From contig JAIPGM010000009.1 in NCBI GenBank assembly GCA_021735655.1, positions 1-64,000 on the forward strand: a stretch of 64,000 nucleotides of DNA, in the 5' to 3' direction. Under the pieces are notes generated by a model. It searched no databases. It was given only the letters and a program-made list of their open reading frames with translations, and had not been told where the DNA came from. Shown here piece after piece: positions 1-64,000 of this stretch. Numbering within the stretch: position 1 is the stretch's first letter; each line of letters starts with the position of its first letter. A program made the translations under genes and the position numbers. Source of the stretch: Candidatus Omnitrophota bacterium (GTDB lineage: Bacteria > Omnitrophota > Gorgyraeia > Duberdicusellales > 4484-171).

Positions 1-300
1 GTTTGCAAAAAGCTATGGCTTTGCCCCCGCAAAGCCGGACGGTGCCTGCACCTACCACCAAGCCCGCTGAAGCACCGACAGGTGCGGAAGCGGGCGGATG
101 CATCATGATATAGAGAACAAGGAAAACAGCATATCGTAAAACCTTAATGATATGTCAGCCAAAAGTCCGAATATAGATATTAGGCATAAGCAGGTATTAT
201 AGCAGGATATAGTTAGTTTACAGAGTGGTTTAATAAAATAGTGATTGAAGCCGGACGAGCACAAAGCTTCCTTCAGAAATCATGATTGTTGAGGGAGAAA

Positions 301-346
301 AATTAAAAAGCAGGATGCCTAATTCGAATAACTAAACATCCTGCTC
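301..346 (-). terminator. Rho-independent terminator after cbiM. The hairpin is AGCAGGATG...CATCCTGCT, followed by a T-run on the minus strand.
   Basis: A 9-bp perfect inverted repeat lies at 309-317 and 337-345. The A-run at 301-309 on the plus strand reads as a U-run after the stem on the minus strand. It sits immediately 3' of the cbiM stop at 369. Confidence 0.6.
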
Positions 347-368
347 CAACTCAACTTAATGTTTTTCT

Positions 369-1283
369 CTATGCATTAACTTCTAACTGTCTAGATTTAT
401 TCAATAATCCTGCAACCATCCAGGCAATTACAAAAGTAATAATTACCCCTGCCAACCCTGCCAAAGATGTTGCCAATATTTCATTACTTATTACCGGAAC
501 TATATAGTCGGGTAAAGGGCTAACAAAATTTGGCGCTGTTTCATGAAGAAAATTAAACTTTCTAGCCACCCATTCTAAACCATCGGGCAAACCACTGGCA
601 AAAGGGCTCAAAACAAAGGCAACAATACCAGAAGCCACGAGGGGAATTATAATGGATTTTTTCTCTAAAGTATTTACCGGATCATGGCCTAAAGCAAAAC
701 ATGCTGCAACAGTAATTAAACCCTCGCCTATCCCAATAAATGCGTGGGTACCCCACATTGCCCCAATCACCTTGAAAAAGGGAATGATTCCTGAAACAGC
801 TAACTCAATACTGCAAACCAATGTCGCTGCCATTACTGATAACCAAGCAGCAAATCCTAACCCTAACGCATAATGAATATTTGATGTTTGGGATTTTTTA
901 AAGTATGCCTGAATAAACCCGCCTAACCCTGCTCCAACAATAGCCATGTTAAAAATATTTGCTCCTAAAACAGTAAGCCCACCATCAGAGAAAACCAAAC
1001 ATTGAATTGTAGCGACTAAAGCCATAGATAAAATTCCAAAAGGAACACCCAATAAAGCAGCAGCCAATACACCGCCAAGCAAATGCCCGCTCGTTCCTCC
1101 ACTAATTGGAAAATTCATCATTTGTCCGGCAAAAATTAGCGCTGTAATTGCCGCGAATTTTCCTGCACTGGGCTTAGCTTTAGCAAAAAAAACCTTAAAG
1201 GCTGCTAATCCAACACCCACAACACTAACCACTGCCGTAACCGGACAGACCCCACCTTGTAACATCCCATTAGGAATATGCAT
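369..1283 (-). CDS. cbiM: ECF-type cobalt/nickel transporter substrate-specific component CbiM/NikM, with a C-terminal PDGLE domain
   Basis: The N-terminus MHIPNGML is typical of CbiM. It is a polytopic membrane protein. The C-terminal 80 aa contain the LPDGLEWVA (PDGLE) motif. Upstream is an RBS, GAGGGAGGT. Confidence 0.8.
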   Translation of the reverse strand: MHIPNGMLQGGVCPVTAVVSVVGVGLAAFKVFFAKAKPSAGKFAAITALIFAGQMMNFPISGGTSGHLLGGVLAAALLGVPFGILSMALVATIQCLVFSDGGLTVLGANIFNMAIVGAGLGGFIQAYFKKSQTSNIHYALGLGFAAWLSVMAATLVCSIELAVSGIIPFFKVIGAMWGTHAFIGIGEGLITVAACFALGHDPVNTLEKKSIIIPLVASGIVAFVLSPFASGLPDGLEWVARKFNFLHETAPNFVSPLPDYIVPVISNEILATSLAGLAGVIITFVIAWMVAGLLNKSRQLEVNA

Positions 1284-1388
1284 AAGATACCTCCCTCAAT
1301 GAAACTTTTCCAATTTAATGGTAATTAAATTGGGATTAGTATAATGAAACCCTCAATAAAACCCCTATTTTATCAAAGGCAAATTCGG

Positions 1389-2012
1389 CTATATGATTTT
1401 TCCAGCACTTACCACAACAAAACCACCTTTTCCAAAACCTCTCTGAGGCTTTTCGATTGAGTCAATCTTGCTTGGCAAGCGAAATATTGTCTGATAATAA
1501 GAAAAGCTACTAAACCCTGCAGTTTTAAGTAAAGCTGTTAATTCTTTTACCGTAAGCAAATTGGCCTCCTGGTAAAAAACACTTTTCTTAGTTCGATAAA
1601 ATTCACCTAAAAAGCTATTTCTATCTATTATGCCTATGATCAGCTTGCCACTATTCTCAAGAACTCTCCATGCTTCCTTAATTACTCCCAGCGGATTATC
1701 AACAAATGAAAGAGTAACAATAATCACAGCGTAGTCAAAGGCGTTATCCAAAAAAGGAAGGTCTTCGCCAAGACCCCAGCACACGTTTACTCCTCTTTGT
1801 CGGGCAATTTCAATCATATCATGAGAGGGATCGATCCCCATCTGAATTCCTAAAGCAGAAGCAAATCTCCCCGTACCAACACCGATCTCTAAACCTCGCC
1901 CTTCTTTAGGAATTACAATCTTAAAAGCTTCAATTTCCGATAAATAAGCAAGTTTATTCCTATCGTACCAAGCATCATATTTTTTAGGATACACTTCAAA
2001 TATGTTTTTCAT
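1389..2012 (-). CDS. Class I SAM-dependent methyltransferase
   Basis: It has the LEIGVGTGRF glycine-rich SAM-binding motif I and a Methyltransf_11-like layout. Confidence 0.75.
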   Translation of the reverse strand: MKNIFEVYPKKYDAWYDRNKLAYLSEIEAFKIVIPKEGRGLEIGVGTGRFASALGIQMGIDPSHDMIEIARQRGVNVCWGLGEDLPFLDNAFDYAVIIVTLSFVDNPLGVIKEAWRVLENSGKLIIGIIDRNSFLGEFYRTKKSVFYQEANLLTVKELTALLKTAGFSSFSYYQTIFRLPSKIDSIEKPQRGFGKGGFVVVSAGKII

Positions 2013-2380
2013 ACAGCGCTCTGCTCATCAGCTATACTAATCCCATTCTCAACAGCCATTATCAAATCAACAACCTTATTACTTATTAATTCCAATTTAG
2101 CTAACTCTGAATTAGCCGTATAGTTATCCCCAGAGTCACTTAACTGAATGACTCGCCTAACAATGACATGGAGCTTGGCGTGGGCTTTTTCAAGCTCTTG
2201 CATCTCAGATATCATTCCATACTTTTGTATCCCTTCGGTATATAGCCACTTCCCTAAACTGCATTCATGAGGGGAAACTGCTTCTTCCTCCTGAATACAC
2301 TCTCCTCCATCAAGAAAACACCTAAGCCTGATATTCCAAATTACATGATCCCTTATTTCTTGAATAAAATTAATTTTTCC
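2009..2380 (-). CDS. CZB (chemoreceptor zinc-binding) domain protein, stand-alone
   Basis: The H..W...L...C.LGKWL signature is present as DHVIWNIRLR...HECSLGKWLY. I moved the start to the internal Met (MGKINF) to avoid a 25-nt overlap with the upstream J-domain gene. Confidence 0.6.
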   Translation of the reverse strand, partial: GKINFIQEIRDHVIWNIRLRCFLDGGECIQEEEAVSPHECSLGKWLYTEGIQKYGMISEMQELEKAHAKLHVIVRRVIQLSDSGDNYTANSELAKLELISNKVVDLIMAVENGISIADEQSAV

Positions 2381-2409
2381 CATAATACCGACAAAAAACA
2401 TTAATATGA

Positions 2410-2733
2410 TTAGAAATCTAAATCTCCCCACCATCCATCATAAAATCTTTTCAAATGTTTGTAGAATTCTTTATCCATGGCATTCCTTTTTACATCTTTT
2501 TCTTTAAAAGAGTAGCGATAATTAGTACAATAAACCGAAAGGATATCCCTAGCATGATTAATCTTCTTAATCATCTCTTCGCAGTGTTTTTTATCCTCCT
2601 CCTGGCAGCGATCAGGATGAAATTCAAGACTTAAGCTTCGATAGGACTCCTTTATATCATCCAAAGTTGCCATTTCATCCAAGCCCAGTACTTTTCTTGC
2701 TTCATCAATTTGTTTAAAATCTGCCATTTGCAC
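2410..2733 (-). CDS. J-domain (DnaJ-like) protein with an HPDRC...C motif
   Basis: It has the HPD tripeptide (EFHPDRCQEEDKKHCEE) and a J-domain helix pattern. It is a paralog of the gene at 21997..22686. Confidence 0.7.
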   Translation of the reverse strand: MQMADFKQIDEARKVLGLDEMATLDDIKESYRSLSLEFHPDRCQEEDKKHCEEMIKKINHARDILSVYCTNYRYSFKEKDVKRNAMDKEFYKHLKRFYDGWWGDLDF

Positions 2734-2764
2734 TTTCCTTACTCTGAAAAATTTCAGGACTACA

Positions 2765-3082
2765 TCAAATGCAAGGTTTAATTAGAGTTTCAAGTTCTGC
2801 CTTCGACAATGCACCCACACCCTTATCAACCACTTTACCCGCTTTAAAAATTACCAACGTAGGAATACTCATAATGCCATATTCAGAAGCTGTTTTTGGC
2901 GCTTCGTCTACATTTAATTTACATACCTTTAATTTCCCTTGATAATCCTTAGCTATCTCTTCAACTACCGGAGCGACCATAAGACAAGGCCCACACCAAG
3001 GAGCCCAAAAATCTACCAAAACCGGTAAACCCGATTCTAATACCTCTCGCTTAAAATTACTATCATTTACTTTAGCTTCCAT
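2765..3082 (-). CDS. trxA: Thioredoxin
   Basis: It carries the WAPWCGPC active-site motif and is 105 aa long. Confidence 0.9.
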
Positions 3083-3109
3083 TCACCCTCCTTTCTATTC
3101 TACAAAATT

Positions 3110-3820
3110 CTAAACTTCTATTGTCTGTCCTACCTTTACACCGACAAAATTATTTCCATATTCAGCTTTAAATATTTCTATCGCCTCATAACCGGTGCAA
3201 TGAGTAGGCCCAACTTTCTCGACTCCAATTTCTTTGAGCTTCTCGACTATGAGTTTCACTTCTCTTTTATCCTTATCGATCAAGTGGAATTCGCCCAAAA
3301 CAAGATAAATATGATCAGAAATATTCGCCTTCACGGTTTCAATAATCTTGATTATCCCCGGATGTGCGCAACCAGTCAAAATAGTTAAACCTTTAGATGT
3401 CTTTAAGGTAAGTAACTGCTCAGCTATTGGTTGACCACCATAACTGCCGATTATTTCACCCGTACTATAGATATTTTCGTTCAATTTAGTAAACTGCTTA
3501 ATATCTGCTAGCTTACCGCCATAAGATTTAACTGTTGTCTTAAACTTTTTGCTGAAAGAACGACAGACATAGACCTTTAATCCTGAGCGCTCCTCCAGTA
3601 TATCCTCTAATCCACCGGTATGATCCCAATGATCATGAGAAATAACTACTTTTTCTATTTTCGATAGCTTTACTTCCATAAATTCCAGGTTGTTGAATAA
3701 CGACCATCCCTTTTCACCAGTATCAAAAAGAATTTTTCCATCTACAAGATAAGCCACGCCCCAGCCGGTTAAAAAGTGCTCACCTAAAGAAAAACTATCA
3801 AAAAGTATTTTAACCTGCAT
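3110..3820 (-). CDS. MBL-fold metallo-hydrolase
   Basis: It carries the HxHxDH motif as VISHDHWDHTGG. Confidence 0.8.
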   Translation of the reverse strand: MQVKILFDSFSLGEHFLTGWGVAYLVDGKILFDTGEKGWSLFNNLEFMEVKLSKIEKVVISHDHWDHTGGLEDILEERSGLKVYVCRSFSKKFKTTVKSYGGKLADIKQFTKLNENIYSTGEIIGSYGGQPIAEQLLTLKTSKGLTILTGCAHPGIIKIIETVKANISDHIYLVLGEFHLIDKDKREVKLIVEKLKEIGVEKVGPTHCTGYEAIEIFKAEYGNNFVGVKVGQTIEV

Positions 3821-4700
3821 TTTTCTTTGAATTATATAACAATACTATATCGCCTAACCTACAGCCAGTATGCTCAGCTACTACCTGACACTTAACCATG
3901 AATAAAAAGAAAATTGGCCTTTTTTCTTGCGACAAAGTTTCAAAGTTACCCTGGCCCTTGCTGATTATCATGTCGGCGCTACGGTAAATCCGCTTAAATT
4001 CTTTTGAGCATAAAGGCAATATTGTTCCCGGGGCATCAGTCCCATTAGAAATTATCCGGCTCACCTTATCTAAACCGCAAACTCTGGCATCATCCAACAG
4101 GGCATCGTTTATAATCGGCTTTTCCTTTACCGCATAATAAATAATTTTATCAGGATAAAGTCTTTTTATCTCTTCAATCAAAATCCGGTCAAAAACTGTT
4201 TCGCCGGCATTATCAGCTAAATAAAGAATATTTTTAGTTTTTTTAAGGCACTGTTTAAACTCTCGATAATGAAATATTGACTGCTTATCGATGTATTTCT
4301 TTTCTTTAGCTAATATTTTTTTTAATTCTTGGTCAATATTCAAATTGTTTTTTACTCCAAAATCTATAATATTGCCGGCAATGGCCAGTTCCACTGACAC
4401 CAAAAGCCGATTCTTAGAAGAATTTACCTTATTCTTTAATTGCTTATAGAGCTTTAAAGCTAGGCGGTTGCTTGTAGCCTTTATTTTTTTATAAGGGTCA
4501 TTTCCCGGACTAAGCTTTTTTAACAAGTGATAACCCACACGAGCTATCTCCGGAGGCGTAGAATTAAGAGAAACTTCAGAGATTGTCTTTGCTAAGTGAT
4601 TAATAATCTGCTTCTGATGTTTCGGACTCAACCCAGCAATCCTGGCTCCTTCCAGAGCCTGCCGAAAAAAACAAGGTATACAGTCTAGATAAGTTTTCAT
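3810..4700 (-). CDS. DUF89-family protein (damage-control phosphatase ARMT1-like)
   Basis: The N-terminal MKTYLDCIPCF and the overall pattern resemble DUF89. This assignment is from memory of the family, not a search. Confidence 0.5.
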   Translation of the reverse strand: MKTYLDCIPCFFRQALEGARIAGLSPKHQKQIINHLAKTISEVSLNSTPPEIARVGYHLLKKLSPGNDPYKKIKATSNRLALKLYKQLKNKVNSSKNRLLVSVELAIAGNIIDFGVKNNLNIDQELKKILAKEKKYIDKQSIFHYREFKQCLKKTKNILYLADNAGETVFDRILIEEIKRLYPDKIIYYAVKEKPIINDALLDDARVCGLDKVSRIISNGTDAPGTILPLCSKEFKRIYRSADMIISKGQGNFETLSQEKRPIFFLFMVKCQVVAEHTGCRLGDIVLLYNSKKNAG

Positions 4701-5473
4701 TAAACTTTACCTCGCCTGGCTAAGGTATCTTTATTGCTAATCGGTTTAATATCTTTTTTTGACGCTTCATAGACCGATACCGCAGGCAACCCTTCAAAAT
4801 ATTTTTTTATTCCGGTTAATTCTCCTTTGGGTAACGGCTTCACCCTGCACAGCCTAAGAGGCGTATTAATTTGAACTTCCTCAGGATTAATTTCTCTTAT
4901 AATCTTTGCAATCTCTTTTGCATATTTTTTATTTTCTTTGATAAACATAACTTGCAATGCTAATTTCCCTTGATATATATTTTTAAATTTTTTTATCGCG
5001 AAAACAATATTTTTAAAATAAATGCTTTTTAACGGACGATTAATTACCTCAAAAACTTCCTGCGAACAAGCATCAAGCTTAACTGCAACTAAATCAGCGA
5101 GTAATAGGTCTTTCTGGACATCTTCTCTGTGTAATAGAGAAGAGTTAGTTAAAACTGCTATTTTGTTTTTTCGTATTCTTTTAACCGCCCTTATCGCATC
5201 TCCCAAATTCTCGGCGATAGTCGGCTCACCTGCTCCAGAAAAAGTAATATAATCTATTTTTACCGGCGGCAATGAGTCTAGCTCTTCAATAATCTTACTG
5301 ACCGGAACAAAAACCTTTCTTTCATCGCTAAAAAGCAGGGTTTTGCCCAATTGGCAATATATACAATCAAAACTACAGATTTTATTGCCTTGAGAAATTA
5401 GGTCTATCCCTAAAGAACTGCCCAACCTCCATGAAGGAACCGGGCCGTAAATATATTTAAATTCAGGCTTCAT
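4700..5473 (-). CDS. Radical SAM protein (CX3CX2C)
   Basis: It has the CSFDCIYC cluster motif and a YGPVPSWRLGSSLGI N-terminus typical of a radical SAM subfamily. Its start overlaps the DUF89 gene by 1 nt. Confidence 0.8.
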   Translation of the reverse strand: MKPEFKYIYGPVPSWRLGSSLGIDLISQGNKICSFDCIYCQLGKTLLFSDERKVFVPVSKIIEELDSLPPVKIDYITFSGAGEPTIAENLGDAIRAVKRIRKNKIAVLTNSSLLHREDVQKDLLLADLVAVKLDACSQEVFEVINRPLKSIYFKNIVFAIKKFKNIYQGKLALQVMFIKENKKYAKEIAKIIREINPEEVQINTPLRLCRVKPLPKGELTGIKKYFEGLPAVSVYEASKKDIKPISNKDTLARRGKV

Positions 5474-5476
5474 TTG

Positions 5477-5836
5477 TCAACGCACAATGAATTTTGACTT
5501 TACGCGGTTAGCCGAAAAAAAATCCTTGGTAAATTTTAAGGCAACTTTATGGTCAAAGAACTTACAGGAAAAAATATTAATATAAGAAATACGCCAATGC
5601 TCACTGAAATGACCAGTTATCGAGCTGGTTTCAATAAATTGTAAAAGTGAATAACCGCTAGTCTGAGGTTTTTGCAAACCAAAATACGGAAGATGCAACT
5701 TACCATATTTCTCCATATCAATTAATTCACAAAGACGGTCGACATATGCACTGATTTTTTTCTTAGACTTCATAGTTTTTAAATCACAATCATATAAGTC
5801 CATAATCAGTTCGTACCCGAATGCCTTTTGATCCAT
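5477..5836 (-). CDS. Pyruvoyl-dependent S-adenosylmethionine decarboxylase-like protein (SpeH/AdoMetDC family)
   Basis: The N-terminus has ...MDLYDCD... and the C-terminus has SSITGHFSEHWRISYINIFSC, resembling the SpeH pattern ESHLTIHTWPE...DVFTC. Confidence 0.55.
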   Translation of the reverse strand: MDQKAFGYELIMDLYDCDLKTMKSKKKISAYVDRLCELIDMEKYGKLHLPYFGLQKPQTSGYSLLQFIETSSITGHFSEHWRISYINIFSCKFFDHKVALKFTKDFFSANRVKSKFIVR

Positions 5837-5865
5837 ACCCGCCTCCTTTAAAAATTAATTAATAT

Positions 5866-6261
5866 TTAAAAACGTAATAAATAACCGGCTATTGCTCGAT
5901 AAAGCGTACTTACTGCAAGTATTGAGCAGTGCAGATGGTCTTCGGGTAAACCTTTCAACCTTGTGATCACTTCTCCCGCAGAGACTGTCAACGCCTCGTT
6001 GATTGTTTTACCATAAGCCAGATTAGCGACCATTGCAGCACACGCCCTTGTTGCGCCGCAGCCATCTGTATAATATTTAATATCGGTAATCTTTCTATCT
6101 TCTATCACCAAATAAAACTCCATCGAATCCCCGCAAGGCCCTTTTAAGTATGACGAAGCTGTAGGATCGCTCATTCTGCCAAAAAACTTCGGATCATTTA
6201 AAAGACTTACAAACTCTTTAGGGTAGCCAGTAGTTTCTTCCTTGTTACTTGAATTTTTCAT
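5866..6261 (-). CDS. NifU/IscU N-terminal-domain-like Fe-S scaffold protein
   Basis: It has the GPCGDSMEFYL...DGCGATRACAAM cysteine pattern of IscU/NifU N-domains. Confidence 0.65.
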   Translation of the reverse strand: MKNSSNKEETTGYPKEFVSLLNDPKFFGRMSDPTASSYLKGPCGDSMEFYLVIEDRKITDIKYYTDGCGATRACAAMVANLAYGKTINEALTVSAGEVITRLKGLPEDHLHCSILAVSTLYRAIAGYLLRF

Positions 6262-6286
6262 ATAGATACCCTCCGAAATTATCTAT

Positions 6287-7276
6287 TTATGCCGACACGT
6301 ATTTATTTTTATCTTTAAAACTTGGCTCTCTTGGCCCGTCAACCGGCAGCTTAGACTCACTGATGAATGCCTTAAAACTTCCTAAACGAACAGATTGCCC
6401 GCTTGGCTTATTTGAAAAAAGGTATTGCTTCTTCGTGTCTAATTTTTTTATAAGTTCATCTTCAAAGGCATATGCCGAAACAAAATCCATTCCATTTTTC
6501 GTTAAAACAAAAACAGGTATTTGCCGAGAAAGTTGCATTATAGCCGCAGGGCCGATCATCTGTCTTATATCAAAAGAAGCGCAACTCCAGACTAAATCAG
6601 CGTAATCACGTATCATGTTAATTTTATCTTTAGCTATACCGGTCGTACATATTGCCAATGAAATTATTCTAATACCGCTTTCTTTTTCTAACGAACGTAA
6701 TGCTTTTAAATTCTTAGCTGAATGACCACATATAGTAACCGCAATAGTCTTATATCCTGCTTTTATCGCGCCTTCAACTCCCCGTACCTGATCAATAAGC
6801 GCGTTTTCAAATATCATCTGACAGCCAGCAGCCTTAAGTTTCTGAATAATCGCTTTAATCGGTGAGGTTAACAATAAACTATTCATTCGGGCGCCGATGC
6901 CTTGTACTATTTCCGGTTTATCGGTAACAACCGTCCCCGCCCCTTCGCAAACTACAACTGCCGAATCTATCGTACCTTTTTTTAACGCGAACATGAGCAT
7001 CTCTGAAGCGCCATATGGTATCGTAACATCATCATATGAAATTTTTCTCTCATCCGTAAAAAAACCGTAGTCTTTTATTTTTGACTCAATCACTTTTTTT
7101 ATAGAATTTTTAATGGCTTCCTTATTGTTGCCCCGAATACCACTAAAATCCTTATATAGGTGCTCGGCCAGTGGGCAAAAAGCAAGTGTTGGCTCGGTAA
7201 TATTAATGACCTTCCCAGAAGATACACTCACAAACGATGAAAAATATTTTAATATATGGATATCCCGTTTATCCAT
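6287..7276 (-). CDS. Conserved hypothetical protein, possibly DUF2099-like
   Basis: It is a long ORF with good coding periodicity. The family assignment is uncertain. Confidence 0.4.
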   Translation of the reverse strand: MDKRDIHILKYFSSFVSVSSGKVINITEPTLAFCPLAEHLYKDFSGIRGNNKEAIKNSIKKVIESKIKDYGFFTDERKISYDDVTIPYGASEMLMFALKKGTIDSAVVVCEGAGTVVTDKPEIVQGIGARMNSLLLTSPIKAIIQKLKAAGCQMIFENALIDQVRGVEGAIKAGYKTIAVTICGHSAKNLKALRSLEKESGIRIISLAICTTGIAKDKINMIRDYADLVWSCASFDIRQMIGPAAIMQLSRQIPVFVLTKNGMDFVSAYAFEDELIKKLDTKKQYLFSNKPSGQSVRLGSFKAFISESKLPVDGPREPSFKDKNKYVSA

Positions 7277-7288
7277 AAAATCCTTATT

Positions 7289-8140
7289 CTAAACTTGTAA
7301 TTTTTCCCAAATTTTGCGAATCTCACCCTTAACTACCGTATCCTTATATTCAATAATAGTCTTACCCTCAACCATAGCTTCTACCACTGTTTTATCAAAT
7401 CTGACTTTACCGGCTAAGGAAATTCCACTCTTTAGGCAATGTTCTTCTATTTTTTCTGACATATCCAAATTTAAATCATATTTATTAATTACTAACCGCG
7501 AAGGGACATTAAAATGTTTAGTTACTTCTATAACCCTTAACGCATCATGCAAACCGGATAAGGTGGGTTCAGTTACTACTACCGCGCAATCTATTCCAGA
7601 AAGCGAGGCGATAACCGGACATCCTATACCTGGGGCACCGTCAATGATAACCCAATCACAATTATTCTTCTCGGCCAGTTCTTTTGCCTGTTTTCTCACC
7701 AATGAGACAAGCTTGCCTGAATTCTCTTCAGCGATTCCAAGTTTAGCGTGCACCATCGGGCCAAAGCGAGTTTCGGAAATAAACCACTCTCCGGCAATAT
7801 TCTCTTCCATCTTAATAGCGCCAACCGGACAAACATGATAACAAAAAGTACATCCTTCGCAGGAAACCCCATCTACAGAAAAATCTTCACTTATAGCAGA
7901 GAAACGACAGACTTCAACACATTTGCCGCATTTAACACATTTTTCCTTATCAATAACGGCTGTTTTGCCACTTCTGAATTCATGTTTTTCTTTGACCGAC
8001 GGCTTCAGCAAAAGATGCAGATCCGCTGCGTCCACATCGCAGTCAGCCATAACTTTATTTTTCGCCAGTGCCGCGAAGGCTCCGGTAATTACAGTCTTGC
8101 CTGTCCCGCCTTTTCCACTTATTATGACTATTTGCTTCAT
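7289..8140 (-). CDS. MinD/ParA-family P-loop ATPase with an inserted 4Fe-4S ferredoxin domain (COG1149-like)
   Basis: It has the SGKGGTGKT deviant Walker A and two CxxCxxCxxxCP motifs (CVKCGKCVEVC, CEGCTFCYHVCP). I moved the start to MKQIVIIS, giving a 10-nt gap after the upstream stop. Confidence 0.8.
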   Translation of the reverse strand: MKQIVIISGKGGTGKTVITGAFAALAKNKVMADCDVDAADLHLLLKPSVKEKHEFRSGKTAVIDKEKCVKCGKCVEVCRFSAISEDFSVDGVSCEGCTFCYHVCPVGAIKMEENIAGEWFISETRFGPMVHAKLGIAEENSGKLVSLVRKQAKELAEKNNCDWVIIDGAPGIGCPVIASLSGIDCAVVVTEPTLSGLHDALRVIEVTKHFNVPSRLVINKYDLNLDMSEKIEEHCLKSGISLAGKVRFDKTVVEAMVEGKTIIEYKDTVVKGEIRKIWEKLQV

Positions 8141-8150
8141 GCAGTCTCTC

Positions 8151-9497
8151 TTACATTTTATCTGACGCGTTTTGAGCCGCCAAGACAACCGGATACATAG
8201 TTGGAGCAGATGTTAAATAGGGGTGAGTTGCCATTTGCAATGTTTCTAACTCGGTTATCGAGACTCTCTGTTGAATAGCCATACCAATAATGTTGATTAT
8301 TTCCCCCGCTGATATGCCTCCAGCTACCTGCCCACCCATAAAAATACCTGATTGTTTTGAAAAAATAAGTTTTACCCTTATTTTGTTTGCTCCGGGAAGG
8401 CTTCCGGGATGTTTATCAATACTCTCGGTATTTCCCGAAACAATCTCAAATCCCTCTTTCTTGGCACTCATTTCGGTAAGACCGGCTGAACCCAAAACCA
8501 AACCATCCACGTAAGTTGAGTAAATCGCTATTGTCCCCTTATTTTCACGCACAACCTTTAATTGGTATAGATTTGCTCCGGCAATCCTCGCCTCAGCAGT
8601 AGCAGTAGAAGCAAGCATAACTGGTGTGTCTTTTCTCGTGTAAAAATCTCGTTTTCCGGCACAATCACCCACAGCAAAGATATCGGAATCAGCAGTACGC
8701 ATATACTCATCCACCCATATACCCTGGCCTCTTCCTAAATCCAAACCTGCTTCGGTCGCTAAGGCTGTATTCGGACTAGCGCCTATCCCTAAAATAACGC
8801 TATCCACTTTAAGCTCTTTTCCGTTTTCAAACCGCACACCCTCTACTCTTTCCTTCCCTAAAAATTCAACCACTTTAGTGTCAGTTAAAATGGTGACTCC
8901 TCTTGACTTTAACTTCTCTTCAACCAATAAAGAAAATTCCTTATCAAAAGAATTTGCCAGTAAACACGGAAGAACCTCTGCTAAATATACATTAACACCG
9001 TTTATTTTTGAAATCTCATCAGCAAATTCAACGCCGATAAATCCTCCCCCCAGAACCAATACATCCTTAGCTTTTTTTAATTCCGCTACTGTTTTTTTTA
9101 AATAATCCATTTCTTTATATATCGGGTAAACTCCCTCTTTATCAATTCCAACTATTGAGGGCTTAATCGGCACCGAACCAGGGGCAAGGACCAATTTCTC
9201 ATATTCATATTCTTCGCCACTTTTAGCGGTTACTTTTTTTAGGCTACGGCTTATCTTTACCGCCTCATCAATAACGATTTCTATATTATTCTTCTTAAGA
9301 GCGTCAAGCCCCAACTTATTGTCATCGGGATTTTTAAGGCTCCAAAACATATAAGGAATACCACAAGGAATACAACCGTTAATCACATTTTTCATAACTA
9401 AGACATTTTTATCCGGATAATATCGCTTTGCCGTGATCGCACTCACCAACCCAGCTGGTCCACCGCCAACAATAAGAACATCCACTTTTTTAGCCAT
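8151..9497 (-). CDS. FAD-dependent pyridine nucleotide-disulfide oxidoreductase (NADH oxidase / CoA-disulfide reductase family)
   Basis: It has the VLIVGGGPAGL FAD motif, a single redox Cys in CIPCGIPY, and a second GGGFIGVE NAD motif. Confidence 0.85.
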   Translation of the reverse strand: MAKKVDVLIVGGGPAGLVSAITAKRYYPDKNVLVMKNVINGCIPCGIPYMFWSLKNPDDNKLGLDALKKNNIEIVIDEAVKISRSLKKVTAKSGEEYEYEKLVLAPGSVPIKPSIVGIDKEGVYPIYKEMDYLKKTVAELKKAKDVLVLGGGFIGVEFADEISKINGVNVYLAEVLPCLLANSFDKEFSLLVEEKLKSRGVTILTDTKVVEFLGKERVEGVRFENGKELKVDSVILGIGASPNTALATEAGLDLGRGQGIWVDEYMRTADSDIFAVGDCAGKRDFYTRKDTPVMLASTATAEARIAGANLYQLKVVRENKGTIAIYSTYVDGLVLGSAGLTEMSAKKEGFEIVSGNTESIDKHPGSLPGANKIRVKLIFSKQSGIFMGGQVAGGISAGEIINIIGMAIQQRVSITELETLQMATHPYLTSAPTMYPVVLAAQNASDKM

Positions 9498-9513
9498 AAA
9501 GTATACTTCTCCT

Positions 9514-9897
9514 TTATAAAGATTCTAGCATTACACAGAGTCCATAAATTACATCAATGTTATTGTCACGACAAAATTTTATCGCAGTTTCATTTTCAGC
9601 TCCCGGTTGAAGCCAAACTCTTCTTATAGATTTTTCCCGACATTCCTTTACTATCGCCTCGGTAACCGAAGGAGGGGTAACCAGATTAGCAACATCAATA
9701 TTAAAAGGAATATCGCTTATACTTTTATAACCTTTTACTCCGTCGACATCATTTAAACGGGGGTTAACCGGATATGCCTCATACCCCCTTTTTATCAAAG
9801 TCCTCAAAATTTTATACGCGTATTTAGTTTCATTTCTGAACGAGCCCACGACCGCAAATTTCTTCTGCCTTAAAAAATCCTTAACTAAGTTTTCCAT
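9514..9897 (-). CDS. CoA-binding domain protein (YccU/YneT-like)
   Basis: It has the KKFAVVGSFRNETKYAYKI pattern. The start was taken at MENLVKDF. Confidence 0.7.
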   Translation of the reverse strand: MENLVKDFLRQKKFAVVGSFRNETKYAYKILRTLIKRGYEAYPVNPRLNDVDGVKGYKSISDIPFNIDVANLVTPPSVTEAIVKECREKSIRRVWLQPGAENETAIKFCRDNNIDVIYGLCVMLESL

Positions 9898-10738
9898 CTT
9901 TAATCTTATTAAAAAGCTGCTCAAAATCTTTTCTGTATTCGGGAAAGGCTTTTACAATCGGCTCACCTTTTGAATAGGTAATTGCTATCTCCTTTTTAAA
10001 AGGTATCCGCATAAGAATAGGAACATTCTCCTTTTGGCAATACTCATCTGTTTTATTGTCCCCCAAATCCGAGCGGTTAATCACGACCCCAAAAGACACT
10101 TTCAGCTTTCGTAAAACTTCTACAGCCAGCATTAAATCGTTCAACCCAAACGGCGTTGGCTCAGTAACCAACAGGCAAAAATCACTTCTCTTTATAGTCT
10201 CAACCACCGGGCATGATGTACCAGGAGGAGCATCAATAATAACCGTACCTGTTGGATCAATATACTTCTTGATTTGCCTTATGACCGGCGGCACCATTGC
10301 CTCTCCGATATTTAGACGTCCATGTATAAACTGCATAGAACCAACCTCACCAATCTCGATTTCACCAATCTCTTTATTAACTTCCTTTATCGCCGCTTGG
10401 GGACAAAAGTAAGTACAGCTTCCGCAGCCATGGCAAAGGTTCGAAAAGACTAAAATGTTTCCCTTCCTCTCCTTGGATTCGGCTATCACCGCGATAGCAT
10501 TATAAGCGCATACCTGACGACACTTGCCGCAATAATTACACTTTGCTTGGTCAATTTCCGGAACCGGGATAAAAACTTTTTGGATACTGCTTATGGTCGG
10601 CTTCAAAAAAATATGTGCGTTGGGCTCTTCAGCGTCACAATCTAAAAACTGCACCCTCTCCTTTATAGAAAGTGCCAAATTGACCGCTATTGTAGTTTTT
10701 CCTGTCCCGCCTTTTCCGCTGGCAATTGATATAATCAT
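9881..10738 (-). CDS. MinD/ParA-family P-loop ATPase with an inserted 4Fe-4S ferredoxin domain (paralog of 7289..8140)
   Basis: It has SGKGGTGKT plus CNYCGKCRQVC and CHGCGSCTYFCP motifs. The start ATG was verified at 10738. Confidence 0.8.
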   Translation of the reverse strand: MIISIASGKGGTGKTTIAVNLALSIKERVQFLDCDAEEPNAHIFLKPTISSIQKVFIPVPEIDQAKCNYCGKCRQVCAYNAIAVIAESKERKGNILVFSNLCHGCGSCTYFCPQAAIKEVNKEIGEIEIGEVGSMQFIHGRLNIGEAMVPPVIRQIKKYIDPTGTVIIDAPPGTSCPVVETIKRSDFCLLVTEPTPFGLNDLMLAVEVLRKLKVSFGVVINRSDLGDNKTDEYCQKENVPILMRIPFKKEIAITYSKGEPIVKAFPEYRKDFEQLFNKIKDGKLS

Positions 10739-10742
10739 AAAT

Positions 10743-11354
10743 TTACATAAGTGAGTGGCAAGCTGTCACTATTTCCTGAAACTTACTGGAATACGTTTCT
10801 ATGCTAAAATCTTTTCTCTGTAAATATTTACCTATATCGTTTAAGTTTACCGAGCCTGCCTTATGAGTTCTCCCTTCGCTCTCATGAATCTTACCGATTA
10901 GTTTTAACCCCTCTTCGTTAAAATCACTCAAGATAAATTTACCTTCAAAACTAGTTACTCTGATAAGTTCATCCATTACTTTATAAGGATTTTCGAAATG
11001 ATGAATAGCGTTGATTACAAATACTGTATCAAAACTTGCATCTTTAAAGCTAAATTGTTCGGCATTTTCTATTTGAAAATTTACCAATTTTGCAAAACCA
11101 AAATATTTTATATTCCGTCTAGCATAATCTTGTTCTTGATACGAAACGTCAACACTAGTAAAATTATACCCTGCCTTAGCTAACTCAACAGTAAAATAAC
11201 CTTTTCCAGTCCCCACTTCTAGAATATCTCCATCGAAAGGGCATGATTTCTCTAAAATAAATTTACGCTCTTTTTCAATATCGTAACCAAAGCTTTTATA
11301 AAAATTTACCCTTTCTAAATATCGAGTATAATAATCTGATGTTTTATTTTCCAA
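10743..11354 (-). CDS. Class I SAM-dependent methyltransferase
   Basis: It has the ILEVGTGKGYF motif I. The start is TTG, verified at 11354, with SD AAGGGAGT. Confidence 0.75.
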   Translation of the reverse strand: MENKTSDYYTRYLERVNFYKSFGYDIEKERKFILEKSCPFDGDILEVGTGKGYFTVELAKAGYNFTSVDVSYQEQDYARRNIKYFGFAKLVNFQIENAEQFSFKDASFDTVFVINAIHHFENPYKVMDELIRVTSFEGKFILSDFNEEGLKLIGKIHESEGRTHKAGSVNLNDIGKYLQRKDFSIETYSSKFQEIVTACHSLM

Positions 11355-11357
11355 AAA

Positions 11358-11576
11358 CTACTCCCTTAACATTCGAGTCGCACATTTAGGACAATTTAAT
11401 GAATTACACGGAACGCTTGCCTGATGAGATAATTTCGCCCCACAGCTTGGACAAATACAATTTCCACTTGGGCCAGCACCAGGACTATTGCCACCATTGC
11501 GCCCCCTACCGCGCCCCATTCCTCTACCTGTCCCTGAACCTTGACCGAAAGGACCTGTCCCATCTCCTCTTGGCAT
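11358..11576 (-). CDS. Small Gly/Arg-rich protein with an MPRGDGTGP N-terminus and a C-terminal C4 zinc ribbon (DUF5320-like)
   Basis: It shares the MP(R/G)xDGTGP..G.G..TG N-terminus with ORF 12693..13043. It has CICPSCG...CPKC motifs. Upstream is a strong SD, AAGGAGGT. Confidence 0.55.
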   Translation of the reverse strand: MPRGDGTGPFGQGSGTGRGMGRGRGRNGGNSPGAGPSGNCICPSCGAKLSHQASVPCNSLNCPKCATRMLRE

Positions 11577-11657
11577 TTTATACCTCCTTAATTTTCGAAA
11601 TTTACTAAATTGATAAATTAACTCCTAAAATTCTTAAGGAAGGATCTTAATCTAACT

Positions 11658-11825
11658 TTATAACGAAATCGCTTCAACCGGGCATTGGCTTAAACAAGCT
11701 CCGCAATCTACACATTCTTGACTAATAACTGCTTTACCCTCTTCAATCTTAATCGCCTGTACTGGACACACATCAACACAAGCGCTACAACCAGTACATT
11801 TATTATTATCTACTTTAGCCGCCAT
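11658..11825 (-). CDS. 2x[4Fe-4S] ferredoxin
   Basis: It has two motifs: CTGCSACVDVCP and CVDCGACLSQCP. The start was moved to MAAKVD, preceded by a strong SD, AAGGAGGGGG. Confidence 0.8.
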   Translation of the reverse strand: MAAKVDNNKCTGCSACVDVCPVQAIKIEEGKAVISQECVDCGACLSQCPVEAISL

Positions 11826-11838
11826 GCCCCCTCCTTTA

Positions 11839-12204
11839 TCATTTATTACCAAAATGTGAATCTACACTTGGACCTTGGGTTAGTTTAAATTCCCCCCTTT
11901 TATACTTCGCTATCACTTCTTTAATTGTTCCCGATACACCAGCAATCACATCAAGGCCTGCTGCCTGTAAGGTCTGAAAAGCATTTGGTCCAACATTGCC
12001 GGTTAAAATTACTTTTACCTGCTTTTCGGCTGCAAGCTGACCCGATTGAATTCCAGCCCCACCCATACTATCTATATTAGGATTCTTAACTGACTCAAAA
12101 TCCTCTGATTCGGTATCAGCAATAATAAAATACTGACAACGACCAAAGCGAGGATCAACCGTCGAATCTAGGCTATCCCCTTGTGACGTAATACAAATCT
12201 TCAT
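11839..12204 (-). CDS. Dinitrogenase FeMo-cofactor biosynthesis-domain protein (NifX/NifB-C-terminal-like)
   Basis: It has MKICITSQGDSLDSTVDPRFGRCQYFII, the canonical start of this domain family. Upstream is SD AGGAGGT. Confidence 0.75.
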   Translation of the reverse strand: MKICITSQGDSLDSTVDPRFGRCQYFIIADTESEDFESVKNPNIDSMGGAGIQSGQLAAEKQVKVILTGNVGPNAFQTLQAAGLDVIAGVSGTIKEVIAKYKRGEFKLTQGPSVDSHFGNK

Positions 12205-12215
12205 AAATTTACCTC

Positions 12216-12617
12216 CTATTCATGCTCACAGTTATCTTCATCAGGATGATCACAAGCTGTCTTTTCTACGCCATATCCTTTTCCGGCCCCAGGCTGGCAA
12301 AGGCTTTCCCCTCCTTTAAGTGTTCCGGCCGTAGCTTGCTTAACTATTTCATCTACTTTTCCGCTAATCCCCATTATTGTTTTTATTCCACTTTCATCAA
12401 ATAACATTTGAGCCCTTTGCCCCATGCCACCAGCGACAATGGCGTTCACTCCTTTCTCCTTTAAAAACTGAGGTAAAAACCCCGGGTGATGCCCTGGGTT
12501 ATCAACCACCTGTTTCCTTATTAGTTTATCACCCTCAAGCTCTACAATAGTAAAGGAAGGACACCGGCCAAAATGAGCTGATACTAAATCACCATCTGTT
12601 GAAATTGCTACTTTCAA
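12216..12617 (-). CDS. Dinitrogenase FeMo-cofactor biosynthesis-domain protein (NifX/NifB-like), with an Asp/Cys/His-rich tail
   Basis: It has MKVAISTDGDLVSAHFGRCPSFTIV. The start is TTG, verified, with SD AGGGGGT. Confidence 0.75.
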   Translation of the reverse strand: MKVAISTDGDLVSAHFGRCPSFTIVELEGDKLIRKQVVDNPGHHPGFLPQFLKEKGVNAIVAGGMGQRAQMLFDESGIKTIMGISGKVDEIVKQATAGTLKGGESLCQPGAGKGYGVEKTACDHPDEDNCEHE

Positions 12618-12692
12618 AATTACCCCCTTATTAAAAATTTACCAAACAAGTAAGAATAAAGATATTTCCTTACCCCTACCTATCTCTTTACA

Positions 12693-13043
12693 CTATTTAT
12701 TACCTTCAAGTCCAGCATTAGATTCTAATTCCTTAATGCGCTGATTCATAGCTTCAATCTCATCCTGCATCAGCTTCGCTTCGGCTTTTAACTCAACTGC
12801 CTCCTGCTGTGGTGTAAGCCCGGGAACATACGGTAATCCAAAATAAGGATTTCCGTAAGCGTAACCGCCGGCTCTTCGCCATCCAAAGCCTCTTCCAAGA
12901 CCCCTTCCTAATCCACGACCTCTGCCAAAAAATCCACCTCTGACCGGACGCTGCGCACTTCCTGCCGGCAATGCACAATAGCCTCTTGCCCCACCGGTCA
13001 TCGAGCCTAACCCTTGAGGACCTGTTCCATCGAAACCTGGCAT
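12693..13043 (-). CDS. DUF5320-like protein: MPGFDGTGP N-terminus, Gly/Arg-rich middle, C-terminal coiled coil
   Basis: It has the shared N-terminal motif and SD GGAGGT. A Fur box lies immediately upstream. Confidence 0.6.
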   Translation of the reverse strand: MPGFDGTGPQGLGSMTGGARGYCALPAGSAQRPVRGGFFGRGRGLGRGLGRGFGWRRAGGYAYGNPYFGLPYVPGLTPQQEAVELKAEAKLMQDEIEAMNQRIKELESNAGLEGNK

Positions 13044-13063
13044 TTAAATCACCTCCATTTTTT

Positions 13064-13082
13064 GTTAATGATAATCATTTTC
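13064..13082 (-). promoter_or_regulatory. Fur box: 17 of 19 matches to GATAATGATAATCATTATC
   Basis: The plus strand reads GTTAATGATAATCATTTTC. It lies 20-40 nt upstream of the start of 12693..13043 and directly downstream of the fur stop. Confidence 0.6.
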
Positions 13083-13101
13083 ATTAATATTTTAAAAAAA
13101 A

Positions 13102-13584
13102 TTACTCCTCCTTTTTACCTTTACATTTATCACATAACCCATAAAATTGGATAACGTGATCGTCGATTTTAAAGTTATATTTTTTAGACAATCCTTTTTC
13201 TGTCTTCTGTAATAGTTCAATTTCATCTTTAATAAAATCAGTATAGTCAATAACCCTTCCACAATTCCTACATACTAAATGATGATGATGATGCCGTTGG
13301 CCTTTGGGGCCCTGGTTTAACTCATAGCGTGCTCTTCTATCTCCAAAATCTGATCTAATTACCAAGCCCATTTGAACAAGCAATTCAAGCGTACGATACA
13401 CAGTAGTTAAGCCAACATTGGGATAATCCTTATGAACCTTTATATATACATCCTCAGCACTAACATGTACAGAGGTTGCACCTAAAACGTCCAAAATTGC
13501 CCTTCTCGGAACAGTAAACCTATAACCACATCCTTTGAATTTGCCTTGCCACCAGCTAGGCCCTCTTTTGCATCTACCTTGCAC
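13102..13584 (-). CDS. fur: Fur-family metalloregulator (Fur/Zur/PerR)
   Basis: It has a winged-helix N-terminus (FTVPRRAILDVL), HHHHH...CRNCGRV and a C-terminal CDKC. The start is GTG with SD AAGGAGGA. Confidence 0.85.
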   Translation of the reverse strand: MQGRCKRGPSWWQGKFKGCGYRFTVPRRAILDVLGATSVHVSAEDVYIKVHKDYPNVGLTTVYRTLELLVQMGLVIRSDFGDRRARYELNQGPKGQRHHHHHLVCRNCGRVIDYTDFIKDEIELLQKTEKGLSKKYNFKIDDHVIQFYGLCDKCKGKKEE

Positions 13585-13598
13585 TACTCCTCCTTATT

Positions 13599-13646
13599 GA
13601 TAATGGTTTCCATTTCTAATATAACATTCATCTCAAAGCTTGTCAA
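13599..13646 (-). promoter_or_regulatory. Sigma-70-type promoter of fur (TTGACA-17-TATATT), followed by an AATGGAAACCATT palindrome (Fur-box-like auto-operator)
   Basis: The -35 is at 13641-13646 and the -10 at 13618-13623, with a 17-nt spacer. The palindrome at 13602-13614 lies between the -10 and the RBS. Confidence 0.55.
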
Positions 13647-13889
13647 GGTGGTTTTTCAAAAAAATACTGTCTCAGGAAATCTAAATATACAAGAATAGTA
13701 AACTTTAGGGAAAGGTTTAGTAAAATAGCGGCTTGAAACCGCCCAAAGCGGCGAAGCCCAAGAACAAGGACAACTTTCGAGTGCCTGCCGGCAGCCAGGG
13801 ATCGGATATTCTTAAGCACCTAAGTTTGGAAAAAGATTCGGCTCTTGCCCCGAGATCAACTTCTGATTATCCGAAACATAAAATGCAAA

Positions 13890-14030
13890 CTATTGCATTT
13901 GTTTTACAGATGCAATAAGGGCTAAAACACCTTTGCCAATTAGCCATGCAATAGCGATAACTATAACCGCAATGATAAATGGTTTTAGAGATCCGGTGCT
14001 TGGTTGCAATGAATCTTTCTTGTCTGCCAT
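13890..14030 (-). CDS. Unlisted small ORF, 46 aa, hydrophobic: MADKKDSLQPSTGSLKPFIIAVIVIAIAWLIGKGVLALIASVKQMQ
   Basis: It has a strong SD (GGGGGT) about 6 nt before the ATG and a single predicted TM helix. It lies 21 nt downstream of the preceding gene. Confidence 0.4.
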   Translation of the reverse strand: MADKKDSLQPSTGSLKPFIIAVIVIAIAWLIGKGVLALIASVKQMQ

Positions 14031-14051
14031 GTCTTTACCCCCTTCACTTTA

Positions 14052-14981
14052 TTACAGCTTATCGACTATCTGATACAAAACCCCTCCGGCAATATCAGGC
14101 TTTGGAAAAACATATTTGCGCGCGGAAATTGTTATCTCAGTCTTGTTATCCGACTCCCTCCTGAGTTGAATCGCCACCATCGCACCCTGTATATTCGCTT
14201 TAATGGCTCCGTTTGCCGCATCCTCTTTGGTTAATTTTCCAATCCGTTTTACTACCTCAAGGCTTACTTCATACACATGTTGAAAGCTGGCATCCGTGGT
14301 TTGCTGCACACTATCCTTACCTAAAAATGTTGCCGCGATACCAACCGGCAAGGCCGCCACTCCAGACAACATAACAAGGCCGTATATCTTAGCGGCTTTT
14401 ATCCCCGCAGCCTTTACCGGTTCCACAAGGATCAAGACAGCCAGTTGTTGCGCACTAGTAATACCTTTATAGCTTTTATGAATATTAACGTCCTGCACTC
14501 GCACAGCCGGCTCCGTGCCTACTGAATAATCTTTATAAACTATTTTTCCAATGCCTAGAGTCAAGAGATCGATTCGCATCGGCATAGGCTTAGACGGCTT
14601 TGGCGCCTGCACCACCTTTAACGAATCTACATTGAGCTCTCCTTCTTTGTTCTTCATGAGCCCCATCTCATCTAACTCAACCTCCACAAGTACCAAGTGT
14701 AATTTTTGTTTAAAAAGGGCAGCGCGGTCATAGATAACGTTTATTTTCGAGCAAGAGACAAGTATGCCCTTAGGAAACCCACTTGGATTGTATATTTTGA
14801 GCCCGGATATACGTATAGATGATTTTAAAATACTAAATGAAAAACCATCCATATGGACCGGCACTCCGGTAATGCGAGAGGCGGCAGTTGTCACCACAGA
14901 TTTAATTATCGGATTTTTAAAAACTATGATAGATACTAAAAGAACTACTATTACTCCTAGCACTATAAGAAATTTCTTCAT
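14052..14981 (-). CDS. Membrane-anchored hypothetical protein (N-terminal TM, AsmA/DUF748-like?)
   Basis: It has N-terminal hydrophobic helix KKFLIVLGVIVVLLVSIIV and a preferred ATG start at 14981 with SD GGGGGG. Confidence 0.55.
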   Translation of the reverse strand: MKKFLIVLGVIVVLLVSIIVFKNPIIKSVVTTAASRITGVPVHMDGFSFSILKSSIRISGLKIYNPSGFPKGILVSCSKINVIYDRAALFKQKLHLVLVEVELDEMGLMKNKEGELNVDSLKVVQAPKPSKPMPMRIDLLTLGIGKIVYKDYSVGTEPAVRVQDVNIHKSYKGITSAQQLAVLILVEPVKAAGIKAAKIYGLVMLSGVAALPVGIAATFLGKDSVQQTTDASFQHVYEVSLEVVKRIGKLTKEDAANGAIKANIQGAMVAIQLRRESDNKTEITISARKYVFPKPDIAGGVLYQIVDKL

Positions 14982-15156
14982 AAGCACCCCCCTATCCCGC
15001 TGATTCTATTTTCAATAGAGTCTTTCTTACTTTCGAGCTAAACCAAAAGCCCCGCCTATGCCGGCGACAAATCCGCCAATCAAAAGCCAGAGCGCCCTGT
15101 CTGTAGACGTGTCCGCGAAAAAGCGCGCTACATCGGCACTAGCCGAGAGATAGACT

Positions 15157-15618
15157 TTATTTCATGCTTAAAACAATATGATTATTTTTTATTTCTGGCA
15201 AAATCTCGGCAAAACGCATCATCATCTCATCAGTAGACTTTAATCTAGAAACTTTCACCTTATTTTGGTTTAGCTTAACCATACAACCGGTTTCTTCTTC
15301 AATGATCTTCTCAATAGCTGCATAAGTGTAATATTTGGGATCAAATTGTACCTGTTTTAAATTTTTTATATCCAAAGAACTTCTATGAGTTCCAGGAAGG
15401 TAAATTGTTCCATTGTTGAAATCAACCGCGTAAGCAATGACACCAGGAATTATAAAAAGCAATAAGCAAAGCCCATCCATAACTGCAACTCCCGCATCAA
15501 TCCTCCCAGCCTTCTGTCCTTTGCGTTCAGGATACATAATAGTCCCACATCCTGACAACTGAACAATTAAAATAGCGTAAAACAAAACATGTAACATTTT
15601 TGATAACTTCTTAACCAT
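15157..15618 (-). CDS. Lipoprotein or small membrane protein, hypothetical
   Basis: It has a signal and lipobox-like LSGCG. Confidence 0.5.
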   Translation of the reverse strand: MVKKLSKMLHVLFYAILIVQLSGCGTIMYPERKGQKAGRIDAGVAVMDGLCLLLFIIPGVIAYAVDFNNGTIYLPGTHRSSLDIKNLKQVQFDPKYYTYAAIEKIIEEETGCMVKLNQNKVKVSRLKSTDEMMMRFAEILPEIKNNHIVLSMK

Positions 15619-15669
15619 AAATCCTCCTTTACTTTTTTAACTCAACCCTGCTTTTCCTCAATAATCATT

Positions 15670-15936
15670 TTATGCATGCCTTACAACAAGACGTGTCAAG
15701 CCAACTAAGATCACAGCGCCACCAAGTGCCACTAAAAAGGCACCAATTGAACTACTACCGGTAGATAACCCGATTTCTCTGGCTATCCATCCGCCAAGCA
15801 TAGCCCCAAAAATCCCAATCACAATATCTCCGATAATTCCAAAACCCCGACCGCTGACAATCAACCCTGCCAACCATCCAATCGCTCCACCGATAACGAG
15901 AAACCATACCCACTGTCCTATTGTGTTATGCTCCAT
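15670..15936 (-). CDS. GlsB/YeaQ/YmgE-family transglycosylase-associated membrane protein
   Basis: It has three Gly-zipper TM helices and the family-typical GxxxG repeats. Upstream is SD AGGAGGT. Confidence 0.75.
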   Translation of the reverse strand: MEHNTIGQWVWFLVIGGAIGWLAGLIVSGRGFGIIGDIVIGIFGAMLGGWIAREIGLSTGSSSIGAFLVALGGAVILVGLTRLVVRHA

Positions 15937-16187
15937 ACCTCTTACCTCCTTTTTTTACGGTCTATTGAAAAAGGCCGCATTGTCGTCAATAAACTACAAG
16001 TCACATCCACGGATTTTTTAAACGAACGAAATTCCTTTTCTCTTTTTTATATCACACCTATTCCGTGGAGCTTTCTCACCCCCTAATAATTCCTTTAAAA
16101 AATTCTTAAGGAAATCAGTTGTCGGTGACAGCAAACATTCAATGCGTTCGTTTTAAAATAGAGTCGCATAATTCGAATAATTTTTCT

Positions 16188-17996
16188 TTAATTAAAATTT
16201 TGTATTATTGAAGCATCGCTCCAGTTATAATTTGTCTCTAAAAGCAAGATAGTCTGAATCAAAGCTAGATGCGAATACCCCTGAGGAAAGTTACCGGTCA
16301 AACGGCCGGAACTTATTTCCACATCCTCAGAGAAAAGACTAAATTTATTCAGACAGCGTAAAATATTTTTCAGCATTTCCCGACTGGTTTTTTCTTCTCC
16401 GATCAAATATAAAGAATTTATCATCCAAAAGGTGCAAACGATAAAGGCGTTTTCCGGCTGACCGAATTCATCCTCTGAAATGTAACGAAAAGTAAAACCG
16501 GACTTGGTTAGTTCTTGATATGTTTTTTCCACAGTCTTAATCATTTTCGGATCGCTCTTTTCCAGAAAGCCGTAATGTAGCATCAAAAGATTAGCGGCAT
16601 CTAACTCCTGAGCACCATAACACATCACAAATGACTCGCGAGCCTCATCCCAACCGTTTTCTAGTATATCTTGCTTGATCTCCGAAGCTACTTTTAACCA
16701 TTTTTCGGCATTACTAGGCCTTCCAATAAAACTAGCAATCTTTGCAGCCCTATCCATAGCTACCCAACTCATAACCTTCGAATGAACATAATGCCTTAAT
16801 TCCCCCCTACGCTCCCATATTCCATTGTCCGGCTCTCGCCATTTTTTCAACACATTATTTGCTAAATCCCTAACTACTGTCCAAATTTCTTCATCTATCG
16901 TAGCCTTTCCTCTGCGATTGGTTATAAGGTACGTATAGATAGCCTCAATGAGCTGGCCATAGATATCATTTTGCACCTGTCTATAGGCATCGTTACCGAT
17001 TCGTACAGGCTTAGAACCCTCATAGCCGGCCAGATGATCTAATATTTTCTCGGTCAATAGCCTTTCGCCATTTATTCCGTACATAACCGATATATTCTCG
17101 TGTTTCAGTAACCTTCGGTTTAATACAAAATTCATATAGCGCTGCGCCGAACGCATATGCCCGATTCTAGTATATAAATCTACAATCATTGAGGCATCCC
17201 TTATCCAACAATATCGATAGTCCCAGTTCCGATCCTTGCCAATTATCTCCGGCAGCGATGTTGTCGGCGCTGCAATAACAGCCCCCGAACGCTGATAGGT
17301 AAGAAGCTTGAGGGTGATAGCTGAACGGATAAGTAAATCTTTATACTTTGAGGGAACTTTTGTTCGATATACCCAATCCAGCCAGTAAGTCTTTGTCTTC
17401 TCGTATTCAATATATATCTTATCCGTATCGATGTCTTGTAGCTTTTCGTGATAAGAAAAAAGCAAAAAAGAAGTGCCCTTCAATTCCATGGGCTCTGAGC
17501 TCATTATTTTATTATAGTCTAAATTACTATATAAATAAAAACTTGCGTATTCACCTTTCTTGGAGGTAATCTTTAAATGATTATTTTCTAAGACAATCTC
17601 GCAATCACTAATGGCATAATTCGGCTTTGGTTTCAACTCAACGATAATTTTTGGATTACCAGAAATAAGCAAAATATCCCGGTGAATCTCCGGTGGACAG
17701 TAATACTCGTCTCTTAAAGTAAAAAAACGAGGCATATAATCCCTTAATTCAAAAACCCCATCTTCTGTAGTAAAAATGGTCCGAAGGATCGGCGTGTGAA
17801 CAACATAATGTTGTTCTACTTTTATTATATTCGCAGCGGATATCTTGAAATATCCTCCTTTATCTTGGTCTAGGATTTTAGCAAATACCGATGGCGAATC
17901 AAAAAAAGGAAAACACAGCCAATCTATACTGCAATCACTAGAAATCAAAGCCGAGCTTGTGCAATTTCCGATAATCGCATAATCGTAGTTTTTCAT
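16188..17996 (-). CDS. Glycoside hydrolase family 15 (glucoamylase/trehalase-like)
   Basis: It has the YRYCWIRDAS motif and MKNYDYAIIGNC, an N-terminus typical of archaeal/bacterial GH15. Confidence 0.85.
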   Translation of the reverse strand: MKNYDYAIIGNCTSSALISSDCSIDWLCFPFFDSPSVFAKILDQDKGGYFKISAANIIKVEQHYVVHTPILRTIFTTEDGVFELRDYMPRFFTLRDEYYCPPEIHRDILLISGNPKIIVELKPKPNYAISDCEIVLENNHLKITSKKGEYASFYLYSNLDYNKIMSSEPMELKGTSFLLFSYHEKLQDIDTDKIYIEYEKTKTYWLDWVYRTKVPSKYKDLLIRSAITLKLLTYQRSGAVIAAPTTSLPEIIGKDRNWDYRYCWIRDASMIVDLYTRIGHMRSAQRYMNFVLNRRLLKHENISVMYGINGERLLTEKILDHLAGYEGSKPVRIGNDAYRQVQNDIYGQLIEAIYTYLITNRRGKATIDEEIWTVVRDLANNVLKKWREPDNGIWERRGELRHYVHSKVMSWVAMDRAAKIASFIGRPSNAEKWLKVASEIKQDILENGWDEARESFVMCYGAQELDAANLLMLHYGFLEKSDPKMIKTVEKTYQELTKSGFTFRYISEDEFGQPENAFIVCTFWMINSLYLIGEEKTSREMLKNILRCLNKFSLFSEDVEISSGRLTGNFPQGYSHLALIQTILLLETNYNWSDASIIQNFN

Positions 17997-18031
17997 TACC
18001 TCACCTTTTTAAATATCATAAAAAAAATAGA

Positions 18032-18655
18032 CTACCTTGGAATCAATAAAGATTCATCAAGTTTTATAATTAATTCAGTACCTACAGGAAGCTTTATCTC
18101 TTTTCGACCTGACAATAAAGCAGCGCTTGCACTCGAAACAACACCAATAGCAAGCCCTTTTTCAGCACCATTCTTACCAAGAACTTCTTTTCCGACTAAA
18201 CTCCCCATAACTCCGCTAGCGCCAATTATGGCTAAATCTTGCGCGGCTTTACCGGGTATTTTAATAACTTTTACGCCTTCATCAGTATCAAGGCTGGCTA
18301 CAACAGGAATAATTACTCCGGAAAATAAGACTACCTGATCAAGCAATAAAAGCAAGCTTGCTTTATCGCCTAATTTTTCAAATTTTGTGGCGCTTTTGAC
18401 CAAGCCTCTGATTTGTACGCCTTTAGCCAATACAACCCTATCCTTATAATTAAGATCTTCTTTTAATTTAGTAATGAAGATATCGCCGCGTTTATTGCTA
18501 TTAGAACTGAGAGGTGCCCCTAAAACAACGGTGAGGTTAACTCCTTTCTGAATCTGATATCCTTCTTGGGTTTCTTGTACCTTTTCAACTAATGGCTCAC
18601 ATCCTAACAAAGATAAAACCAAAACTATAGACATTAATCTAGCTAAACTTTTCAT
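18032..18655 (-). CDS. Lipoprotein, hypothetical (Gly-zipper rich)
   Basis: It has a signal and lipobox LLGC. It overlaps the MFS start by 4 nt. Confidence 0.5.
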   Translation of the reverse strand: MKSLARLMSIVLVLSLLGCEPLVEKVQETQEGYQIQKGVNLTVVLGAPLSSNSNKRGDIFITKLKEDLNYKDRVVLAKGVQIRGLVKSATKFEKLGDKASLLLLLDQVVLFSGVIIPVVASLDTDEGVKVIKIPGKAAQDLAIIGASGVMGSLVGKEVLGKNGAEKGLAIGVVSSASAALLSGRKEIKLPVGTELIIKLDESLLIPR

Positions 18656-20151
18656 TCTTTATCGCCTCCTCCGGTAACTTTTCCTATAAACTTAACTCCT
18701 CTGCTAATAAAAGAATAAGGATAAGATGCTATTTGGAATAATCCTGCCCCTGAAGAAAGACTTCTTATCGGCCTTTTAATAGCATCGATAAATTCGGCCC
18801 GAACCGCTTCATCATCTATAACACCTTCTTCCTTAACCATTGTCAACCGATGAAGGGAATACAGGCCGACAAGAAAAGCCAAAGCAAAAAAGAAATCCCA
18901 ATGCTGAAAATTAAGTGCCTGGAAAATCAACTCTCTGCCAGGAGAAGACCACTTAAAAACTAAAGATAAATTACGGGCAGCAAAGAAATCAGCAAACTTA
19001 CCTCCCAAAATAGGCGCTATGCCGGCAGCAAAGGAATTAACCAAAGTATTGGTAGCTAAATAGGCAGTTGCCTGACCTTTCGGGGCAAGCTTTAATCCGA
19101 TATTACCGGAAGCTATGGCTATGCCGGCGGTAGCAATGCCCATTACTATATGGATGACTACTAAAATTGGCAAAGTTAAAAAGTATTTCTCCGGCATAGT
19201 GGTAAATGTCCAAGCAAGAATGCTAAACATAAATAAAGGGCCGCTTACCGCTAAAACTGACTTATTGCTAAACCGATCAGCCCACTTACCCCATAAAGAA
19301 AGAAAAGTAAAGTTAAATACCTGACTGACTATACTTAAAAACACTATCATCGACATACCTAAACCCAGCTTAGTCAACATATATACGGTAAAAAAAGGTG
19401 CCGCCAGGTTAACCGCAAAACTCCAAGAACCTAAAAAAAACATTAAACGCCTAAAATTTATATCCTTAAACGGCTGAGTGAGAAGTTTTAAAAAATCTGC
19501 CTTTTCCGACTGCATGGCCGGTTCAGGCGTCCGGGATAAAAAGATAACACCAACTATCCCGATAAGGAAAGCAACCGCAAAAAGTCCGGAATAAGCATAT
19601 ATTTCAACATCAGGGAAACTCCTTTTCCAAAAATCAAGAAACATACTTGCCAAAATGCTGACAAAAACTCCTAAAAATGTTGCAACCCTTAATCTCTCGG
19701 AAAAAAATGTTCCCATCTGATTTTCAGGAACTAAATCCCGCATCCAAGAATTCCAGGCACAACCGCCGATGCCTCCGAAACCGGAAGAAAACAAAACCGC
19801 GACAATAAGAACTGCCAGCCCTACTGAGGGTACAAACAAAAACGGACTCAAAGCAATCAATAAAAAACCAAACCGACCGATTAAGGCCGAATAAATCGCA
19901 ACCGTTTTTCGGCTACGGATTTTTTCAATCAAAAAAATTGCCGGAATCTGAACAAACTGCATCAAGGCCGGAATTGCGGCAATAAGCCCAATTTGAAAAT
20001 TTGAAGCTCCCAACTTTACGGCAATAGCAACCAGGAAAACACCACCAGTCAAAACCCCCATCAAATGGCTCATTACACCATCGGCAACAACTGATCTTAG
20101 CCCGATTTTAAGCTCTTTTTCGCTAATTTGCTCTTGAGTTTTAAATCTCAT
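18652..20151 (-). CDS. MFS transporter
   Basis: It has about 12 TM helices and MFS-like loops. Confidence 0.8.
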   Translation of the reverse strand: MRFKTQEQISEKELKIGLRSVVADGVMSHLMGVLTGGVFLVAIAVKLGASNFQIGLIAAIPALMQFVQIPAIFLIEKIRSRKTVAIYSALIGRFGFLLIALSPFLFVPSVGLAVLIVAVLFSSGFGGIGGCAWNSWMRDLVPENQMGTFFSERLRVATFLGVFVSILASMFLDFWKRSFPDVEIYAYSGLFAVAFLIGIVGVIFLSRTPEPAMQSEKADFLKLLTQPFKDINFRRLMFFLGSWSFAVNLAAPFFTVYMLTKLGLGMSMIVFLSIVSQVFNFTFLSLWGKWADRFSNKSVLAVSGPLFMFSILAWTFTTMPEKYFLTLPILVVIHIVMGIATAGIAIASGNIGLKLAPKGQATAYLATNTLVNSFAAGIAPILGGKFADFFAARNLSLVFKWSSPGRELIFQALNFQHWDFFFALAFLVGLYSLHRLTMVKEEGVIDDEAVRAEFIDAIKRPIRSLSSGAGLFQIASYPYSFISRGVKFIGKVTGGGDKE

Positions 20152-20876
20152 ATTTTATTTACATTACTATATAATTTATCTTTAATATTCTCCAGCTTAC
20201 CAAAACAAATAAGTCTATCACCAAGAATTACTTTTGTACTTGCCGAAGGATTAGGAATTACCTCGTCACCTCTCTCAATAGCCAAAATATTTATACCTTC
20301 TTTACGCAAAGCTGTATCAAGCAGTGATTTATCTAATATCGAGCTGTCCTTATAAACTTCTATACTCGATACACCGTAGCCTCCGGTAGCAACTAGAAGT
20401 TCTTCAAAAGATACTGCTTTTATTATATCTCTTTTAACAATCCTGGCCCGTAAGGCCTTAGTAATCCTTTGGGTAAGCCTAGAGTGAGTAAATATACGAT
20501 AGGTAAAATAAATCCCTAAGCAGACAATAACTAAATTAATCCAAGGCAGAAGGCGATAAGGAATAATTAAATCTAAAAAAGGTATTTTAAATTGTGGTAA
20601 TAACATATTCGGCCGTAAAGTATTGGCAAAGGTAGCAATCATAGTAACCAGCCCGGCATTACCTAATATAATCAAAGCCGAAGCTATGCGCCGCCGCTGG
20701 GGGTTACCCACCACTAGCTCCGACTCTTTAGTAGTAAACCCAGTTCCCGAAAAACAAGATAATGCCTGAAACTTAGCCAACGACCATTCAAGACCGGTAA
20801 GCTGAAAAGCAATAGCCCCTATCCTGACTGCTACAAAAGATGCAACCACAACTACCAAAAATAACATTAAGTTCAT
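20148..20876 (-). CDS. Membrane protein with a C-terminal RCK_C/TrkA-C domain (putative ion channel or transporter regulator)
   Basis: It has N-terminal TM helices and a C-terminal GDEVIPNPSASTKVILGDRLICFG pattern typical of TrkA-C. Confidence 0.5.
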   Translation of the reverse strand: MNLMLFLVVVVASFVAVRIGAIAFQLTGLEWSLAKFQALSCFSGTGFTTKESELVVGNPQRRRIASALIILGNAGLVTMIATFANTLRPNMLLPQFKIPFLDLIIPYRLLPWINLVIVCLGIYFTYRIFTHSRLTQRITKALRARIVKRDIIKAVSFEELLVATGGYGVSSIEVYKDSSILDKSLLDTALRKEGINILAIERGDEVIPNPSASTKVILGDRLICFGKLENIKDKLYSNVNKI

Positions 20877-20889
20877 GTTATCCTCCTGA

Positions 20890-21972
20890 TTAAATCCACT
20901 TCTTGCGCCGAAAATAAATAAGCATAGTTAAGGCAATTAAAATCATAATTCCCCAAGCACCAAAATAGCCGAATTTCCAGCTAAGCTCAGGCATATTCCA
21001 AGGTGATATCTTAGGATCAAAATTCATGCCGTAAATACCAGCCACGAAAGTGATCGGGATAAAAATGGTAGCAATTATAGTCAAAACCTTCATAACCTCA
21101 TTCATCTTATTACTTACGCCAGACATATATATATCAAGCATCCCGGAAACCATATCCCGATAAGTCTCGACGGTATCGATAACTTGAATGGTATGATCAT
21201 AGAGATCACGCAAAAATATACGGGTCGGTTTTGCTATCAGCTTTGATTCGCTACGTTCCAAAGCATTAACTACCTCACGCAAAGGCCAGACTGATTTGCG
21301 CAAGAAAATAATGTCCTGTTTTGAGCGATGAATCATTTGCAAAGTCTTAGGTACAGGATTAGCGATAATTTTCTCTTCCATCTCCTCTATTTTTTCACCA
21401 ATCTTCTCCAATATCGAAAAATAATTATCTACCACTGAATCTAGAAGGCTATAGGCAAGGTAATCAGCGCCCATTTTTCTAATTCTACCCTTGGCCTTAC
21501 GAATCCGCTCGCGGATCGGGTTAAATACGTCACCTTCTTTTTCCTGCAGAGAAATAACAAAGTTATTCCCAAAAATTAAACTAACCTGTTCCGAAACAAC
21601 TTCTTTGCTCTTCTCCTTAAACATAAACATCTTTAAAACCACAAAAATATACTTATCAAAATCTTCATACTTAGGCCTCTGGCCAGTGTTAACAATATCC
21701 TCCATAGTCAAGGGGTGCATTTCAAACCGCTCCCCTAACTTAGTAATTATTTCTGTATCGTGCAAACCGTCGATATTCACCCAGGTAACCGTGGGGGTAT
21801 CTTTGAAAGGAAAAACTTCTTCAATGCTCTTAACTTCTTTTTCTTGAAAGTTCACCGAATCATAATCAATTACCGATATCTTCACTTTATCAATTTTTCT
21901 TTCCCCCACGTGAACTAAATCACCGGGAATATGTCCGGCAGTTTTAGATAATTTTTTTAGTAATTTAGCCAT
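20890..21972 (-). CDS. corA: Magnesium/cobalt transporter CorA
   Basis: It has the GMN motif (YGMNF) before the final TM helices. Confidence 0.9.
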   Translation of the reverse strand: MAKLLKKLSKTAGHIPGDLVHVGERKIDKVKISVIDYDSVNFQEKEVKSIEEVFPFKDTPTVTWVNIDGLHDTEIITKLGERFEMHPLTMEDIVNTGQRPKYEDFDKYIFVVLKMFMFKEKSKEVVSEQVSLIFGNNFVISLQEKEGDVFNPIRERIRKAKGRIRKMGADYLAYSLLDSVVDNYFSILEKIGEKIEEMEEKIIANPVPKTLQMIHRSKQDIIFLRKSVWPLREVVNALERSESKLIAKPTRIFLRDLYDHTIQVIDTVETYRDMVSGMLDIYMSGVSNKMNEVMKVLTIIATIFIPITFVAGIYGMNFDPKISPWNMPELSWKFGYFGAWGIMILIALTMLIYFRRKKWI

Positions 21973-21996
21973 AAGTCCCTCCCAAAAATTTAATCT

Positions 21997-22686
21997 TCAG
22001 TTACGCCTTATTCCGACCATAATAAACAAATCACCCCTGTGATCACAGCAAGGACACATTCGGCCTAAACCTTTTAATCTTAGTTTTTGGCCATTCTTCG
22101 TACCTGGATTTATCTTTAAAGTAATCGCTCTACCATCAGTCATTTTAAACTTTACTTCACCACCGCGATTAGCGATATTTACCGGAACATTTAAATTAGC
22201 GAGGGTGTCGGTATCAACCTTCTGAAAAGAACCGGCATTATTAAAGTCATACGTTGTATATTTACCACCAGCATGACTGCCGGCTGAATGCACATCTTTA
22301 AAAATATCAGCTAAATCATCAAAAAAGAAATACTGACTGCTACTTCTTCCTGGCCTTGATTTCTTAGCGCCGATATCCTGGAAATGTTTCATTAAATCAT
22401 CAAAATCAAATCCAGTCTGAGAAGCAAAATCCCCGGAGCCAGGGCCGCTCCTGAACGTATAGGTCCCTTTTTTATAATCATCATATTCTTTGCGTTTTTT
22501 AAGGTCTCCGAGAACATAATAAGCGGCAGCGACATCCTTAAACTTTTCTTCGCATTCTTTCTTCTTCTCTTCCGGGCAACGGTCAGGATGATACTTAAAA
22601 GCAAGCTTTCGGTATGCCGATTTTATCTCTCCCTGGCTGGCCCGCCGATTAACTCCCAAAATTGTGTAGTAATCTTTGGTATTCAT
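21997..22686 (-). CDS. J-domain protein (DnaJ-like, no zinc finger), paralog of 2410..2733
   Basis: It has YYTILGV...[17 protein letters not shown]. Confidence 0.7.
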
Positions 22687-22696
22687 TAGCTATATT

Positions 22697-22897
22697 CTAA
22701 GTTTTCCGATTGGAAGATCTTCTTCCGATAAAGAAACCCAGGGAAAAACCGATGACTATGACTAGCGGCAACAAGATAATCCGTGACATGCTTAATTTCC
22801 AGAATAAAAATCTCAAAGTAACTACTTGCGTATTCTGCAGTAAAATAATTAATAATAAACACCCTAGCACTAATAGTATTATCCTCTTTAGTTTCAT
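22697..22897 (-). CDS. LapA-domain (DUF1049) small inner-membrane protein
   Basis: It has a two-TM pattern with LRFLFWKLSMSRIILLPLVIVIGF. Confidence 0.5.
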   Translation of the reverse strand: MKLKRIILLVLGCLLLIILLQNTQVVTLRFLFWKLSMSRIILLPLVIVIGFSLGFFIGRRSSNRKT

Positions 22898-22925
22898 TAT
22901 TGCTACCTCCTTAATAATGGCGATT

Positions 22926-24173
22926 TTATGTCTGTCTCAAAAATAGCTGAAATGACCTAGGTGGTAAATTAAATGAATAGTTATCAGTTACTATATTGAA
23001 CTTTTTCTTGTTATTGTCAATGTTTATGAATTTTCCCTGTATTGTCCTGGAATCAACCTCAACCTGGATTGATTCGGTACACTTATTAAATACCGCGATA
23101 CCGTCACCTTCCCGGCTAAATATAAGATGGCATTTTCCGGCTGAAACAATCTGCATAGTCTTCCCCGATAGAAGATTGTGAAATTTTATCATCTTTAGTA
23201 AATCCTTGCTCTTGTAAGCATCTTTCCACTGATCAGAATGCATTCCACCTTCTTTTCCTTTATCAGAATAAACTAACGGGACTCCGCCATCTCTGCCAAT
23301 AATATAAGCATAAGCAATCTTTTCATCTATTCTATTTGGATCGTTAGAATCAAAGATAAGTTGTCTCATCTCCTGATTATTAGGGATATCATGAGTTATG
23401 GCAAAAGTGAGACTTCGGAAACGGTCCAGCTGATCCGGTTCTTTTAAAGCTTCCAGACTACCCTCAATACTTAAGGCCTTACGCATTGAATAGAAAAGAT
23501 TAAAATCATAGACTGAAAAGTCAACTCTCTTTAAAAAATCTTTTAAGAAAATTCTATGTAACTCAGGAATTATCTCAGCAAAAATATATAAACCTCGGGT
23601 TATCTCCTCGGTAAAAACTTTTTTAATATGTTCTATCGACATATGCTTAGCCGCATCAATCCGAAACCCGTCAGCACCTATTTTTTTTAAAGCCCTAAGG
23701 TATTCTTTTTGGGCAGAAATCACCCTTTGACTGTCAGGATCTAAATCCGACAGGCCGGTATCAGTCTTGTGGCTAAAATCCTCAGCTGAAAAGATATCCT
23801 TTGATAAATCACCATATAGACGATTTCTAGCAAAAACTGGATCTTGCTGATACTGGTCTAGAATATCTTTACCAGGAAAATCCAAATTATCATCTCTACG
23901 ATGAGCCATGTGGTTAAAGACTACGTCGATATAGATTTTTAAATTATTTTTTTTTAAAGTTTGAATCAAAGAGGTTAATTCTTGCAGATTGCCCAAAGGC
24001 GAGAATATAACTCGGTAATCTAAAGGTTGATAGCGATAAAACCACTCTTTACCCTGACTAAAGGTAGGCGGCGAAATAAGTATGGCGGAATAACCAAAGC
24101 TGCTGATCTCTTTTGCTTGTTTCTCTATTTCCTTAAATTTCCAGTTAAAAGCATGTAAAATGACATTACCCAT
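22926..24173 (-). CDS. Alpha-amylase family (GH13) protein
   Basis: It has DVVFNHMA and GFRIDAAKHM catalytic-region motifs. Confidence 0.8.
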   Translation of the reverse strand: MGNVILHAFNWKFKEIEKQAKEISSFGYSAILISPPTFSQGKEWFYRYQPLDYRVIFSPLGNLQELTSLIQTLKKNNLKIYIDVVFNHMAHRRDDNLDFPGKDILDQYQQDPVFARNRLYGDLSKDIFSAEDFSHKTDTGLSDLDPDSQRVISAQKEYLRALKKIGADGFRIDAAKHMSIEHIKKVFTEEITRGLYIFAEIIPELHRIFLKDFLKRVDFSVYDFNLFYSMRKALSIEGSLEALKEPDQLDRFRSLTFAITHDIPNNQEMRQLIFDSNDPNRIDEKIAYAYIIGRDGGVPLVYSDKGKEGGMHSDQWKDAYKSKDLLKMIKFHNLLSGKTMQIVSAGKCHLIFSREGDGIAVFNKCTESIQVEVDSRTIQGKFINIDNNKKKFNIVTDNYSFNLPPRSFQLFLRQT

Positions 24174-24314
24174 TCAACCTCAATCAGAAATATAGCTAAC
24201 ATACCACTTATGATTCTTCTCTAATTTTCTTTTCTCAACCTCTCAATAAGCCTTTTAGTTGAAAAACGAACCTCTCTATTAGAGCATTATTTCCGTATTT
24301 ATCTATCGGTATTG

Positions 24315-24890
24315 CTATTTTCTTTTTAAAAACGAACTATTATGTTTTCGTAAAAATCTTCTATGCGGATTGCCTAGAGGGAACAGATTATTTTCAGTTA
24401 CAAACTGCATATCTTCTATGGTATAAAAAGCATTAGGATTGAATTTCTTTATTATTTGTATAACCCTTTTTAAATTCTTGCGTTTAACCACACTAAAAAT
24501 AACTTTAACCGGTCCATCTTTACCTTGAGCATTAATACTGGTGACGCCATAACCCTGCTTACTCATAAACTGCACTAAATCTACGGCATCTTTCTTAGTT
24601 ACTATTTGAATCATAAGATTACCCATTAGAATTCGTCTTTCTATAGAAATGCCCACAAAGTTTCCCATACCAAACCCAGCGGCATAAGCGATGTAATGGC
24701 TTACACTGCTTAGATTCTTCATTATCTGAGTAATAGCTATAAGCCAAATTAAAACTTCAAAAAAACCCAATACGGCTGACAAGAATCTTATCCCCCGGGA
24801 AACAAATATAATCCTGATAGTGCCGATAGTAACATCGATAATGCGGGCTAGAAAAATCAAAAACGGAATTAAGATATAATTTATTTCCAT
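24315..24890 (-). CDS. UPF0316/DUF2179-family membrane protein
   Basis: It has three N-terminal TM helices plus a C-terminal soluble domain. It is the last gene of the KamA-ATP-grasp operon. Confidence 0.5.
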   Translation of the reverse strand: MEINYILIPFLIFLARIIDVTIGTIRIIFVSRGIRFLSAVLGFFEVLIWLIAITQIMKNLSSVSHYIAYAAGFGMGNFVGISIERRILMGNLMIQIVTKKDAVDLVQFMSKQGYGVTSINAQGKDGPVKVIFSVVKRKNLKRVIQIIKKFNPNAFYTIEDMQFVTENNLFPLGNPHRRFLRKHNSSFLKRK

Positions 24891-24902
24891 AACTTTCTCG
24901 AT

Positions 24903-25979
24903 TTAGCGAAAAATCTTTAATATTTTATTACGCCAGTTATTATAAAAATAATGTGCTTTGGGCCCAGCCTGCTTTAGCAATTCCGGAGAACTACCTAGCC
25001 CCCTTATTTCAATCATTGCATCCTTAAGAAAAATTGAATATCTTTTGCTGATTTTTTTATTATTAATAAACCGCTGGGCAGCATCAACGATGTTATTAGC
25101 AGTAAACTGAGCGATCTGATCGGGTACACCACTAGGAGTTTCAGATTGAGAAGTCATATCGCATTGGTCGTTAACGTAATCTATGACTAAAAAACGCTTT
25201 TTTCCCTGTTTTTCATCAATAGCTATTTCACTTGAAAACCAAGCCATCCGGGTTATCGAAGCAATTTTAGAAACTATCTTGGCTAAGGGGAAAAGACTAT
25301 GCTTATTAAATTCTTCATAACCTATATGTTCATAACGATTAGCCTGATCATCCCACCAGCAAGGTATTATAGTATCAAATACATTAAACCCTCGAAACCA
25401 AGCACGTTTTCCTTCTATTTGGATAGGAACAATCTTCTCCTGTAGTAAAAAATTATCGCCTCGGTCAAACTTCCGAGCTTGAGCAATTTCTCGAATTGTG
25501 CCCCGAGCATCACGAATAACACCTAATTGACCATAGCCAAGCGCCGGCTTTATTACAAAAGGAACCCCTAGTTTCTTCTTCTCCTCATCGGGAAGCCTAA
25601 AAGTAGTCGGTTCCCAGTTACGAACAACAACTGTATAGGGAGCCATAATCCCGGCATTGATTAACTCATAGTGCATTGCTGATTTATCAATTGCACTCTG
25701 GGCCCGATCAGGATCATTAATAACCACCCCACCGCTATCTTTTACATCATAGCAAATACGAGTGTAGATATCGCCTTTTTTATTATAGGTAGCCTCGGTG
25801 TCCAGTAAAGCCTTGATTACAAGCTTTCTTTGATCAAGATCCCGAGCCACTTGCCTTACATTATCTTTAGATATCCAAAGGAAAGAAAGTTTTCTTTGCT
25901 TGCAAGCGGCCTGGAGTAAAACAACAAACCTCTCCTTGATATTACCACTCCAAGTCAAACCAAAATCGTATCTTTTCAT
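24903..25979 (-). CDS. ATP-grasp enzyme (RimK/LysX-like ligase?)
   Basis: It has VPFVIKPALGYGQLGV, matching the ATP-grasp KP..GS.G.GV pattern. There is a 9-nt gap to the LdcA-like gene. Confidence 0.5.
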   Translation of the reverse strand: MKRYDFGLTWSGNIKERFVVLLQAACKQRKLSFLWISKDNVRQVARDLDQRKLVIKALLDTEATYNKKGDIYTRICYDVKDSGGVVINDPDRAQSAIDKSAMHYELINAGIMAPYTVVVRNWEPTTFRLPDEEKKKLGVPFVIKPALGYGQLGVIRDARGTIREIAQARKFDRGDNFLLQEKIVPIQIEGKRAWFRGFNVFDTIIPCWWDDQANRYEHIGYEEFNKHSLFPLAKIVSKIASITRMAWFSSEIAIDEKQGKKRFLVIDYVNDQCDMTSQSETPSGVPDQIAQFTANNIVDAAQRFINNKKISKRYSIFLKDAMIEIRGLGSSPELLKQAGPKAHYFYNNWRNKILKIFR

Positions 25980-25988
25980 TATCTTATT

Positions 25989-26909
25989 TTAAACAACTGC
26001 ACTTTCGGCAACTGTTAATGACAGCCTATCAGCATCGATAGTTACCGGAAGTCCCAAAGGCAAGGTAACATGAAGCCCACCGCGCAAACGCAAATGCCCG
26101 GAAGGAAATCCATACAATACCGGGATATCCTGTCCTTTAAATAACTTTTCTATTAGTTTACGTAAATCATGGTCTTTACCTGAAGAGTCAAGCATTCTGC
26201 CTAAAAGTAACCCCTTGATATTTTTAAACTTCCCTGAACGCTTGAGACGAAAAAAATAATTTCTAATGGTATTAAAGTCTTCGTTGACGTCCTCTAAAAA
26301 CAAAATGCTGCCGGCAGTCCTTATTCGGTAAGACTTACCTATTGAATCAATGATTAAAGACATATTGCCGCCAACCAGCTTACCGGTAGCTACTCCCAGC
26401 TTAAAAGCAATCAGCTGGGGGAATTTCAATTCTCCCAAAGGCTTAGTTTCACTAAAAAGCCTTTGCAGATATTCAAGAGTCAGCTGATGCATTCCTTGAT
26501 AAATCTCCCCGGAAACTATCGGCCCGTGAAAAACAACCATCTTAGCCAATTTTTGCAAATAGAGTAAGATAATAGTTATATCACTGTACCCGAGAAAAAT
26601 TTTGGGATTTTTTCTAATAGTTTTCTCATCTAGGTAGGGTATAATTTCGGCTGAACCGTAACCGGCTTCAGCACAAAAAATAGCTCTCACTTCTTTGTCG
26701 GCAAACATCCGATTTATCTGCATGGCCCGCTGACGATCATGATCGGGCTTAGACCATTTCGGATCAAAAATTACTCGTTCATATTTAACTTTATAGCCTA
26801 GCTCTTTAAGCAGTTCAACGCCGCTTTTAAATTTATCCACATCAAAAGAACTTGCCGGAGCTACTATACCGATAGTATCACCAAGTTCTAATTTTTGAGG
26901 CTTACGCAT
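25989..26909 (-). CDS. LD-carboxypeptidase (peptidase S66; LdcA/MccF family)
   Basis: It has the GYSDIT nucleophile motif and a C-terminal GH...E triad region. There is a 2-nt gap to the upstream gene. Confidence 0.8.
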   Translation of the reverse strand: MRKPQKLELGDTIGIVAPASSFDVDKFKSGVELLKELGYKVKYERVIFDPKWSKPDHDRQRAMQINRMFADKEVRAIFCAEAGYGSAEIIPYLDEKTIRKNPKIFLGYSDITIILLYLQKLAKMVVFHGPIVSGEIYQGMHQLTLEYLQRLFSETKPLGELKFPQLIAFKLGVATGKLVGGNMSLIIDSIGKSYRIRTAGSILFLEDVNEDFNTIRNYFFRLKRSGKFKNIKGLLLGRMLDSSGKDHDLRKLIEKLFKGQDIPVLYGFPSGHLRLRGGLHVTLPLGLPVTIDADRLSLTVAESAVV

Positions 26910-26911
26910 TT

Positions 26912-29107
26912 TTACCTATCAAAGCTAAAACCATAACGATTAAATGAATCTTGCAAAATCAACCTTATTAAACTATTGTAACTGTTACCTTTCAATTTGT
27001 AAAGAATTGGTAAATCACCATACGAAGATGAGAGACCAGGCAAAGGGTTAATATCTATTATCTTAGGTTTGTTCTGAGTATCAAGGCGAAAATCTATACG
27101 CGCCATATCCTTTAATTCTAATTCTTTATATGCCTTTATAGCATAAAATTCAATTATTTTCTGAATATTTTTTAAAATACTCTCCTGTGGCTCATATTTA
27201 ACTTTATTTTGCCAATCCTGTTTGATCTCAAGAGAATAGAGAAAGTTCTTGCAAGCCTTATCCCTAGGCACTATTTTCATCATTCCTAGAATTTGTGGAA
27301 CTTCATTGCCGTAAACTCCTACGGTAATCTCATCTCTCTCCAAAAACTCTTCTATCAAGGCCGGCTGTTCATATTTCGAAATTATTTCCTCTACTCTCTT
27401 TTTTAAATCATCAAAGTTGCTGACTAAAGAATTAAGAAAAATTCCCTTTGAAGAACCTTCCCAACGCGGCTTTACAAGAAATGACCCGTTTCCTCCAAAA
27501 ATATTTCCTAAATTTTCTAAATCTTTGACATCCTTAATCATAGCCATCTCTGGAACCAGAATATTTGCTGATTTTAATAATCTATTGGTTAGGTATTTAT
27601 CTAGAGTGATTCCTAAGGCGACTGGATCTGATCCCGAATAGGGTATATCTAAGCTTTCAAGGATTGCCGGAACTTGCGATTCACGCCCCCTCTTATCCCC
27701 TCTGCCTTCGGCGATATTAAAAACGAAATCCGGCCTTTGACTCAACAATCGTTTTAGAAAATTATCATCCTGCTCAAAAATAACTACCTTGAAACCGTAT
27801 TTTTCTATTTCTTTCTTTATGCTTTCAATGGTCTCAATTTCGTCGTATTCCTCATGGTTCTCGCCAGCATCCTTATTTTTAAGATTAAATGTTATACCTA
27901 TTGTATTCACTGAGCGGACTTTTTTAGAATTAGTTATTGCTTCTGGCTGAACAGGAGTATCCTGATAAAAAAATATTTCATCTTTATAATTTTTTAATAT
28001 CATTCCTCGGTCAGAATCTGAAACCAAATAATCAGGACCAAAGGGGATTTTACCTTTCCCGCCTATAGCATCAATAACAAAAGTCGGTACACACATACCG
28101 CTAGTAAACCCCTGCATTTTTTTGATAATTTCTCTACCTTGCCAAGGTGATGTTCGAAAATGAGATGTCCCGCTAACCGGATCACACTGAAATAAATAAT
28201 ATGGCCTAACCCTTATCGCTTGTAGTCTCTGACATAAATCCCTCATCACTTGCAAGTTATCATTCACCCCCTTAAGCAATACTGACTGATTGCTTACAGG
28301 AATACCTATTTTTTGTAGTTTTCTGCAAGCTAAAGCTGCCTGAGGGGTAATTTCTCTAGGGTGGTTGAACTGGACATTAACCCAAACATTGTCATATTTT
28401 TTTAGCATCTCACAAAGCCGATCATCTATCCGCCGAGGGAAAACAACCGGAGTACGCGTACCGATACGGACAACCTCAATATTACTAAAAGAATGAATTT
28501 TTGAAAGTATAGCTTCTAGCCGTTCTGTAGGTAAAGTTAAAGGGTCTCCTCCGGAAACTATTATCTCCCTAATTTTCGGATTCCGGCCCACATAATTTAA
28601 GGCTCTATCTATATCTTCTAGGGTTGGTTCATTTATTTTTTTGCTCCATATTCTTTTTCTTGTGCAGTGGCGGCAATACATAAAGCAACGGTTAGTTACT
28701 AAAAGCAGTGCCCGATCAGGATAGCGGTGTACTAAGCAATCTAAGGGAGAACTCTTTTCCTCAGCTAAAGGATCCTTGCTTTCAAAGGAACCTTGGCTAA
28801 GCTCATCAAAATTAGGTATGCATTGTTTTCCAATCGGATCGCAGTTATCAGAGGTATTTTCAATTAAGGAAAAGTAGTAAAAAGGAATTTTCAAATGGTA
28901 AGCATCAGAAACTTTCTTTAATCGACAAATCTGTTCTTTATCTAAAGGTAGGTATCGAGAAAGGTCTTCAATGTTGTTAATAAACTCTTTAGGATCATAA
29001 TACTCTCTCCCAACATCAAGAGTTTTGTTGTGATAATTTACAGTTTCATAACTAGGTCCGCCAGGTTCCTCTTCAAGGAAAGTTTCAGCATCCAAGTTAT
29101 TGCTCAT
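26912..29107 (-). CDS. Fusion protein: KamA-family radical SAM aminomutase (lysine/glutamate 2,3-aminomutase-like) N-domain plus D-Ala-D-Ala-ligase-type ATP-grasp C-domain
   Basis: The N-domain has HRYPDRALLLVTNRCFMYCRHCTRKR (CX3CX2C) and SGGDPL. The C-terminal 330 aa have a Ddl-like pattern (DFVFNIAEGRGDKRGRESQVPAILESLDIPYSGS...ARIDFRLD...IDINPLPG). Upstream is RBS GAGGAGG. Confidence 0.8.
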   Translation of the reverse strand: MSNNLDAETFLEEEPGGPSYETVNYHNKTLDVGREYYDPKEFINNIEDLSRYLPLDKEQICRLKKVSDAYHLKIPFYYFSLIENTSDNCDPIGKQCIPNFDELSQGSFESKDPLAEEKSSPLDCLVHRYPDRALLLVTNRCFMYCRHCTRKRIWSKKINEPTLEDIDRALNYVGRNPKIREIIVSGGDPLTLPTERLEAILSKIHSFSNIEVVRIGTRTPVVFPRRIDDRLCEMLKKYDNVWVNVQFNHPREITPQAALACRKLQKIGIPVSNQSVLLKGVNDNLQVMRDLCQRLQAIRVRPYYLFQCDPVSGTSHFRTSPWQGREIIKKMQGFTSGMCVPTFVIDAIGGKGKIPFGPDYLVSDSDRGMILKNYKDEIFFYQDTPVQPEAITNSKKVRSVNTIGITFNLKNKDAGENHEEYDEIETIESIKKEIEKYGFKVVIFEQDDNFLKRLLSQRPDFVFNIAEGRGDKRGRESQVPAILESLDIPYSGSDPVALGITLDKYLTNRLLKSANILVPEMAMIKDVKDLENLGNIFGGNGSFLVKPRWEGSSKGIFLNSLVSNFDDLKKRVEEIISKYEQPALIEEFLERDEITVGVYGNEVPQILGMMKIVPRDKACKNFLYSLEIKQDWQNKVKYEPQESILKNIQKIIEFYAIKAYKELELKDMARIDFRLDTQNKPKIIDINPLPGLSSSYGDLPILYKLKGNSYNSLIRLILQDSFNRYGFSFDR

Positions 29108-29177
29108 TTTTCCTCCTCACTCAGGTAAAAGTCCACCCGGGAAAATTATAAATTACCCTATGATATCTCCATTCTCT

Positions 29178-29507
29178 CTAATAATCTTGGTCAGGATAAA
29201 CTTCTTCGCTGTCATCATCGTATCCTAACTCTTCATCATAAATATACTCATAGCTCAAAGCCCGCAAACCTTCCTGGCTATTTTCGGCTTTAATTTCCAC
29301 ATTATCTCCAAGCTCAAAATAAGCCTCTTCTACTAACTCTTTAGTAGTTAGCACTTTTTGACCACCAACAGTAATATAGCTACCGTCCTCGGAAATCTGC
29401 TCTATCTTACCCTTAAGCAACACTGAATCATCTTCCTGAGCAAAAGCAAAAGTTGTCCCAGCCAAAATCATAACCAACAACAATGTTAAATATTTTTTCA
29501 TGACCAT
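29178..29507 (-). CDS. Secreted small protein with an acidic C-terminal tail, hypothetical
   Basis: It has signal peptide ...TTFAFA|QE and an acidic tail DEELGYDDDSEEVYPDQDY. Confidence 0.5.
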   Translation of the reverse strand: MVMKKYLTLLLVMILAGTTFAFAQEDDSVLLKGKIEQISEDGSYITVGGQKVLTTKELVEEAYFELGDNVEIKAENSQEGLRALSYEYIYDEELGYDDDSEEVYPDQDY

Positions 29508-29725
29508 TCCTCCCTTTCTCCTTTTCCGTTAAAATCTTCTTCCTCCTCACTGTAATCCACGTAATCATCCCAGGTGCCGATTTCTTCCTCTAGCTCTACC
29601 GGATTAAGCTTGGTTAATTTAAGCTCTGCAAAACAACCCTGACAATTAAGGATATCGGCAATCCCCAAACCTTCTTCAATCTCAACATTTTCTTTACAAA
29701 CCGGACATTTGGTTTTTTTAACCAT
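29498..29725 (-). CDS. LysW-like zinc-ribbon small protein with an acidic C-terminal tail (candidate amino-group carrier protein)
   Basis: Two Cys pairs (CPVC...CQGC) are followed by AELKL..LNPVELEEE and an acidic tail ending EEWS. This parallels the Thermus LysW pattern CPECGAEL...CEDCGAELEV..LDPLRLE...EDWGE. Upstream is SD AAGGAGGT. Confidence 0.5.
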   Translation of the reverse strand: MVKKTKCPVCKENVEIEEGLGIADILNCQGCFAELKLTKLNPVELEEEIGTWDDYVDYSEEEEDFNGKGEREEWS

Positions 29726-29839
29726 TTATACCTCCTTTTAACCAAATACTCCTATATTCTTAATGGACCGCTCCACCGACATTAAGTTTATAGTTTCCAT
29801 ACTTTTTATTGAAGAGTGTAAACTGTTAGGTAAGACATT

Positions 29840-30178
29840 TTATCTTTTAGTTCGACGAGTTGCTTTTTTATCACTGGCGAAAGTTTTAGTAGCTCTAAAC
29901 TGAGAAACAATAAAATCGGTAATTCGACATTGAGGAGAATTAAGATCCTTATTGCGCCGGTAAAAAACCGAGTTGCCCTTTCTCCGGTCAAAAACTAGCT
30001 TAAGCAGGCGCAACCTCATTAGATGCTTGGAAATCGTAGGCTGGCTTACTTTTAAAACAACACATATATCTTTAACGGTAAGTTCTTTCTCATCCAGCAC
30101 ATTTATTATCCTTAGACGCGTATCATCGGAGCAGGCTTTAAATATCTGGCGTAATGATTTTAGATTTACTTTTCGCAT
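29840..30178 (-). CDS. ArsR/SmtB-family transcriptional regulator
   Basis: It has an HTH_20 pattern: SDDTRLRIINVL...LTVKDICVVLKVSQPTISKHL. I moved the start to the internal ATG (MRKVNLK) because the promoter lies inside the longer track ORF. Confidence 0.8.
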   Translation of the reverse strand: MRKVNLKSLRQIFKACSDDTRLRIINVLDEKELTVKDICVVLKVSQPTISKHLMRLRLLKLVFDRRKGNSVFYRRNKDLNSPQCRITDFIVSQFRATKTFASDKKATRRTKR

Positions 30179-30196
30179 ATAACATTCCTTTATTGG

Positions 30197-30235
30197 TATA
30201 TACGTATATATATCATCGGTTAAAAAGGTTGTCAA
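30197..30235 (-). promoter_or_regulatory. Sigma-70 promoter TTGACA-17-TATATA for arsR-family gene, with a 14-bp perfect palindrome TATATACGTATATA across the -10/+1 (probable auto-operator)
   Basis: The -35 is at 30230-30235. The palindrome is at 30197-30210. The spacer is 17 nt. Confidence 0.55.
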
Positions 30236-30378
30236 TATTTATTTTTTCTTTTTAAGAAAATAGGCCCTGGGCTTAGTTAATAAAGGGCACCGAAGGCGAC
30301 AAAATACAGGCAAGTGGAAAATTATATTTAGAATTGTTTAAAAGTATTCTAGCAGGAATAGTAAGGTTTACTTTTTTC

Positions 30379-31047
30379 TTAAACAACAAGTAAGTGTCCA
30401 TTTTCCTTAAGCCATCTTTGATATTTCTTATAATCAGGAATTATCGTTTTAACCTTGCTCCAAAATCTTCGGGAGTGATTTCTTACCTCAAGATGCGCCA
30501 ATTCATGCACTATAACATAATCGATAACTTGCAGTGGCGCAATTATTAAACGCCAAGCGAAGTTTAACCTCCCACTTGCACTGCAAGATCCGAATCTTTT
30601 ATAAGCATTTGATATTCTTAATGACTTGTATCTTAAACCCGTCACTTCTACAAAAAAATCTAAACGTTCTGATATTTTATTTAGCGCTTTGGCTCGATAC
30701 CACTCAATTAAACAGCTCCGAGCCTGAGGTAATAAACTTTTTGGAAACTCTAAATACTCAGTTAAGACTATATCCCTTCGATCCAAAGCTCTGAACCTGT
30801 AAGGACTGCCTAAATAAAAAAACTCTTCTCCATTAATAAATTGTTTAGTTTTAGTTTGAGCCTTACGCTTTTTTGCAATTTCCTGCTTCTTTTCAATCCA
30901 CTCCTTTTTCTGCGAAACGAAATCTTTAATTAACTTATCTGAAATACCAAAAGGAGCTCTCACGATCAATTGAGCATCTTGGGTTATGGCAAGAGACAAA
31001 GTCCGACGCCTTGACCTTATTATTTTATCCACCTTAACTTTTTCCAT
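30379..31047 (-). CDS. YgjP-like (DUF45) / M48-family zinc metallopeptidase
   Basis: It has the HELAHL...NHS...FW motif. Confidence 0.75.
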   Translation of the reverse strand: MEKVKVDKIIRSRRRTLSLAITQDAQLIVRAPFGISDKLIKDFVSQKKEWIEKKQEIAKKRKAQTKTKQFINGEEFFYLGSPYRFRALDRRDIVLTEYLEFPKSLLPQARSCLIEWYRAKALNKISERLDFFVEVTGLRYKSLRISNAYKRFGSCSASGRLNFAWRLIIAPLQVIDYVIVHELAHLEVRNHSRRFWSKVKTIIPDYKKYQRWLKENGHLLVV

Positions 31048-31060
31048 TTTATTTAATATT

Positions 31061-32236
31061 CTAACGTCGCGGAGGTCGATAACGCCTTCCTGGATGATGG
31101 CTGGAATGTATCGGTCTACCGGATTGCTTCAATGGATCTAATCCAAACCAATGAGGTGTAATTTTAGTAATACGTAACACTTCCCTCAAAGCAAGGATAT
31201 CGCGATCAGTTATCAAAGATAGGGCAAGACCTTTCCTGCCCATCCGACCAGTTCGGCCAGTACGATGCGTATATTGCTCACCACGAGGAAAATCCCAGTT
31301 AATAATATGAGAAACATGAGAAAAATCGAGACCGCGGCCAGCGACATCAGTTGCAATTAAGTAGCGAATCTTTTGAGCCCGAAAACGTCGTACTATCGAA
31401 GAACGCTTGCCTTGCTCGAGGCCAGCGTGAATATATTCGGCATCGCGAAGATGCTTGCGTAAAACCTTGTGCAACTTATCCACCATATGGCGAGCATTAC
31501 AAAAAATGATCGTCTGATTAACTCTTTCACGCTGCAAGTAGTCAAGGAGTGCTTTTTCTTTTGCTTCACGATTAACATAAATAAAATAGTGCCCAATACT
31601 TTCTGGTATAGCCTGTTCATTAATCAGTGATATCTGGGCCGGGTTTTTGAGACAATCATTGGCAAGTTTTTTCGTCTTATCATTCATCGTGGCCGAAAAC
31701 ATAAGTGTCTGATGCTCATGTCTAATACAAGAAAGGATAAACTCAATTCCCTCTAGGAATCCATCATCAAGCAATTGATCAGCCTCATCTAAGATCACGC
31801 ATTTAACATCGGCCAGATTAACTACCCCATCGTACATTAAGTCAGTAAGCCGGCCAGGAGTAGCTACCAAAATATGCACCCCATGCTTAATTTTAGCTAC
31901 TTGTATTGACTTATCAAAACCGCCGTAAGCGGCAAGAATTGCAACCGGAGTTTTAAGTGCAATTTTATGTATCTCATCAACATACTGGATACAAAGCTCA
32001 CGCGTAGGCACAATAACCAACCCCTGAATAGTTTTACTGCTCGAGTCGACTTTCTGAATAAGCGGAATTGCACAAGCGCTGGTCTTGCCAGATCCGGTCT
32101 CAGCCAAAGCACAGATATCGCGCCCAGTCAAAATAATAGGATAAGTTGCTTCCTGTATCGGGGTAAGCTCGTTAAACCCTATCCTCTGTAACGAGTTCAT
32201 AATCGCTTTTGGTAAATTAAGTTCGCTAAATTTCAT
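31061..32236 (-). CDS. DEAD-box ATP-dependent RNA helicase with an Arg-rich C-terminal tail
   Basis: It has the Q-motif region, TGSGKT, DEAD (VILDEADQLLD), SAT and HRTGRTGR. Confidence 0.9.
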   Translation of the reverse strand: MKFSELNLPKAIMNSLQRIGFNELTPIQEATYPIILTGRDICALAETGSGKTSACAIPLIQKVDSSSKTIQGLVIVPTRELCIQYVDEIHKIALKTPVAILAAYGGFDKSIQVAKIKHGVHILVATPGRLTDLMYDGVVNLADVKCVILDEADQLLDDGFLEGIEFILSCIRHEHQTLMFSATMNDKTKKLANDCLKNPAQISLINEQAIPESIGHYFIYVNREAKEKALLDYLQRERVNQTIIFCNARHMVDKLHKVLRKHLRDAEYIHAGLEQGKRSSIVRRFRAQKIRYLIATDVAGRGLDFSHVSHIINWDFPRGEQYTHRTGRTGRMGRKGLALSLITDRDILALREVLRITKITPHWFGLDPLKQSGRPIHSSHHPGRRYRPPRR

Positions 32237-32266
32237 AAGTTTAACCGAGTGTTTTAATATGGCTCT

Positions 32267-32461
32267 TTATTTTATCTCCCTAAATTCAGCATCAACCACA
32301 TTTTTATTTTTAGGTGGCTGTTTTTTTGATTTTTGATAACCTCTTGGCTGAGACTTAGGCTTAACCTGGCTAGCAAAAAGACTGATAAAAAAAATAATAA
32401 TTCTAAAAAGAAAACTAACGATCAAGTAAAAAAATAATATTTTTAATAAAAAACTAAACAT
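32267..32461 (-). CDS. Small protein, 64 aa, with an N-terminal TM helix and a Lys/Pro-rich basic tail, hypothetical
   Basis: It has a hydrophobic N-terminus. No clear SD is present, so it is tentative. Confidence 0.35.
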   Translation of the reverse strand: MFSFLLKILFFYLIVSFLFRIIIFFISLFASQVKPKSQPRGYQKSKKQPPKNKNVVDAEFREIK

Positions 32462-32515
32462 AATAATTCAGCTAAACCCAAAATCTAATTTCGTTTTTGC
32501 TTTGAGTAAGTTTCA

Positions 32516-33958
32516 TTAAACATTTTTTATAAATAAACGCTTTAAAGTATCGGCAAGACGACTTTTCTCTACTTCTCTAGCGATAACACTATACAATATC
32601 CTTGGCGTTACAAAAAGAAGTGCCAATAATTCCTTAAAACTGAAAAACTTTATTACAAAAATCCCCTTCCATAACATTTTTAAATATCGCGATGGTGTAT
32701 AAAAAGAAAACTTTATTCTCCGTCCAATCTTTTTTAAAGCCGCATGGCTATAGGTATCGGAATAAAGCTCGCCTCGGTCAGTAACATGGTAGCCGGGAGT
32801 ATTTAAGGCTAGCTCCTTGAGCGGCGAGAATTTCTCAATTCTCAACTTCTGGGAAGAAAAAGAATCAACCCCGATCTCCTTTGCAAACTGGGCTATATAT
32901 AACATCTCTTCCTCGCTTTCACCAATATTACCATAAATAAAATAACCATGATAGTAAAGTGGGTATTTTCTAAACACCGAAAAGGCTTCTCTCACTGCCT
33001 TGGAGTCAAAACCCTTATCAATTTGCGCAAGTATCCAATCATGAGGCGATTCAATGCCAATAAGCAGCGTTTTAAACCCGGCTTTGACCATTTTGTCTAA
33101 TAGTTTAGGATGCTGGGCTACTTCAATCCGAGCCTGGGCTACGAACCGTTTCTTTATTTTGCGAGAAATTATCAAATCACAGATCTTTTCGGCTCTTTTT
33201 ACGTCAACGAAAAAATTTTCATCACTGAAAATTATCGCATTCGCGGTCATCTTCTCAATCTCATCAACAACAAGCTCAACTTGCCGAACTGCATAGCTCC
33301 GCTTCTGACCGAGAGGATTTAAGCTAAAAGTACAAAATTTACAATTATAGGGACAACCTCGAGAACTCAACACAGTATCAAAGCTTACATTGGTTACATT
33401 AATGCCATTAAGCATCAGGCGACACTCGCTACGTCTTAGGCTTCGGTCCGGCGGGAAAATACTATTAATATCCGGTAATGGCCGATTACTATTATGTATT
33501 ATTTTTCCATCTGCCCGATAAGAAATACCCAGAATATCCTCGAACCGAGCTCCGGGGGCGATTTCTTTTATGGTTTCTTCGCCTTCACCTCTAACAATGA
33601 TGTCTATTCTCGGACAATTATTAAAAAACTCTTCAACCTTTTCGCTGGCTTGATAGCCACCTACGACCAACGGCCTACCCGTAGGTATTAAATTCAACAA
33701 ATCGAAGATTTCCTTGAGTTGACGATCCCAGCTAACCCCAACACAGACAAGATCTATTTCTTTAGCTATAAAATCCAAAAGATTGTCAATGACCGATAGC
33801 TCTTTCTCATATCTTAAATCAAGGAGAGTTATTTTGCCTACTGAATCCTTAGCATTAGTGGCCACATATTCCAAGCCAGTTGGCGGAAAAAGCATCATTG
33901 AGCTTATCGCCGAGCTCCTAACATAGGGGTTCAAAAATAAAGCATGTTTATATTTCAT
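32516..33958 (-). CDS. B12-binding-domain radical SAM protein
   Basis: It has an N-terminal B12-binding-like region and the radical SAM motif CPYNCKFC. Confidence 0.8.
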   Translation of the reverse strand: MKYKHALFLNPYVRSSAISSMMLFPPTGLEYVATNAKDSVGKITLLDLRYEKELSVIDNLLDFIAKEIDLVCVGVSWDRQLKEIFDLLNLIPTGRPLVVGGYQASEKVEEFFNNCPRIDIIVRGEGEETIKEIAPGARFEDILGISYRADGKIIHNSNRPLPDINSIFPPDRSLRRSECRLMLNGINVTNVSFDTVLSSRGCPYNCKFCTFSLNPLGQKRSYAVRQVELVVDEIEKMTANAIIFSDENFFVDVKRAEKICDLIISRKIKKRFVAQARIEVAQHPKLLDKMVKAGFKTLLIGIESPHDWILAQIDKGFDSKAVREAFSVFRKYPLYYHGYFIYGNIGESEEEMLYIAQFAKEIGVDSFSSQKLRIEKFSPLKELALNTPGYHVTDRGELYSDTYSHAALKKIGRRIKFSFYTPSRYLKMLWKGIFVIKFFSFKELLALLFVTPRILYSVIAREVEKSRLADTLKRLFIKNV

Positions 33959-33987
33959 AAAGATACATTGTATAAGATTAAATAAAC

Positions 33988-35001
33988 TTAAGCAAGGCTA
34001 ATTGGAGACTTTGCAATAGCCGAAAAATCCTTAATCAGCTTGAACATCTCCAGCCGACTTTTAGCCTGATGAGTACTAGTTCTTAAAGTCTTTGTTTTTA
34101 AAAAACCTCTGGTGTACCAGATATAAAATTTACGAAATTCAACTGTACCGATTCGTTCACCATAAAAACCAATTGATAAATCTAAATGCTTTTTCATCAT
34201 TTTCGCTACTTCTTTTATGGTTGGCCGAGCTACAACCTTACCTTTAGTTAAGAACTCTTCAATCTCTTTAAATATCCAAGGATTACCCAAGGCCCCGCGG
34301 GCTACAATAATTGCGTCGCAATTAGTTTGATCAAACATCTCTTTTGCTTTACTTGCCGAAAAAATATCACCGCTAGCAATAACCGGGATCGATAAAGCTT
34401 TTTTTACCTTTTCTATACTCAAATAATCAATCGAATCACGATAGCCTTGCTCCCGAGTTCTCCCATGTAAGCATACCCCGGCAATACCAGCATCCTGAGC
34501 ATATTTTGCTATATTAACAATATTCTTAGCACTGTCCCAACCCAGACGTAACTTAACCGTAACCGGAAGATTAGCTTCCTTAACCATATTCGATAGCAAC
34601 TTTTGGAGCTTTTTCGGGCTTTTTAGTAAAGCCGCACCTTTACCATTGCTGGTTATTTTTCTCCGCGGGCAAGCGGCATTAAGATCTAAAATACCGTAAG
34701 GAAAATCCCTTAACTTCTCTAAGGCCTTTAGTATGTCGTAAGAATCATCTCCTAATAACTGTACCCCCAGAGGCTGGTCACTCTTTTCAGTAGAAAGCAT
34801 CTCAAGAGTTCTTCGGCTTGAATAACTCAAAGAACGAGCGCTAATCATCTCCAAGAAAGCAAATTTGCATCCGGCTTCTCGATTCAGCTTGCGAAAAGGC
34901 AAAGAGCTTACCCCCGATAAGGGAGCAAGCATTATCCGCGGAAGCATAAAGCTTTTGCTAGAACTACCTATTTTTAAACTATTTTTTAATTTTTCTAACA
35001 C
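33988..35001 (-). CDS. dusB: tRNA-dihydrouridine synthase
   Basis: It has the Dus pattern: LDLNAACP, a conserved Cys, and a TIM-barrel FMN site. Confidence 0.85.
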
Positions 35002-35257
35002 CGATCAATTCTTCCTTCTTAGCCCTGCTTAATTTTTTTATCTTTAGCTCCTTCAAAAAAGCTATTTTAAAATATTTATACTCCTTAAACCAAACTAACT
35101 TAACTGGCCTTCTGTCTCTGGTATACTTGGCCCCCTTACCCTGATTATGTAACCTAAGACGTCTTTCTAAGTCCGGAGTATATCCCGTATAGTAAGTCTG
35201 ATCAGAACATTCGACAATATAAACAAAATGCCTACCACTTCTTTTGATTTTCGCCAT
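34979..35257 (-). CDS. GIY-YIG nuclease-domain protein (UPF0213/YhbQ-like)
   Basis: It has the [28 protein letters not shown] motif. Confidence 0.8.
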
Positions 35258-35312
35258 CAGATATTAGATAGTTTACAGCCTTCGGTGGGCAGTAACTGAA
35301 AGGTCAAAGAAA

Positions 35313-37604
35313 TCAATCCACATCTTTATCCATACCTTTATCAAGCAAAGAACTAAAATGCCGTCTTAATTTACCTAAGGCTCTCGGAATCACCGCAAGA
35401 TACGGCAAAACCCGCTTGAGCCCAGCTGATGTATTCTTTGAACTGACTCGCTTTAATACTGGGATCTCGGCTATAGCCGGTAAAACAAAAATTGCCGCCA
35501 AGGCCGCCACTATCGTTCCTAAAACTATTGAGAGGCCAAAACGCTGAGTAGGCGGAAATGATGATATACCAAATATGCCAAAACCAGCGGAAATTATAAA
35601 TACTGAACCGACTATCGGCTCCCAAAGCCTAACTTGAGCCTCCTTCCACGCTATCCGGCTCTTAACGCCTTTTCGCATCCGACGACGAACAAAAATTGCC
35701 ATGTGAATCATCGAATCAATACCCATAGCAATAGCTACATTAGCTGCCGGGGCTGATATTATGTCTAAAGGAACTTTCATTAGACCAACGACTCCAAGCA
35801 TGCAAACCGGAGGAATACATAAACTTAAAACCATCGCCAAAGATATTCCAAAACAACGCGAAACTATCCAGGCGATGATTATAAAAAATAATATTAATTT
35901 CACCAACCCATAGACAAGACTTGAAGCGACTAATTTTGAAAGCTCGCCCTGTAACACATATACCCCGCCCTGCATTTCAGGAATAAATCCGTGTTCGTGA
36001 ATTATTTTCTTAATTCTTTCAATAACCATGATTCTTGACGCTTTACGATCAGCCTCTTTCATCCTGATAAAAAAATAACCGGAAATCCGATCGTCAGTAA
36101 CAAAACTCCTGGCAATCCTATGGTATTTTTCCTGACCCATAGTTTTCAGTAAACTTTCCCAATTAAGCAAAAAAGCTAACGGCGCCCGGCTGCCTTCGGC
36201 CATAATTACCGGAAGTGAAACAATGCTACCAACCGAACGATCTTCCTCTAGCGCCTCCTGAAGTCTCCAAAGTCTCTTATAAACTATATTATCAGTAAGC
36301 TTGCCGCCACCAGCATCCCGTAGAACAAGCTTAAACGGACTACTGCCACCATTACGATCAATATACTCCAAACCTTGGCGTAGCTCGGTTTTACCCTTAA
36401 AATAAGACAACAAACTCGGATCGGTATTCAAACTGCTTAAGCCTAGCAATCCGACAATAAACAAAAAAAGTATTCCAATAATAACCCAGTTTGAATGTCC
36501 TAGCAAATAAGAACTAACTTTTCTATTATTAGTTTCTTCAGCCTTAATCTTCACCGGCCGCATTGATTTAAGAAATAAAGGATAAACCCCGTAGACAACG
36601 GCAATTGCGGCCAAGGTTCCGATTGATCCGGTAACCCCCAATTCACGCAACGGTTTTGCCTGGACAAACAAAAGACTTAAAAATCCCAAAAGGGTAGTTA
36701 CCATACACCAAAACGAAGCAGTAAAAGTACTTTTTACCGCTTTAGCAGTAAACTCTGGAGGACTAAGCTCTAAATTCTGGCCGGCATAACGCCAGCTATA
36801 GGTAAGAAACACAATATGTGAGAGGGCTAAAACAAAAATTATCGTTACTAAGTTAACCGTTAAAATTCCTATTCTTATTCCAAACAGATTAGAGATAATT
36901 AAAGTAAGCACACAGGCATTAATACAGGATAGTAAAGTTCCAAGAAGTATCTTCGGTGAACGGAATATCAACATAATCACTATCCCAAAAATCAAAAAGG
37001 CCATAGCGCTAAAAAACCTAAAATCTCTTAATAGGTTACGCCGGATATTTTCAACCACATAGGGAACTCCGGCAATCTTTAGCTGAAAATAATCAGTAGC
37101 GAATAGATCCATCGCCTCCTCAAATTTCGGTACAATCTCTTGCGGCGAGACATCTTCTAAAAGAACAATTAAATTTGAAGATTTACCATCTTCAGAAACT
37201 AAAAGACGCTTCCAAAGCGGGCTCACTAAGGCATCATCAAGGTTTTTTGGGCCGCGAGTTAAGCCCTTTACACTAGACACACCGCTAACCGCTGAAAGAA
37301 CCTCAGTAAATAAGTCCAGTCGCTCAATATACTCTGAAGAATAAACATCGCCAGTTACGCTAATAATAACCTGCTCCTGGTCGGGAAAAACTTTAGAAAT
37401 CATCTTGTCATACTGAAACTTTGGCTCATCGCTTGAAAAAAAGAAGTCACCATCTACATGAGGGGTAAGATCAACGGTAAGAAATAGAATAAGCAGGGCT
37501 ACTATAGTTAAACCGAAAAACAACAAAAGCTGCCAAGAATACTTGGCAATTAATCGATTTATTAACTTTGACTTTTTAATCTTAGAAAATAAAAACTTTA
37601 CCAT
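35313..37604 (-). CDS. MMPL/RND-superfamily exporter
   Basis: It has two bundles of about 6 TM helices separated by large periplasmic loops, an MMPL-like arrangement. Confidence 0.7.
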   Translation of the reverse strand: MVKFLFSKIKKSKLINRLIAKYSWQLLLFFGLTIVALLILFLTVDLTPHVDGDFFFSSDEPKFQYDKMISKVFPDQEQVIISVTGDVYSSEYIERLDLFTEVLSAVSGVSSVKGLTRGPKNLDDALVSPLWKRLLVSEDGKSSNLIVLLEDVSPQEIVPKFEEAMDLFATDYFQLKIAGVPYVVENIRRNLLRDFRFFSAMAFLIFGIVIMLIFRSPKILLGTLLSCINACVLTLIISNLFGIRIGILTVNLVTIIFVLALSHIVFLTYSWRYAGQNLELSPPEFTAKAVKSTFTASFWCMVTTLLGFLSLLFVQAKPLRELGVTGSIGTLAAIAVVYGVYPLFLKSMRPVKIKAEETNNRKVSSYLLGHSNWVIIGILFLFIVGLLGLSSLNTDPSLLSYFKGKTELRQGLEYIDRNGGSSPFKLVLRDAGGGKLTDNIVYKRLWRLQEALEEDRSVGSIVSLPVIMAEGSRAPLAFLLNWESLLKTMGQEKYHRIARSFVTDDRISGYFFIRMKEADRKASRIMVIERIKKIIHEHGFIPEMQGGVYVLQGELSKLVASSLVYGLVKLILFFIIIAWIVSRCFGISLAMVLSLCIPPVCMLGVVGLMKVPLDIISAPAANVAIAMGIDSMIHMAIFVRRRMRKGVKSRIAWKEAQVRLWEPIVGSVFIISAGFGIFGISSFPPTQRFGLSIVLGTIVAALAAIFVLPAIAEIPVLKRVSSKNTSAGLKRVLPYLAVIPRALGKLRRHFSSLLDKGMDKDVD

Positions 37605-37614
37605 GATTGCTGGT

Positions 37615-38289
37615 TCACTTCCAGATACTTTCTCCTTTTAATACTTCCGGTATAGCAAAAGTATCGATCCTTAGACCACCATCATGCTCAATCTTTATCG
37701 TATAGACTATGCCCGGAACAAACATCGTCCCAGGAGCTTCCACTTGAGCGTTCTTTATGCCCATGCTTTCACCCTTCTTAGGATTAAGCGCATATTCCCA
37801 AAACTTTTTCCACAATTTTCGCTCAAAAGCACTTCCGGTTTCATCTACCTTATAGCCTTGAGGCACCTTATCAATATGAGTTATTTCGTATTCTTGTGTA
37901 TTGCTACCGTCAAGCATAAATACCTTCCAAAATAAAAAGGCACTTTTACCCTTTAAGGCATCACCAGCTTTAACATGAATATCATCAAATCTTATAACTA
38001 AAGATTGGAACTGAATAATATTTCCCGAAAAGGTAAAATACTTAGGTTCAAGGGGATTTCCGTCAACATCGTATTCGAGAAATTTTATTGTAGTGTAAAG
38101 CTTATTTTCATTTTCGTTATAATTTACTCCGGTAACCAAAACCTCGGCTATCCTCGAATCAGCCTCAAGACGAGCAATAACTTTCCTCAAAACTTTATTC
38201 TGGTTAATATAGCGCTGGATATAATGGTATGAAATGAGGGTTACCGTGAGAATTAAAGCAACAACAAAAAAGGTCTTAATTTTATTCAT
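37615..38289 (-). CDS. Membrane-anchored periplasmic protein, hypothetical (possible accessory to the MMPL exporter)
   Basis: It has an N-terminal TM helix. There is a 10-nt gap to the MMPL gene. Confidence 0.5.
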   Translation of the reverse strand: MNKIKTFFVVALILTVTLISYHYIQRYINQNKVLRKVIARLEADSRIAEVLVTGVNYNENENKLYTTIKFLEYDVDGNPLEPKYFTFSGNIIQFQSLVIRFDDIHVKAGDALKGKSAFLFWKVFMLDGSNTQEYEITHIDKVPQGYKVDETGSAFERKLWKKFWEYALNPKKGESMGIKNAQVEAPGTMFVPGIVYTIKIEHDGGLRIDTFAIPEVLKGESIWK

Positions 38290-38388
38290 AAATAGCTATG
38301 TTTCATTGCTATATTACATCAAACCTCAAGATAAATCAAACCTAATTTTTTGATGACTAACCAGATTGACTTAAGGCTAAGCAATCTC

Positions 38389-39498
38389 TCAATTAATAGG
38401 GTTACTAGCAAACCAGCCTCTGGTTTTCAAGCATATCTTCACCAACATAAGCATTACCGGAACTTCAATCAAAACTCCGACAACTGTTGCCAATGAAGCT
38501 CCTGAAGATAGACCAAAAAGCATTGCTGAAGTCGCTATGGCTACTTCAAAATGGTTACTAGCTCCTATCAACGCCGAAGGAGCGGCATCTCGATAGGGTA
38601 ATTTAAGCCATTTAGCTCCCAAATAGGTCAAAGCAAAAATAAAGCAGGTCTGAATAAAAAGCGGTATCGCGATCAAAACTATTACTTGTGGCTGCTTAAC
38701 GATTAAGTTACCCTTAAATGAAAATAAAAGAATCAAGGTAATTAATAAGGCTCCAATTGATACCGGAGTTAAGAAATGCAAAAACTTCTCCTTAAACCAA
38801 ATAACCCCTTTTTTAGCTATGATTAATTTCCTTGAATAATACCCTAAAACTAACGGTAGGCCAACATAAACCACAACCGACAGAACAATAGTCTGCCAAG
38901 GAATCGGCATCTGGTTTACCCCAAGAAGCCAACTACCCAAAGGAGCATACAAAAATAACATTGTCAGCGAATTTATCGCAACCATAACCAAGGTGTGACC
39001 GTCATTGCCTTTAGCTAAATGGCCCCAAACCAAAACCATTGCCGTGCAAGGGGCAATGCCTAAAAGTATACAACCAGATATATAAGAACGATAGAGTTCA
39101 ACCTGAGCGCCACCCTTAATGAGTTCAAATCCGCCAAGCGAGCCTTTAAATATTACACCAAGGAATAAGGTTGCTATCGCCAACATCGTAAACGGCTTAA
39201 TACACCAATTAACAACCAAAGTAAGAATAACTGGCTTAGGAGTTTTACCAGCCTTAACTACTTCGGCAAAATCTATCTTGACCATAATCGGATAAATCAT
39301 AAAAAATAAACAGATCGCGATTGGAATTGAAACTTGATAAATAGAAAGGCTTTCTAGATTCACCGCTGCCTGAGGAAACAATTTTCCGAGCAAAATACCT
39401 AGACCGATACAGACAAAAACCCACAAAGTTAAATATCTTTCAAAAAAACCCAAATCTGGTTCGATTTGGTTTGATGATCTGATCTTACATTTATTCAT
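38389..39498 (-). CDS. arsB: Arsenite efflux transporter ACR3 family
   Basis: It has the [12 protein letters not shown]-terminal signature and about 10 TM helices. There is no SD before the ATG, so the mRNA is probably leaderless. Confidence 0.85.
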
Positions 39499-39515
39499 AC
39501 GCTAATTTTTAGCTT

Positions 39516-39557
39516 TAAAAAGAAAAGGGCACAAGGAGTTATATTCCTTATGCCCTT
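39516..39557 (-). terminator. Rho-independent terminator after the RRM-protein gene
   Basis: The stem AAGGGCA/TGCCCTT (39525-39531 and 39551-39557) is followed on the minus strand by TTCTTTTT. Confidence 0.65.
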
Positions 39558-39579
39558 AAACTGTCATAAACGTTGTTTT

Positions 39580-39915
39580 TTAGTAGCGTCTATCTCTACC
39601 GCGTCCGCCGCCGGCTCCGCTTCCGCCTCCGCTTCCGCCTCCGAAATCACTGCGCGGCTTTCTTTTTTGTGCTCTGTTCACTTTTAGTGCTCTTCCATTT
39701 AAATCCTGACCGTTTAAAGCATCAATTGCTTTCTGTGCATCGTCAGCTGTTTCGAATTCGGCAAATCCAAAACCCTTTGAACGTCCGGTGTATTTGTCAA
39801 TTATCACCGTTACTTCTTTTGCAGCAATGCCTTTCTCGTCAAGAAGAGCTTTAAGCTCATTTTCACCTACGCCATACTCCAAGTTACCAATGTAAATCTT
39901 CTTTTCTTCTTCCAT
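39580..39915 (-). CDS. RNA-binding protein with an RRM domain and a Gly/Arg-rich tail
   Basis: It has RNP-2 (KIYIGNL) and RNP-1 (KGFGFAEF) motifs. Confidence 0.85.
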   Translation of the reverse strand: MEEEKKIYIGNLEYGVGENELKALLDEKGIAAKEVTVIIDKYTGRSKGFGFAEFETADDAQKAIDALNGQDLNGRALKVNRAQKRKPRSDFGGGSGGGSGAGGGRGRDRRY

Positions 39916-39966
39916 TCCAAATCTCCTTTTTCCTAAACCTTAGGTCGCATACTGCGAACCTAAATA

Positions 39967-40464
39967 CTATTCAACCGAAATAATCTTTACCTCAAAATTT
40001 AATTGTTTACCAGCAAGTGGGTGGTTTAGATCGAGCACTACCAGATCTTCCTTGACATCGGAAATCTTGACTGGCAGGGGTTTGCCGCTTGGCCCCTGCA
40101 TAGCAAGCACCATTCCAACTTGCGGTTCCAATTCAGGCGGTAAAGACGTTTTCGGAACCTCACTAAATTTACTTGAATCTATTTGTCCGTAGCCTTCCTC
40201 AGGAGGAACTGCTACAGTTTTCTCATCTCCAACGGTTAAGCCTGAAAGCTCTTTTTCGAGACCGGGAATAATTTGACCGGAACCTTGGGTATATTCCAAA
40301 GGCTGACGATCTTTAGAGCTGTCAACCACTTTTCCATCTATCATTAAAGTATAATCAAAAGATACTTTACTTCCTTCGGTAATTGCCACTTTCTTCTCCT
40401 TGGCACATGCTACACAAAGGGTCATCAACAACAACCCTAATAATAACAAACGATTTATCTTCAT
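39967..40464 (-). CDS. FKBP-type peptidyl-prolyl cis-trans isomerase (lipoprotein)
   Basis: It has the FKBP pattern VSFDYTLMIDGKVVDSS...PLEYTQGSGQIIPGLE and a lipobox CVAC. Confidence 0.8.
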   Translation of the reverse strand: MKINRLLLLGLLLMTLCVACAKEKKVAITEGSKVSFDYTLMIDGKVVDSSKDRQPLEYTQGSGQIIPGLEKELSGLTVGDEKTVAVPPEEGYGQIDSSKFSEVPKTSLPPELEPQVGMVLAMQGPSGKPLPVKISDVKEDLVVLDLNHPLAGKQLNFEVKIISVE

Positions 40465-40490
40465 TTATCCTTAAGTAACTCTTGCCCCTA

Positions 40491-40532
40491 TAAATAAAAA
40501 AACCACAAAGTTACCGATCTTGGAACTTTGCG
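40491..40532 (-). terminator. Terminator-like hairpin (CGCAAAGTT/AACTTTGTG) plus U7 in the leader between the predicted promoter and the FKBP start
   Basis: A 9-bp stem with one GU pair is followed by GGTTTTTTTATTT on the minus strand. Confidence 0.45.
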
Positions 40533-40577
40533 GCTTCAAGATACTTCAGAGCAAAAACCTACTTTTCAACCATGAGT

Positions 40578-40606
40578 ATACTACCTTTTTTATCAATATT
40601 TGTCAA
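40578..40606 (-). promoter_or_regulatory. Sigma-70 promoter TTGACA-17-TAGTAT
   Basis: The -35 is at 40601-40606 and the -10 at 40578-40583, with an exact 17-nt spacer. Confidence 0.45.
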
Positions 40607-40667
40607 TAAAAATTAAAAAGGACAAAATCGCCACTATCAGCTAACCTTAAAAAGCCTTAGTCAATGG

Positions 40668-41048
40668 TCACTTCTCGTTTATCGTCGCCTTTAGCTTAGA
40701 AAGATACTTTTTAATTATCTTTGACTCATCAGGTGAAAGAGCGCTAGGGCTTAACGGCACAAAGCTGTCAACCCCCTCTATCTGGGCTATACCCAAAGCT
40801 ATTTTCTGACTAAAAGTAGCATATTCAAGCATTGAAACATTATACTTATCACATACAGCCTTAATCTTAAAGGCTATCTCAGCACCTTTAGAAGGATCAA
40901 ACTTCCCTGGTGGTGCAAAACGGCTCACCTCTTTAGTTATCAGCAAATATTTCTCCATATTAGCATCATTTACCTGCTCAAAACCTTCGGCTAAAACTGT
41001 AAAAGAAAAAATACTAACTAAAAAAATAAAAAAAACTACCTTACCCAT
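40668..41048 (-). CDS. Secreted small protein, hypothetical
   Basis: It has a signal peptide. Confidence 0.5.
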   Translation of the reverse strand: MGKVVFFIFLVSIFSFTVLAEGFEQVNDANMEKYLLITKEVSRFAPPGKFDPSKGAEIAFKIKAVCDKYNVSMLEYATFSQKIALGIAQIEGVDSFVPLSPSALSPDESKIIKKYLSKLKATINEK

Positions 41049-41071
41049 ATAGATATCCTCCTTTAGTTAAT

Positions 41072-41839
41072 TTACAACAGATAAAGGCTAAAAGCCATTA
41101 TCAGCATCCCTAAAATTAATCCCAAAATTGAAATATGACTGCCATCGTGTTCATAAGCAAGCGGCAACAACTCATCAAAGCTAATAAATACCATAATCCC
41201 GGCAACAAAAGCTAAAGAAAAAGACAAAACCGCCGGATTTAAAAAAGGCATTAAAATTAAAATTCCAATTATCGCCCCTATTGGCTCAGCCACCCCTGAC
41301 AAAAACGAATACCAAAATGCCTTTTTGCGACTCTTGGTAGCATAAAAAATAGGCATCGCAACCGCAATACCTTCAGGAATATTATGAACCGCGATTGCGA
41401 AAGCCATTGCTACTCCCAATTTCAGACTCCCTAAGGAACTCATAAAAACAGCTAGCCCCTCGGGAAAATTATGAATTGCTAAGCCAAGAGCAGTAAATAC
41501 TCCGGCAGCCATAAGTTTCTTATTGTTTACCCCTTTAGTAACGTGCTCTTCGATATATTCATGAGGAATGATAAAATCTATAAGCATAATAAAAATAATT
41601 CCGGAAAAAAAGGCAATGTTTGCTTTTAAAAAACCTACATCTCTAATAGCCGAGACAAGCAATTCAGCAAATGAAACGTAGATCATCACCCCGGCTGAAA
41701 GCCCCAAGAAAAACTGTAGATAGCTTCGCTTAAAATTTTTTATAAATAGGGAAATAAGACTTCCTAAGCCAGTTGAAATACCAGCCAAAAAGGTAAGTAA
41801 AAGCGGTATCCAAATATTATTTAAACTGATAGTCTGCAC
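41072..41839 (-). CDS. zupT: ZIP-family metal (Zn/Fe) transporter ZupT-like
   Basis: It has HNFPEGLAV and HNIPEGIAV motifs. Confidence 0.85.
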   Translation of the reverse strand: MQTISLNNIWIPLLLTFLAGISTGLGSLISLFIKNFKRSYLQFFLGLSAGVMIYVSFAELLVSAIRDVGFLKANIAFFSGIIFIMLIDFIIPHEYIEEHVTKGVNNKKLMAAGVFTALGLAIHNFPEGLAVFMSSLGSLKLGVAMAFAIAVHNIPEGIAVAMPIFYATKSRKKAFWYSFLSGVAEPIGAIIGILILMPFLNPAVLSFSLAFVAGIMVFISFDELLPLAYEHDGSHISILGLILGMLIMAFSLYLL

Positions 41840-41841
41840 AG

Positions 41842-42132
41842 TTAAATTTTTCCCACCAGCATCAAAATACCAATTACGATAAAAAGTGCCCCTGATCCAT
41901 ATTTAATATGCTCAGGATGAATATATTTACATAGAATATTCCCTAAAGAAACAGTAATTAAAGTAACTACAGCAAAGGCAGCTACTGAAGCCACAAATAC
42001 CGTCAACCAAGATTTAGACTTTGCCGACAAACAAAGATTTGCCACTTGAGTTTTATCACCTAATTCAGCAAGAAATATCGCACCAAAAGTAGCTAAAAAT
42101 ACCTTCCAATCCATAGTTTCCTCCTCTGTCAA
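41842..42132 (-). CDS. UPF0016/GDT1-family single-repeat membrane protein (half-size)
   Basis: It has the ELGDKTQ motif. The true start is possibly the internal MDWKV. Confidence 0.7.
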   Translation of the reverse strand: MTEEETMDWKVFLATFGAIFLAELGDKTQVANLCLSAKSKSWLTVFVASVAAFAVVTLITVSLGNILCKYIHPEHIKYGSGALFIVIGILMLVGKI

Positions 42133-42137
42133 TAAAT

Positions 42138-42698
42138 TTAATTATGAATCATCAACCAGCGTATGCTATCACCCACCTTGATAAGATTACCGGTCGCCAA
42201 ATCACCATCATCTAAGGTGGAATCTACACGTTTATAAGCGTCATCAGGAATTGGACAAACGACTCCAGAATCCTGATAACAAAAATTCAAAACAATTAAC
42301 CGCATATCGGAATCTGCCCGACTCATAAAGTTCTGAACTAAATAAAGATTATTCCATGGGCTCGGTCCGACATTTTTCTCAAGATAAGGCCCATCCCAAC
42401 CTAACCAATTACTGAAATTAATCATAATATCTGAACGACAAAAAGCCGGATTAGCCCTGGGTTCATCTATGCTTATAAAACAAACCCCGCAAGCACAATA
42501 ATCATCTCCCAGCCAATGGCCAGTGTCAGCATAAAGAGCAAGAACTGCGTTCTTAACTGACTTCATATCAGCTATAGCCCTAGAAACCTTGGCCTTCTCA
42601 ATTGCCTTAAAAGCATTGGGAGCGATAATTGCAGCAAGAATAGCAATTATTGCAATAACCACAATCAACTCAATCAGGGTGAAGCTTTTTCTTGTCAT
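42138..42698 (-). CDS. Prepilin-type N-terminal cleavage/methylation-domain protein (GspG-like pseudopilin or type IV pilin)
   Basis: It has [25 protein letters not shown]. It overlaps the glnS 3' end by 29 nt. Confidence 0.7.
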
Positions 42699-44394
42699 CT
42701 CTCTCCTTTTTTTTATCTTCGCTACTTTTTATTTTAGCCCAACTATCACGCAAACTAACTATTCGATTAAATACTAATTTATTTAAAGACAAATCAGCCG
42801 AATCAACACAAAAGTAACCCTTTCTTTCAAATTGATAGCGTTGGCCGGGTTGAGCATTCTTCAAACTTGGCTCAAGATAACACTCGTCAATGACCTCTAA
42901 AGATTTAGGATTTAAGCCGGTTTTCCAATCCTGGCCGGCCGAAGCCTTGTTGGGATCCCGTTCAGTAAAAAGATAGTCATAAAGCCTGATTTTGGCCTTT
43001 AAAGATTTTTCAGCCGCAACCCAGTGCAAAGTAGCTTTTACTTTACGGCCATCAGGCGAATCACCGCCACGGGTCGCCGGGTCATAACTACAGTGCAACT
43101 CGATTATCCTGCCAGCTTTATCCTTGATCACCTCCAAGCATTTAATAAAGTAGGCATAGCGCAGGCGCACTTCCTTACCCGGTGAAAGACGAAAAAACTT
43201 TTTTGGCGGATCTTCCTGGAAATCGCCTTGCTCGATATATAAAACTTTTGAAAAAGGAACCTTTCTTTTACCCATAGCAGGGTCCTCAGGATTGTTAATC
43301 GCTTCGAGTTGCTCGATCTTACCTTCAGGATAATTGGTAATGACCACCTTTAAGGGGCGCAACACTGCCATTACCCGAGGAGCAGTTTTATTTAGCTCTT
43401 GGCGAATAGTATTTTCAAGTACAACCATATCGATTATACTGTTAAATTTTGCTACTCCGATGGTTTGGCAAAAACTCCTAATTGAACTTGCAGTATAGCC
43501 ACGTCTACGTAGGCCACTCAAAGTCGGCATCCGCGGATCATCCCAGCCACTTACATATCTACCCTCAACTAATTCTAGAAGTTTTCTTTTACTTAAAACC
43601 GTATGGCTAAGGTTCAAGCGAGCAAATTCAATCTGACGTGGATGATGAACCTCCAACTGGTCAAGTATCCAATCGTATAAAGGACGATTGTTTTCAAACT
43701 CTAAAGTACAAATAGAATGAGTTATCCGCTCAATAGAGTCAGAAAGACAATGAGCAAAATCATACATCGGATAAATACACCATTTATCCCTTGTGCGATG
43801 ATGTCTCACTCGACGAATGCGATAAAGGGCTGGGTCGCGCATATTTAAATTAGGAGAACTCATGTCTATCTTTGCCCGTAAAACCCTTGCTCCATCTTCA
43901 AACTCACCCGCCTTCATTCTCTTGAACAAATTTAAATTCTCAGCAATTGAACGATCTCGATAAGGACTATCTTTACCGGGTTTAATTAAGGTTCCTCGAT
44001 ATTCTCTTATTTGATCAGAAGTTAAATCACAAACATAGGCCTTACCTTTTTTGATCAACTTTTCTGCATATTTATAAAGTTTAGTAAAGTAATCAGAAGC
44101 GTAAAATTTATGCCAACCCCAAGAAAAACCCAGCCAGCGAACATCCCTTTTTATTGATTCAACGTATTCAATATCCTCCTTAGCCGGATTAGTATCATCA
44201 AAGCGCAGATTACACTTTCCCCGATAATCCCGAGCAATACCAAAATTAAGACAAATTGATTTAGCGTGGCCAATATGCAAATACCCATTAGGTTCAGGCG
44301 GAAAGCGGGTATGGACCTTGGCTCGATTATTGTCCTTTAAATCTTGATCAATAATATCTCTGATAAAATTAGAAGTTATTTTTGATTCTTCCAT
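42670..44394 (-). CDS. glnS: Glutamine--tRNA ligase
   Basis: It has the HIGH motif (HIGHAKS) and a class I catalytic core. Confidence 0.9.
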
Positions 44395-44405
44395 ATAACC
44401 TTCGG

Positions 44406-46847
44406 CTATCTCTTAGGTGCTGACTTATTGTCCAACTTCTCAGCGACTCTTACCGCTTCAACACCATCTTTTGCGTATTTAGCACCTATTGAATCAGCAT
44501 AAGCTTTATTGACTACCGCCCCGCCAATCATAAATTTACATTTTAAACCTTCCCTCTCGGCGGACTTAACCACCTCATCCATATTAATCATAGTTGTAGT
44601 CATAAGCGCTGAGAGCCCCACAATATCCGGAGAATATATCTTTATATTCTGAATGATCTTTTTAGTCGAAATATCCTTTCCTAAGTCGATAATCTTAAAC
44701 CCGTGATTCTTAAGCATCAAAGCTACTATATTCTTACCGATGTCATGGACATCCCCCTTAACCGTAGCTAGAATAATTACTCCCTTTTTAGCCCAAGCTA
44801 ACTTCTGGTTCTTTAAGTAAGGCTCTAAACGGGAGACTCCTTTTTTCATCGCCTCAGCGCTGGCAATTAGCTGCGGCAGAAAGTATTCTTTTCGATCAAA
44901 AAGGTTACCAACCTTTATTATTGCCGGGGTCATTACCTGCTCTATAAGTTTTGACGGTGTCTCCCCCGACTCTAGAGCCTTTTGAATAAACTCTTCAATT
45001 TGGCTTCTATCCCCTTCAATAATCGCAATCGATACATAATCACAAGGAGAAAGCTTCTTTTTGCTTATTCTTTTACTGAAGGTTGATTCTTTTTGCTTAG
45101 CATAAGCAGCGATAAATTTTTCGCTAGCCTTAGGTTTATTAAATAATAAGTCTTCGGCTAATTTATTCCGTAAACCTGGTGAATCCTCAGGATCGGCAAT
45201 TGCTAAAGTTAGCCCTTTGATTCCGGCCAATTTTAAAAAAACTTTATTAATTAAATGTCTCTGAGGAAGCCCAAATGAAATATTCGAAAGCCCAACTATT
45301 GTTTTAGCTTTAAAGCTCCTCGTGCACCAGCTGATAGTCTTGAAAACCTCTCCAGCAGCCTGAGCATTCCAAGAAAGCGGCATCACTAGCCCATCAATTA
45401 AAATATCCTCTTTAGAAAATCCTATTTTTTTTGCCGCCTTAAAAACGGCCTCGATTATCGGCTTACGTTCCTTAAAAGTTTTAGGGAGCTTTTTTCCGGC
45501 CAAAGGCAAGATTATAAACATTGCTCCGTATTTTTTAGCTATATTAAGTAGCTTTTTAAGCTTTCGACTTTCTCCGGAAATAGAATTAATCAAAGCTCGT
45601 CCAGGATAGAATCTTAAGGCTTGCTCGATAACTTCAGGATTTGCTGAGTCAATTACCAAAGGCAATGAAGTTGCAAGTGGCAATAACGATATAACTTCAA
45701 GCATCGCCTTTTTCTCATCAACTCTTGGAGCGCCCAAATTTACATCCAAAAGCTTTGCTCCCTGAGCCTCTTGAGCTTTAGCAAAAGTGCGGATTTGGGT
45801 ATATTTATTTTGAAGCAACTCGGCTTGCATAGTCTTTTTACCGGTTGGATTTATTTTTTCACCAACAACAATCGGAAATTTTTCTTTCTCGAAAATAAAA
45901 ACTCCCCGAGCAGAACTTAAGGCCGCTATCTTTTTTCGCTTAGGAAAAACTGGCTTACTCCTTAAGGCAACTTTTTTTAGCTTAAAGATATGTTCCGGCG
46001 TTGTTCCGCAACAACCGCCGATTATAGTTGCTCCGGCAGTAATTAACTTTTTAGCCGAATCAGCAAAATCTCCGGGCTTCATATTAAAAACAGCCTTGTT
46101 ATTAATAAGCTTCGGCATGCCGGCATTTGGTTTAGCTACCAAAGGCACAGTGCTATATGGCCTCATCTTTGAAATTATCTTAACCATAGCTTGAGGGCCA
46201 CTTGAACAATTGCAACCTATAGCATCAGCCCCTAAACTCTGTAAAGTAATTAAGGCACTAACCGGATCATTACCATTTAAAGTCCGCCCCCCTGACTCGT
46301 AGGTCATGGTTACTATAGTGAATTTATTAGTAAGCTCTTTTACTGCAATCAAGGCGGCTCGGGCCTCTTGAATATCAATCATCGTCTCAATAGCAAAAAG
46401 ATCAACCCCACCCAAAAGCAACCCCTTAACCTGCTCTTTATAAATATCTACGGCTTGATTAAAATCCAAAGAGCCAAAGGGCTTAATAAACTCACCGGTC
46501 GTAGCTATATCACCAGCAACTAAGGCTTTTTTGCCCACAGCCTGGCGGGCTAATAAGGCTAGACGTCGATTGACCGACACCACATCTTTAATCTTGAAAT
46601 GGGAAAGTTTCAGGCGATTGGCACCAAAAGTACAAGCATAAACTATATCCGAACCAGCCTTAAGATAGTCCGAATGGACACTTTTTGTAAGCTCAGGATT
46701 CTTAAGGCACCAACTTTCCGGACAAACTCCTTGAGGCATGCCGCGCTTATGCAACTCGGTTCCGGTTGCTCCATCAAGCAAAACAACACGCTTTTTTAGA
46801 AGTAGTTTGATTCTAGAATTACTCATAGCCTTTGGATGACTCCACAA
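44406..46847 (-). CDS. metH: Cobalamin-dependent methionine synthase lacking the activation domain (Hcy-binding, pterin-binding and B12-binding modules)
   Basis: It has a homocysteine S-methyltransferase N-terminus, a pterin-binding domain, and the B12 motif [11 protein letters not shown]. Confidence 0.9.
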
Positions 46848-47446
46848 ATAGCGGTAACTGATTTCTCAGGAATAAGTACATATCTATCGGTTATTGAAAC
46901 TTGGATTTTTTCTAATTGCAAAAGCCGATGAATTGTCTCTTGGTTTGTAAGTGCAAAATCACCATAACCGCAGGATATCCGTTTAGGAATCAACTGTTTA
47001 TTCTCACGTTTAAGTTGCGGTCCAAAATAATCTTGAATCCAGACAAATGAAGCATCAACAGTTTCCGAAGCAACCGCATCAAAAACAACTCCCCGAGTTA
47101 AATCGTTGTCTTTAACATTTGTAATCGCCTTGACTATTTCGGCCCCGGCGGTCGCCCCAATCAAAAGAAGCTCCTGGCAGTCTTCAAAAACCGACCCAAC
47201 AAGGTTGCCTTCAAAAATTACCCCTTCGGAAAGCTCTAATTTTGAAACATGCTTCATCTCAATGGCAATTCGCCGAGCGGCTCCTTTTAGCTGTATAAGC
47301 TGAACTGCCTCTTCAATATAGGCCTTAAGCTCTTTTTCCTGCTCAGAAGATATCTTAGTCACCCCCGGTTGATATCCTAAGCGGGCATATATTTTCTCAA
47401 TTGGTATTTTGACTCCGATTTGATTAAAAAATCTTACCTTATTCAT
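46823..47446 (-). CDS. Stand-alone methionine synthase activation (AdoMet-binding) domain protein
   Basis: It has RISCGYGDFALTNQ...[13 protein letters not shown], resembling the MetH activation-domain pattern PGYGDW...P.KSVSG. Confidence 0.65.
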   Translation of the reverse strand: MNKVRFFNQIGVKIPIEKIYARLGYQPGVTKISSEQEKELKAYIEEAVQLIQLKGAARRIAIEMKHVSKLELSEGVIFEGNLVGSVFEDCQELLLIGATAGAEIVKAITNVKDNDLTRGVVFDAVASETVDASFVWIQDYFGPQLKRENKQLIPKRISCGYGDFALTNQETIHRLLQLEKIQVSITDRYVLIPEKSVTAICGVIQRL

Positions 47447-47468
47447 TATAAAAATTAATCATAGGTTT

Positions 47469-48629
47469 TTAAAAGGCTGCTTTTAATATCCCTAAAACAT
47501 CTAAAGTCTCTAATTTTTTAAATGTCCCAATTGGACCAAAAACCATGGCCTTAGAAACTAATAATGAGAGCTCAGACTCTTTAACTCCTACTTCACGCAA
47601 AGTTTTCGGCATAGCCAAACTATCAAAAAATTCTCGAGTTTTCTTAATTGACTGTTTAGCTAGAGCAAACTTATCTTCCCCCTCTAGGCCCCAAACATTT
47701 ATTGCGTATTCAGCAAACTTATCAACCGTGGTTTCATTTAAAACTGCATTCATCCAAAACGGAACAATTATCGCCAGCCCGACCCCGTGAGTTACATCAT
47801 AAACCGCACTAACCGCATGTTCGATAGCGTGGGTTGACCAATCACCAATTTTACCATAGCTAAGCAATCCGCATAAAGCTAGGCTGCTAGCCCACATAAT
47901 ATTTGCCCGGGCCTGATAGTTTTTTGGTTCATTCATGACTACTGATCCATAATGTAGGCAAGTTTTAAAAATCGCCTCAGCTAATCTATCTTGCAAAAAA
48001 GCTCCTGAGACAGAAGAAAAATACTGCTCGATTACATGAACATAAATATCAACCACTCCGGCTGCAGTCTGCTCCTTAGGTAAGTTAAACATAACCTCAG
48101 GATCTAAAACTGAAAATTTTGGCCGAAGGATATCGCTTCCGGCAGCAAGCTTCTCCTGGGTCTGTTCATTGCTAATTACGCTATAGCCATTCATCTCTGA
48201 ACCGGAAGCCGCTAGAGTCAATACCGTGCCTAGAGCTAAGGCCTGTTTTATTTCTGTCTGCTTTGAGAAAAAATCCCAAGGATCCTGATCGTAAAGCGTA
48301 CCGCAAGCAACCGCTTTTGCACAATCAATGACTGAACCGCCGCCAACGGCTAAAACAAAGCCCAAATTATTCTCACGACAAAGAGCCACCCCCTCCCTAA
48401 CCGTCTTAATCCTCGGATTAGGCCTAACTCCCGATAGCTCTTTATAAAAAATATTATTCGCTTCTAATATTTTTACTATTTTTTGGTAAATACCGTTCTG
48501 CTTAATACTCGAACGACCATAGACTATCAGCACTCGATCGGCATATTTTTTTATCTCCGGACCAAGGCTATCAAGCCGATCCCTACCAAAAAATATTTTC
48601 GTATCAACTAAATAGTTAAAATCTAACAT
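47469..48629 (-). CDS. Iron-containing alcohol dehydrogenase
   Basis: It has the GGGSVIDCAKAVA motif and His-rich metal-site residues. The start was taken at MLDFNYLV. Confidence 0.85.
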   Translation of the reverse strand: MLDFNYLVDTKIFFGRDRLDSLGPEIKKYADRVLIVYGRSSIKQNGIYQKIVKILEANNIFYKELSGVRPNPRIKTVREGVALCRENNLGFVLAVGGGSVIDCAKAVACGTLYDQDPWDFFSKQTEIKQALALGTVLTLAASGSEMNGYSVISNEQTQEKLAAGSDILRPKFSVLDPEVMFNLPKEQTAAGVVDIYVHVIEQYFSSVSGAFLQDRLAEAIFKTCLHYGSVVMNEPKNYQARANIMWASSLALCGLLSYGKIGDWSTHAIEHAVSAVYDVTHGVGLAIIVPFWMNAVLNETTVDKFAEYAINVWGLEGEDKFALAKQSIKKTREFFDSLAMPKTLREVGVKESELSLLVSKAMVFGPIGTFKKLETLDVLGILKAAF

Positions 48630-48630
48630 C

Positions 48631-50247
48631 TTACTGAGGCTTTGGATGCTTTCCAAGCATAAGGTTTGTTTGAACACTTAAAGTAGCTGCAGCTGTTAAA
48701 AAAATTCCCACCGGAACTAAAAAAATTAAGGCGAAAAATTGAGAAATTTGGTTAAAGAAACCCAGCTTAGATTTCTTTCTCGGAAAAACTAAACTAGTCA
48801 AAACGATTGAAATAATAAAGCATGCTGTCATCAAAGCAAAAATTACAAAAGTTATTCTCGGAGCACTGTAATATATTCCGGAATCTGAAAATTCACGACC
48901 TGACAGTAAGGCCGGAAGCCAGCCAATGATAAATATAATAAAAGGCCAAACAGCCGGCAAGATTTGGGCCTCAAGCAACTTAAAGGCACAAATAATTTTT
49001 TTTAGAAACGGCATCCGGCCAATCCTTAAAAGGGCTCGCATCACAATCGGTAGATTCTCTCCGGCATAAGCTAAATTACATTTTTTCTTATAAAGTTCAG
49101 AAACTGAATCCGAAGAATCTCCAGCGATATCCATGGTAATTGGATAAGTAACATACAACGGATTAATGGTGAACGCACCATTAAAATTAATAAAAGCTTT
49201 CCAAAAAAATGATAAATCAGCTGAGATTAAATCGCTTGGCCAAAACTTAAGCTCAAGCAAAGTTGCCAAACTAACACTAAAACTAGAAAAAATAATCAAA
49301 TTGTCAGGATGAACCGCTTCAATTATTTGAAAAAATGAAGCGGCCGCGTTAAGAACCCTTCCTGGGGCCGAAGCTCGCCAAAGAGAAACGTCGTAAGCAG
49401 CAATCGCTTGAAAACAAGCCAGTTGACGACTAGGCAAAACCATAAAACGATAAGTAAGGCAACTGTAGTGGTCCGGATTAACTAAAGCTCCGGGCTCTAG
49501 AGATGAAGTAATCACATTTTCGTGGGCAATTTTCTTTTCTTTGAAGTAGTTAGCTGCCTGGCTAGCAGCCTGGCTAAGGATGGCCCCCTTAAAAGATTTC
49601 CCGGTTTGAGATTCAGCTGAGCAAGCTACGGTTAAAAAATCAAAAAACTTATCGCGATAACGCTCGATGAGACGCCGATTACTCAACTTTGCATTCTCGC
49701 TAACTCCCGGCTCAAAAGCCAAAACCACTACCATCCTTATTGAAGGAAAGTTACCGCCAATTAAGCTAGTAACTGTTTTTGAAATCAAATTCTCTTGATT
49801 ATCACTAACCGGAATTATAATTAAATGATGTATATCATCTAATTGCGGCGCCTTCTGTTTACTTTTCTCTAAAAGACGCATTTCTTTTCTATGAATTAAA
49901 AATGATATGTCTTGCTTAGTTTTAGATGCCGCCTCTAAGTCATTTAACTCTTTCCAATAAGTATAGATACGATTTAAGCCTCTTGCCCGCTCCGGCCAAT
50001 TAGCCTGTGACTCAAGTTCCAAGCGAGAACATCTAAGAACAAAAGATATCGCCATATAAAGAAGACGCAGAAACCAGTAAAAACTAAAAGCGATAGTAAT
50101 AACTGCGGCGATAAGTGGCCTCACAAAGCAAACTACAGTCAGCGCCAAAAGAATAGTCCAACTTATAGCTGCTGGCAAGATTTCAAAAAATCTTTGCAAT
50201 ATTTTATCTAATTTACTTAAATTCTTATATGAAAATTCAAACTCCAT
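48631..50247 (-). CDS. Polytopic membrane protein, possibly a degenerate GT2-like glycosyltransferase
   Basis: It has 2 N-terminal and about 4 C-terminal TM helices. The central region has IIIPVSDNQEN, resembling the GT2 IIPAYNEE block, but no clear DxD or QxxRW. Confidence 0.4.
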   Translation of the reverse strand: MEFEFSYKNLSKLDKILQRFFEILPAAISWTILLALTVVCFVRPLIAAVITIAFSFYWFLRLLYMAISFVLRCSRLELESQANWPERARGLNRIYTYWKELNDLEAASKTKQDISFLIHRKEMRLLEKSKQKAPQLDDIHHLIIIPVSDNQENLISKTVTSLIGGNFPSIRMVVVLAFEPGVSENAKLSNRRLIERYRDKFFDFLTVACSAESQTGKSFKGAILSQAASQAANYFKEKKIAHENVITSSLEPGALVNPDHYSCLTYRFMVLPSRQLACFQAIAAYDVSLWRASAPGRVLNAAASFFQIIEAVHPDNLIIFSSFSVSLATLLELKFWPSDLISADLSFFWKAFINFNGAFTINPLYVTYPITMDIAGDSSDSVSELYKKKCNLAYAGENLPIVMRALLRIGRMPFLKKIICAFKLLEAQILPAVWPFIIFIIGWLPALLSGREFSDSGIYYSAPRITFVIFALMTACFIISIVLTSLVFPRKKSKLGFFNQISQFFALIFLVPVGIFLTAAATLSVQTNLMLGKHPKPQ

Positions 50248-50253
50248 ATCTAT

Positions 50254-51699
50254 TTACCTCTTCTTGCTTAAGTATTCTCGATAAGAAAATGGCCTTTCTC
50301 GATTCAGGTCAATAACTTCAGCGCAACTTAACTTTTTAGTAAGCGCATCCAAATAATATAACTTTCCATTATCCTCCAAATAGTGAACTGAAGAATTAGT
50401 TTTTATTTTAATAATTTGATTAGGAGCAGCCTCCCCCTCAGCTTTAAGCTCAAAAATAAAAACTTCGTCAGCATCAGCTAAAACAATATAAGTTCCCTGA
50501 TAGGCCCAAAAACTCTGAGTAATATCACGACCCTTAGTATAAAACCAGTACCCTTTCGTCGGTGTGGTCTTAACATAGGTAGGATCTACCGCCAATAAAG
50601 GCCGATAATCCATAATTCCAGCCTGCTTCTTCATCCAAAACAATACCCGTTTAGTCTTTCGATGAAACTCAAGCCCCCTAACTCCACTTTCGGTAATACG
50701 ATGCGGCAAATGGTTGCTTAAAAGCTTTCCCTCTTCACCAAGAAAGATAATTAAATCCTCATCTAAAGGTTTAACCTCAAAGAATCCTTTATCTCCAAAA
50801 AGAAATTTACCCAAAATCGGATCATTTATCAAAACCTTTTGATTTCTTCGAGCATAATTAATACGAAAAAGAGTATTAATCTCTTTTAAAACATATATTT
50901 TGTTGTTAAAAAGACCATAGCCACGTAAATTGTCTATATAATCAGCCTCTAACGATTGTTCAATTAAATCTATTTTACTAAGGCTATTGTTCTCAAAAGG
51001 AAAAAAATACCTAGACTGTCCTGGCTCCCAAATAATATGCTCAGGGCTTCCGGTAAAAAAACGACTAATATCTTTAACATTAACATAATCAATATCTTGT
51101 TCGATTAAAAGATACTTTTCTCCATTGAAATTTCTAACCCTAGCAATCACCGTAGAACTTTCCTTAATCTTAAATAGGGAAACTACCTCGTAATTCGCCA
51201 AGGTTGAATCAGAACGCACAAATGATGTTAGAGCTTCTGACTTTGAATCAAAGCTGTAATAATCTCTAAGCTTAGGACCTTTAGCTAAAATAAAAAATCT
51301 ACTTCCGGATAATGGGATCAGCTTTTGAAAAGAATCAGAAGATAGTTCGCGGGTTACCCATCTCTGTGGAATCAATAAAATTTTATCGAAAACAGATGCT
51401 AATTTAGGGAGAGCGGTAATTTTATAATGCCAAGGCTTATAATTTTTTAAGGAAAGTGTGACATCGTATGATCCCGGCAACATGCCAGATAGGGCCGCTG
51501 GAGTTTTCTCGGTAAAACGCCTCCCTTCAACATGAATTGTAGCGCCCGGCGGACTGCTAGAGAGGAAAATAAGACCAGCCAAATCACCCTCGCCCCCTGG
51601 CCTCATAATTCGGCCAAAACTATATAAAAGAAGTAAAGGACAAAGAATAAGATAAGCTGCTATGAAACTAAAAAGGAGTGTTTTTCTTAAATAAAGCAT
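50254..51699 (-). CDS. PEGA-domain protein with an N-terminal membrane anchor
   Basis: It has the PEGA-like segment IHVEGRRFTEKTPAALSGMLPGSYDVTLSLKNYKPW. Confidence 0.6.
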   Translation of the reverse strand: MLYLRKTLLFSFIAAYLILCPLLLLYSFGRIMRPGGEGDLAGLIFLSSSPPGATIHVEGRRFTEKTPAALSGMLPGSYDVTLSLKNYKPWHYKITALPKLASVFDKILLIPQRWVTRELSSDSFQKLIPLSGSRFFILAKGPKLRDYYSFDSKSEALTSFVRSDSTLANYEVVSLFKIKESSTVIARVRNFNGEKYLLIEQDIDYVNVKDISRFFTGSPEHIIWEPGQSRYFFPFENNSLSKIDLIEQSLEADYIDNLRGYGLFNNKIYVLKEINTLFRINYARRNQKVLINDPILGKFLFGDKGFFEVKPLDEDLIIFLGEEGKLLSNHLPHRITESGVRGLEFHRKTKRVLFWMKKQAGIMDYRPLLAVDPTYVKTTPTKGYWFYTKGRDITQSFWAYQGTYIVLADADEVFIFELKAEGEAAPNQIIKIKTNSSVHYLEDNGKLYYLDALTKKLSCAEVIDLNRERPFSYREYLSKKR

Positions 51700-51895
51700 A
51701 ATCTAAACCTAAAATAAGTACCTTATACATTATAACAAAATGTAGAAAAAATGTAAGCCTATTTCCCTTAATAAACATTACGCTATTATCTATCCGCTTT
51801 CTACCTTGCTACTTTTAAAGGCAATCATATTTTATTTACCTCCGATTATTCAATATGGTAATATAAAATCACCTCAATAGAATAAAAATAAGACT

Positions 51896-52175
51896 ATGCA
51901 AATAAATCTGGCTAAATCTTCTGGTTTTTGTTTCGGGGTAAAAGAGCTGTTAGCATTACCCTATCTAGCTCAAAAAAAGTTCAGAAGTTACAAAAAGCCG
52001 CAGTAGTGGTTCAATCAACTCAAAATTTTGAAAAAAAACGCTTAAAACCGTTAAAAAGCTTACTAAATACATTAAAAACCTATGGTTTAAAGGAATAAAA
52101 AAAGTAGGGATTATAGCTGGAGCTTCAACACCTGAATCTACAACTAAGACAATTATTGAAAAAATACCCGCCTAA
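51896..52175 (+). pseudogene. ispH: Relic of ispH/lytB (4-hydroxy-3-methylbut-2-enyl diphosphate reductase), internally deleted
   Basis: The plus-strand ATG at 51896 encodes MQINLAKSSGFCFGVKELLALPYLAQKK, followed by a stop at 52004. In another frame, 52032-52175 encodes ...KGIKKVGIIAGASTPESTTKTIIEKIPA*. Both fragments match IspH termini. The roughly 200 central codons are missing. Confidence 0.6.
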
Positions 52176-52185
52176 ACAAACAAAT

Positions 52186-52761
52186 CTAAGGAATCCTATT
52201 TTTTGCCTTCTTCAATAAAGTATATTCAACATAGCCGCATAAAACTTCCTGCACCTTAGCCGGGGGCGGGACAGCAAAGTAATGAGAAATGACTGCATGA
52301 GCCATCTCATGACCAAGCATGCCAAGAGTTAAGTCTTGATAGGAAATATAGATTGTATTTTTGGAATGAAGATAGAAAGAACGCTCCGGAAAACTAGAAC
52401 CAAAATAACTGCTAAACACTGAGCTCAAAGATGACTGATCCGGAAGAATGCTTATCTTGCCGTGAAAGCTATAAACATGGATATCGAGGATATCGGAAAC
52501 TTCCAAATACAAATCATCCATCGCCTGTGCTATGAGAGAGTAAGAATCATTTTTCTGCTTGCCAAAAAAACTGTCAACATTTCCTAAATAGCTAAAATTT
52601 ATTTTACTTAACAAAGAAACAACATCTAGCTTGCGAGACCCATAAACCGAAAAGTATTTTCCGGTAGCAAGAAGCGAAAGGCTACCCTCTTGAGCTAAAA
52701 CCTTAGGAGTAAATAAAACCCCTAACATGACAATAGACAGTATTAAGCTCTTTTTCATCAA
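52186..52761 (-). CDS. Secreted protein with an HExxH motif (putative small zinc metallopeptidase-like)
   Basis: It has a signal peptide and GHEMAHAV. Confidence 0.5.
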   Translation of the reverse strand: MMKKSLILSIVMLGVLFTPKVLAQEGSLSLLATGKYFSVYGSRKLDVVSLLSKINFSYLGNVDSFFGKQKNDSYSLIAQAMDDLYLEVSDILDIHVYSFHGKISILPDQSSLSSVFSSYFGSSFPERSFYLHSKNTIYISYQDLTLGMLGHEMAHAVISHYFAVPPPAKVQEVLCGYVEYTLLKKAKNRIP

Positions 52762-53327
52762 GTTTTAAAATTATCAAGTTCAACCTGCAAATGATCAAGA
52801 AGAGTTAAAAGTTGATCAGCATCTTTTGCTGCTATATGAAAATTCCTGTCTCTTATAAATTTGCTCAAGGAGTTAAAGCTAGCTTTTAGCCCTAAGTGCT
52901 TATCTTTCAATGACCTACACATAGCATCTAAAGATTTAGCAAACGCCTGCAACTGATCATTGCCGCGAATATGAAAATCTCTTCTAAAATCTGCACGCTG
53001 GAGTAAATCAACCTCACGGCGCAGGCGAAAAAGAGGTCCAGCAATTTGATGAGACACAAGCATTGTTAAAGCAAGAACCCCTAAGCCACTAAAAAATACT
53101 ACTACCGTTAAATTAATAGCAACTATCGGCAAAATAAAATCCGAGGTTCTTTTAACGGTTACTTTTGTGTTTTCAATGGCTACTGTGTTTGAATCACTAG
53201 AAAAAAATAATATTCCTCCTAGAATAAGCAACGATGATAAAACAATAATTGAACCGAATTTCATCATAAATCTTGTCTGAAAATTTTTATCAATAAAGTA
53301 ATTCCTACGTTTAAATTTTTCTGCCAT
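52758..53327 (-). CDS. Two-TM membrane protein with a HAMP-like linker and no output domain
   Basis: It has TM1, a periplasmic loop, TM2, then HQIAGPLFRLRREVDLL (a HAMP signature) and a coiled coil. Confidence 0.5.
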   Translation of the reverse strand: MAEKFKRRNYFIDKNFQTRFMMKFGSIIVLSSLLILGGILFFSSDSNTVAIENTKVTVKRTSDFILPIVAINLTVVVFFSGLGVLALTMLVSHQIAGPLFRLRREVDLLQRADFRRDFHIRGNDQLQAFAKSLDAMCRSLKDKHLGLKASFNSLSKFIRDRNFHIAAKDADQLLTLLDHLQVELDNFKT

Positions 53328-53340
53328 GACTTCCTCCCTT

Positions 53341-53916
53341 TTATTGGTTAGCTTTAAGGTCTAAACCTTCATAATCAATATTAATCTTCACTTTTGTCTT
53401 TAAGGACTCTGCCCACTGGTTTATCGCCTCACGTTGTTTTTCATTCAAAATGACCCATTTTATCTGATCATATACTTGAGCTAGCTCTTTCTCCGGAAAT
53501 TGACTATCTTTATTTTTTTTGTAATATCTACGAATATCCTGGTCATTAACCTGAATACCAACAGCCAGTTCTTTTATCTTTTTTGATAAAGCAAGTTTAA
53601 GTAATGACTGCTCCCAGAAAAGCTGAACGTCTTTTAGAAATTCCGGATCCTTATCCAAACCCAACCTCTCGGCTTCATTAAGAATTAGTTTGCGGGATAT
53701 AAACTGATCTAGGAAATCTCGCTGCGATTCAACATCAGAGCTACGAGATAAGGAAGAGTTTAGAGCTTGTTTAAACTCCTGCTTACTTACTTCAATATTA
53801 CCAATCGTAATTACCGGGTGCTCTTTATCTGCTAAGCCGCAACCAACAACTAATAAAATCATTATAATAACAGGAATTGCTCTGAACATAGAACCTCCTT
53901 TTTTTCCGCTAATCAA
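53341..53916 (-). CDS. SurA-N-terminal-domain-like chaperone lipoprotein
   Basis: It has lipobox VVGC and a helical SurA_N-like pattern. Confidence 0.5.
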   Translation of the reverse strand: MISGKKGGSMFRAIPVIIMILLVVGCGLADKEHPVITIGNIEVSKQEFKQALNSSLSRSSDVESQRDFLDQFISRKLILNEAERLGLDKDPEFLKDVQLFWEQSLLKLALSKKIKELAVGIQVNDQDIRRYYKKNKDSQFPEKELAQVYDQIKWVILNEKQREAINQWAESLKTKVKINIDYEGLDLKANQ

Positions 53917-53952
53917 TCTTTCTTTTATTATACTATTTTATCGGAAGAACTC

Positions 53953-53988
53953 AAAATAAAAAACAGGAAGGTGGATGCCACCTTCCTG
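53953..53988 (-). terminator. Strong Rho-independent terminator after the giant gene
   Basis: An 11-bp perfect stem CAGGAAGGTGG/CCACCTTCCTG with a 3-nt loop is followed on the minus strand by TTTTTTATTTT. Confidence 0.75.
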
Positions 53989-54018
53989 TTAATTAAACTC
54001 TCTATTGTCAAAATCTAC

Positions 54019-57000
54019 TTACAAATCAGTTGCTTTTTTCTTCTTTTTCTCATCATCGTCTTTGCCGCCAAAATAAGGAGCTAGAGTCCCTTTGAGGTTA
54101 ATATTCTGCTCAATGAACTCATAAGCACCACTATCTAGGCTAATACCATCAAAGCCTGACTCATCGGTTACAGTTAACGGATGATAAGCATAAAAATCGG
54201 TGCTTCTAACTGGGGTAACTGTACTAAATCTATAGTTAGCCATCAATTCATAGTAAGTCCTAGAATCACGCAAGATACTTGCTAAAAATTGAGCACCGTC
54301 AAATTCTGGTAAGAAATCTGGCCAAATCTGCTGAGGTCCTAAGTTAGCTGCCGCAGGGCCAAACAAAGGTGAAGCACCTCTGGTGTCGGTATCATCATAA
54401 AAGATGTATCCCGGAGGTGTAACATTGGTTAAGTCAATATCTGGCGATGGAAAAACCCCGGTAACTGCTGTAACCCCAGGTCTAACTATACCTTCAATGG
54501 CTCCGCTTACCCCTAAGGTACCACTAGGACCAGCTAAGGTAAAACCAGGAGCAGCGCCACCTATCTCTAGGGTAAGCCCAGCAACTGGCGTAAAACCAGC
54601 AGGAACTGCCCATTTTGAAGGATCTAAATCCACTGCCTGAATATTTACATTTAAAGGATTATAAAAATTATCTGCATCTACTGGAACTCCTGCGTTACCA
54701 ATTCCAATTGTGCCTTCTGGTGTTGAGAAATAAGAATAACTTCCAGCAATTACGTTTGGCCCAGAAACCGGGTCAACTACGTAATGTGAAAATACATCTA
54801 TTCCACCATCGGTCGACCAAGGAGTACCAGTTAAGTCCATCGGAAGCGCTCTTGCGAAATCATTTACCGTGTCAGGACCAGTTGTTACGTCTGGTTGTAC
54901 TCCGCTAGGATCCCAGCCGGTTCCGGCATAAATCGAGCCAGTGCGGCTTTCTAAATAAACTCCACCGCGCGGTGCGATAACTGAGTTAACTGTCATGTCC
55001 CCACCACTACTAACATTAATTATCCCATTATTAGCAGCAACTGAAAGACCATAAAGAGTGCCTGCGTCCTCAGTCAAGGTACCTAGGGTAATGCTGTCTA
55101 ATTCATTAACGTAGATGTTTCCTACATCCCAAGAGTAAGCACTTAAATAATCAACTGCTGTCATAAATGGCGAAGCACTGGTACCGATATTGTGACGGGC
55201 CAATAACCCGGCAAAATCAGCGCTAACCAGCGAAGTAGCATCACCATAGATATTACCTTCCCAAGCATAGATATCTACTTCTGAGCTGCCTGTACCGCCA
55301 ACTGAAGCTGAAATAGAGCTATTAGCAAGGGTTACATCGCCGTTACCAGAGATTAAAGTTGCTCTGGCATCGCCGTCACCTATCATCTCAGCTGAAACAG
55401 TACTATCAGTAATATTTACACCCAAATTAGCAAATAATTCAACTAAAGCTGTATCACTACCACTTAAAGCTTGAGCTAAAATAGTGCTGCCATTAGTTAC
55501 GTTAATTTCACCATCTTGGGCGGTTACGCCTATTTCGGCATGACCTTCTCCATCTACGTCAGCAGTAATATCACTATTGCTAATATTAACATCGTTAAGG
55601 GTATTAATATCAACAAGGGCTATTCCTTCATTGCCTACTAAAGCTTCCAAGGTTGAATCGGTAATTGTTGTACTATTCCCAGCAACGCTAAGAATAGTTG
55701 CATCACCATCATTGCCAACTGAAGCTATTACTGTACTTTCTATTACCTCTATGTTGCCTTTGTCGGCAGCCAAGTTAACCGTAGCATCGCCATCATTTAC
55801 TACTGATGCAGCAAGTGTACTCGGATCAATGGTTATATCATTTGCGGCAAGAACGTTAATCGTAGCATCGCCATCATTACCAACCAAAGCTTCCAAGGTT
55901 GAATCAGTAATTGTAGTATTGTCGCCAGCTTCTAAGTTAACTGTTGCGTCACCGTCATTACCAACCAAAGCATATCCATAATCAGTGTAGGCTTCAACAT
56001 GACCAGTATCGACCTCGATATCATCTTCAGCTTCGATATTGACAGTGGCTTTGATGTCGCTGTCTTGGATTTCGACTCTTTCATCAGCTTCTAGATTGAT
56101 CTCAGATTTAACCGTACTAGAAGAGATCTTGACATCATCAGCTGATACTATATCGACCTGAGCTTCAATTGTCTCATCAGTTACTTCGATGTTTTCTCCA
56201 GCTTCAATGTCAATTGTTGATTTTACAGTGCTGTCTTGAATTATTAGGTCATTCCACCAGTTGCCTTCTTCAGGATCCCAACCACCGACTACTAGGTCGA
56301 TCTCGGATTTAACGGTGTCAACGTCATCGCCGTTGGTGATCTCAACGTCATCTTCAGCATCGATGTCAACTGTGGCTAATACATTACTGTTAACAATCTC
56401 CATCCTCTCATCAGCCTTAAGCTCGACTTCAGACTCGATATGGCTGTCGATTGACTTTACGTCATCTGAGGACTTAAGAGTTACTTCAGATTCGATGGTC
56501 TCACCAGTTACCTCTATAGTATCCTCAGCAGTTACATCGACTAAGGCCTTAACGGTTGATTCTTCAATTACCAGGTCGCTCCAGTTGCTGTCATTGTCAC
56601 CACTCCAGCCGCCGGCTACCAGATCTATTTCAGCTTTGATAGTTTCACCTTCAGCGTTAGTGATTTCAACGTCATCTTGAGCCTCAATCTCAATAGTAGC
56701 TAAGATATCGCTGCTTTCAATTTGCAGACGGTCTTGAGCTACTAGTTCAAGTTCGGCTTCTATAGTGCTATCAGTTATCTTTACATCGTCTGAAGACTTA
56801 AGAGTTACTTCAGATTCGATGGTCTCATCAGTTACTTCAATCTTGTCATCGGCAGTTACATCTACCAATGATTTAACTGTTGAATCTTCAATTACCAGGT
56901 CGCTCCAGTTGCTGTCATTATCACCACTCCAGCCGCCGGCTACCAGGTCTATTTCAGCTTTAACAGTAGTCTCACCTTCAGTGATCTCAACGTCATCTTC

Positions 57001-60000
57001 GGCGTCAATAGCTACAGTTGCTAGAATATCACTGTCAGTTATTTCTAAACGATCATCAGCTACTAGCTCGGTTTCAGCTTCGATAGTGCTTTCAGAGATC
57101 TTCACATCGTCGCCGGAAGCTATATTAACTGTTGATTCAACAGTCTCACCGGTTACTTCGATCTTGTCATCGGCAGTGATATCGACCAGTGATTTAACCA
57201 AACTGCTGTTGATTATTACATCATTCCACCAGTTACTTGCATTGTTTACCACGATATCAATCAATGAGCCGATAGTTTTACCGCCGTCATTGGTGATCTC
57301 AACGTCATCTTCAGCTTCGATATTGACAGTGGCTTTGATGTCGCTGTCTTGGATTTCGACTCTTTCATCAGCGCTAATCCTAACTTCGGCCTTAACATCA
57401 CTAGAAGCAATCTTTACGTCCTCATCGGCACTCAAGTTTACTTCTGCAGTTAAGTCTTCACCGTCTAAGTCGATATTAGAATCTTCCAATTCGACTTTAG
57501 CCAATACTGTACTGCGTGTTACCTCTATATTGTTGTCAGCTTGGGCATTAACCGTTGCTTGGCCTTTTCCTTCTAAAATCGCCTCGACTGTACTGTCCTC
57601 TATTTTAATGTCATGATCAGCTTGTAAGTTAACTCTTGATTCACCATCAAGATAGTTAATCGCTCTAACCAAACTGTCATTCTTTACTATTAAATCATTA
57701 CCAGCAGTAATATTTACACTGGCTACGCCGGTGTCAGAAGGTGGATCGATTGCTCTAACAGTGCTGTTATCCACAGTCACATTGCCTAAATCGGAATGGA
57801 TACCAATATAGGCGCCACCATCAGATGAAGGGGCAAGTTTAGAAAAAGCGCTTACTAAGCTATCCTTGATCACTATATCATTATCGGCAAGTAAGTTAAT
57901 CCAGGCTGATGCACCAAGGGCCCTGGCGATAACATCACTTCTTAATAAACCGATTCTATTAGCATCGAATCTAATTCTTGATAGTCCACCAAGATTTAAC
58001 TCATTAGTAACTACCCTTGAGTCAATCACCCTAATATCATCATTAGCATCGAAGAAAATCCTGGCTAAGTAATTACCGAACGAATTAGCTCTAACTACGC
58101 TACCGTCTCTTAGACCGATGTTTTTACCAGCATGAAACTCAACATTTGCCGGACCATTATTAATTGAGGTAGCTGCAACTCGTGAGTTTGTTAAACCGAT
58201 ATTATCCCCAGCATCTATTGTAATAATTGCTGAGGCTACTCCATCAAGCACCTGGCTCAACAAATCGCTGTTGTTCAGAAATACATCACTAGCAGCATCA
58301 ATATCTATCTCAGCATGGCCGGTGTTTGACACTATTGCTTTCACTTCACTGTCATCGATTGTAATATCGCCATTCTCGGTCGAAATATCTACATAAGCAT
58401 TACCGTTCAAAACTGATGCTGTAATGTAGCTTGTGTCTATGGCAATGTTATCACCGGCAGATAGATCAACTGAAGCATCGCCGTCACCCTCAACGGTTGC
58501 ACTTACAGTGCTGTCAGTGATGGTTAAATCTCCATTCTCAAGTGTACCCGATGTAGGAGGAACAGGTTCGTAAGGAGTGGTCCAATCACCAGCTACCATT
58601 TTAACCGTAGCATTACCGTTTCCGGTTACATTAGAAGAAACTGTACTATTAGCAACACTAATGTTCTCACCTTCAGCAAAAACCTCTGCATTACCAGTAC
58701 CGGTTTGAGCTGAAACTGTACTTGAATCGTTTATATTAAGATCAGCGCCATGGAAAGTGCTGTTATACAAATCTGGATCAGGAAAATTTATCATAATCCC
58801 ATCTGCATGCAATCCGGCGCTAAGTTCAACATTGGCATCGCCGGTTCCTTGAGTGATTGCGCTAACTGTGCTGTCAACAACATCGATCCCCTGCCAAGCA
58901 CGGACAGTTGTTGTAGTATCACCATTGCCAGCTGTGAAAGCTCTGACTATGCTGTTGTTTTGTATTGCGGTATTGCCAGAAGTTCCAAAAAAGACTGTTG
59001 AATCTCCGTCATTACCAACAGTGGCTTCGATTGTACTGTTATCAACTGTTTGAGAGGCAATCGGCCCATGAGTAAGCAGTGAAACTTCAGCATCACCGTC
59101 ATTGCCAATAGCCGCTGAAACAGTACTATCTAAAACTTGTAACGGCCCAGCCGATCTTAAAACAACACTAGCGGTGCCATTTAAAGCTGAGGCCGAAATC
59201 AAACTCGGGTCTATAGTCAGAGTTCCGTCGGCAATCATATTTCCAGCAGTTAAATCAACTGAAGCATTGCCAGTGCCTACGACAGTAGAAGTAATATCAC
59301 TATCGGTTACAGTAACATTTGTACCAGCATCTACATCAATCGAAGCATCGCCATCAAGGCCAATTCTAGCTAAGATATCGCTATCGACTATCGAAACTAG
59401 ACCATTAGTTGCATTTGCAATAACTGTTGCATCTCCACCGCCGCGGACTCTTGAACGAATTAGGCTATTGTCCCTAATGGAGATTCCTCTTCCCGGTGTT
59501 GTTAAGCTAACTGAAGCATTTCCATTGCCATTAACCCAAGCATCAATGACGCTTGAGTCGTACACACTGATTCCATTGTCAGCATCAGCAGTAATCAAAG
59601 CATTTCCATCGCCCGCACGAAAAGCCTCAATAGTTCCATCTACAAAAAGAGTTCCACTGTTAACGTCTAAATTAATAACTGCATCATCAGCTGGACCAGA
59701 TCCAGTTGCCAAAACTGAATAAGCATAAGTATCTCCACCGGTAATAATATCGACTACACTCCCTAGAGCCTGGATATCCCAAAGATTTACACCGTCTAAC
59801 TCGTTAATCCATACATCGCCACCTAAAGCAATCGCTTGCCAGATATCATCTACGTTAGTGTCAATATGATCACCTGGGACACCAATAGTACCAGCTGCAT
59901 TCATGTAAAGATTTGGAGCTGTTAAATTAATGCGATTACCATTAGTATCGAGAATATCGCCTGCAGAACTAGTTAAACGAATATTATCGCCAGCATTAAT

Positions 60001-63000
60001 AACACCTAAAGAAATATTACCAACTGCATTAATATTAGCATCATGACCAGCCGTAACAGTGCTATTCGATACCACAACCTGACCATCAGCGTCAATATTT
60101 ACATCATAACCTGCGGTCATATCACTTGAACCATTCATGATAGTATCTCGACCGGTGACAACGTTAATACTTCCGTCAGAAAGTAACGCCGAGCTTTGGC
60201 TCATGATTAAATCCTGAGCTGCATAGATATCAACCAATCTGCCTGAGCGGATAGTTGAATTATTGTTCATAAGAACATCTCTCTGGGCATCTACGTCAAC
60301 CCAAGCTGTACCTAAAATATCTGCATTGTTAAACATCCTTAAGTCTGCATCAAGGTTTACATCAACAATTCTGGCTTCAATTGATGAGTTGTTATGCATA
60401 CCTAAACCAAAAGCGTCAATGCGTGCATTAGTGGCATTAATTGCTGAAGTATTATACATTCTCATAAGATTAGCCACATCAATCGTTACATTTGTACCTG
60501 AGATAGATGATCTATTATTCATTGTAAAATTATCTGGCCCTGCTCCATCACCTACGTTTACAAATATATCAGTTCCGGTAATCGAAGATGTGTTATTCAT
60601 CTCCATATAATCATCGGCTGAAACATTCACCGTAGCACCATGGATAAGAGCATCGCCGTTCATAGTTAAAGTATCATTGCCAGATCCATTGCCAGCTGAA
60701 ACATTAACTATACCGCGTGTGCCAATAGTGCCTGTATTGTGGACTAGATCGTTATCGGCATGTACATTAACTGTACCTGAGCCAAGGCTGATAACATCAG
60801 CGTTAACTGTCATATCAGCTCCGGGGCCAGAACCATTAGCTGCTAAACTAACATCACTATTTCCAACAACATCAGCATTAACTGTCATTGGCGAACCAGT
60901 AGTAATATCAATATTTCCACTACCAAAGTTCTTTACGGCATATCCCCATCCTGGCAAATCATTGAGGGCTATAGCACCCTTATTGCGAATAGTGATATCA
61001 CCGCTTGAATCAGGATCGCGTACCTGTGCGCTTAAACTGCCAATTCGAGTTTTCAAATCAATTGAAGTCTTTGCATCAAGTATCGCTGTATCAGAAATGA
61101 TGTTTGGCCCAAACCCACTATTACCTATAATAGAGCCGGTAAAGTTAAATGGATAAACATCGTAGCCCATTGTCAAAAGAATAACATCAGTTGCAATTAA
61201 TTGGTTAATCGCTAAGTCAGTTAGCTCATTTAAATTAATAAGCCCGCCAACGCGACCCTCTAAAGTTTCTATCTCGGTCTCGATTCCATTACCTAAACCA
61301 GCGAGACCAACATTACCGTCAACATCAAAGGCAAGTGTGTCAGCTACAATATCAGTGCCGATGTCGCCTGAGCCCTGCTCCTGCACATCACCTGAACTGA
61401 TTAGCTTAAATTTCAGCCCCGGCTGATCTAAATTATTAATTGTGATAGTTCCGGCGCTACTTGAACCGATATTGATAAAACCAGAAGTAATCAAATTGTA
61501 GATTTCATCATTAGAAAGCCTAAACTGACCATAAGCTAAATGTGCGGCTAGAGCAATTGTCTGAGCAGCGCTTGGGGCAATAGTAATATCTGCCGTGCCG
61601 GCATCTACGATACCGTCAACATTAATGTCATCAGCGCTTATGTAGACTTCTCCGTCAGTTGCTCCAGTTGTATCTATAACCGAACCATTTTGCAAATCAT
61701 AGAAACCAGTAGTATCACCATCGCTATCAGCTGAACCGGTAAAGCTTCCACCACCGGTGTAAACATCTCCACCAGAACTATGGATAATATCACCTACGGC
61801 AGCCAAAATTACATCTCCGCCGCCACTATTGATCAAAGCATTAACATAAAGGTTAGGATCATCAACTACGGCTATATCAATAAGTCCGTTGTTAGTAGTA
61901 ATCGCACCATCAAGCCATAAATCACCAGAGTTAATCAAACTGAAGCTATCTCCGTCAAATCCACCAAAATGCATTGCACCAGCATGATACATGGCGGCTC
62001 TTTGAGCAGTAATAGACATATTGTTTGATCTTAATTCAAGAGCACCATTTGTACCAAAACCGATATCACCACCGGCATTAAAATCTATGGTATTGGCTGA
62101 TATATCAAAGTTAGTAATACCACCTGCAACCTTATCAATTCCATCAACAGCATTGCCACTATCATAAGCATCATTGATATTTCCACCGGCCGTAACTGTT
62201 ACTGTTCCTAATGCAGGAATAGCTGAACCAGTAAAAGTACCATCAGTTGAAACCCTAGTAACATAAGCATCTTGGGCAGCAGTTAAGTCAATATCTCCGC
62301 CGTCAGTAACTACGCTGCCTGTTTGACTAATAGCCAAATCTCTTCCAGCATCAAGACCAACATTGCCAGCGCTTGAATCAACAGCAGCATTTACTGACAA
62401 ATCTCCATCAGCACCAGCTGCAGCTAAACTAATATCGCCCAAGGCTAAAACATCAGAATTTACTGTTAAAGGAGAAGCTGTAGAAATATCAACTGCTCCA
62501 CCGATATTATTAACACCACTACCGGCGATAGTTAGATCTCCAGTATTATCAATTTCTATATTTCCTGAAATCGTATTAAGAGCTTCTAAATTACTTACCT
62601 GTGTTTCTAAAGCATCGCCGGAACCGATTCCTTGAGCTGCAGAAATGCTTAAAGAATCAGCGGTGATATCAGGAGTAGTGGCACTATTAGCATCTACTAC
62701 TGCCCCATCACTTGAATTTATATTAACATTTACACCACTCAATCCAGTTGTAACTGTTGTTGAAGTGGCGCCTAAAGGATCGCTTCCTACCTCATAAGAT
62801 GCTTTTAACCACGCATCACTTCTGGCAACATTTGAAACCCTGACTTCATCAATCTGGCCTTCAGTTAAATAATTTGTATCACCCCAACCGCCAATCATAA
62901 AGTCGGTAGCAGTATCGACATCGCCTGATGAAGTTGCAAAACCAATATTGTCACCTGCGCCATCTACATACAAACTTCCTGAACCACCGCTACGAGCAAG

Positions 63001-64000
63001 CACAACATTATGCCAAGACCCATCAGCTATATTAACAGAACCATCGTCTGCATCGTTATTGATCCAGCTTCGAGCTTGACCATTATGATTTTCCAGGGTA
63101 TAGCCAGAACCTGCTCCAGGAGTAGCACCAGCCAAACCAATATAATCCTCTGACTGATTTCCCTTATACCAGGTTTCAATGGTAAAATCGCCTGTTCCTA
63201 AACCAAGACCATTCCCAATATCAATAAAGCTACTTCCATCAAAATCAGCTGCATTACCCATTTCTCCATCAACGAGGGTTGTACCGTTATTTGTTCCATC
63301 GTTACCGTTAGCTGTTGAATCATTGTAGTCATTCATATGATGAACCATTAGATAACCATTGCTCCAAACATCGGTTGAATCGTTTTCCGGTGCGCCATAA
63401 CTAGCGAAAGCAAAATTCTCGGAAGGTAAGTTTGTGTTATCGTCATGATACATTGAAAAAGTGGTAGTAAGGCTATCACTTACGCTATCTAATTTAACCC
63501 AAATAAAAGCTTCCTGAGTTCCACTGTTCCAACTTTCAATTTCGTAAGAAAGCACTTTTCCGTCAGGCCCGACAAAACGCACGTCAGAACCATCGACTTG
63601 AGCTTGAGAAAAATCAAAATTACTGCTATCTAATTTTATTAAAACTGGGAAATCGGTAAGGGTGGAGTCAATGAGGCTTGGGTCAATAGTAAAATTCTCT
63701 TTATAACGCCAAGCCGGAGCAATCATCACATCATTGGTCGCCTCGATATTAATATCCTTAGCCGAAGATATTGCCCGAACAGTTACGTCGTAACCGCTAA
63801 TATTAACGTCACCTGAAGTAATACTGGTTGTAATAATAAAACCGAAATCTTGGAAAAAGTCACCAGTACCATTACCATCATTATCGGCCCTAAAAGTTAA
63901 ACTTCCATCATTTCCAGTAATGTCGCCTTTAACGACTATGTGTTCATTATCAAGCCAGGTTTGATTACCGGTATAAGTACCGCCATATATATAGGTATGG
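54019..64000 (-). CDS. Giant extracellular or surface protein (at least 3,327 aa in the window; 5' end beyond the window) with DUF2341, a LamG-like domain and beta-solenoid or adhesin-like repeats
   Basis: The reading frame stays open from 63729 to the window edge at 64000 (verified codon by codon), so the protein's N-terminus lies outside the window. The DUF2341-like segment is APAWRYKENFTIDPS...VLIKLD...DGSDVRFV...YEIESW. A ConA/LamG-like block follows. Long Asp/Thr/Asn/Gly-rich periodic repeats follow that. The C-terminal tail ends in KKKKK. Confidence 0.85.
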   Translation of the reverse strand, partial: HTYIYGGTYTGNQTWLDNEHIVVKGDITGNDGSLTFRADNDGNGTGDFFQDFGFIITTSITSGDVNISGYDVTVRAISSAKDINIEATNDVMIAPAWRYKENFTIDPSLIDSTLTDFPVLIKLDSSNFDFSQAQVDGSDVRFVGPDGKVLSYEIESWNSGTQEAFIWVKLDSVSDSLTTTFSMYHDDNTNLPSENFAFASYGAPENDSTDVWSNGYLMVHHMNDYNDSTANGNDGTNNGTTLVDGEMGNAADFDGSSFIDIGNGLGLGTGDFTIETWYKGNQSEDYIGLAGATPGAGSGYTLENHNGQARSWINNDADDGSVNIADGSWHNVVLARSGGSGSLYVDGAGDNIGFATSSGDVDTATDFMIGGWGDTNYLTEGQIDEVRVSNVARSDAWLKASYEVGSDPLGATSTTVTTGLSGVNVNINSSDGAVVDANSATTPDITADSLSISAAQGIGSGDALETQVSNLEALNTISGNIEIDNTGDLTIAGSGVNNIGGAVDISTASPLTVNSDVLALGDISLAAAGADGDLSVNAAVDSSAGNVGLDAGRDLAISQTGSVVTDGGDIDLTAAQDAYVTRVSTDGTFTGSAIPALGTVTVTAGGNINDAYDSGNAVDGIDKVAGGITNFDISANTIDFNAGGDIGFGTNGALELRSNNMSITAQRAAMYHAGAMHFGGFDGDSFSLINSGDLWLDGAITTNNGLIDIAVVDDPNLYVNALINSGGGDVILAAVGDIIHSSGGDVYTGGGSFTGSADSDGDTTGFYDLQNGSVIDTTGATDGEVYISADDINVDGIVDAGTADITIAPSAAQTIALAAHLAYGQFRLSNDEIYNLITSGFINIGSSSAGTITINNLDQPGLKFKLISSGDVQEQGSGDIGTDIVADTLAFDVDGNVGLAGLGNGIETEIETLEGRVGGLINLNELTDLAINQLIATDVILLTMGYDVYPFNFTGSIIGNSGFGPNIISDTAILDAKTSIDLKTRIGSLSAQVRDPDSSGDITIRNKGAIALNDLPGWGYAVKNFGSGNIDITTGSPMTVNADVVGNSDVSLAANGSGPGADMTVNADVISLGSGTVNVHADNDLVHNTGTIGTRGIVNVSAGNGSGNDTLTMNGDALIHGATVNVSADDYMEMNNTSSITGTDIFVNVGDGAGPDNFTMNNRSSISGTNVTIDVANLMRMYNTSAINATNARIDAFGLGMHNNSSIEARIVDVNLDADLRMFNNADILGTAWVDVDAQRDVLMNNNSTIRSGRLVDIYAAQDLIMSQSSALLSDGSINVVTGRDTIMNGSSDMTAGYDVNIDADGQVVVSNSTVTAGHDANINAVGNISLGVINAGDNIRLTSSAGDILDTNGNRINLTAPNLYMNAAGTIGVPGDHIDTNVDDIWQAIALGGDVWINELDGVNLWDIQALGSVVDIITGGDTYAYSVLATGSGPADDAVINLDVNSGTLFVDGTIEAFRAGDGNALITADADNGISVYDSSVIDAWVNGNGNASVSLTTPGRGISIRDNSLIRSRVRGGGDATVIANATNGLVSIVDSDILARIGLDGDASIDVDAGTNVTVTDSDITSTVVGTGNASVDLTAGNMIADGTLTIDPSLISASALNGTASVVLRSAGPLQVLDSTVSAAIGNDGDAEVSLLTHGPIASQTVDNSTIEATVGNDGDSTVFFGTSGNTAIQNNSIVRAFTAGNGDTTTTVRAWQGIDVVDSTVSAITQGTGDANVELSAGLHADGIMINFPDPDLYNSTFHGADLNINDSSTVSAQTGTGNAEVFAEGENISVANSTVSSNVTGNGNATVKMVAGDWTTPYEPVPPTSGTLENGDLTITDSTVSATVEGDGDASVDLSAGDNIAIDTSYITASVLNGNAYVDISTENGDITIDDSEVKAIVSNTGHAEIDIDAASDVFLNNSDLLSQVLDGVASAIITIDAGDNIGLTNSRVAATSINNGPANVEFHAGKNIGLRDGSVVRANSFGNYLARIFFDANDDIRVIDSRVVTNELNLGGLSRIRFDANRIGLLRSDVIARALGASAWINLLADNDIVIKDSLVSAFSKLAPSSDGGAYIGIHSDLGNVTVDNSTVRAIDPPSDTGVASVNITAGNDLIVKNDSLVRAINYLDGESRVNLQADHDIKIEDSTVEAILEGKGQATVNAQADNNIEVTRSTVLAKVELEDSNIDLDGEDLTAEVNLSADEDVKIASSDVKAEVRISADERVEIQDSDIKATVNIEAEDDVEITNDGGKTIGSLIDIVVNNASNWWNDVIINSSLVKSLVDITADDKIEVTGETVESTVNIASGDDVKISESTIEAETELVADDRLEITDSDILATVAIDAEDDVEITEGETTVKAEIDLVAGGWSGDNDSNWSDLVIEDSTVKSLVDVTADDKIEVTDETIESEVTLKSSDDVKITDSTIEAELELVAQDRLQIESSDILATIEIEAQDDVEITNAEGETIKAEIDLVAGGWSGDNDSNWSDLVIEESTVKALVDVTAEDTIEVTGETIESEVTLKSSDDVKSIDSHIESEVELKADERMEIVNSNVLATVDIDAEDDVEITNGDDVDTVKSEIDLVVGGWDPEEGNWWNDLIIQDSTVKSTIDIEAGENIEVTDETIEAQVDIVSADDVKISSSTVKSEINLEADERVEIQDSDIKATVNIEAEDDIEVDTGHVEAYTDYGYALVGNDGDATVNLEAGDNTTITDSTLEALVGNDGDATINVLAANDITIDPSTLAASVVNDGDATVNLAADKGNIEVIESTVIASVGNDGDATILSVAGNSTTITDSTLEALVGNEGIALVDINTLNDVNISNSDITADVDGEGHAEIGVTAQDGEINVTNGSTILAQALSGSDTALVELFANLGVNITDSTVSAEMIGDGDARATLISGNGDVTLANSSISASVGGTGSSEVDIYAWEGNIYGDATSLVSADFAGLLARHNIGTSASPFMTAVDYLSAYSWDVGNIYVNELDSITLGTLTEDAGTLYGLSVAANNGIINVSSGGDMTVNSVIAPRGGVYLESRTGSIYAGTGWDPSGVQPDVTTGPDTVNDFARALPMDLTGTPWSTDGGIDVFSHYVVDPVSGPNVIAGSYSYFSTPEGTIGIGNAGVPVDADNFYNPLNVNIQAVDLDPSKWAVPAGFTPVAGLTLEIGGAAPGFTLAGPSGTLGVSGAIEGIVRPGVTAVTGVFPSPDIDLTNVTPPGYIFYDDTDTRGASPLFGPAAANLGPQQIWPDFLPEFDGAQFLASILRDSRTYYELMANYRFSTVTPVRSTDFYAYHPLTVTDESGFDGISLDSGAYEFIEQNINLKGTLAPYFGGKDDDEKKKKKATDL
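55930..57290 (-). repeat. Tandem repeats of about 330 nt (about 110 aa), 4-5 copies, inside the giant gene
   Basis: The protein unit ...NWWND/AGGWSGDNDSNWSDLVIE(D/E)STVK.LVDVTA.D.IEVT.ETIESEV... recurs. Stretches of about 68 nt are identical at 56030-56100 and 57300-57370. Confidence 0.7.

Follow-up and report, generated by a model that had tools for sequence, protein, structure and literature searches.

A conserved Omnitrophota operon with an aminomutase/ATP-grasp fusion: a possible carrier-free route to a beta-lysine-containing peptide or amide

Seven genes of an uncultured Omnitrophota bacterium form a real, conserved operon, apparently a local variant of a widespread gene cassette which has itself apparently not been studied. 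We give about an even chance to the reading that this operon encodes a carrier-free, ATP-dependent pathway to a small beta-lysine-containing peptide or amide. The authors of a preliminary description of the locus had not been aware of any description of such a gene combination, and our full-text literature search likewise found no paper describing the cassette or its gene combination.

Organization and conservation of the operon

All seven ORFs of the preliminary description were present on the minus strand of the window, the whole 64-kb stretch of DNA that was analysed (Table 1), and neighbouring genes are separated or overlap by -10 to 114 nt. Since one strand carries every gene of the window, their shared direction alone has little weight. 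However, the gene order from ArsR to p358 is the same in locus L008, where the fusion protein is 84% identical, and L095, where KamA and the ATP-grasp ligase are encoded separately, preserves the series that runs from the LysW-like gene to p358. Moreover, the KamA-AG1 and S66-p358 adjacencies were found again in dozens of loci from several phyla. The arrangement is therefore beyond chance, and the co-conservation that had been named as a check on the cluster was observed.

Table 1. Features of the operon, with positions in the 64-kb window
Feature	Position	Strand	Basis
UPF0316 membrane protein, 191 aa, DUF5698 + DUF2179	24315..24890	-	NF003191 234.5 bits, cut-off 179
p358 ATP-grasp ligase, 358 aa, uncurated family	24903..25979	-	predicted structure nearest ArgX/LysX/RimK
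S66 serine peptidase (LD-carboxypeptidase/MccF family), 306 aa	25989..26909	-	Peptidase_S66 113 bits; S66C 88 bits
KamA-AG1 fusion, 731 aa	26912..29107	-	matches to KamA TIGR00238 and Dala_Dala_lig_C
Exported 109-aa protein	29178..29507	-	predicted signal peptide; start overlaps zinc-ribbon gene by 10 nt
LysW-fold zinc ribbon, 75 aa, tail end ...EREEWS	29498..29725	-	PF21344 28.6 bits, cut-off 27 (marginal)
Imperfect inverted repeat, 14-nt arms, 14-nt spacer, 86% complementary	29752..29793	.	repeat search
ArsR/SmtB winged-helix regulator, 112 aa	29840..30178	-	HTH_5 45.5 bits; NF033788 73.6 bits, cut-off 55
Perfect 14-nt palindrome, candidate ArsR operator	30197..30210	.	read from sequence

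The ArsR-family assignment and the palindromic (candidate) operator were upheld, but the start of the regulator had to be moved. It is most likely the ATG at 30178 rather than the TTG at 30235 of the ORF list, as the resulting length matches that of the homologues (107-124 aa). The regulator passes the family score NF033788; no CVC or alpha-5 His/Asp metal-site motif was seen when its sequence was read by eye. The palindrome TATATACGTATATA covers part of the -10 element in a promoter-like TTGACA(30235-30230)-17 nt-TATATA upstream of the gene, and similar ATATA-N2-4-TATAT palindromes lie 5' of ArsR homologues in three other loci (L001, L011, L110). An ArsR-type repressor would probably autoregulate through this palindrome over its own promoter. 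The inverted repeat between the ArsR and zinc-ribbon genes had no match in Rfam; it may serve as a further operator or form an RNA hairpin.

At the other end of the operon, the UPF0316 assignment was borne out, and the gene is tied to the cluster only loosely. Its slot is filled by DUF2391 in L008, and among the loci surveyed a UPF0316 gene follows S66 in L136 only.

The aminomutase, the two ligases and the peptidase

The 731-aa protein is the fusion that had been proposed. A radical SAM/PLP lysine 2,3-aminomutase of the KamA family (TIGR00238 294.7 bits, curated cut-off 199.2) occupies residues ~40-405, and a Ddl-like ATP-grasp ligase (AG1) residues ~420-731. Among the KamA sub-families the AblA equivalog TIGR03820 scores best with 425.6 bits over profile positions 15-377 of 417, short of its cut-off of 525.4, and EpmB is the weakest (236.3 bits, cut-off 369). 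The PLP lysine is kept and the domain does not group with EpmB; loss of this lysine and grouping with EpmB only would have spoken against the preliminary assignment. The EpmB/EpmA system for beta-lysylation of EF-P is nevertheless similar in that a KamA-family mutase feeds beta-lysine to a ligase, whereas the ligase in the window is an ATP-grasp enzyme and not a LysRS paralogue.

In an alignment with 2A5H the fusion is identical at CxxxCxxC, R134, D293, D330 and K337 (Clostridium LAM numbering). The motif and the four residues are kept in 80 of 82 cassette KamAs, the remaining two being gapped at D293, D330 and K337. In the Clostridium enzyme K337 is the PLP lysine, R134 binds the carboxylate and D293/D330 bind the epsilon-amine of free lysine, whose alpha-amine is held through PLP. 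As all residues holding free L-lysine in lysine 2,3-aminomutase are kept, we strongly infer that the KamA domain would form beta-lysine (3,6-diaminohexanoate) from free L-lysine. The preliminary description had suggested a compound of the beta-lysine or beta-glutamate type; its first half is supported, but beta-glutamate is unlikely because the lysine-specific Asp pair is conserved.

AG1 passes the Pfam family Dala_Dala_lig_C (98.5 bits, cut-off 24) and contains the invariant ATP-grasp residues. Its resemblance to Ddl ends at the D-alanine--D-alanine ligase cut-offs, which it does not reach (NF002378 137.4 vs 243; TIGR01205 125.8 vs 245.65 bits). KamA/AG1 fusions occur in Omnitrophota, Nitrospirota and archaea, and with the domain order reversed in Eubacteriales.

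For p358 the Pfam search returned no match. Its predicted structure passed the ATP-grasp fold test, with the invariant Lys in VIKPALG, so that the second ATP-grasp enzyme of the preliminary description is retained. RimK was among the top three structural matches, yet the protein stays far below the RimK/LysX cut-offs (TIGR00768, rimK_fam, 19.6 vs 143.4; TIGR02144 22.3 vs 275.6 bits). ArgX, LysX and RimK act on protein C-termini, and the predicted kinship of p358 with these ligases would fit a carrier or protein-modification reading. The neighbouring peptidase matches both S66 domains, as had been claimed, and shares with LdcA and MccF the catalytic motifs GYSD (Ser), LEDV (Glu) and PSGH (His), aligned with MccF 3SR3. 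In the PDB it is closest to MccF (104 bits), followed by LdcA (68 bits), and with 98.1 bits it does not reach the LdcA equivalog cut-off of 378 (NF008424).

The zinc ribbon, the exported protein and the sister cassette

The assignment of the 75-aa protein as a LysW-like carrier held in part. Besides the domain match, LysW chains fill the top six Foldseek positions (TM 0.62-0.90, E 1.6e-3 to 4.6e-2), and AF2 gave a pLDDT of ~87 for the globular part and ~51 for the disordered, acidic tail rich in Asp, Glu and Tyr. However, the LysW equivalog cut-offs were missed (TIGR01206 20.6 vs 53.2; NF041070 19.5 vs 75 bits) and members of the family end in different residues (N, S, D, E, W or F). LysW itself has a conserved C-terminal EDWGE, whose terminal Glu is the attachment site. 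Among 97 LysW-like representatives of <=100 aa, just P0321 (...EDWGE) has W-[G/A/D]-E as its last residues, and P0393 closes with ...EDYGE; the family is characterized by long Asp/Glu/Tyr tails that frequently finish in an aromatic residue.

The 109-aa protein fits its description as small, secreted and acidic: a predicted Sec-type signal peptide (MVMKK, a hydrophobic stretch and AFA/QE) precedes a conserved, beta-rich DUF5666-like domain and an acidic tail. DUF5666 (22.8 bits) and ExtJ (28.9 bits) matched below threshold. All eight homologues that were aligned, from eight loci, are encoded beside a LysW-like gene. Conversely, the LysW-like gene adjoins the 109-aa gene in eight of the ten KamA-AG1 loci that carry it and in 9/12 overall, the exceptions among the former being L002 and L014. 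The two proteins are restricted to a subset of Omnitrophota and are probably accessories, dispensable for the core chemistry in our reading.

Outside the window the core of KamA and AG1 spans Dehalococcoidia, Synergistaceae, Planctomycetota and Omnitrophota. Elsewhere a further Ddl-like ligase (AG2) and a small GNAT, which is RimI-like and ~155 aa long, usually complete the cassette: the 80 genome loci retrieved through the AG1 domain contained KamA in 67 cases, the second ligase in 73 and the GNAT in 54. In the lineage of the window the S66 peptidase and p358 are found instead. KamA-AG1-p358, with or without S66, occurred without AG2 or GNAT in ten loci and together with both in one (L001). 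An HDAC-type deacetylase follows the GNAT in 14 loci of this sister cassette, which suggests a turnover logic, and in Eubacteriales an S51 peptidase adjoins or is fused with ATP-grasp-KamA.

A possible carrier-free pathway, its alternatives and its role

In the pathway that we propose, the KamA domain would convert free L-lysine to beta-lysine, the step to which the conserved active-site residues point strongly. AG1 would then join beta-lysine to a second amino acid or amine, forming an amide bond via an acyl-phosphate; its use of beta-lysine is suggested by the KamA-AG1 fusion and the near-universal adjacency of the two. p358, as a member of the RimK/LysX clade, may append a further residue at a terminal carboxylate, a role suggested by gene replacement, since most other phyla have the second Ddl-like ligase and the GNAT N-acetyltransferase in its position. 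Finally, the S66 peptidase, tightly paired with p358, would take off a terminal residue in recycling or maturation of the product. The substrates and products of AG1, p358 and S66 are not predictable from their sequences.

The preliminary description had suggested carrier- or peptide-linked synthesis. In the carrier version p358 would load the acidic tail of the LysW-fold protein like LysX, the chemistry of beta-lysine or the assembly of a peptide would take place on the carrier and S66 would release the product. The amino-group carrier pathway of LysW, LysX, LysZ, LysY, LysJ and LysK reportedly works in this manner, and the operon resembles it in combining an acidic-tailed LysW-fold ribbon, a RimK/LysX-clade ligase and a carboxypeptidase; in L115 a LysW-like gene ending in ...DMDWDE even lies 25 nt 5' of p358. 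Nevertheless, we consider this reading rather improbable. The mutase requires a free alpha-amine for PLP, which a LysW-type linkage would block, and as its residues hold carboxylate, epsilon-amine and alpha-amine alike, this step offers a carrier no handle. The ribbon lacks the EDWGE motif and terminal Glu. The LysW-like gene was found in only 10/69 KamA-AG1 loci, exclusively in Omnitrophota and with p358 and S66 missing from six of the ten, and in 2/80 loci retrieved with p358; its usual neighbour is the 109-aa gene, or CorA in L014. Its variable C-terminus, rarity and main pairing with the 109-aa protein together argue against a canonical amino-group-carrier mechanism. Moreover, profile searches of the seven operon proteins, three downstream neighbours and the upstream YgjP revealed no LysZ-, LysY-, LysJ- or LysK-type protein; the operon thus lacks the kinase, reductase and aminotransferase, and its peptidase is of the S66 rather than the M20 type of LysK. 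The same distribution is as problematic for a reversible protein-tail modification, which we regard as very doubtful. Here p358 and/or AG1 would add residues, possibly beta-lysine, to an acceptor such as the C-terminus of the ribbon and S66 would remove them, as for RimK with ribosomal protein S6 or tubulin TTL with carboxypeptidases. The structural match of p358 to RimK, the tight pairing of ligase and carboxypeptidase and the Asp/Glu/Tyr tails of the LysW-like family are consistent with it. However, p358 has no RimK Pfam match, the acceptor residue is not conserved, no acceptor protein was identified and the cassette occurs in most phyla without a nearby candidate acceptor gene.

Since p358 and S66 are also encoded at sites with no KamA in the vicinity, they may serve a different process, for instance the recycling of cell-wall peptides. 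S66 adjoins p358 in 31/80 metagenome loci, in both gene orders; KamA-free pairs are found in L091-L093, L097, L146, L149 and others, and of the 43 p358 loci that are well flanked, 23 show no adjoining S66 and no adjoining KamA/AG1. The two genes could then be a separate module of peptidoglycan-peptide recycling or remodelling that adjoins KamA-AG1 or draws beta-lysine from it: the LD-carboxypeptidase would trim stem peptides and the ATP-grasp enzyme would re-ligate them or add a residue. The LdcA/MccF family membership of S66, the Ddl-like AG1 and the LysM-Amidase_2 gene beside p358 in L089 would agree with this. We judge it unlikely, as the S66 peptidase of the window is closer to MccF than to LdcA and the sister cassette abounds in Dehalococcoidia, which are not known to have peptidoglycan. 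In addition, KamA/AG1 lies directly 5' of p358 in 21/80 p358 loci, in two gene orders and without AG2 or GNAT, which favours functional substitution over chance. That the genes are mere neighbours with no common pathway would suit the uninformative co-direction and the UPF0316 and flanking genes, which differ between the window and L008; for the core genes it is already contradicted by the gene order in L008 and L095 and the adjacencies across phyla, leaving it a negligible probability.

One close relative of the carrier-free pathway is AblA/AblB, which synthesizes N-epsilon-acetyl-beta-lysine in methanogens. In both, a KamA-family mutase makes or would make free beta-lysine, and the sister cassette has a GNAT in the same operon, although AblB is longer than this GNAT. 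The cassette differs in placing one or two ATP-grasp ligases between mutase and GNAT, and the window in fusing AG1 to KamA, lacking a GNAT and missing the AblA cut-off. Ngg/AsnO, which reportedly produces N-acetylglutaminylglutamine amide, offers a precedent for the sister cassette, as a GNAT and an ATP-grasp enzyme yield a small N-acetylated peptide osmolyte; its ATP-grasp enzyme belongs to another clade, it involves no aminomutase, and the window variant has no GNAT. Regarding gene context, TreT trehalose synthase is encoded just 3' of the cassette in L001, L014 and L058, a TrkA-C domain protein and a member of the alpha-amylase family are encoded near the operon in the window, and an MscS-type channel in L008. 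By analogy with these two systems, and with this loose gene context, our likeliest guess for the physiological role is a nitrogen-rich compatible solute whose synthesis and breakdown would be regulated.

Lysine chemistry of the fused aminomutase

In the 731-aa fusion protein, residues 40-405 align with the lysine 2,3-aminomutase of Clostridium subterminale (2A5H, 358 bits) and residues 424-725 with D-Ala-D-Ala ligases; the protein is 100% identical to an NCBI entry named 'KamA family radical SAM protein'. Compared with 2A5H, the KamA domain has kept C125, C129, C132, R134, D293, D330 and K337. In an alignment of cassette KamA homologues the three cysteines and R134 were invariant (82/82), and D293, D330 and K337 were kept in 80/82, the other two being gapped at all three positions. 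In 2A5H the alpha-amine of lysine forms an aldimine with PLP held by K337, the carboxylate is bound by R134 and the epsilon-ammonium by D293 and D330. Glutamate 2,3-aminomutase carries Lys and Asn in place of the two Asp residues. The residue roles in 2A5H were reportedly described by Lepore et al. 2005 and by Ruzicka and Frey 2007.

Among the sub-family models AblA scored highest (425.6 bits), followed by glutamate (379.8 bits) and arginine 2,3-aminomutase (343.9 bits) and by EpmB (236.3 bits). Because the lysine-binding residues are kept and AblA is the best-scoring sub-family, we strongly infer that the domain converts free L-lysine to beta-lysine and does not form beta-glutamate. The preliminary description had left both products open; its beta-lysine chemistry agrees with the kept substrate-binding residues, whereas a beta-glutamate-type product is contradicted by the Asp pair and the AblA score, and beta-arginine was rejected on the same grounds. 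Loss of the PLP-binding lysine and a grouping with EpmB only would by its account have spoken against the proposal; the lysine is kept as K337, and EpmB is the weakest match. An EpmB-type modification of EF-P was discarded on this lowest score and the absence of EpmA.

A widespread cassette and its Omnitrophota variant

Scanning an alignment of the fused Ddl-like ligase domain (AG1) against one genome per GTDB species returned at least 594 relatives. Among the 80 loci listed from these matches, KamA was found in 67, AG2 (a second Ddl-like ligase) in 73, a small GNAT in 54 and p358, a 358-aa ATP-grasp protein, in only 2; the commonest gene order was KamA-AG1-AG2-GNAT. Hosts include Dehalococcoidia, Synergistaceae, Gemmatales and other Planctomycetota, Acidobacteriota, Syntrophales and Omnitrophota, and KamA-AG1 fusions also occur in Nitrospirota and several archaea. 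The conserved core reaches far beyond the operon of the window.

Several other genes recur beside this core, namely a small winged-helix regulator upstream (12 loci), MarC (5 loci) and a 579-aa protein 3' of the GNAT gene (14 loci: L077:12422-14161 and 13 more, e.g. L012, L028, L034 and L047). The latter ends in a histone-deacetylase-family domain (PF00850, 244 bits) behind about 260 N-terminal residues lacking a Pfam match, so that the product may pass through a cycle of acetylation and deacetylation. Fusions from Eubacteriales have the two domains in reversed order, with an S51 peptidase adjacent. Such ATP-grasp-KamA fusions are P0068 and the one at L006:1024-5196 (Eubacteriales), flanked by an AMP-binding-like protein and the S51 peptidase, and one 944-aa protein combines Peptidase_S51 (PF03575, precomputed match), KamA and ATP-grasp domains. 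A further extra, in Omnitrophota, is a TreT-type trehalose synthase together with DUF5752; the two lie just downstream of the cassette in three distinct Omnitrophota loci, L001 (13028-14883), L014 and L058.

The p358 protein had no Pfam match and only weak NCBIfam matches to LysX, MptN and RimK. Its model was confident (pLDDT 85.9, pTM 0.84, from a 36-sequence alignment) and the top Foldseek match was the ArgX-LysW complex (4e-11); for p358 we thus predict an ATP-grasp ligase close to RimK/LysX. The S66 peptidase contains both domains of its family, and its GYSD, LEDV and SGH motifs match those of MccF in the alignment; by sequence, MccF (104 bits) is a nearer relative than LdcA (68 bits). Omnitrophota supply most of the p358 family, which numbers more than 1000 members. 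A scan of metagenomes returned 80 p358 loci, of which 31 have S66 adjoining p358 in either order and 21 have KamA and/or AG1 directly upstream, in the orders KamA-AG1-p358, KamA-AG1-p358-S66 and KamA-AG1-S66-p358. Of the 43 p358 loci flanked by 1.1 kb or more at each end, 23 have neither partner.

Once merged, the searches gave 69 KamA-AG1 loci that are non-redundant and include upstream sequence. AG2 alone was present in 55 of them, p358 alone in 10 and both in one (L001); all 10 p358-only loci lack GNAT. In one Omnitrophota lineage p358, with or without S66, substitutes for AG2 and GNAT, an argument for p358 carrying out the second ligation in the same pathway. As S66-p358 pairs also stand alone and p358 also occurs singly, the module has other uses too; for example, one complete Omnitrophota genome has a p358 homologue paired with S66 and distant from any KamA (L091:6033-8026). 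CP070807.1 carries two p358 paralogues.

In the pathway that we favour, the KamA domain would supply beta-lysine, and AG1 would join it to a partner via an acyl-phosphate, as the fusion and the adjacency of the genes suggest. The gene replacement points to p358 as the enzyme that may add one more residue. Tight pairing and the recurrent peptidase partner are consistent with a product that would be built and then taken apart by dedicated enzymes, the counterparts of the breakdown enzyme being S66 in the window, S51 in Eubacteriales and the HDAC-type deacetylase in the GNAT variant. This pattern fits a regulated pool, and our guess is a compatible solute. Support for a solute role consists of nearby TreT, amylase and channel genes. 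Precedents for such a reading are AblA/AblB, which synthesize N-epsilon-acetyl-beta-lysine, and Ngg, which makes the dipeptide osmolyte NAGGN.

Gene layout and control region

The gene cluster is real: its seven ORFs are present with small gaps, and the synteny census shows its conservation. The Zn-ribbon gene follows ArsR after 114 nt and overlaps the gene of the 109-aa protein by 10 nt; the remaining gaps are, in gene order, 70, 2, 9 and 12 nt. The single-strand gene run of the window is unusually long, as all ORFs of at least 100 aa (non-overlapping set, 64-kb window) lie on the minus strand; the GC skew is negative throughout. Therefore, the shared direction of the seven genes says little on its own. 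The UPF0316 assignment was confirmed by an NCBIfam profile, and this gene was rejected as a pathway member since it is not conserved among the compared loci. Elsewhere in the window a 3236-aa ORF, probably a giant surface protein, matches only DUF2341 and Laminin_G_3 at its N-terminus, the other approximately 2900 residues having no Pfam match.

Features of the window by position
Feature	Position	Strand	Remark
Seven-ORF cluster	24315-30235	minus	ORF listing
TTGACA	30235-30230		upstream of ArsR, read by eye; followed by 17 nt and TATATA
Perfect palindrome TATATACGTATATA	30197-30210		overlaps -10 region upstream of ArsR
Probable ArsR start codon (ATG)	30178		preceded by RBS-like AAAGGAA
Imperfect inverted repeat	29752-29793		14-nt arms, 14-nt spacer; between ArsR and Zn-ribbon gene
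CorA gene	20890-21972
3236-aa ORF	54019-63729	minus	DUF2341, Laminin_G_3

The regulator proposed earlier, an ArsR-family protein with a palindromic operator, was recovered with NF033788 at 73.6 bits (cut-off 55). Homologue sizes of 107-124 aa and the RBS-like motif before the ATG make a length of 112 aa probable; inspection of the protein sequence revealed neither CVC nor an alpha-5 metal site. The palindrome is plausible as a candidate autoregulatory operator, and related ATATA-N2-4-TATAT palindromes lie upstream of ArsR homologues in L001, L011 and L110. The inverted repeat may be an operator or a hairpin. A scan for consensus promoters and terminators gave no enrichment over shuffles, and an Rfam scan of 24000-30600 detected no riboswitch and no other RNA family.

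The LysW-like Zn ribbon and alternative readings

The 75-aa Zn ribbon does match the LysW family, as had been suspected: PF21344 (LysW globular domain) scored 28.6 bits against a cut-off of 27, although the LysW equivalog models stayed far below their cut-offs. In the structure model a beta-rich core is confident (pLDDT about 87), the tail is disordered (about 51) and the six best PDB matches were all LysW chains, so that the modelled fold is LysW-like. Its 109-aa neighbour combines a Sec-type signal peptide, a conserved domain (weak DUF5666 and ExtJ matches) and an acidic tail. A word-indexed search with the Zn-ribbon alignment yielded 7 proteins and an exhaustive profile search 792 representative clusters. 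This family (P0248-P0396) has long tails with many Asp, Glu and Tyr residues and no conserved terminal residue, and many members are tandem duplications of 130-140 aa. The LysW-like proteins end in S, N, D, E, W, F, F, F, E, W and E; among 97 representatives of at most 100 aa, E (17), Y (16), N (8), F (8) and W (7) were counted as last residues. A W-[G/A/D]-E end occurs in 1/97 (P0321, ...EDWGE), and one more ends in ...EDYGE (P0393). The 75-aa protein is thus a member of a large, non-canonical LysW-fold branch, and it lacks the LysW attachment motif.

The preliminary description had suggested carrier- or peptide-linked synthesis. We consider a LysW-type amino-group-carrier pathway quite unlikely. 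The LysW fold, a LysX-like ligase, a carboxypeptidase and the arrangement in L115, the only locus with a LysW-like gene directly upstream of p358 without KamA, speak for it. However, the LysW-like gene occurs in only 10/69 KamA-AG1 loci, all Omnitrophota; six of these have AG2 (four also GNAT) without p358 and S66. The 109-aa homologue is adjacent in 8/10 and absent as a neighbour in L002 and L014. At L014:17711-19060 the gene that immediately follows the LysW-like gene encodes a CorA Mg/Co transporter, and no ligase is adjacent; CorA is also encoded in the window. Among 19 loci that gave no LysW-like HMM match, a search for divergent small CxxC...CxxC ORFs recovered only the known L115 protein. 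Besides the missing tail motif, the mutase chemistry stands against a carrier: the enzyme engages all three functional groups of its substrate and a LysW-type N-alpha linkage would block the reaction, so that a carrier is possible only after the mutase step. We regard the LysW-like protein as accessory. Similarly doubtful is that its tail serves as a scaffold which p358 and/or the fused ligase load with beta-lysine or its peptide and from which S66 releases it. Were this so, beta-amino-acid chemistry would join the range of carrier-protein or scaffold-peptide biosynthesis (LysW- or pearlin-like), and a family of about 800 non-canonical LysW-like protein clusters would gain a function.

It is unlikely, too, that S66 and p358 form a cell-wall peptide module, for which the stand-alone pairs and a p358 homologue adjoining a LysM-Amidase_2 gene in a complete Omnitrophota genome (L089:6136-8086) could be cited. 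To a RimK/TTL-like protein-tail cycle we give a still smaller chance, and a mere juxtaposition of genes, contradicted by the synteny census, is barely credible.

The operon is best filed as known enzyme kinds in a new arrangement, and the cluster is real, conserved and apparently undescribed. In agreement with the claimed novelty, full-text literature searches brought up no description of a KamA/ATP-grasp cassette; an earlier mention is possible, likeliest in the 2009 amidoligase survey of Iyer and Aravind. The LysW-like proteins with acidic tails pose a question of their own, which the operon makes testable. The radical SAM aminomutase and the ATP-grasp ligases can be expressed and assayed, and the wider cassette, abundant in uncultured anaerobes, is directly testable. 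If the beta-lysine pathway is the true reading, an undescribed beta-lysine small molecule would be made in Omnitrophota, Dehalococcoidia, Synergistaceae, Planctomycetota and several archaea. KamA and GNAT pairs in metagenome bins would then not simply denote N-epsilon-acetyl-beta-lysine synthesis, and three uncurated groups, the KamA-linked Ddl-like ligases, the p358 family and its S66 partners, would gain functions. It would be a new metabolite class, possibly an osmolyte, for organisms known almost only by their genomes.

Follow-up and report, generated by a model that had tools for sequence, protein, structure and literature searches.

The window, that is the whole stretch of 64,000 nucleotides analysed here, contains a gene whose product combines a KamA-family aminomutase with a Ddl-type ATP-grasp ligase (Table 1). 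The position reported for this gene in the initial annotation (26912-29107) was correct, and the gene is assigned to the minus strand because the plus-strand reading of this interval is full of stops. The minus-strand translation starts with ATG and contains no internal stop codon. The deduced protein is 100% identical to the NCBI entry 'MAG: KamA family radical SAM protein [Candidatus Omnitrophica bacterium]'. The six-gene module that includes the fusion recurs with different flanks in two other loci (L010 and L091).

Table 1. Features of the module and of the fusion gene, with positions in the window.
Feature	Position	Strand	Size or residues	Remarks
ATP-grasp ligase, LysX/ArgX/RimK-like	24903..25979	minus	358 aa	no Pfam match
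S66 serine amidase/carboxypeptidase	25989..26909	minus	306 aa	begins 2 nt past the stop codon of the fusion
KamA-family aminomutase + Ddl-type ATP-grasp fusion gene	26912..29107	minus	731 aa + stop	uninterrupted ORF
ATP-grasp A domain	26915..27919	minus	residues 397-731	complete Ddl fold
Inter-domain linker	27920..27952	minus	residues 386-396	predicted disordered, pLDDT < 50
Aminomutase domain	27953..28990	minus	residues 40-385	PDB phmmer, alignment, AlphaFold/Foldseek
Shine-Dalgarno GAGGAGG	29112..29118	minus		4 nt upstream of the fusion ATG
Small protein, weak DUF5666 match	29178..29507	minus	109 aa	syntenic in Omnitrophota
LysW-type zinc-ribbon protein	29498..29725	minus	75 aa	long acidic tail; missing from the default ORF list
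ArsR/HTH_5 regulator	29840..30235	minus		head of the module

The domain search proposed in the initial annotation recovered three Pfam domains in the fusion protein: Radical_SAM (residues 136-284, E 1e-16), LAM_C (328-413, E 2e-15) and Dala_Dala_lig_C (543-718, E 5e-28). The KamA hallmarks that it had recognized were found again, CFMYCRHCTRKR at residues 141-152 and SGGDPL at residues 185-190. The AlphaFold model (pLDDT 88.6, pTM 0.54) displays no fixed interface between the two domains. From sequence and model, the domain assignments are far beyond chance and the protein is predicted to be a bifunctional two-domain enzyme.

The aminomutase and ATP-grasp domains

The N-terminal domain scored above the cutoff of the NCBIfam KamA-family subfamily model TIGR00238 (294.7 bits for a cutoff of 199.2). 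The lysine 2,3-aminomutase 2A5H was matched by the fusion protein in a phmmer search of the PDB (E 1e-105) and by its AlphaFold model with Foldseek (E 2e-37). The cysteines of the cluster motif CxxxCxxC correspond to Cys141, Cys145 and Cys148, the carboxylate-binding residue to Arg150 (Arg134 of 2A5H) and the PLP lysine to Lys353 (Lys337 of 2A5H). The residues Asp309 and Asp346 are equivalent to Asp293 and Asp330 of lysine 2,3-aminomutase (LAM), which bind the epsilon-amine of lysine. In the alignment of the 194 KamA domains of the family, the three cluster cysteines and the equivalents of Arg134 and Asp330 are present in all sequences, the PLP lysine in 193 and the equivalent of Asp293 in 192. 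The best NCBIfam equivalog was the lysine 2,3-aminomutase AblA (TIGR03820), with 425.6 bits, below the cutoff of 525.4; the glutamate 2,3-aminomutase, arginine 2,3-aminomutase and EpmB models gave 380, 344 and 236 bits, respectively. The assignment of this domain as a lysine 2,3-aminomutase, predicted to convert L-lysine into beta-lysine, is well supported. Of the two candidate substrates, lysine and glutamate, proposed in the initial annotation, lysine agrees with the predicted substrate pocket, which is lysine-type and not glutamate-type, as indicated by the two conserved aspartates.

The Zn site of the clostridial LAM (Cys268, Cys375, Cys377 and Cys380) is not kept in the fusion protein. 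The position of Cys268 is occupied by Asn, and by Cys in just 5 of the 194 domains, while the C-terminal cysteine triad is absent from the alignment with 2A5H. The LAM oligomer is held together by these cysteines, and the fusion protein may therefore have another quaternary structure.

The C-terminal domain, hereafter ATP-grasp A, had been described as a complete Ddl-like ATP-grasp, and the Pfam, NCBIfam and Foldseek comparisons all agree with this description. The NCBIfam Ddl models align over nearly their full length (profile positions 26-302 of 305), and the AlphaFold model superimposes on whole DdlB chains with TM values of 0.85-0.87 and an rmsd of about 3 Å over about 320 columns. The residues involved in ATP and Mg binding and in catalysis are kept (Lys504, Lys546, Glu586, Glu593, Lys629, Arg670, Asp672, Asp685 and Asn687), and no variation is seen across 168 ATP-grasp A sequences at the DdlB residues Lys97, Lys144, Glu180, Glu187, Lys215, Arg255, Asp257, Glu/Asp270 and Asn272 (the DdlB reference sequence is self-consistent at 16 landmark residues). 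With all its catalytic residues kept, ATP-grasp A is predicted to be a competent ligase.

The substrate site differs from that of Ddl. The best Ddl score was 137.4 bits for a curated cutoff of 243, and the cutoffs of all the Ddl equivalog and subfamily models were missed. The residues that bind D-Ala in DdlB (the triad Glu15-Ser150-Tyr216, His63, Ser281 and Leu282) are not conserved as a set, Glu and Ser remaining in the region of Glu15 and Ser150. In the 168 sequences, His63 is replaced by an invariant Glu, Glu68 by an invariant Arg, and Leu282 by Asp in 141 sequences; Tyr216 is replaced by Arg, Trp or Gln (Gln in the fusion protein). The family-specific residues of the fusion protein are Glu420, Glu467, Arg475, Glu476 and Asp698. 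This shift of the predicted pocket to more acidic residues fits a cationic substrate. Clustered at 90% identity, the ATP-grasp A family forms at least 2178 clusters; it has at least 594 matches in species-representative genomes and is found in Methanocellales, Thermoplasmatota, Woesearchaeota and Dehalococcoidia. Archaea are not known to contain murein, nor the cultivated Dehalococcoides a peptidoglycan wall; the family includes 'Ddl' homologues in such wall-less lineages.

Distribution of the fusion and of the gene cassette

The search for the same architecture, also suggested in the initial annotation, showed that 94 of the best 120 homologue clusters are fused, 83 in the order KamA to ATP-grasp and 11 in the reverse order. 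These homologues span Omnitrophota, Nitrospirota, Eubacteriales and several archaeal lineages; they originate from NCBI, JGI, ENA and Logan assemblies, share 34-84% identity and align continuously through the linker. At ten independent loci (L001, L003, L005, L007-L012 and L091), re-reading of the DNA again gave a fused gene. The fusion is therefore genuine, as had been claimed. KamA homologues had been described as normally stand-alone; most members of the family work unfused, and the fusion is not unique but recurs in both orders. In the tree, fused forms nest within unfused clades (the parsimony count of the fusion events is rough), and some Omnitrophota (L014-L016) have KamA and ATP-grasp A as separate genes. 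Tandem fusions of ATP-grasp A and B exist in both orders, as does a triple fusion Peptidase_S51/ATP-grasp/KamA, and one Eubacteriales fusion adjoins a dap/lysA operon controlled by a lysine riboswitch. These repeated gene fusions constitute strong Rosetta-stone evidence for a pathway leading from beta-lysine to an amide.

The initial annotation had deduced substrate channelling from the fusion. A rigid channelling architecture is not supported by the pTM of 0.54 and the disordered linker; given this linker, the two domain orders and the mostly unfused state of the family, co-expression and proximity are a more economical explanation than a physical channel.

KamA and ATP-grasp A, united in the fusion, are the first two members of a widespread and conserved cassette, in which they are followed by ATP-grasp B and a GNAT. 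Among 80 species-representative loci, a separate KamA is located directly upstream of ATP-grasp A in 54, is fused to it in three and is found elsewhere in the locus in seven. No KamA was detected within about 9 kb of ATP-grasp A in nine of these loci, nor within about 7 kb on each side in the cultured Aminithiophilus ramosus, and an adjacent aminomutase is therefore not strictly needed by ATP-grasp A. That the ligase acts on the product of the aminomutase is nevertheless well supported by the gene linkage, from which we infer it. The carriers of the cassette are mostly uncultured anaerobes belonging to Dehalococcoidia, Planctomycetota, Synergistota, Omnitrophota, DPANN and other archaea. The cassette GNATs are small and RimI-like, with generic matches below cutoff. 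The neighbouring genes include GNAT, deacetylase and transporter genes, which suggests a small-molecule product. Some of these neighbours are of the EntS-type MFS_3 kind and hint at a possible export of the product.

The search against Rfam gave no regulatory RNA in the whole window and neither a Na+ nor any other riboswitch on the cassette in the cassette loci; the sole match was the lysine riboswitch upstream of the dap operon beside the Eubacteriales fusion. The scan for promoters and terminators was uninformative, since the counts equalled the shuffled expectation.

In the Omnitrophota clade studied here, ATP-grasp B and the GNAT are absent from the module, and the whole window contains no GNAT. 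The S66 protein matches both S66 domains (PF02016, 113 bits; PF17676, 88 bits), and its triad motifs GYSD, FLED and SGH are intact and align with the Ser-Glu-His triad of MccF. It scores 104 bits with MccF and 84 bits with LdcA; the muramoyltetrapeptide carboxypeptidase model NF008424 gives 98 bits for a cutoff of 378. The identification as LdcA was rejected on these grounds, the protein being under the cutoff and nearer to MccF. Among structures, the 358-aa ligase is best matched by the ArgX-LysW complex (3vpb, E 2.9e-12). Comparison with LysX structures gives TM values of 0.70-0.73, the preference for ArgX/LysX over Ddl being small, and the best NCBIfam match is LysX (E 6e-5, under the curated cutoff). 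The S66 gene is syntenic in L010 and L091. Being located directly downstream of the fusion in a clade without ATP-grasp B and GNAT, the S66 protein and the LysX/ArgX-like ligase are candidates for the extension and hydrolysis of the product. This assignment is tentative, because the two genes form a conserved pair that is also found without KamA (L093 and L094), which weakens the view that they are specific to the cassette.

Upstream of the fusion, the zinc ribbon of the 75-aa protein passes the gathering score of PF21344 (28.6 bits for a threshold of 27), whereas its score with the LysW equivalog TIGR01206 (20.6 bits) is below the cutoff of 53.2. The C-termini of the LysW-type proteins are variable (..DD, ..ENEE, ..EDEF and ..EEWS) and do not have the EDWGE end of true LysW. 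In Omnitrophota, the LysW-type gene shows synteny with both fused and separate KamA and ATP-grasp A genes; no LysW-like gene was found beside the cassette in the surveyed loci outside Omnitrophota. The 109-aa protein displays a hydrophobic N-terminal segment that reads, by eye, as a signal peptide, and its acidic tail has Tyr as the last residue.

Proposed function and alternative explanations

Both enzyme families are well known; their combination is not. A full-text literature search gave no description of the KamA/ATP-grasp fusion, nor of the cassette KamA, ATP-grasp, ATP-grasp, GNAT. The public annotations are generic ('KamA family radical SAM protein', 'ATP-grasp domain-containing protein' and 'D-alanine--D-alanine ligase family protein'). 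We propose that one bifunctional enzyme probably converts lysine into beta-lysine and then ligates it to a partner through an ATP-dependent amide bond. In the first step, well supported by sequence, the radical SAM/PLP domain would turn L-lysine into beta-lysine. In the second, the tethered ATP-grasp domain would use ATP to form an acyl-phosphate and make an amide incorporating beta-lysine. In the version that we prefer, by analogy with PylC, the carboxylate of beta-lysine would be activated and caught by the amine of another cationic amino acid, a lysine or a beta-lysine, giving a beta-lysyl isopeptide. The fusion would provide co-expression and proximity. In most lineages the remaining cassette enzymes would lengthen the product and N-acetylate it; in the Omnitrophota clade, the LysX/ArgX-like ligase and the MccF-like S66 amidase may extend or hydrolyse it. 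Candidate roles for the product are those of a solute based on beta-lysine, of a polycation or of a metabolite that is exported.

More tentatively, and with somewhat less than even confidence, the cassette is suggested to make an undescribed small peptide or oligomer containing beta-lysine, which would be a significant metabolite of numerous anaerobes, most of them uncultured, and might serve as an osmolyte, as a polycation or as a compound for export. The same reading holds that in Omnitrophota the synthesis may be coupled to the LysW-type carrier protein. Amino-group-carrier chemistry is known from lysine and arginine biosynthesis and from actinobacterial secondary metabolism, and such a coupling would extend it beyond these settings.

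Several known systems resemble this scheme in part. In PylB/PylC of pyrrolysine biosynthesis, the product of a radical SAM lysine mutase is ligated by a Ddl-like ATP-grasp enzyme to the N-epsilon of another lysine. The proposed scheme follows the same logic: lysine is rearranged by radical SAM chemistry, and the product is then ligated through an acyl-phosphate. PylB is however not a PLP-dependent enzyme of the KamA family, and it is not joined to PylC in one protein. The PDB matches listed for the ATP-grasp domain are all Ddl structures, none being PylC, and neither pylD nor pylS/pylT was seen in the context of the fusion. In the synthesis of NAGGN, Ngg combines a GNAT with an ATP-grasp enzyme to make an N-acetylated dipeptide osmolyte. 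This also amounts to making a capped small peptide with an ATP-grasp ligase and a GNAT, but the families and substrates are others: NAGGN synthesis involves no aminomutase and the cassette contains no amidotransferase. Salt-regulated ablA genes have been documented (PMC9337991). The AblA system and the cassette both pair a lysine aminomutase with a GNAT; the cassette differs by two Ddl-type ATP-grasp ligases inserted between them. AblA is the top-scoring curated model for the N-terminal domain in spite of the missed cutoff, whereas the cassette GNATs do not match the AblB model and were not retained as AblB.

A different division of roles, which we consider unlikely, would make beta-lysine or lysine the amine nucleophile; the carboxylate to be activated, by one of the module's ATP-grasp enzymes, would belong to the acidic tail of the LysW-type protein. 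The intermediate would be protein-bound and released by the S66 carboxypeptidase-like enzyme, as by LysK in the LysW pathway. As in the LysW/LysX (ArgX) system, the module combines an acidic-tailed zinc ribbon, accepted by Pfam and syntenic with KamA and ATP-grasp A, with an ATP-grasp ligase nearest to the ArgX-LysW and LysX structures. The curated LysW and LysX cutoffs are however missed, the C-terminus is unconserved, the preference of the ligase over Ddl is small and the association is limited to Omnitrophota. Moreover, the S66 and LysX-like pair occurs in L093 and L094 without any LysW-like ORF, and no LysZ, LysY, LysJ or LysK gene was seen with the module.

It is still less probable that the aminomutase acts on glutamate, arginine or ornithine, in which case the ligase would handle a different beta-amino acid. 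The score under the AblA cutoff and those obtained with the glutamate and arginine models are consistent with another substrate. AblA is nevertheless the top-scoring model, one fusion adjoins a lysine biosynthesis operon, and both aspartates binding the epsilon-amine of lysine are conserved; Ruzicka and Frey reportedly found Lys and Asn instead of these two residues in glutamate 2,3-aminomutases. As far as the sequence goes, arginine or ornithine may still be the substrate.

There is little to recommend, as compared with the synthesis of a small molecule, the attachment of beta-lysine to a protein, either as by EpmB/EpmA on EF-P or as a RimK/TTL-type tail modification. EpmB, of the KamA family, supplies beta-lysine for protein modification, feeding it to a dedicated ligase as proposed for the fusion, and small acidic-tailed proteins are encoded beside the enzyme in Omnitrophota. 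EpmA is however a LysRS paralogue and not an ATP-grasp enzyme, the EpmB score is far under that of AblA, and no efp or epmA-like gene was found in the surveyed neighbourhoods. The cassette also occurs in archaea, which use hypusine on aIF5A, and its GNAT, deacetylase and transporter neighbours point to a small molecule.

A chance fusion with an ordinary cell-wall D-Ala-D-Ala ligase is very improbable. The best family-level matches of ATP-grasp A are Ddl models and structures, with which it shares the three-subdomain fold and all the ATP, Mg and catalytic residues. Its identity to Ddl is however only about 22%, every Ddl cutoff is missed, family-specific residues replace His63, Glu68, Tyr216 and Leu282, the family occurs in murein-free archaea and in Dehalococcoidia, and the gene is tightly linked to KamA. 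Finally, an assembly or sequencing artefact joining two ORFs, through a frameshift or an overlooked stop codon, for which no support was found even if the genes are separate in L014-L016, is rejected with near certainty because fused homologues recur, with continuous alignment through the linker and re-reading from DNA at independent loci.

The function of the cassette is experimentally approachable, since cultured Synergistota, namely Aminithiophilus ramosus and, putatively, its Aminobacterium and Aminivibrio relatives, carry the ligase and GNAT genes.

A fused KamA and ATP-grasp protein

The initial annotation had located the fusion gene correctly; it lies on the minus strand, the plus-strand reading of 26912..29107 being ruled out by stops throughout the translation. 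The two motifs cited as KamA hallmarks were found at residues 141-152 (CFMYCRHCTRKR) and 185-190 (SGGDPL), and the domain assignments are right, since Pfam, NCBIfam and structural matches agree. The N-terminal half belongs to the KamA family (TIGR00238, 295 bits versus a cutoff of 199) and the NCBIfam Ddl models, aligned over almost their entire length, cover residues 426-722. An NCBI entry from a Candidatus Omnitrophica MAG, which bears no more specific name than 'KamA family radical SAM protein', is 100% identical to the protein. The fusion is real, and the protein is a member of both the KamA family and the ATP-grasp superfamily. Filing it as AblA or Ddl is unwarranted, because it falls below the curated cutoffs for both and its ligase domain fails the test of Ddl substrate residues.

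An AlphaFold2 model (mean pLDDT 88.6), based on 65 fused homologues, resembles lysine 2,3-aminomutase 2A5H in its N-terminal half (Foldseek E 2e-37). Its C-terminal half matches complete DdlB chains (target-normalised TM 0.85-0.87, rmsd about 3 A, about 320 columns), so that the C-domain is a full ATP-grasp enzyme, as first proposed. The substrate channelling claimed at the same time is not demonstrated: linker residues 386-396 are of low confidence, the pTM is only 0.54 and no fixed inter-domain geometry is predicted.

A database search showed that 94 of the best 120 homologue clusters are fused, 83 in the order KamA to ATP-grasp and 11 in the reverse order, and that 26 contain KamA alone. 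The fused clusters include Omnitrophota, Magnetoovum (Nitrospirota), Eubacteriales, Methanocellales, Woesearchaeota and Thermoplasmatota. This recurrence, the several independent data sources from which the clusters stem and the re-reading of fused genes from DNA at ten loci rule out an artificial fusion by assembly or sequencing. The fusion itself stands, but its presentation as a break with normally stand-alone KamA/EpmB homologues overstates its uniqueness. A rough tree places the fused forms within unfused clades, indicating that fusion arose several times. One protein (P0068) joins Peptidase_S51 (the cyanophycinase/dipeptidase E family), ATP-grasp and KamA. In Eubacteriales, a reverse-order fusion gene is oriented convergently to an operon under the control of a lysine riboswitch (dapA, dapB, dapF, aminotransferase, lysA and, last, a 719-aa DUF4855 protein).

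Coordinates of the fusion, its module and the compared loci (L, genomic locus; unprefixed positions, window)
Feature	Location	Strand	Remark
ArsR regulator			module gene 1
LysW-type zinc-ribbon protein	29498..29725	minus	module gene 2
Small acidic-tailed protein	29178..29507	minus	module gene 3
Fusion	26912..29107	minus	module gene 4; single 731-aa ORF, ATG start, no internal stop; ribosome-binding site GAGGAGG 4 nt upstream
Radical_SAM (Pfam)	residues 136-284		in fusion
LAM_C (Pfam)	residues 328-413		in fusion
Dala_Dala_lig_C (Pfam)	residues 543-718		in fusion; E 5e-28
S66 peptidase	25989..26909	minus	module gene 5
358-aa protein	24903..25979	minus	module gene 6; no Pfam domain
DUF5698/DUF2179 membrane protein	24315..24890	minus	12 nt downstream of 358-aa ligase
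LysW-like copies	L008:7287-7472, L010:7342-7536, L011:7055-7273, L012:1655-1858, L014:6832-7044, L016:789-1016, L091:6272-6466
Small-protein copies	L008:7453-7866, L010:7557-7889, L011:7308-7685, L012:1974-2381, L014:6992-7465, L016:1030-1452
S66 + 358-aa pairs without KamA	L093:5042-7086; L094:4305-6268
DUF5698/DUF2179 protein	L093:2227-2826
Triple fusion	L007:8001-10835
Reverse-order fusion and riboswitch operon	L005:4007-11484
579-aa protein	L043:11422-13161
EntS-type MFS_3 transporters	L095:5379-6671 and 9702-11003

A widespread cassette around the ligase

The ligase family fused to KamA in the window is termed ATP-grasp A. A profile of this domain scanned against one genome per species gave at least 594 confirmed matches. 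HMM annotation of the best 80 of these loci revealed a dominant one-strand cassette composed of KamA, ATP-grasp A, its paralogue ATP-grasp B and a small GNAT. Among these 80 loci, a separate KamA gene lies directly upstream of ATP-grasp A in 54, is fused to it in three and lies elsewhere in the locus in seven; nine have no KamA within the locus and in seven the upstream flank is too short to judge. ATP-grasp B follows ATP-grasp A in 65 loci and GNAT is present in 54. The carriers are mostly Dehalococcoidia; others belong to Planctomycetota (Gemmatales), Synergistaceae, Acidobacteriota, Syntrophales, WOR-3 and Thermodesulfobacteriota. This widespread, unannotated cassette, which the fusion reveals, is of more interest than the fusion itself; full-text literature searches turned up no account of it.

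Searched exhaustively, 1.84 billion representatives yielded 374 clusters at E <= 1e-30. The best 148 of these include 92 in which ATP-grasp A stands alone, about 27 tandem fusions (A-B or B-A) and only a few KamA fusions. The tandem fusions are common and measure about 650-790 aa (P0121, P0124-P0126, P0134, P0148 and others).

Among the other genes that recur beside the cassette, a histone-deacetylase-family amidohydrolase and a MarR-type regulator occur in 15 loci each; MarC or MFS transporters recur as well. At L043 and 14 more Dehalococcoidia loci, GNAT is followed by a 579-aa protein whose C-terminal domain is of the histone-deacetylase/acetylpolyamine-amidohydrolase type (PF00850, 244 bits) and whose N-terminal half, about 260 aa long, has no assigned domain; this neighbour suggests that the product of the cassette undergoes a cycle of acetylation and deacetylation. 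In the cultured Synergistota Aminithiophilus ramosus (L095, CP072943), ATP-grasp A, ATP-grasp B and GNAT are located between two transporters, with no KamA within 7 kb. This trio adjoins an Opp/Dpp-type peptide ABC importer.

Active-site residues and proposed reaction

The best-supported reading of the fusion is a two-step reaction, in which the KamA domain would convert lysine into beta-lysine and the ATP-grasp domain would build the latter into an amide by acyl-phosphate ligation. In mechanism, the nearest precedent is PylB/PylC, where the product of a radical SAM lysine mutase is joined by a Ddl-like ligase to the N-epsilon of a lysine. [quoted passage not shown]

Alignment with 2A5H shows that the window protein retains the equivalents of the cluster cysteines, Arg134 (binding of the substrate carboxylate), Asp293 and Asp330 (binding of the lysine epsilon-ammonium) and Lys337 (PLP lysine). 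These are present in 192-194 of the 194 KamA domains of the window family, and this conservation of the lysine pocket supports lysine rather than glutamate as the probable substrate; arginine or ornithine is a possible alternative. The structural Zn cysteines of the clostridial lysine 2,3-aminomutase are not conserved across the 194 domains.

For the ligase, residues of E. coli DdlB were mapped onto the family, using a DdlB sequence that was checked for self-consistency at 16 numbered landmarks. K97, K144, E180, E187, K215, R255, D257, E/D270 and N272, the full set of residues for ATP, Mg and the transition state, are invariant in the 168 sequences of ATP-grasp A and the 69 of ATP-grasp B. Substitutions specific to the family occur at the substrate site: H63 is replaced by an invariant Glu, E68 by an invariant Arg, Y216 by Arg, Trp or Gln, and L282 by Asp. 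We infer that the added acidic residues would suit a cationic substrate, for instance a diamino acid. The product may serve as an osmolyte, as a polycation or nitrogen store, or may be exported; several of these roles would agree with the transporters and the hydrolase partners (S66 in the window, S51 in the triple fusion, the deacetylase in Dehalococcoidia).

The six-gene module of the window

The module is shared with close relatives having quite different flanks (L010, 77% identity; L091, 67%); ATP-grasp B and GNAT are absent across the entire window. The LysW-type protein (61-85 aa, long acidic tail) is encoded upstream of KamA and ATP-grasp A, fused or separate, and accompanies them only in Omnitrophota; its C-terminus is variable and the conserved EDWGE end of true LysW is missing. 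Its ORF in the window was missing from the gene listing. The small protein encoded between it and the aminomutase has a hydrophobic signal-peptide-like N-terminus (by eye) and a weak DUF5666 match. In the window, L008, L010-L012, L014 and L016, its acidic tail has an aromatic last residue (..DQDY, ..ELSY, ..IDSY, ..DLEW, ..EQEY, ..PQGY, ..PSDY); the L091 copy ends in ..DYLGQ.

In the S66 protein the triad is intact, and the MccF amidases are closer to it than LdcA is. The 358-aa protein is part of a family of over 1000 members, all annotated 'hypothetical' and some labelled Elusimicrobiota, with 55-91% identity across Omnitrophota. Its model is an ATP-grasp (pLDDT 86, pTM 0.85) whose top structural matches, ArgX bound to LysW, and LysX, are just modestly ahead of Ddl. 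The S66 and 358-aa genes form a pair that is conserved in Omnitrophota and Margulisiibacteriota independently of KamA. Any functional connection of this pair with the fusion is uncertain, as a further Omnitrophota genome and Margulisiibacteriota carry it with neither KamA nor a LysW-like ORF. A DUF5698/DUF2179 membrane protein is encoded directly after the 358-aa ligase in the window. A DUF5698/DUF2179 gene is also found near the pair in L093, beside two MscS-type mechanosensitive channel genes, which may hint at an osmotic context.

Follow-up and report, generated by a model that had tools for sequence, protein, structure and literature searches.

The window, by which we mean the whole stretch of 64,000 nucleotides analysed here from a contig of a Candidatus Omnitrophota bacterium, carries a group of genes that lie on one strand and follow each other in the direction of transcription: an ArsR regulator, a LysW-like zinc-ribbon protein, a small DUF5666-like protein, a KamA::Ddl fusion, an S66 peptidase, and a 358-aa ATP-grasp ligase (Table 1).

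Table 1. Position of the genes and of the ribosome-binding site discussed in the text, in the order of transcription.
Feature	Position	Strand	Basis or remark
ArsR/SmtB-family HTH regulator	29840..30178	-	directly upstream of the LysW-like gene, same orientation
Shine-Dalgarno site AAGGAGGT of the LysW-like gene	29730..29737	-	4 nt before the ATG, seen directly in the sequence
LysW-like Zn-ribbon gene, 75 aa	29498..29725	-	ORF and sequence, Pfam PF21344, PDB LysW profile matches, hhalign, AF2
Signal-peptide small protein, DUF5666/ExtJ-like, 107 aa from the second ATG	29178..29501	-	
KamA-family radical-SAM/PLP lysine-2,3-aminomutase-type domain (~40-405) fused to a Ddl-like ATP-grasp domain (~425-725), 731 aa	26912..29107	-	Pfam, NCBIfam, 2A5H alignment, fusion homologues
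S66 (LD-carboxypeptidase/MccF family) serine peptidase	25989..26909	-	Pfam PF02016 and PF17676
Divergent ATP-grasp ligase, 358 aa, no Pfam family	24903..25979	-	AF2 and Foldseek: ArgX/LysX/RimK/Ddl-like

The open reading frame of the LysW-like protein (MVKKTKCPVCKENVEIEEGLGIADILNCQGCFAELKLTKLNPVELEEEIGTWDDYVDYSEEEEDFNGKGEREEWS) is genuine, as it has a strong Shine-Dalgarno site and conserved homologues, and an identical 75-aa copy has been deposited from a Candidatus Omnitrophica MAG. An earlier note on this DNA gave the coordinates of the frame exactly, and its strand is minus. The pattern described in that note needs to be amended at three points: the spacing between CPVC and CQGC is 17 residues rather than 19, that between FAELKL and NPVELEEE is three rather than four, and the tail that follows NPVELEEE comprises 27 aa rather than 25. 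Its description of this tail as rich in D, E, Y and W holds, since the 27 residues include 11 D/E, five Y/W/F and two K/R. Residues 1-40 make up a zinc ribbon with two CxxC motifs, and residues 41-75 an acidic tail (15 D/E, two K/R) that is predicted to be disordered. Structure prediction with AF2 agreed with the ribbon in that residues 1-40 form four short strands, at low confidence (overall pLDDT 54.8), and gave the tail a pLDDT below 50. The product is a cytoplasmic zinc-ribbon protein.

The DUF5666-like protein encoded next is beta-rich and has a C-terminal tail rich in D, E and Y, which bears out the acidic tail that the earlier note had reported for the following ORF; it also carries a signal peptide, so export is predicted. 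Its ATG overlaps the stop codon of the LysW-like gene (ATGA), and the two genes are translationally coupled. On the other side, the ArsR/SmtB regulator likely starts at an internal ATG, which gives a protein of 112 aa, and its gene occupies the same position in the related loci L001, L005 and L011 and in several of the loci L017-L106.

The KamA domain of the fusion aligns with the Clostridium lysine-2,3-aminomutase 2A5H at 1e-105 and keeps the equivalents of Asp293, Asp330 and Lys337 (2A5H numbering) in the motifs FQCD, FVIDAI and GGKGK, respectively. In 2A5H, Asp293 and Asp330 hold lysine by its epsilon-ammonium group, and Lys337 is the PLP lysine. Because both Asp residues for a free epsilon-ammonium group are kept, the domain most likely makes beta-lysine from free, not tethered, lysine. 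It scores 425.6 against the AblA equivalog, whose cut-off is 525.4, and 236 bits with the EpmB model. The other ligase was placed mainly by its fold: its match to NCBIfam LysX is weak (E 6e-5; 22 bits vs 275), whereas its AF2 model (pLDDT 87.6) has the ArgX:LysW complex 3VPB as the top Foldseek match (1.6e-11), followed by Ddl (4.9e-11), with Ddl, RimK and LysX all within a factor of a few of the ArgX match. Hence the two ATP-grasp enzymes mentioned in the earlier note are indeed there, as the Ddl-like domain of the 731-aa fusion and as the 358-aa ligase recognized by AF2 fold matches. The Pfam models of RimK and TTL gave only matches below their thresholds for these ligases, and the window cluster holds no GNAT acetyltransferase. 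The 358-aa ligase pairs with S66 peptidases in unrelated loci as well, and its family, with more than 1000 homologues mostly from Omnitrophota, usually has S66, or else a LysM amidase, as a neighbor and no LysW-like gene close by; L041 alone shows S66, ATP-grasp and LysW-like in this order. A role of the ligase as a dedicated loader of the small protein is not supported, because most of the family has no LysW-like neighbor.

The similarity to the LysW zinc ribbon that had been claimed for the small protein is significant. It reaches 28.6 bits with the Pfam model of the LysW globular domain (PF21344; gathering cut-off 27, E 1.1e-6), and a profile of 63 family members matches the solved LysW chains 5K2M_E from Thermococcus (1e-11), 3WWL_A from Thermus (6.7e-11) and 3VPB_E from Sulfolobus (1e-3). 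Furthermore, hhalign aligns residues 2-51 with LysWs of the DWGE type (98.7% probability, E 4e-16), and this alignment ends before the terminal motif. By these matches, the globular domain is genuinely homologous to LysW. To our knowledge, covalent amino-group carrying is the sole function characterized for the LysW domain family.

The window protein nevertheless falls short of the equivalog models, with 20.6 bits for TIGR01206 (lysW; cut-off 53.2) and 19.5 bits for NF041070 (carrier_LysW_Arch; cut-off 75). No gene of the LysZ (amino-acid kinase), LysY (reductase), LysJ (aminotransferase) or LysK (M20 hydrolase) type was found among the ORFs at 22000-38000, and none of the LysZ/Y/J/K type in L001, L005 and L011. 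Because the equivalog models fail, the terminal motif is absent and LysZ/Y/J/K-type neighbors are missing, we classify the protein as LysW-like and not as LysW or ArgW, and regard a role as a covalent carrier as putative. The subfamily is distinct from LysW/ArgW, and its named members all come from Omnitrophota.

When 1.84 billion representative proteins were searched exhaustively by HMM, only 132 relatives emerged, and canonical LysWs ending in ..DWGE were confined to the weakest of them. Tails were analyzed in 93 single-domain homologs, where they have a median length of 20 aa and consist of 25% D and 22% E; this acidity exceeds chance expectation. The tails are uniformly acidic, but they differ in how long they are, in their sequence and in the residue at the end, and no residue is conserved. 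The last residue follows no fixed pattern (Y in 19 homologs, E in 14, N in eight, F in seven, and S, D and W in six each), and many tails end in an acidic residue followed by an aromatic one, or in similar forms such as ..EEF, ..DEY, ..QQY and ..DKW. An encoded C-terminal aromatic residue is present in one of the seven loci with S66 or the 358-aa ligase vs ~16 of the 22 without, a trend that comes from few independent lineages.

The window protein itself ends in ..GEREEWS, whereas close homologs end in ..DFN, ..YFDD or ..QQY. In LysW, the C-terminal motif is of the EDWGE type, and the gamma-carboxyl of its terminal Glu (E53/E54) carries the substrate (PMC12998189). The earlier note had read EEWS as a counterpart of this motif, and here we came to the opposite result. 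The final nine residues of the window protein, GKGEREEWS, come from sequence in which the downstream gene has its ribosome-binding region (..AAAGGGAGGAATGGTCATGA..), so that the end of the frame overlaps the Shine-Dalgarno site of its neighbor. In the 74%-identical homolog from L001, a TGA follows directly after ..EEEEDFN, and the 27 nt that remain are the next gene's ribosome-binding region, with GGAGG. EEWS as an analog of EDWGE is therefore ruled out: these residues arise because the frame reads through the ribosome-binding site of the neighbor, and the L001 homolog lacks them. The last nine residues of the window protein are dispensable. Of the two points on which the earlier note had made its reading depend, significant similarity to LysW was found and a conserved terminal Glu/EDWGE among homologs was not; its remark that the tail is longer than that of canonical LysW was correct. 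If there is an attachment site, it cannot be the terminal Glu of LysW. A bona fide LysW/ArgW carrier for arginine biosynthesis or the alpha-aminoadipate route to lysine, which the domain homology and the automatic annotation by NCBI and JGI of some family members as 'lysine biosynthesis protein LysW' would favor, is effectively refuted: the TIGR01206 and NF041070 cut-offs are missed, the terminal Glu/EDWGE is absent, no LysZ/Y/J/K-type genes and no clear LysX occur in the annotated 16-kb stretch or the related loci, and the genomic context is always KamA/Ddl, so that the database label is contradicted by the equivalog, C-terminal and context evidence alike.

With the Ddl-like domain (Ddl1) as anchor, 185,579 species genomes were searched and yielded 80 loci, 43 of the Omnitrophota type and 37 from Synergistota. 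The presence of a LysW-like gene was counted in the 34 Omnitrophota-type loci with enough flanking sequence and in 32 Synergistota loci. A second set, anchored on the secreted DUF5666-like protein (DUF5666sec), consisted of 10 metagenome loci. KamA, Ddl-like 1, Ddl-like 2 and a GNAT make up a core that is conserved widely and probably yields a product that contains beta-lysine; the enzyme cluster occurs in Omnitrophota, Synergistota, Nitrospirota and archaea. Fusions of KamA with Ddl1 were found in nine of the 43 Omnitrophota loci, as well as in Magnetoovum and Methanocellales. The module of ArsR, LysW-like protein, secreted protein and KamA::Ddl recurs among near and remote relatives in L001, L005 and L011/L012, and in L011/L012 it is reduced to these genes (ArsR, LysW-like, DUF5666sec, KamA::Ddl) and nothing else.

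In 17 of the 34 Omnitrophota loci, a LysW-like gene is found no more than 9 kb from the KamA/Ddl cluster, and in 12 it stands immediately upstream. Elsewhere it follows the GNAT (L039, L042) or the S66-ATP-grasp pair (L041), or stands 7 kb away (L043), and in L038 a separate unit of ArsR, two LysW-like genes and DUF5666 is found 5 kb from the enzymes. By our own estimate, a single-copy gene would fall into a neighborhood of ~18 kb by chance in 1-2% of cases for a genome of 1-2 Mb. Because the association is seen in 50% of the loci and in several gene orders, as against 1-2% by chance, the linkage of the LysW-like gene to KamA-Ddl is real yet facultative, and loci with the gene fall into many different Ddl1 sequence clusters. 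A cluster of KamA, Ddl1, Ddl2 and GNAT with no LysW-like ORF was seen in the other half of the Omnitrophota loci, in all 32 Synergistota loci, and in Magnetoovum and Methanocellales. Since the enzyme cluster is present without a LysW-like gene in other phyla, the LysW-like protein is an accessory to it.

The tightest partner of the LysW-like protein is the secreted DUF5666-like protein, whose gene is directly downstream in 12 of the 17 Omnitrophota loci that contain the LysW-like gene. DUF5666sec was never found without a LysW-like gene in the genome loci, and was so found in the metagenome loci L101 and L102. Among the 10 metagenome loci, a LysW-like gene lies upstream of DUF5666sec in six, and KamA then follows in five of these six pairs. 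The two genes overlap by 20 nt in L013, and in L015 the pair has no KamA within 7 kb. Conversely, LysW-like genes adjoin the enzymes without DUF5666sec in L033, L037, L039, L041, L042 and L043. Some neighbors hint at osmotic or envelope stress, namely TreT in L005 and MscS in L001.

GNAT is absent from nine of the 12 loci with a LysW-like gene immediately upstream and present in 20 of the 22 loci without one. The hydrolase of the LysW-upstream clusters that were inspected is S66 (window, L001, L023) or PIG-L (L024, from whose clade this single locus was looked at), and the GNAT of related clusters gave only a weak RimI match. Acetyl and LysW are alternative protections of the amino group in arginine and lysine biosynthesis (PMC12998189), and the GNAT-poor, hydrolase-bearing clusters with an upstream LysW-like gene may echo this alternative by analogy. 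It would be tempting to regard GNAT and the LysW-like protein as mutually exclusive; however, clustering by Ddl1 reduces the pattern to two or three lineages, and we take it as no more than a lead. The charge of Ddl1 as a docking signature is likewise a lead at most, since the difference in mean net charge (+7.8 in LysW-linked loci vs +2.4 in others) is marginal at p=0.04 with phylogeny uncorrected and few independent lineages.

The single most likely reading, to which we assign a probability of roughly 35%, is that the LysW-like protein serves as an acidic carrier or substrate for an ATP-grasp ligase. We favor a LysW-like mode of action because of the homology, the acidic tail, the adjacent ATP-grasp ligases and the repeated linkage. 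ATP-grasp is the class of enzyme that loads LysW, and the best match of the 358-aa ligase is the ArgX:LysW complex. The scarcity of GNAT and the hydrolases in clusters with the LysW-like gene upstream, and the more basic Ddl1, would fit as well, as leads from few independent lineages. We propose that the acidic tail would thread into the positively charged substrate cleft of a neighboring ligase, which might be the Ddl-like part of the lysine-2,3-aminomutase fusion or perhaps the 358-aa ArgX/RimK-like enzyme. There, a carboxylate of the tail would be ligated in an ATP-dependent manner to the amino group of lysine or of beta-lysine, a covalent loading in which the KamA domain would produce the beta-lysine on the spot. 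The hydrolase of the cluster, S66 here and PIG-L in a sister clade, could then free or trim the adduct. Several observations speak against this carrier model. No tail residue is conserved and the last nine residues of the window protein are dispensable, and this pattern fits non-specific electrostatics better than site-specific chemistry. Moreover, the closest partner is exported, which a cytosolic carrier would not explain, the enzyme cluster exists without a LysW-like ORF and the pair without KamA (L015), the KamA active site is of the free-lysine type, and the 358-aa ligase is mostly found with S66 and away from LysW-like genes, with an ArgX match barely better than its Ddl match.

Instead of being loaded, the protein might act without any covalent bond, as an acidic adaptor or regulator whose zinc ribbon and poly-acidic tail form a docking or polyanion-mimic module; we regard this as possible but somewhat doubtful. 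Such a module could bind a basic surface of KamA/Ddl or of ArsR, in the latter case as an anti-repressor by DNA mimicry, or it could sequester a cationic beta-lysyl product. Tails that vary in length and sequence and are uniformly acidic would be expected from it, and the acidic-aromatic ends of many of them resemble docking tails such as the C-termini of SSB or T7 gp2.5. The ArsR gene often lies directly upstream, the enzyme cluster is found elsewhere without the LysW-like protein, and Ddl1 is somewhat more basic where that protein is present. However, ArsR is absent from the LysW-containing loci L019, L021, L024, L027, L035 and L055, the only characterized relatives are covalent carriers, and an adaptor would not account for why an exported protein is coupled to it.

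It is rather doubtful, yet conceivable, that the protein is a covalent scaffold, on whose tail carboxylate the KamA-fused ligase would attach lysine or beta-lysine, with S66 or PIG-L and the ArgX-like ligase trimming and rebuilding the C-terminus. The attachment would then not be of the LysW type, and might amount to protein beta-lysylation or to protein-templated synthesis of a beta-lysyl peptide; the trimming and rebuilding could perhaps form a tubulin-like cycle in which a terminal aromatic residue is removed and re-added.

We find it unlikely that the LysW-like and the secreted DUF5666-like protein form an independent two-gene cassette with a function of its own, perhaps in the envelope or in stress, which in Omnitrophota would merely share regulation or location with the beta-lysine cluster. 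The pair is certainly close: the genes overlap in the window and in L013, both products have D/E/Y-rich tails, and within the genome loci DUF5666-like genes do not occur without the LysW-like gene. In addition, the pair stands alone in L015 and forms its own ArsR-headed unit at a distance of 5 kb from the enzymes in L038, and TreT and MscS are neighbors of the osmotic/envelope-stress kind. Nevertheless, the six loci in which a LysW-like gene without DUF5666sec adjoins the enzymes, and the two metagenome loci with DUF5666sec and no LysW-like gene, argue against this reading, and proximity to the enzyme cluster in half of the loci, with varied orders, goes well beyond our estimate for chance.

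Known LysW-type carriers share one chemical logic, in which the alpha-amino group is protected on a terminal Glu in the synthesis of lysine, arginine and DADH. The present subfamily retains the fold and an acidic tail, has lost the motif that defines the attachment, and now stands beside a fusion of a radical-SAM lysine aminomutase with an ATP-grasp ligase. This suggests either a new use of protein-tethered biosynthesis or a new role of the fold as a docking module. If the covalent scaffold were true, it would extend the principle behind amino-group carrier proteins to beta-amino-acid chemistry in an uncultivated phylum. In topical searches of 8 million full-text papers, neither a KamA/ATP-grasp/LysW-like system nor a KamA-Ddl-Ddl-GNAT cluster was found to have been described.

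Among known systems, the nearest are LysW and ArgW of Thermus, Sulfolobus and Thermococcus (3WWL, 3VPB, 5K2M), with which the window family shares the ribbon of two CxxC motifs, a flexible acidic C-terminal extension, and ATP-grasp ligases encoded nearby. It differs from them in a tail that is variable, two to three times longer and without a conserved EDWGE or terminal Glu, in its failure to reach the equivalog HMM cut-offs, and in its context, where a lysine-2,3-aminomutase, Ddl-like ligases and a secreted small protein are found rather than LysZ/Y/J/K partners. The carrier-dependent pathways of secondary metabolism (AmCP; Streptomyces and Serratia DADH, vazabitide and ficellomycin) likewise employ a LysW-type carrier outside primary lysine and arginine synthesis (PMC11726168). 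They keep LysX/Z/Y/J-like enzymes and a LysW-type C-terminus. Neither LysZ/Y/J-like enzymes nor such a C-terminus are present in the window cluster, and the LysX match of its 358-aa ligase is weak.

RimK, working on ribosomal protein S6, and TTL, working on tubulin, are ATP-grasp ligases whose substrate is a protein's acidic C-terminal tail. The window protein also has an exposed acidic C-terminal tail (15 D/E, pLDDT <50), many LysW-like tails end in an acidic residue and Y, F or W as does the EEY of tubulin, and a carboxypeptidase (S66) and an ATP-grasp ligase share the cluster. On the other hand, the ligases of the window are Ddl-like or very divergent and do not reach the Pfam thresholds of RimK and TTL, with RimK structures among the fold matches of the 358-aa ligase; modification of the tail is hypothetical here, and S66 enzymes are known to act on LD-peptides and MccF-type substrates rather than on protein tails.

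AblA and AblB synthesize N-epsilon-acetyl-beta-lysine, and Ngg, with its GNAT and ATP-grasp parts, the dipeptide osmolyte NAGGN. The wider cluster of KamA, ATP-grasp and GNAT resembles such a small-molecule pathway, perhaps for a beta-lysine-based osmolyte, and osmoadaptation genes lie near some KamA/Ddl loci. In contrast to these systems, which are not known to use a LysW-like protein, the window cluster includes one, and its KamA is below the AblA cut-off and has no adjacent GNAT of the AblB type. Finally, in the EpmB/EpmA system, the KamA-like EpmB and a ligase paralogous to LysRS serve to attach beta-lysine to a Lys side chain of EF-P. A KamA-family aminomutase that feeds beta-lysine to a partner ligase would be common to both, as we propose for the window; here, however, the ligase would be of the ATP-grasp type, and the candidate target offers carboxylates.

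The KamA/Ddl gene in the window represents a widely conserved type of cluster, in which an aminomutase gene of the lysine-2,3-aminomutase type (KamA) is accompanied by genes for a first and a second Ddl-like ATP-grasp ligase and for a GNAT acetyltransferase, the first ligase being fused to KamA in some lineages. The species genomes with this cluster comprise 43 of Omnitrophota type and 37 from Synergistota, and it additionally occurs in Magnetoovum, Methanocellales and other archaea. Our literature search found no published description of this combination, whose product is probably a small molecule containing beta-lysine. In the clade of one related locus (L024), the LysW-linked clusters have no GNAT, and in L024 itself a gene for a PIG-L/LmbE-family amidase is placed between both ligase genes. 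A similar gap separates the ligase genes in sister loci of L024.

The LysW-like ORF closes with nine codons that are at the same time the Shine-Dalgarno region for the gene downstream, and a single G/T difference decides whether they are translated (GGA in the window, TGA in related locus L001). Because of this overlap, several relatives share the same ..(E/K)WS end. The encoded ends of KamA-linked LysW-like proteins (loci L011-L106) are often acidic and aromatic (..EEF, ..DEY, ..QQY, ..DKW). In clusters that have the 358-aa ligase or S66, an aromatic end tends to be missing (1 of 7, compared with about 16 of 22, with too few independent lineages for significance). More distant LysW-like proteins with acidic tails are found in other contexts: one such gene is followed by a gene for a SET-domain protein, while another protein has a tail of nearly pure D/E and is encoded among mostly small genes without Pfam matches, a locus that may be of phage origin. 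In a group of proteins of about 130 aa, two LysW-like zinc ribbons stand in tandem.

The S66 LD-carboxypeptidase-family peptidase and a divergent ATP-grasp ligase of 340-360 aa form a conserved gene pair in Omnitrophota and Margulisiibacteriota, independently of KamA. This ligase belongs to no Pfam family and has an ArgX/RimK/Ddl-like fold; Elusimicrobia have homologues of the ligase alone. Since a LysM/Amidase_2 gene adjoins a ligase of this type in one locus (L008), there is a hint of a setting in cell-wall peptide metabolism.

Coordinates of the features discussed (L, related loci; P, family proteins)
Feature	Locus and positions	Strand	Remarks
KamA/Ddl cluster	window 26912-29107	-	further loci L017-L096, L006, L007
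Overlap of LysW-like 3' end with next gene's Shine-Dalgarno	window 29498-29524	-	
Corresponding region	L001 10198-10230		
S66 + ATP-grasp pair	window 24903-26909	-	
S66 + ATP-grasp pair	L009 6033-8026; L010 4305-6268; L041 3457-5476		
PIG-L/LmbE-family amidase	L024 9800-11107		435 aa; signal peptide; PHPDDE motif
Distant LysW-like acidic-tail proteins	L014 20-966; L016 2788-3407		also proteins P0126, P0134, P0136
TreT trehalose synthase	L005 12028-13883		with DUF5752
MscS channel	L001 18515-19552		
Alpha-amylase-family enzyme	window 22926-24173		

Several KamA/Ddl/LysW-like clusters have osmoadaptation-type genes nearby, and these TreT/DUF5752, MscS and alpha-amylase-family neighbours would be in keeping with a beta-lysine cluster that has an osmolyte role.

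Follow-up and report, generated by a model that had tools for sequence, protein, structure and literature searches.

The gene ispH (lytB), which is normally indispensable, encodes the enzyme of the final step in the MEP route by which bacteria make isoprenoid precursors. A 64,000-nucleotide (nt) stretch of a Candidatus Omnitrophota genome (hereafter referred to as the window) carries what a preliminary description regarded as an internally deleted, frame-shifted relic of this gene. The locus therefore raises the questions of whether the relic is genuine, how the gene decayed and how a lineage carrying it would obtain its isoprenoids. The features on which the analysis rests are as follows.

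51896–52175, plus strand: ispH (lytB) pseudogene, whole; 280 nt remaining of a gene of ~850 nt.
51896–51943, plus strand: fragment A, frame 1, MQINLAKSSGFCFGVK; IspH residues 1–16, with the start codon and the first Fe–S cysteine motif GFCFGV.
51940–51943, plus strand: run of four A in the relic versus five in the orthologues, from the DNA alignment.
51944–51967, plus strand: fragment A′, frame 3, (R)AVSITLSS; IspH residues ~17–24.
51973–52083, plus strand: fragment B, frame 3, including KKVQKLQKAAVVVQSTQNFEKK; IspH residues ~148–186, with its core at 51994–52036.
52071–52175, plus strand: fragment C, frame 2, LWFKGIKKVGIIAGASTPESTTKTIIEKIPA and a stop codon; IspH residues ~244–275 and the stop, with the WFKG...AGASTP end.
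50254–51699, minus strand: PEGA-domain protein of 481 aa, the syntenic anchor on one side.
52186–52761, minus strand: conserved 191-aa protein with no family match, the other anchor, convergent with the relic.

Comparison with intact proteins revealed that the relic consists of three collinear pieces in three reading frames, which correspond to residues ~1–24, 148–186 and 244–275 of a 284-aa orthologue. The ATG at 51896 opens a frame of 36 codons (MQINLAKSSGFCFGVKELLALPYLAQKKFRSYKKPQ, followed by a stop) that ends at 52006 on the plus strand and has the IspH N terminus that the preliminary description had recognized, and the near-invariant residues of fragment A are kept. At the A-run, the relic reads GGGGTAAAA-GAGCT and the orthologue in the relative L005 reads GGGGTAAAAAGAGCC, with the preceding 47 nt of the relic aligned. 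Restoring one A converts GVKELLALP into GVKRAVSITL, where the L005 orthologue has GVKRAIKIAL; thus, the 1-nt deletion in the A-run puts the GVKRA segment out of frame and leaves the 36-codon frame at 51896–52006. The first large deletion, 3′ of fragment A′, spans residues ~25–147 (~370 nt) and removed HNE and DATCP, the latter with the second cysteine. Fragment B, which in a longer reading of the third frame contains RAVSITLSSSKKVQKLQKAAVVVQSTQNFEKK and the VVVQSTQN block, is 49% identical to residues 148–186 of the IspH of L007 (tblastn), with a DNA identity of 70–77% in its core. The second large deletion, 3′ of fragment B, spans residues ~187–243 (~170 nt) and removed NTIC, with the third cysteine, and GSK-SANT. 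Fragment C then closes the gene in another frame, ending in GIKKVGIIAGASTPESTTKTIIEKIPA and a stop at 52175, in agreement with the frame-shifted C terminus described before.

In a DNA alignment with three intact orthologues, the relic retains 280 nt against 846–885 nt, a total loss of ~575 nt. The ~600 nt of central gene previously said to be missing was thus about right in size, but the centre partly survives: the middle fragment, which lies in the remaining frame, had been overlooked. Because residues ~148–186 survive, there must have been at least two separate deletions in addition to the 1-nt frameshift. The deletion end points are approximate, as there is no sequence of a close ancestor to compare (even the nearest relatives are only 55–65% identical in the flanking PEGA protein), and short matches aligned inside the first deletion may be due to chance.

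The pieces hold up as IspH on proper alignment. The joined three-frame translation (93 aa) matches the Pfam LYTB profile (PF02401) with E = 2.6e-12 and 47 bits, against a cut-off of 24.5, and covers only profile positions 1–37 and 233–266 of 267; the C-terminal piece alone matches with E = 4e-7. When an intact Omnitrophota IspH was compared by tblastn with the whole 64 kb, the only matches above noise were the three relic pieces (E = 1.9e-7, 8e-5 and 0.013–0.06), with residues 1–21/24 at 51896–51967, residues 148–186 at 51973–52083 and residues 244–275 at 52071–52166. The relic shares GFCFGVKRA, VVVQSTQN and AGASTP with intact Omnitrophota ispH.

By contrast, the relic falls short of IspH in every functional feature. 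An intact gene has one open frame of ~280–320 codons, whereas the longest frame from the relic's start has 36 codons and the coding sequence is spread over three frames. Among the three [4Fe–4S] cysteines (C12, C94 and C190 in L005 numbering, the equivalents of E. coli C12, C96 and C197), only that of GFCFGV remains; the second and third are gone. The HNE motif, H122 and E124, and S218-x-N220 (L005 numbering) all lie within the deleted stretches. The deleted motifs HNE, DATCP, H-x-E, NTIC and S-x-N, which do not vary among 14 intact IspH proteins, supply two of the three [4Fe–4S] cysteines and the catalytic residues of the enzyme. With these lost, the relic cannot encode an active IspH. It belongs to the IspH family by descent and falls short of every functional hallmark of that family.

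We next consider whether the sequence is genuine. An assembly or sequencing artefact, in which an intact ispH was collapsed or mis-joined, was offered earlier as the alternative, and two facts would suit it: the source is a metagenome-assembled genome (MAG), and the 1-nt frameshift lies in a homopolymer, a place prone to sequencing errors. However, over 9,069 bp that include the relic, the window is 100% identical to a Logan assembly of run SRR12088349, although this contig was probably built from the reads that also gave the MAG and is thus an independent assembly and not independent data. Moreover, the gene carries at least three separate lesions, not one junction, and both flanks are collinear with relatives. 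The GC content of the relic (32.5%) and of the spacer (29.6%) is low, as is typical of non-coding DNA, compared with 39% for the window and 41–44% for the intact orthologues. The identical second assembly, the multiple lesions and the drift towards AT together make mis-assembly very unlikely.

The position of the relic identifies its ancestor. The gene orders at the orthologous site, with slashes marking the anchors and numbers giving protein lengths in aa, are as follows.

L005 (JAHKAJ010000035.1): giant ORF, SurA_N, 189, 190 / ispH, polyprenyl synthase / PEGA, 538, 207, MetH; spacer 2.0 kb.
L007–L009 and L097: SurA_N, 189, 191 / amino oxidase, ispH, SQS_PSY, two lycopene cyclase subunits, TPR, polyprenyl synthase, UbiA, Pyr_redox_2 / PEGA; spacer ~8.4 kb.
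L011: NYN / ispH / PEGA.
Window: giant ORF, SurA_N, 189, 191 / ispH relic only / PEGA, 538, Fe-ADH, 207, MetH; spacer 486 bp.

The intact ispH genes of the relatives (MBU2044973.1 in L005/L012, and those of L007–L009 and L011) occupy the same site, from the 190/191-aa gene to the PEGA gene. The 191-aa protein of the window is 64–67% identical to the product of the gene beside ispH in L005 and beside the ispH cluster in L097, the flanking proteins of the window are 52–67% identical to their L005 counterparts, and the PEGA-domain protein is 35–65% identical to those of the relatives. Orientation is conserved as well: the relic, like the ispH genes of L005 and L011, lies on the strand opposite to the surrounding genes, and in L005 both ispH (284 aa) and the polyprenyl synthase gene do so. 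The flanking genes and the orientation match those of intact copies in relatives; the relic is therefore an orthologue that decayed where it stood.

All Pfam-supported genes of the window are on the minus strand, and the nine long plus-strand ORFs (118–283 aa) have no family match, so that the relic was fairly described as the only plus-strand coding signal. The plus-strand GC skew is strongly negative across the window (−0.13 to −0.27).

The L005 arrangement first suggested to us that the relic had lost an adjoining polyprenyl synthase gene on its upstream side; tblastn found no trace of a polyprenyl synthase in the window. The sequence upstream of the relic can be aligned with its counterpart in L011, in which ispH and the PEGA gene face each other directly.

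Collectively, we regard the feature as a real, decayed ispH pseudogene and the last recognizable piece of the isoprenoid gene block of its relatives, with a probability of about 0.92. As a kind, it is a routine pseudogene, the outcome of ordinary gene decay.

The block of which it is a remnant is widespread. When species-representative genomes were scanned using an IspH alignment, the best 80 ispH loci were mostly from Omnitrophota, and within the fetched locus they contain genes for a polyprenyl synthase (39 loci), SQS_PSY (26), an amino oxidase (21) and a lycopene-cyclase subunit (16), which directly adjoin ispH in the examples listed. In the distant relative L024, the pair of PEGA and 538-aa genes also adjoins such a cluster. 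A carotenoid-like cluster is thus a common setting of ispH in Omnitrophota, and the association of ispH with the PEGA locus is an old one. The combination of polyprenyl synthase, SQS_PSY, amino oxidase, two small lycopene cyclase subunits and UbiA resembles the crtE-B-I-Ye/Yf-Eb clusters for C50 carotenoids, a likeness that we take as a lead only. Whereas carotenoid-type clusters are the usual context of ispH in many Omnitrophota, none of these genes is left in the window: the lineage has lost the whole isoprenoid block save the ispH relic. Across the relatives and the window, the stretch from the 190/191-aa gene to the PEGA gene measures 8.4 kb, 2.0 kb and 0.49 kb.

Over the surviving 203 nt, the relic is 67–72% identical to intact orthologues, which are 70–75% identical among themselves. 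It keeps 25 of 27 near-invariant residues, and its mean protein identity to 120 intact IspH proteins is 58.6%, compared with 68.5% among the intact proteins over the same columns. Since the relic is nearly as similar to the orthologues as these are to one another and almost all near-invariant residues are kept, the inactivation of ispH was probably recent when set against the divergence from the closest relatives sampled. Two or more internal deletions, of ~370 and ~170 nt, and the 1-nt frameshift have removed the two cysteines, the catalytic His and Glu and Ser-x-Asn, and the start, a middle piece and the end of the gene remain in order at the orthologous position. In the nearest sampled lineages, L002 and L010 (65% PEGA identity), NYN stands directly beside PEGA and no trace of ispH was found at the site; loss there thus seems to have occurred repeatedly within the clade. 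An iron-containing alcohol dehydrogenase gene (Fe-ADH; 47469–48677, minus strand), located between the 538-aa and 207-aa genes, is also present in L002 and absent from L005, L007 and L011, and this shared insertion supports grouping the window with the L002 lineage. A neighbour-joining tree of 120 IspH proteins gave no resolved sister to the L005/L007/L011 clade and hence no phylogenetic position for the relic.

The survival of the two ends of the gene suggests a further alternative, in which the relic is kept for a new role as a 36-aa peptide, a regulatory RNA, or promoter or terminator sequence of the neighbours. Two promoter-like sites bear on it.

51851–51871, plus strand: promoter-like block upstream of the relic, caatatGGTAATATaaaatca, with TG-n-TAATAT of the extended −10 type at 51856–51864.
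51729–51757, minus strand: promoter-like site of the divergent PEGA gene, CTTACA-17-TATAAT with TG, from a promoter scan.

The block at 51851–51871 aligns upstream of the intact ispH in L011 (TGGTAACAT) and upstream of the polyprenyl-synthase–ispH pair in L005 (TGATAGCAT), and this conservation suggests that it may act as a promoter; a simple promoter scan did not call it. The PEGA site is conserved in L002, L010 and L011. A start codon thus remains behind a conserved promoter-like block, the surviving ends border on the promoter of the PEGA gene and on the 3′ terminus of the 191-aa gene, and a weak AU-rich hairpin with a U-run lies just downstream of the 191-aa gene on the minus strand, all of which would suit a new role. 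However, the relic region has no Rfam match and folds no better than shuffled sequence (z = +1.6), which argues against an RNA element or structured transcript in the relic; in addition, no terminator-like site was called in the spacer and no second genome with the relic was found. No exact match to the deletion junction emerged when JGI metagenomes were scanned. We therefore consider a new role improbable and retain the reading of a plain pseudogene, whose ends may survive simply as they adjoin sequence still in use, namely the promoter region shared with the divergent PEGA gene and the last part of the convergent 191-aa gene.

The remainder of the window has several features of its own. A giant ORF of 3,236 aa (54019–63729, minus strand) has N-terminal DUF2341 and Laminin_G_3 domains followed by long D/N/S/T-rich repeats, and resembles the adhesin-like giant ORFs of Omnitrophota (PMC10066038); L005 has a homologue at the same position. 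At 44406–47446 (minus strand), MetH (813 aa) is without a reactivation domain and adjoins a 207-aa ORF with a weak Met_synt_B12 match, a split arrangement that every relative shares. A 731-aa fusion of a KamA-type, lysine-2,3-aminomutase-like radical SAM domain and a D-Ala–D-Ala-ligase-like ATP-grasp domain (26912–29107, minus strand) adjoins, together with 24903–26909, an LD-carboxypeptidase (S66) and a RimK-like ATP-grasp protein, and with these neighbours may form a beta-amino-acid ligation module. Finally, an Fe–S-related block at 7289–13584 (minus strand) encodes two MinD/ParA-type ATPases with 4Fe–4S ferredoxin inserts, two Nitro_FeMo-Co (NifX/NifB-C-like) proteins, a DUF5320 protein, a CoA-binding protein, a pyridine nucleotide-disulphide oxidoreductase and Fur.

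How, then, would this lineage obtain isoprenoids? One answer is that the ancestral copy was free to decay because the genome has, at another site, a mevalonate pathway or a second functional ispH, be it paralogous, xenologous or relocated; the other is that the relic records the loss of the only ispH, such that the MEP pathway is incomplete and a host or partner supplies IPP and DMAPP or finished isoprenoids. No second ispH and no MEP or mevalonate gene was found within the 64-kb window. Among the top 120 of 7,834 matches, none of the ten nr-named Omnitrophota IspH proteins checked comes from the accession block of the window proteins (MCF7908566–8627). The best 80 ispH loci from species-representative genomes all come from different assemblies, with no Omnitrophota assembly occurring twice and thus no within-genome duplicate of this type of ispH, whereas a search of a collection of 5.8 billion proteins with the 93-aa translation, which gave two word-index candidates only and no match, was uninformative about a close intact paralogue. 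Several candidates were set aside: L069 (JAKQLT), considered as a second ispH of the window genome, lies in an unannotated MAG and thus in a different genome; P0059, considered as the ispH of the L002 lineage, comes from an unrelated sample; and with regard to hopanoid genes, which would have been a sign of isoprenoid use, the MMPL and B12-radical-SAM proteins of the window score far below the HpnN, HpnJ and HpnR cut-offs.

The searches of the window, the named proteins and the 80 loci speak against a second copy and for a lost pathway, as far as they reach: the paralogue checks covered the top 120 of 7,834 matches and two peptide patterns among the loci listed, and 64 kb is a small part of a genome in which MEP genes are usually scattered. 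A second copy is favoured by the consideration that decay of an essential gene normally presupposes redundancy. There are genomes with two lytB genes, such as that of M. tuberculosis with lytB1 and lytB2 (PMC4550268), and such a pair would explain the decay of one copy of an essential gene, although here, unlike in M. tuberculosis, no second copy was found. The clean absence of ispH from the site in the sister lineages L002 and L010 fits relocation and loss of the pathway alike. The metagenome of L002 also contains, on another contig, an Omnitrophota polyprenyl-synthase–ispH pair (L092–L095, for example, ERZ24794671 NODE_81932), though its coverage of 4.4x versus 13.8x for the L002 lineage indicates that it probably belongs to another organism. 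We hold that the decay of a copy made redundant in this way comes close to an even chance.

Loss of the pathway is in turn favoured by the disappearance from the window of the isoprenoid-consuming genes that stand beside ispH in the relatives. A 2023 survey of the phylum can be read both ways, in that it proposed host-dependent traits for Omnitrophota but found C5-isoprenoid synthesis to be complete or near-complete (PMC10066038). Isoprenoid auxotrophy has precedents in Rickettsia, Orientia and Mollicutes: the isoprenoid-precursor pathway is partial or lost in Rickettsia parkeri, Orientia and Mollicutes, and Listeria innocua is without ispG and ispH (PMC6854040, PMC13001223). In these host-dependent or dual-pathway bacteria the terminal MEP step has been lost, as with the relic, which lies in a lineage suspected of dependence; the comparison sets whole genomes, with experiments for Rickettsia, against a single decayed gene within 64 kb of MAG sequence. 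The window itself argues against such a loss, as it encodes broad biosynthesis (MetH, GlnRS, Fe–S assembly and transporters) and cell-wall enzymes that need undecaprenyl phosphate. We view loss of the only ispH as a serious possibility, somewhat short of probable, and overall give a copy or pathway elsewhere and a cell with no IspH and imported precursors roughly equal weight. The fuller scenario, in which the lineage first shed its carotenoid-like cluster, recently lost its only IspH and now, as an isoprenoid-precursor auxotroph, depends on a host or partner for IPP and DMAPP or polyprenyl compounds, is accordingly more tentative.

Our findings document that ispH is embedded in a carotenoid-like cluster in many Omnitrophota. 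The stepwise shrinkage of the isoprenoid cluster and the decayed ispH mark the lineage of the window as one to test, and the sister lineages without ispH at the same site hint at repeated loss. If the scenario of auxotrophy is true, the locus would provide genomic evidence of isoprenoid auxotrophy, which the 2023 survey did not report (PMC10066038), in a phylum suspected of host dependence, with the relic of the lost gene still readable. The value of the relic thus lies in what it points to, which would be either auxotrophy, and with it host dependence, or replacement of the pathway.
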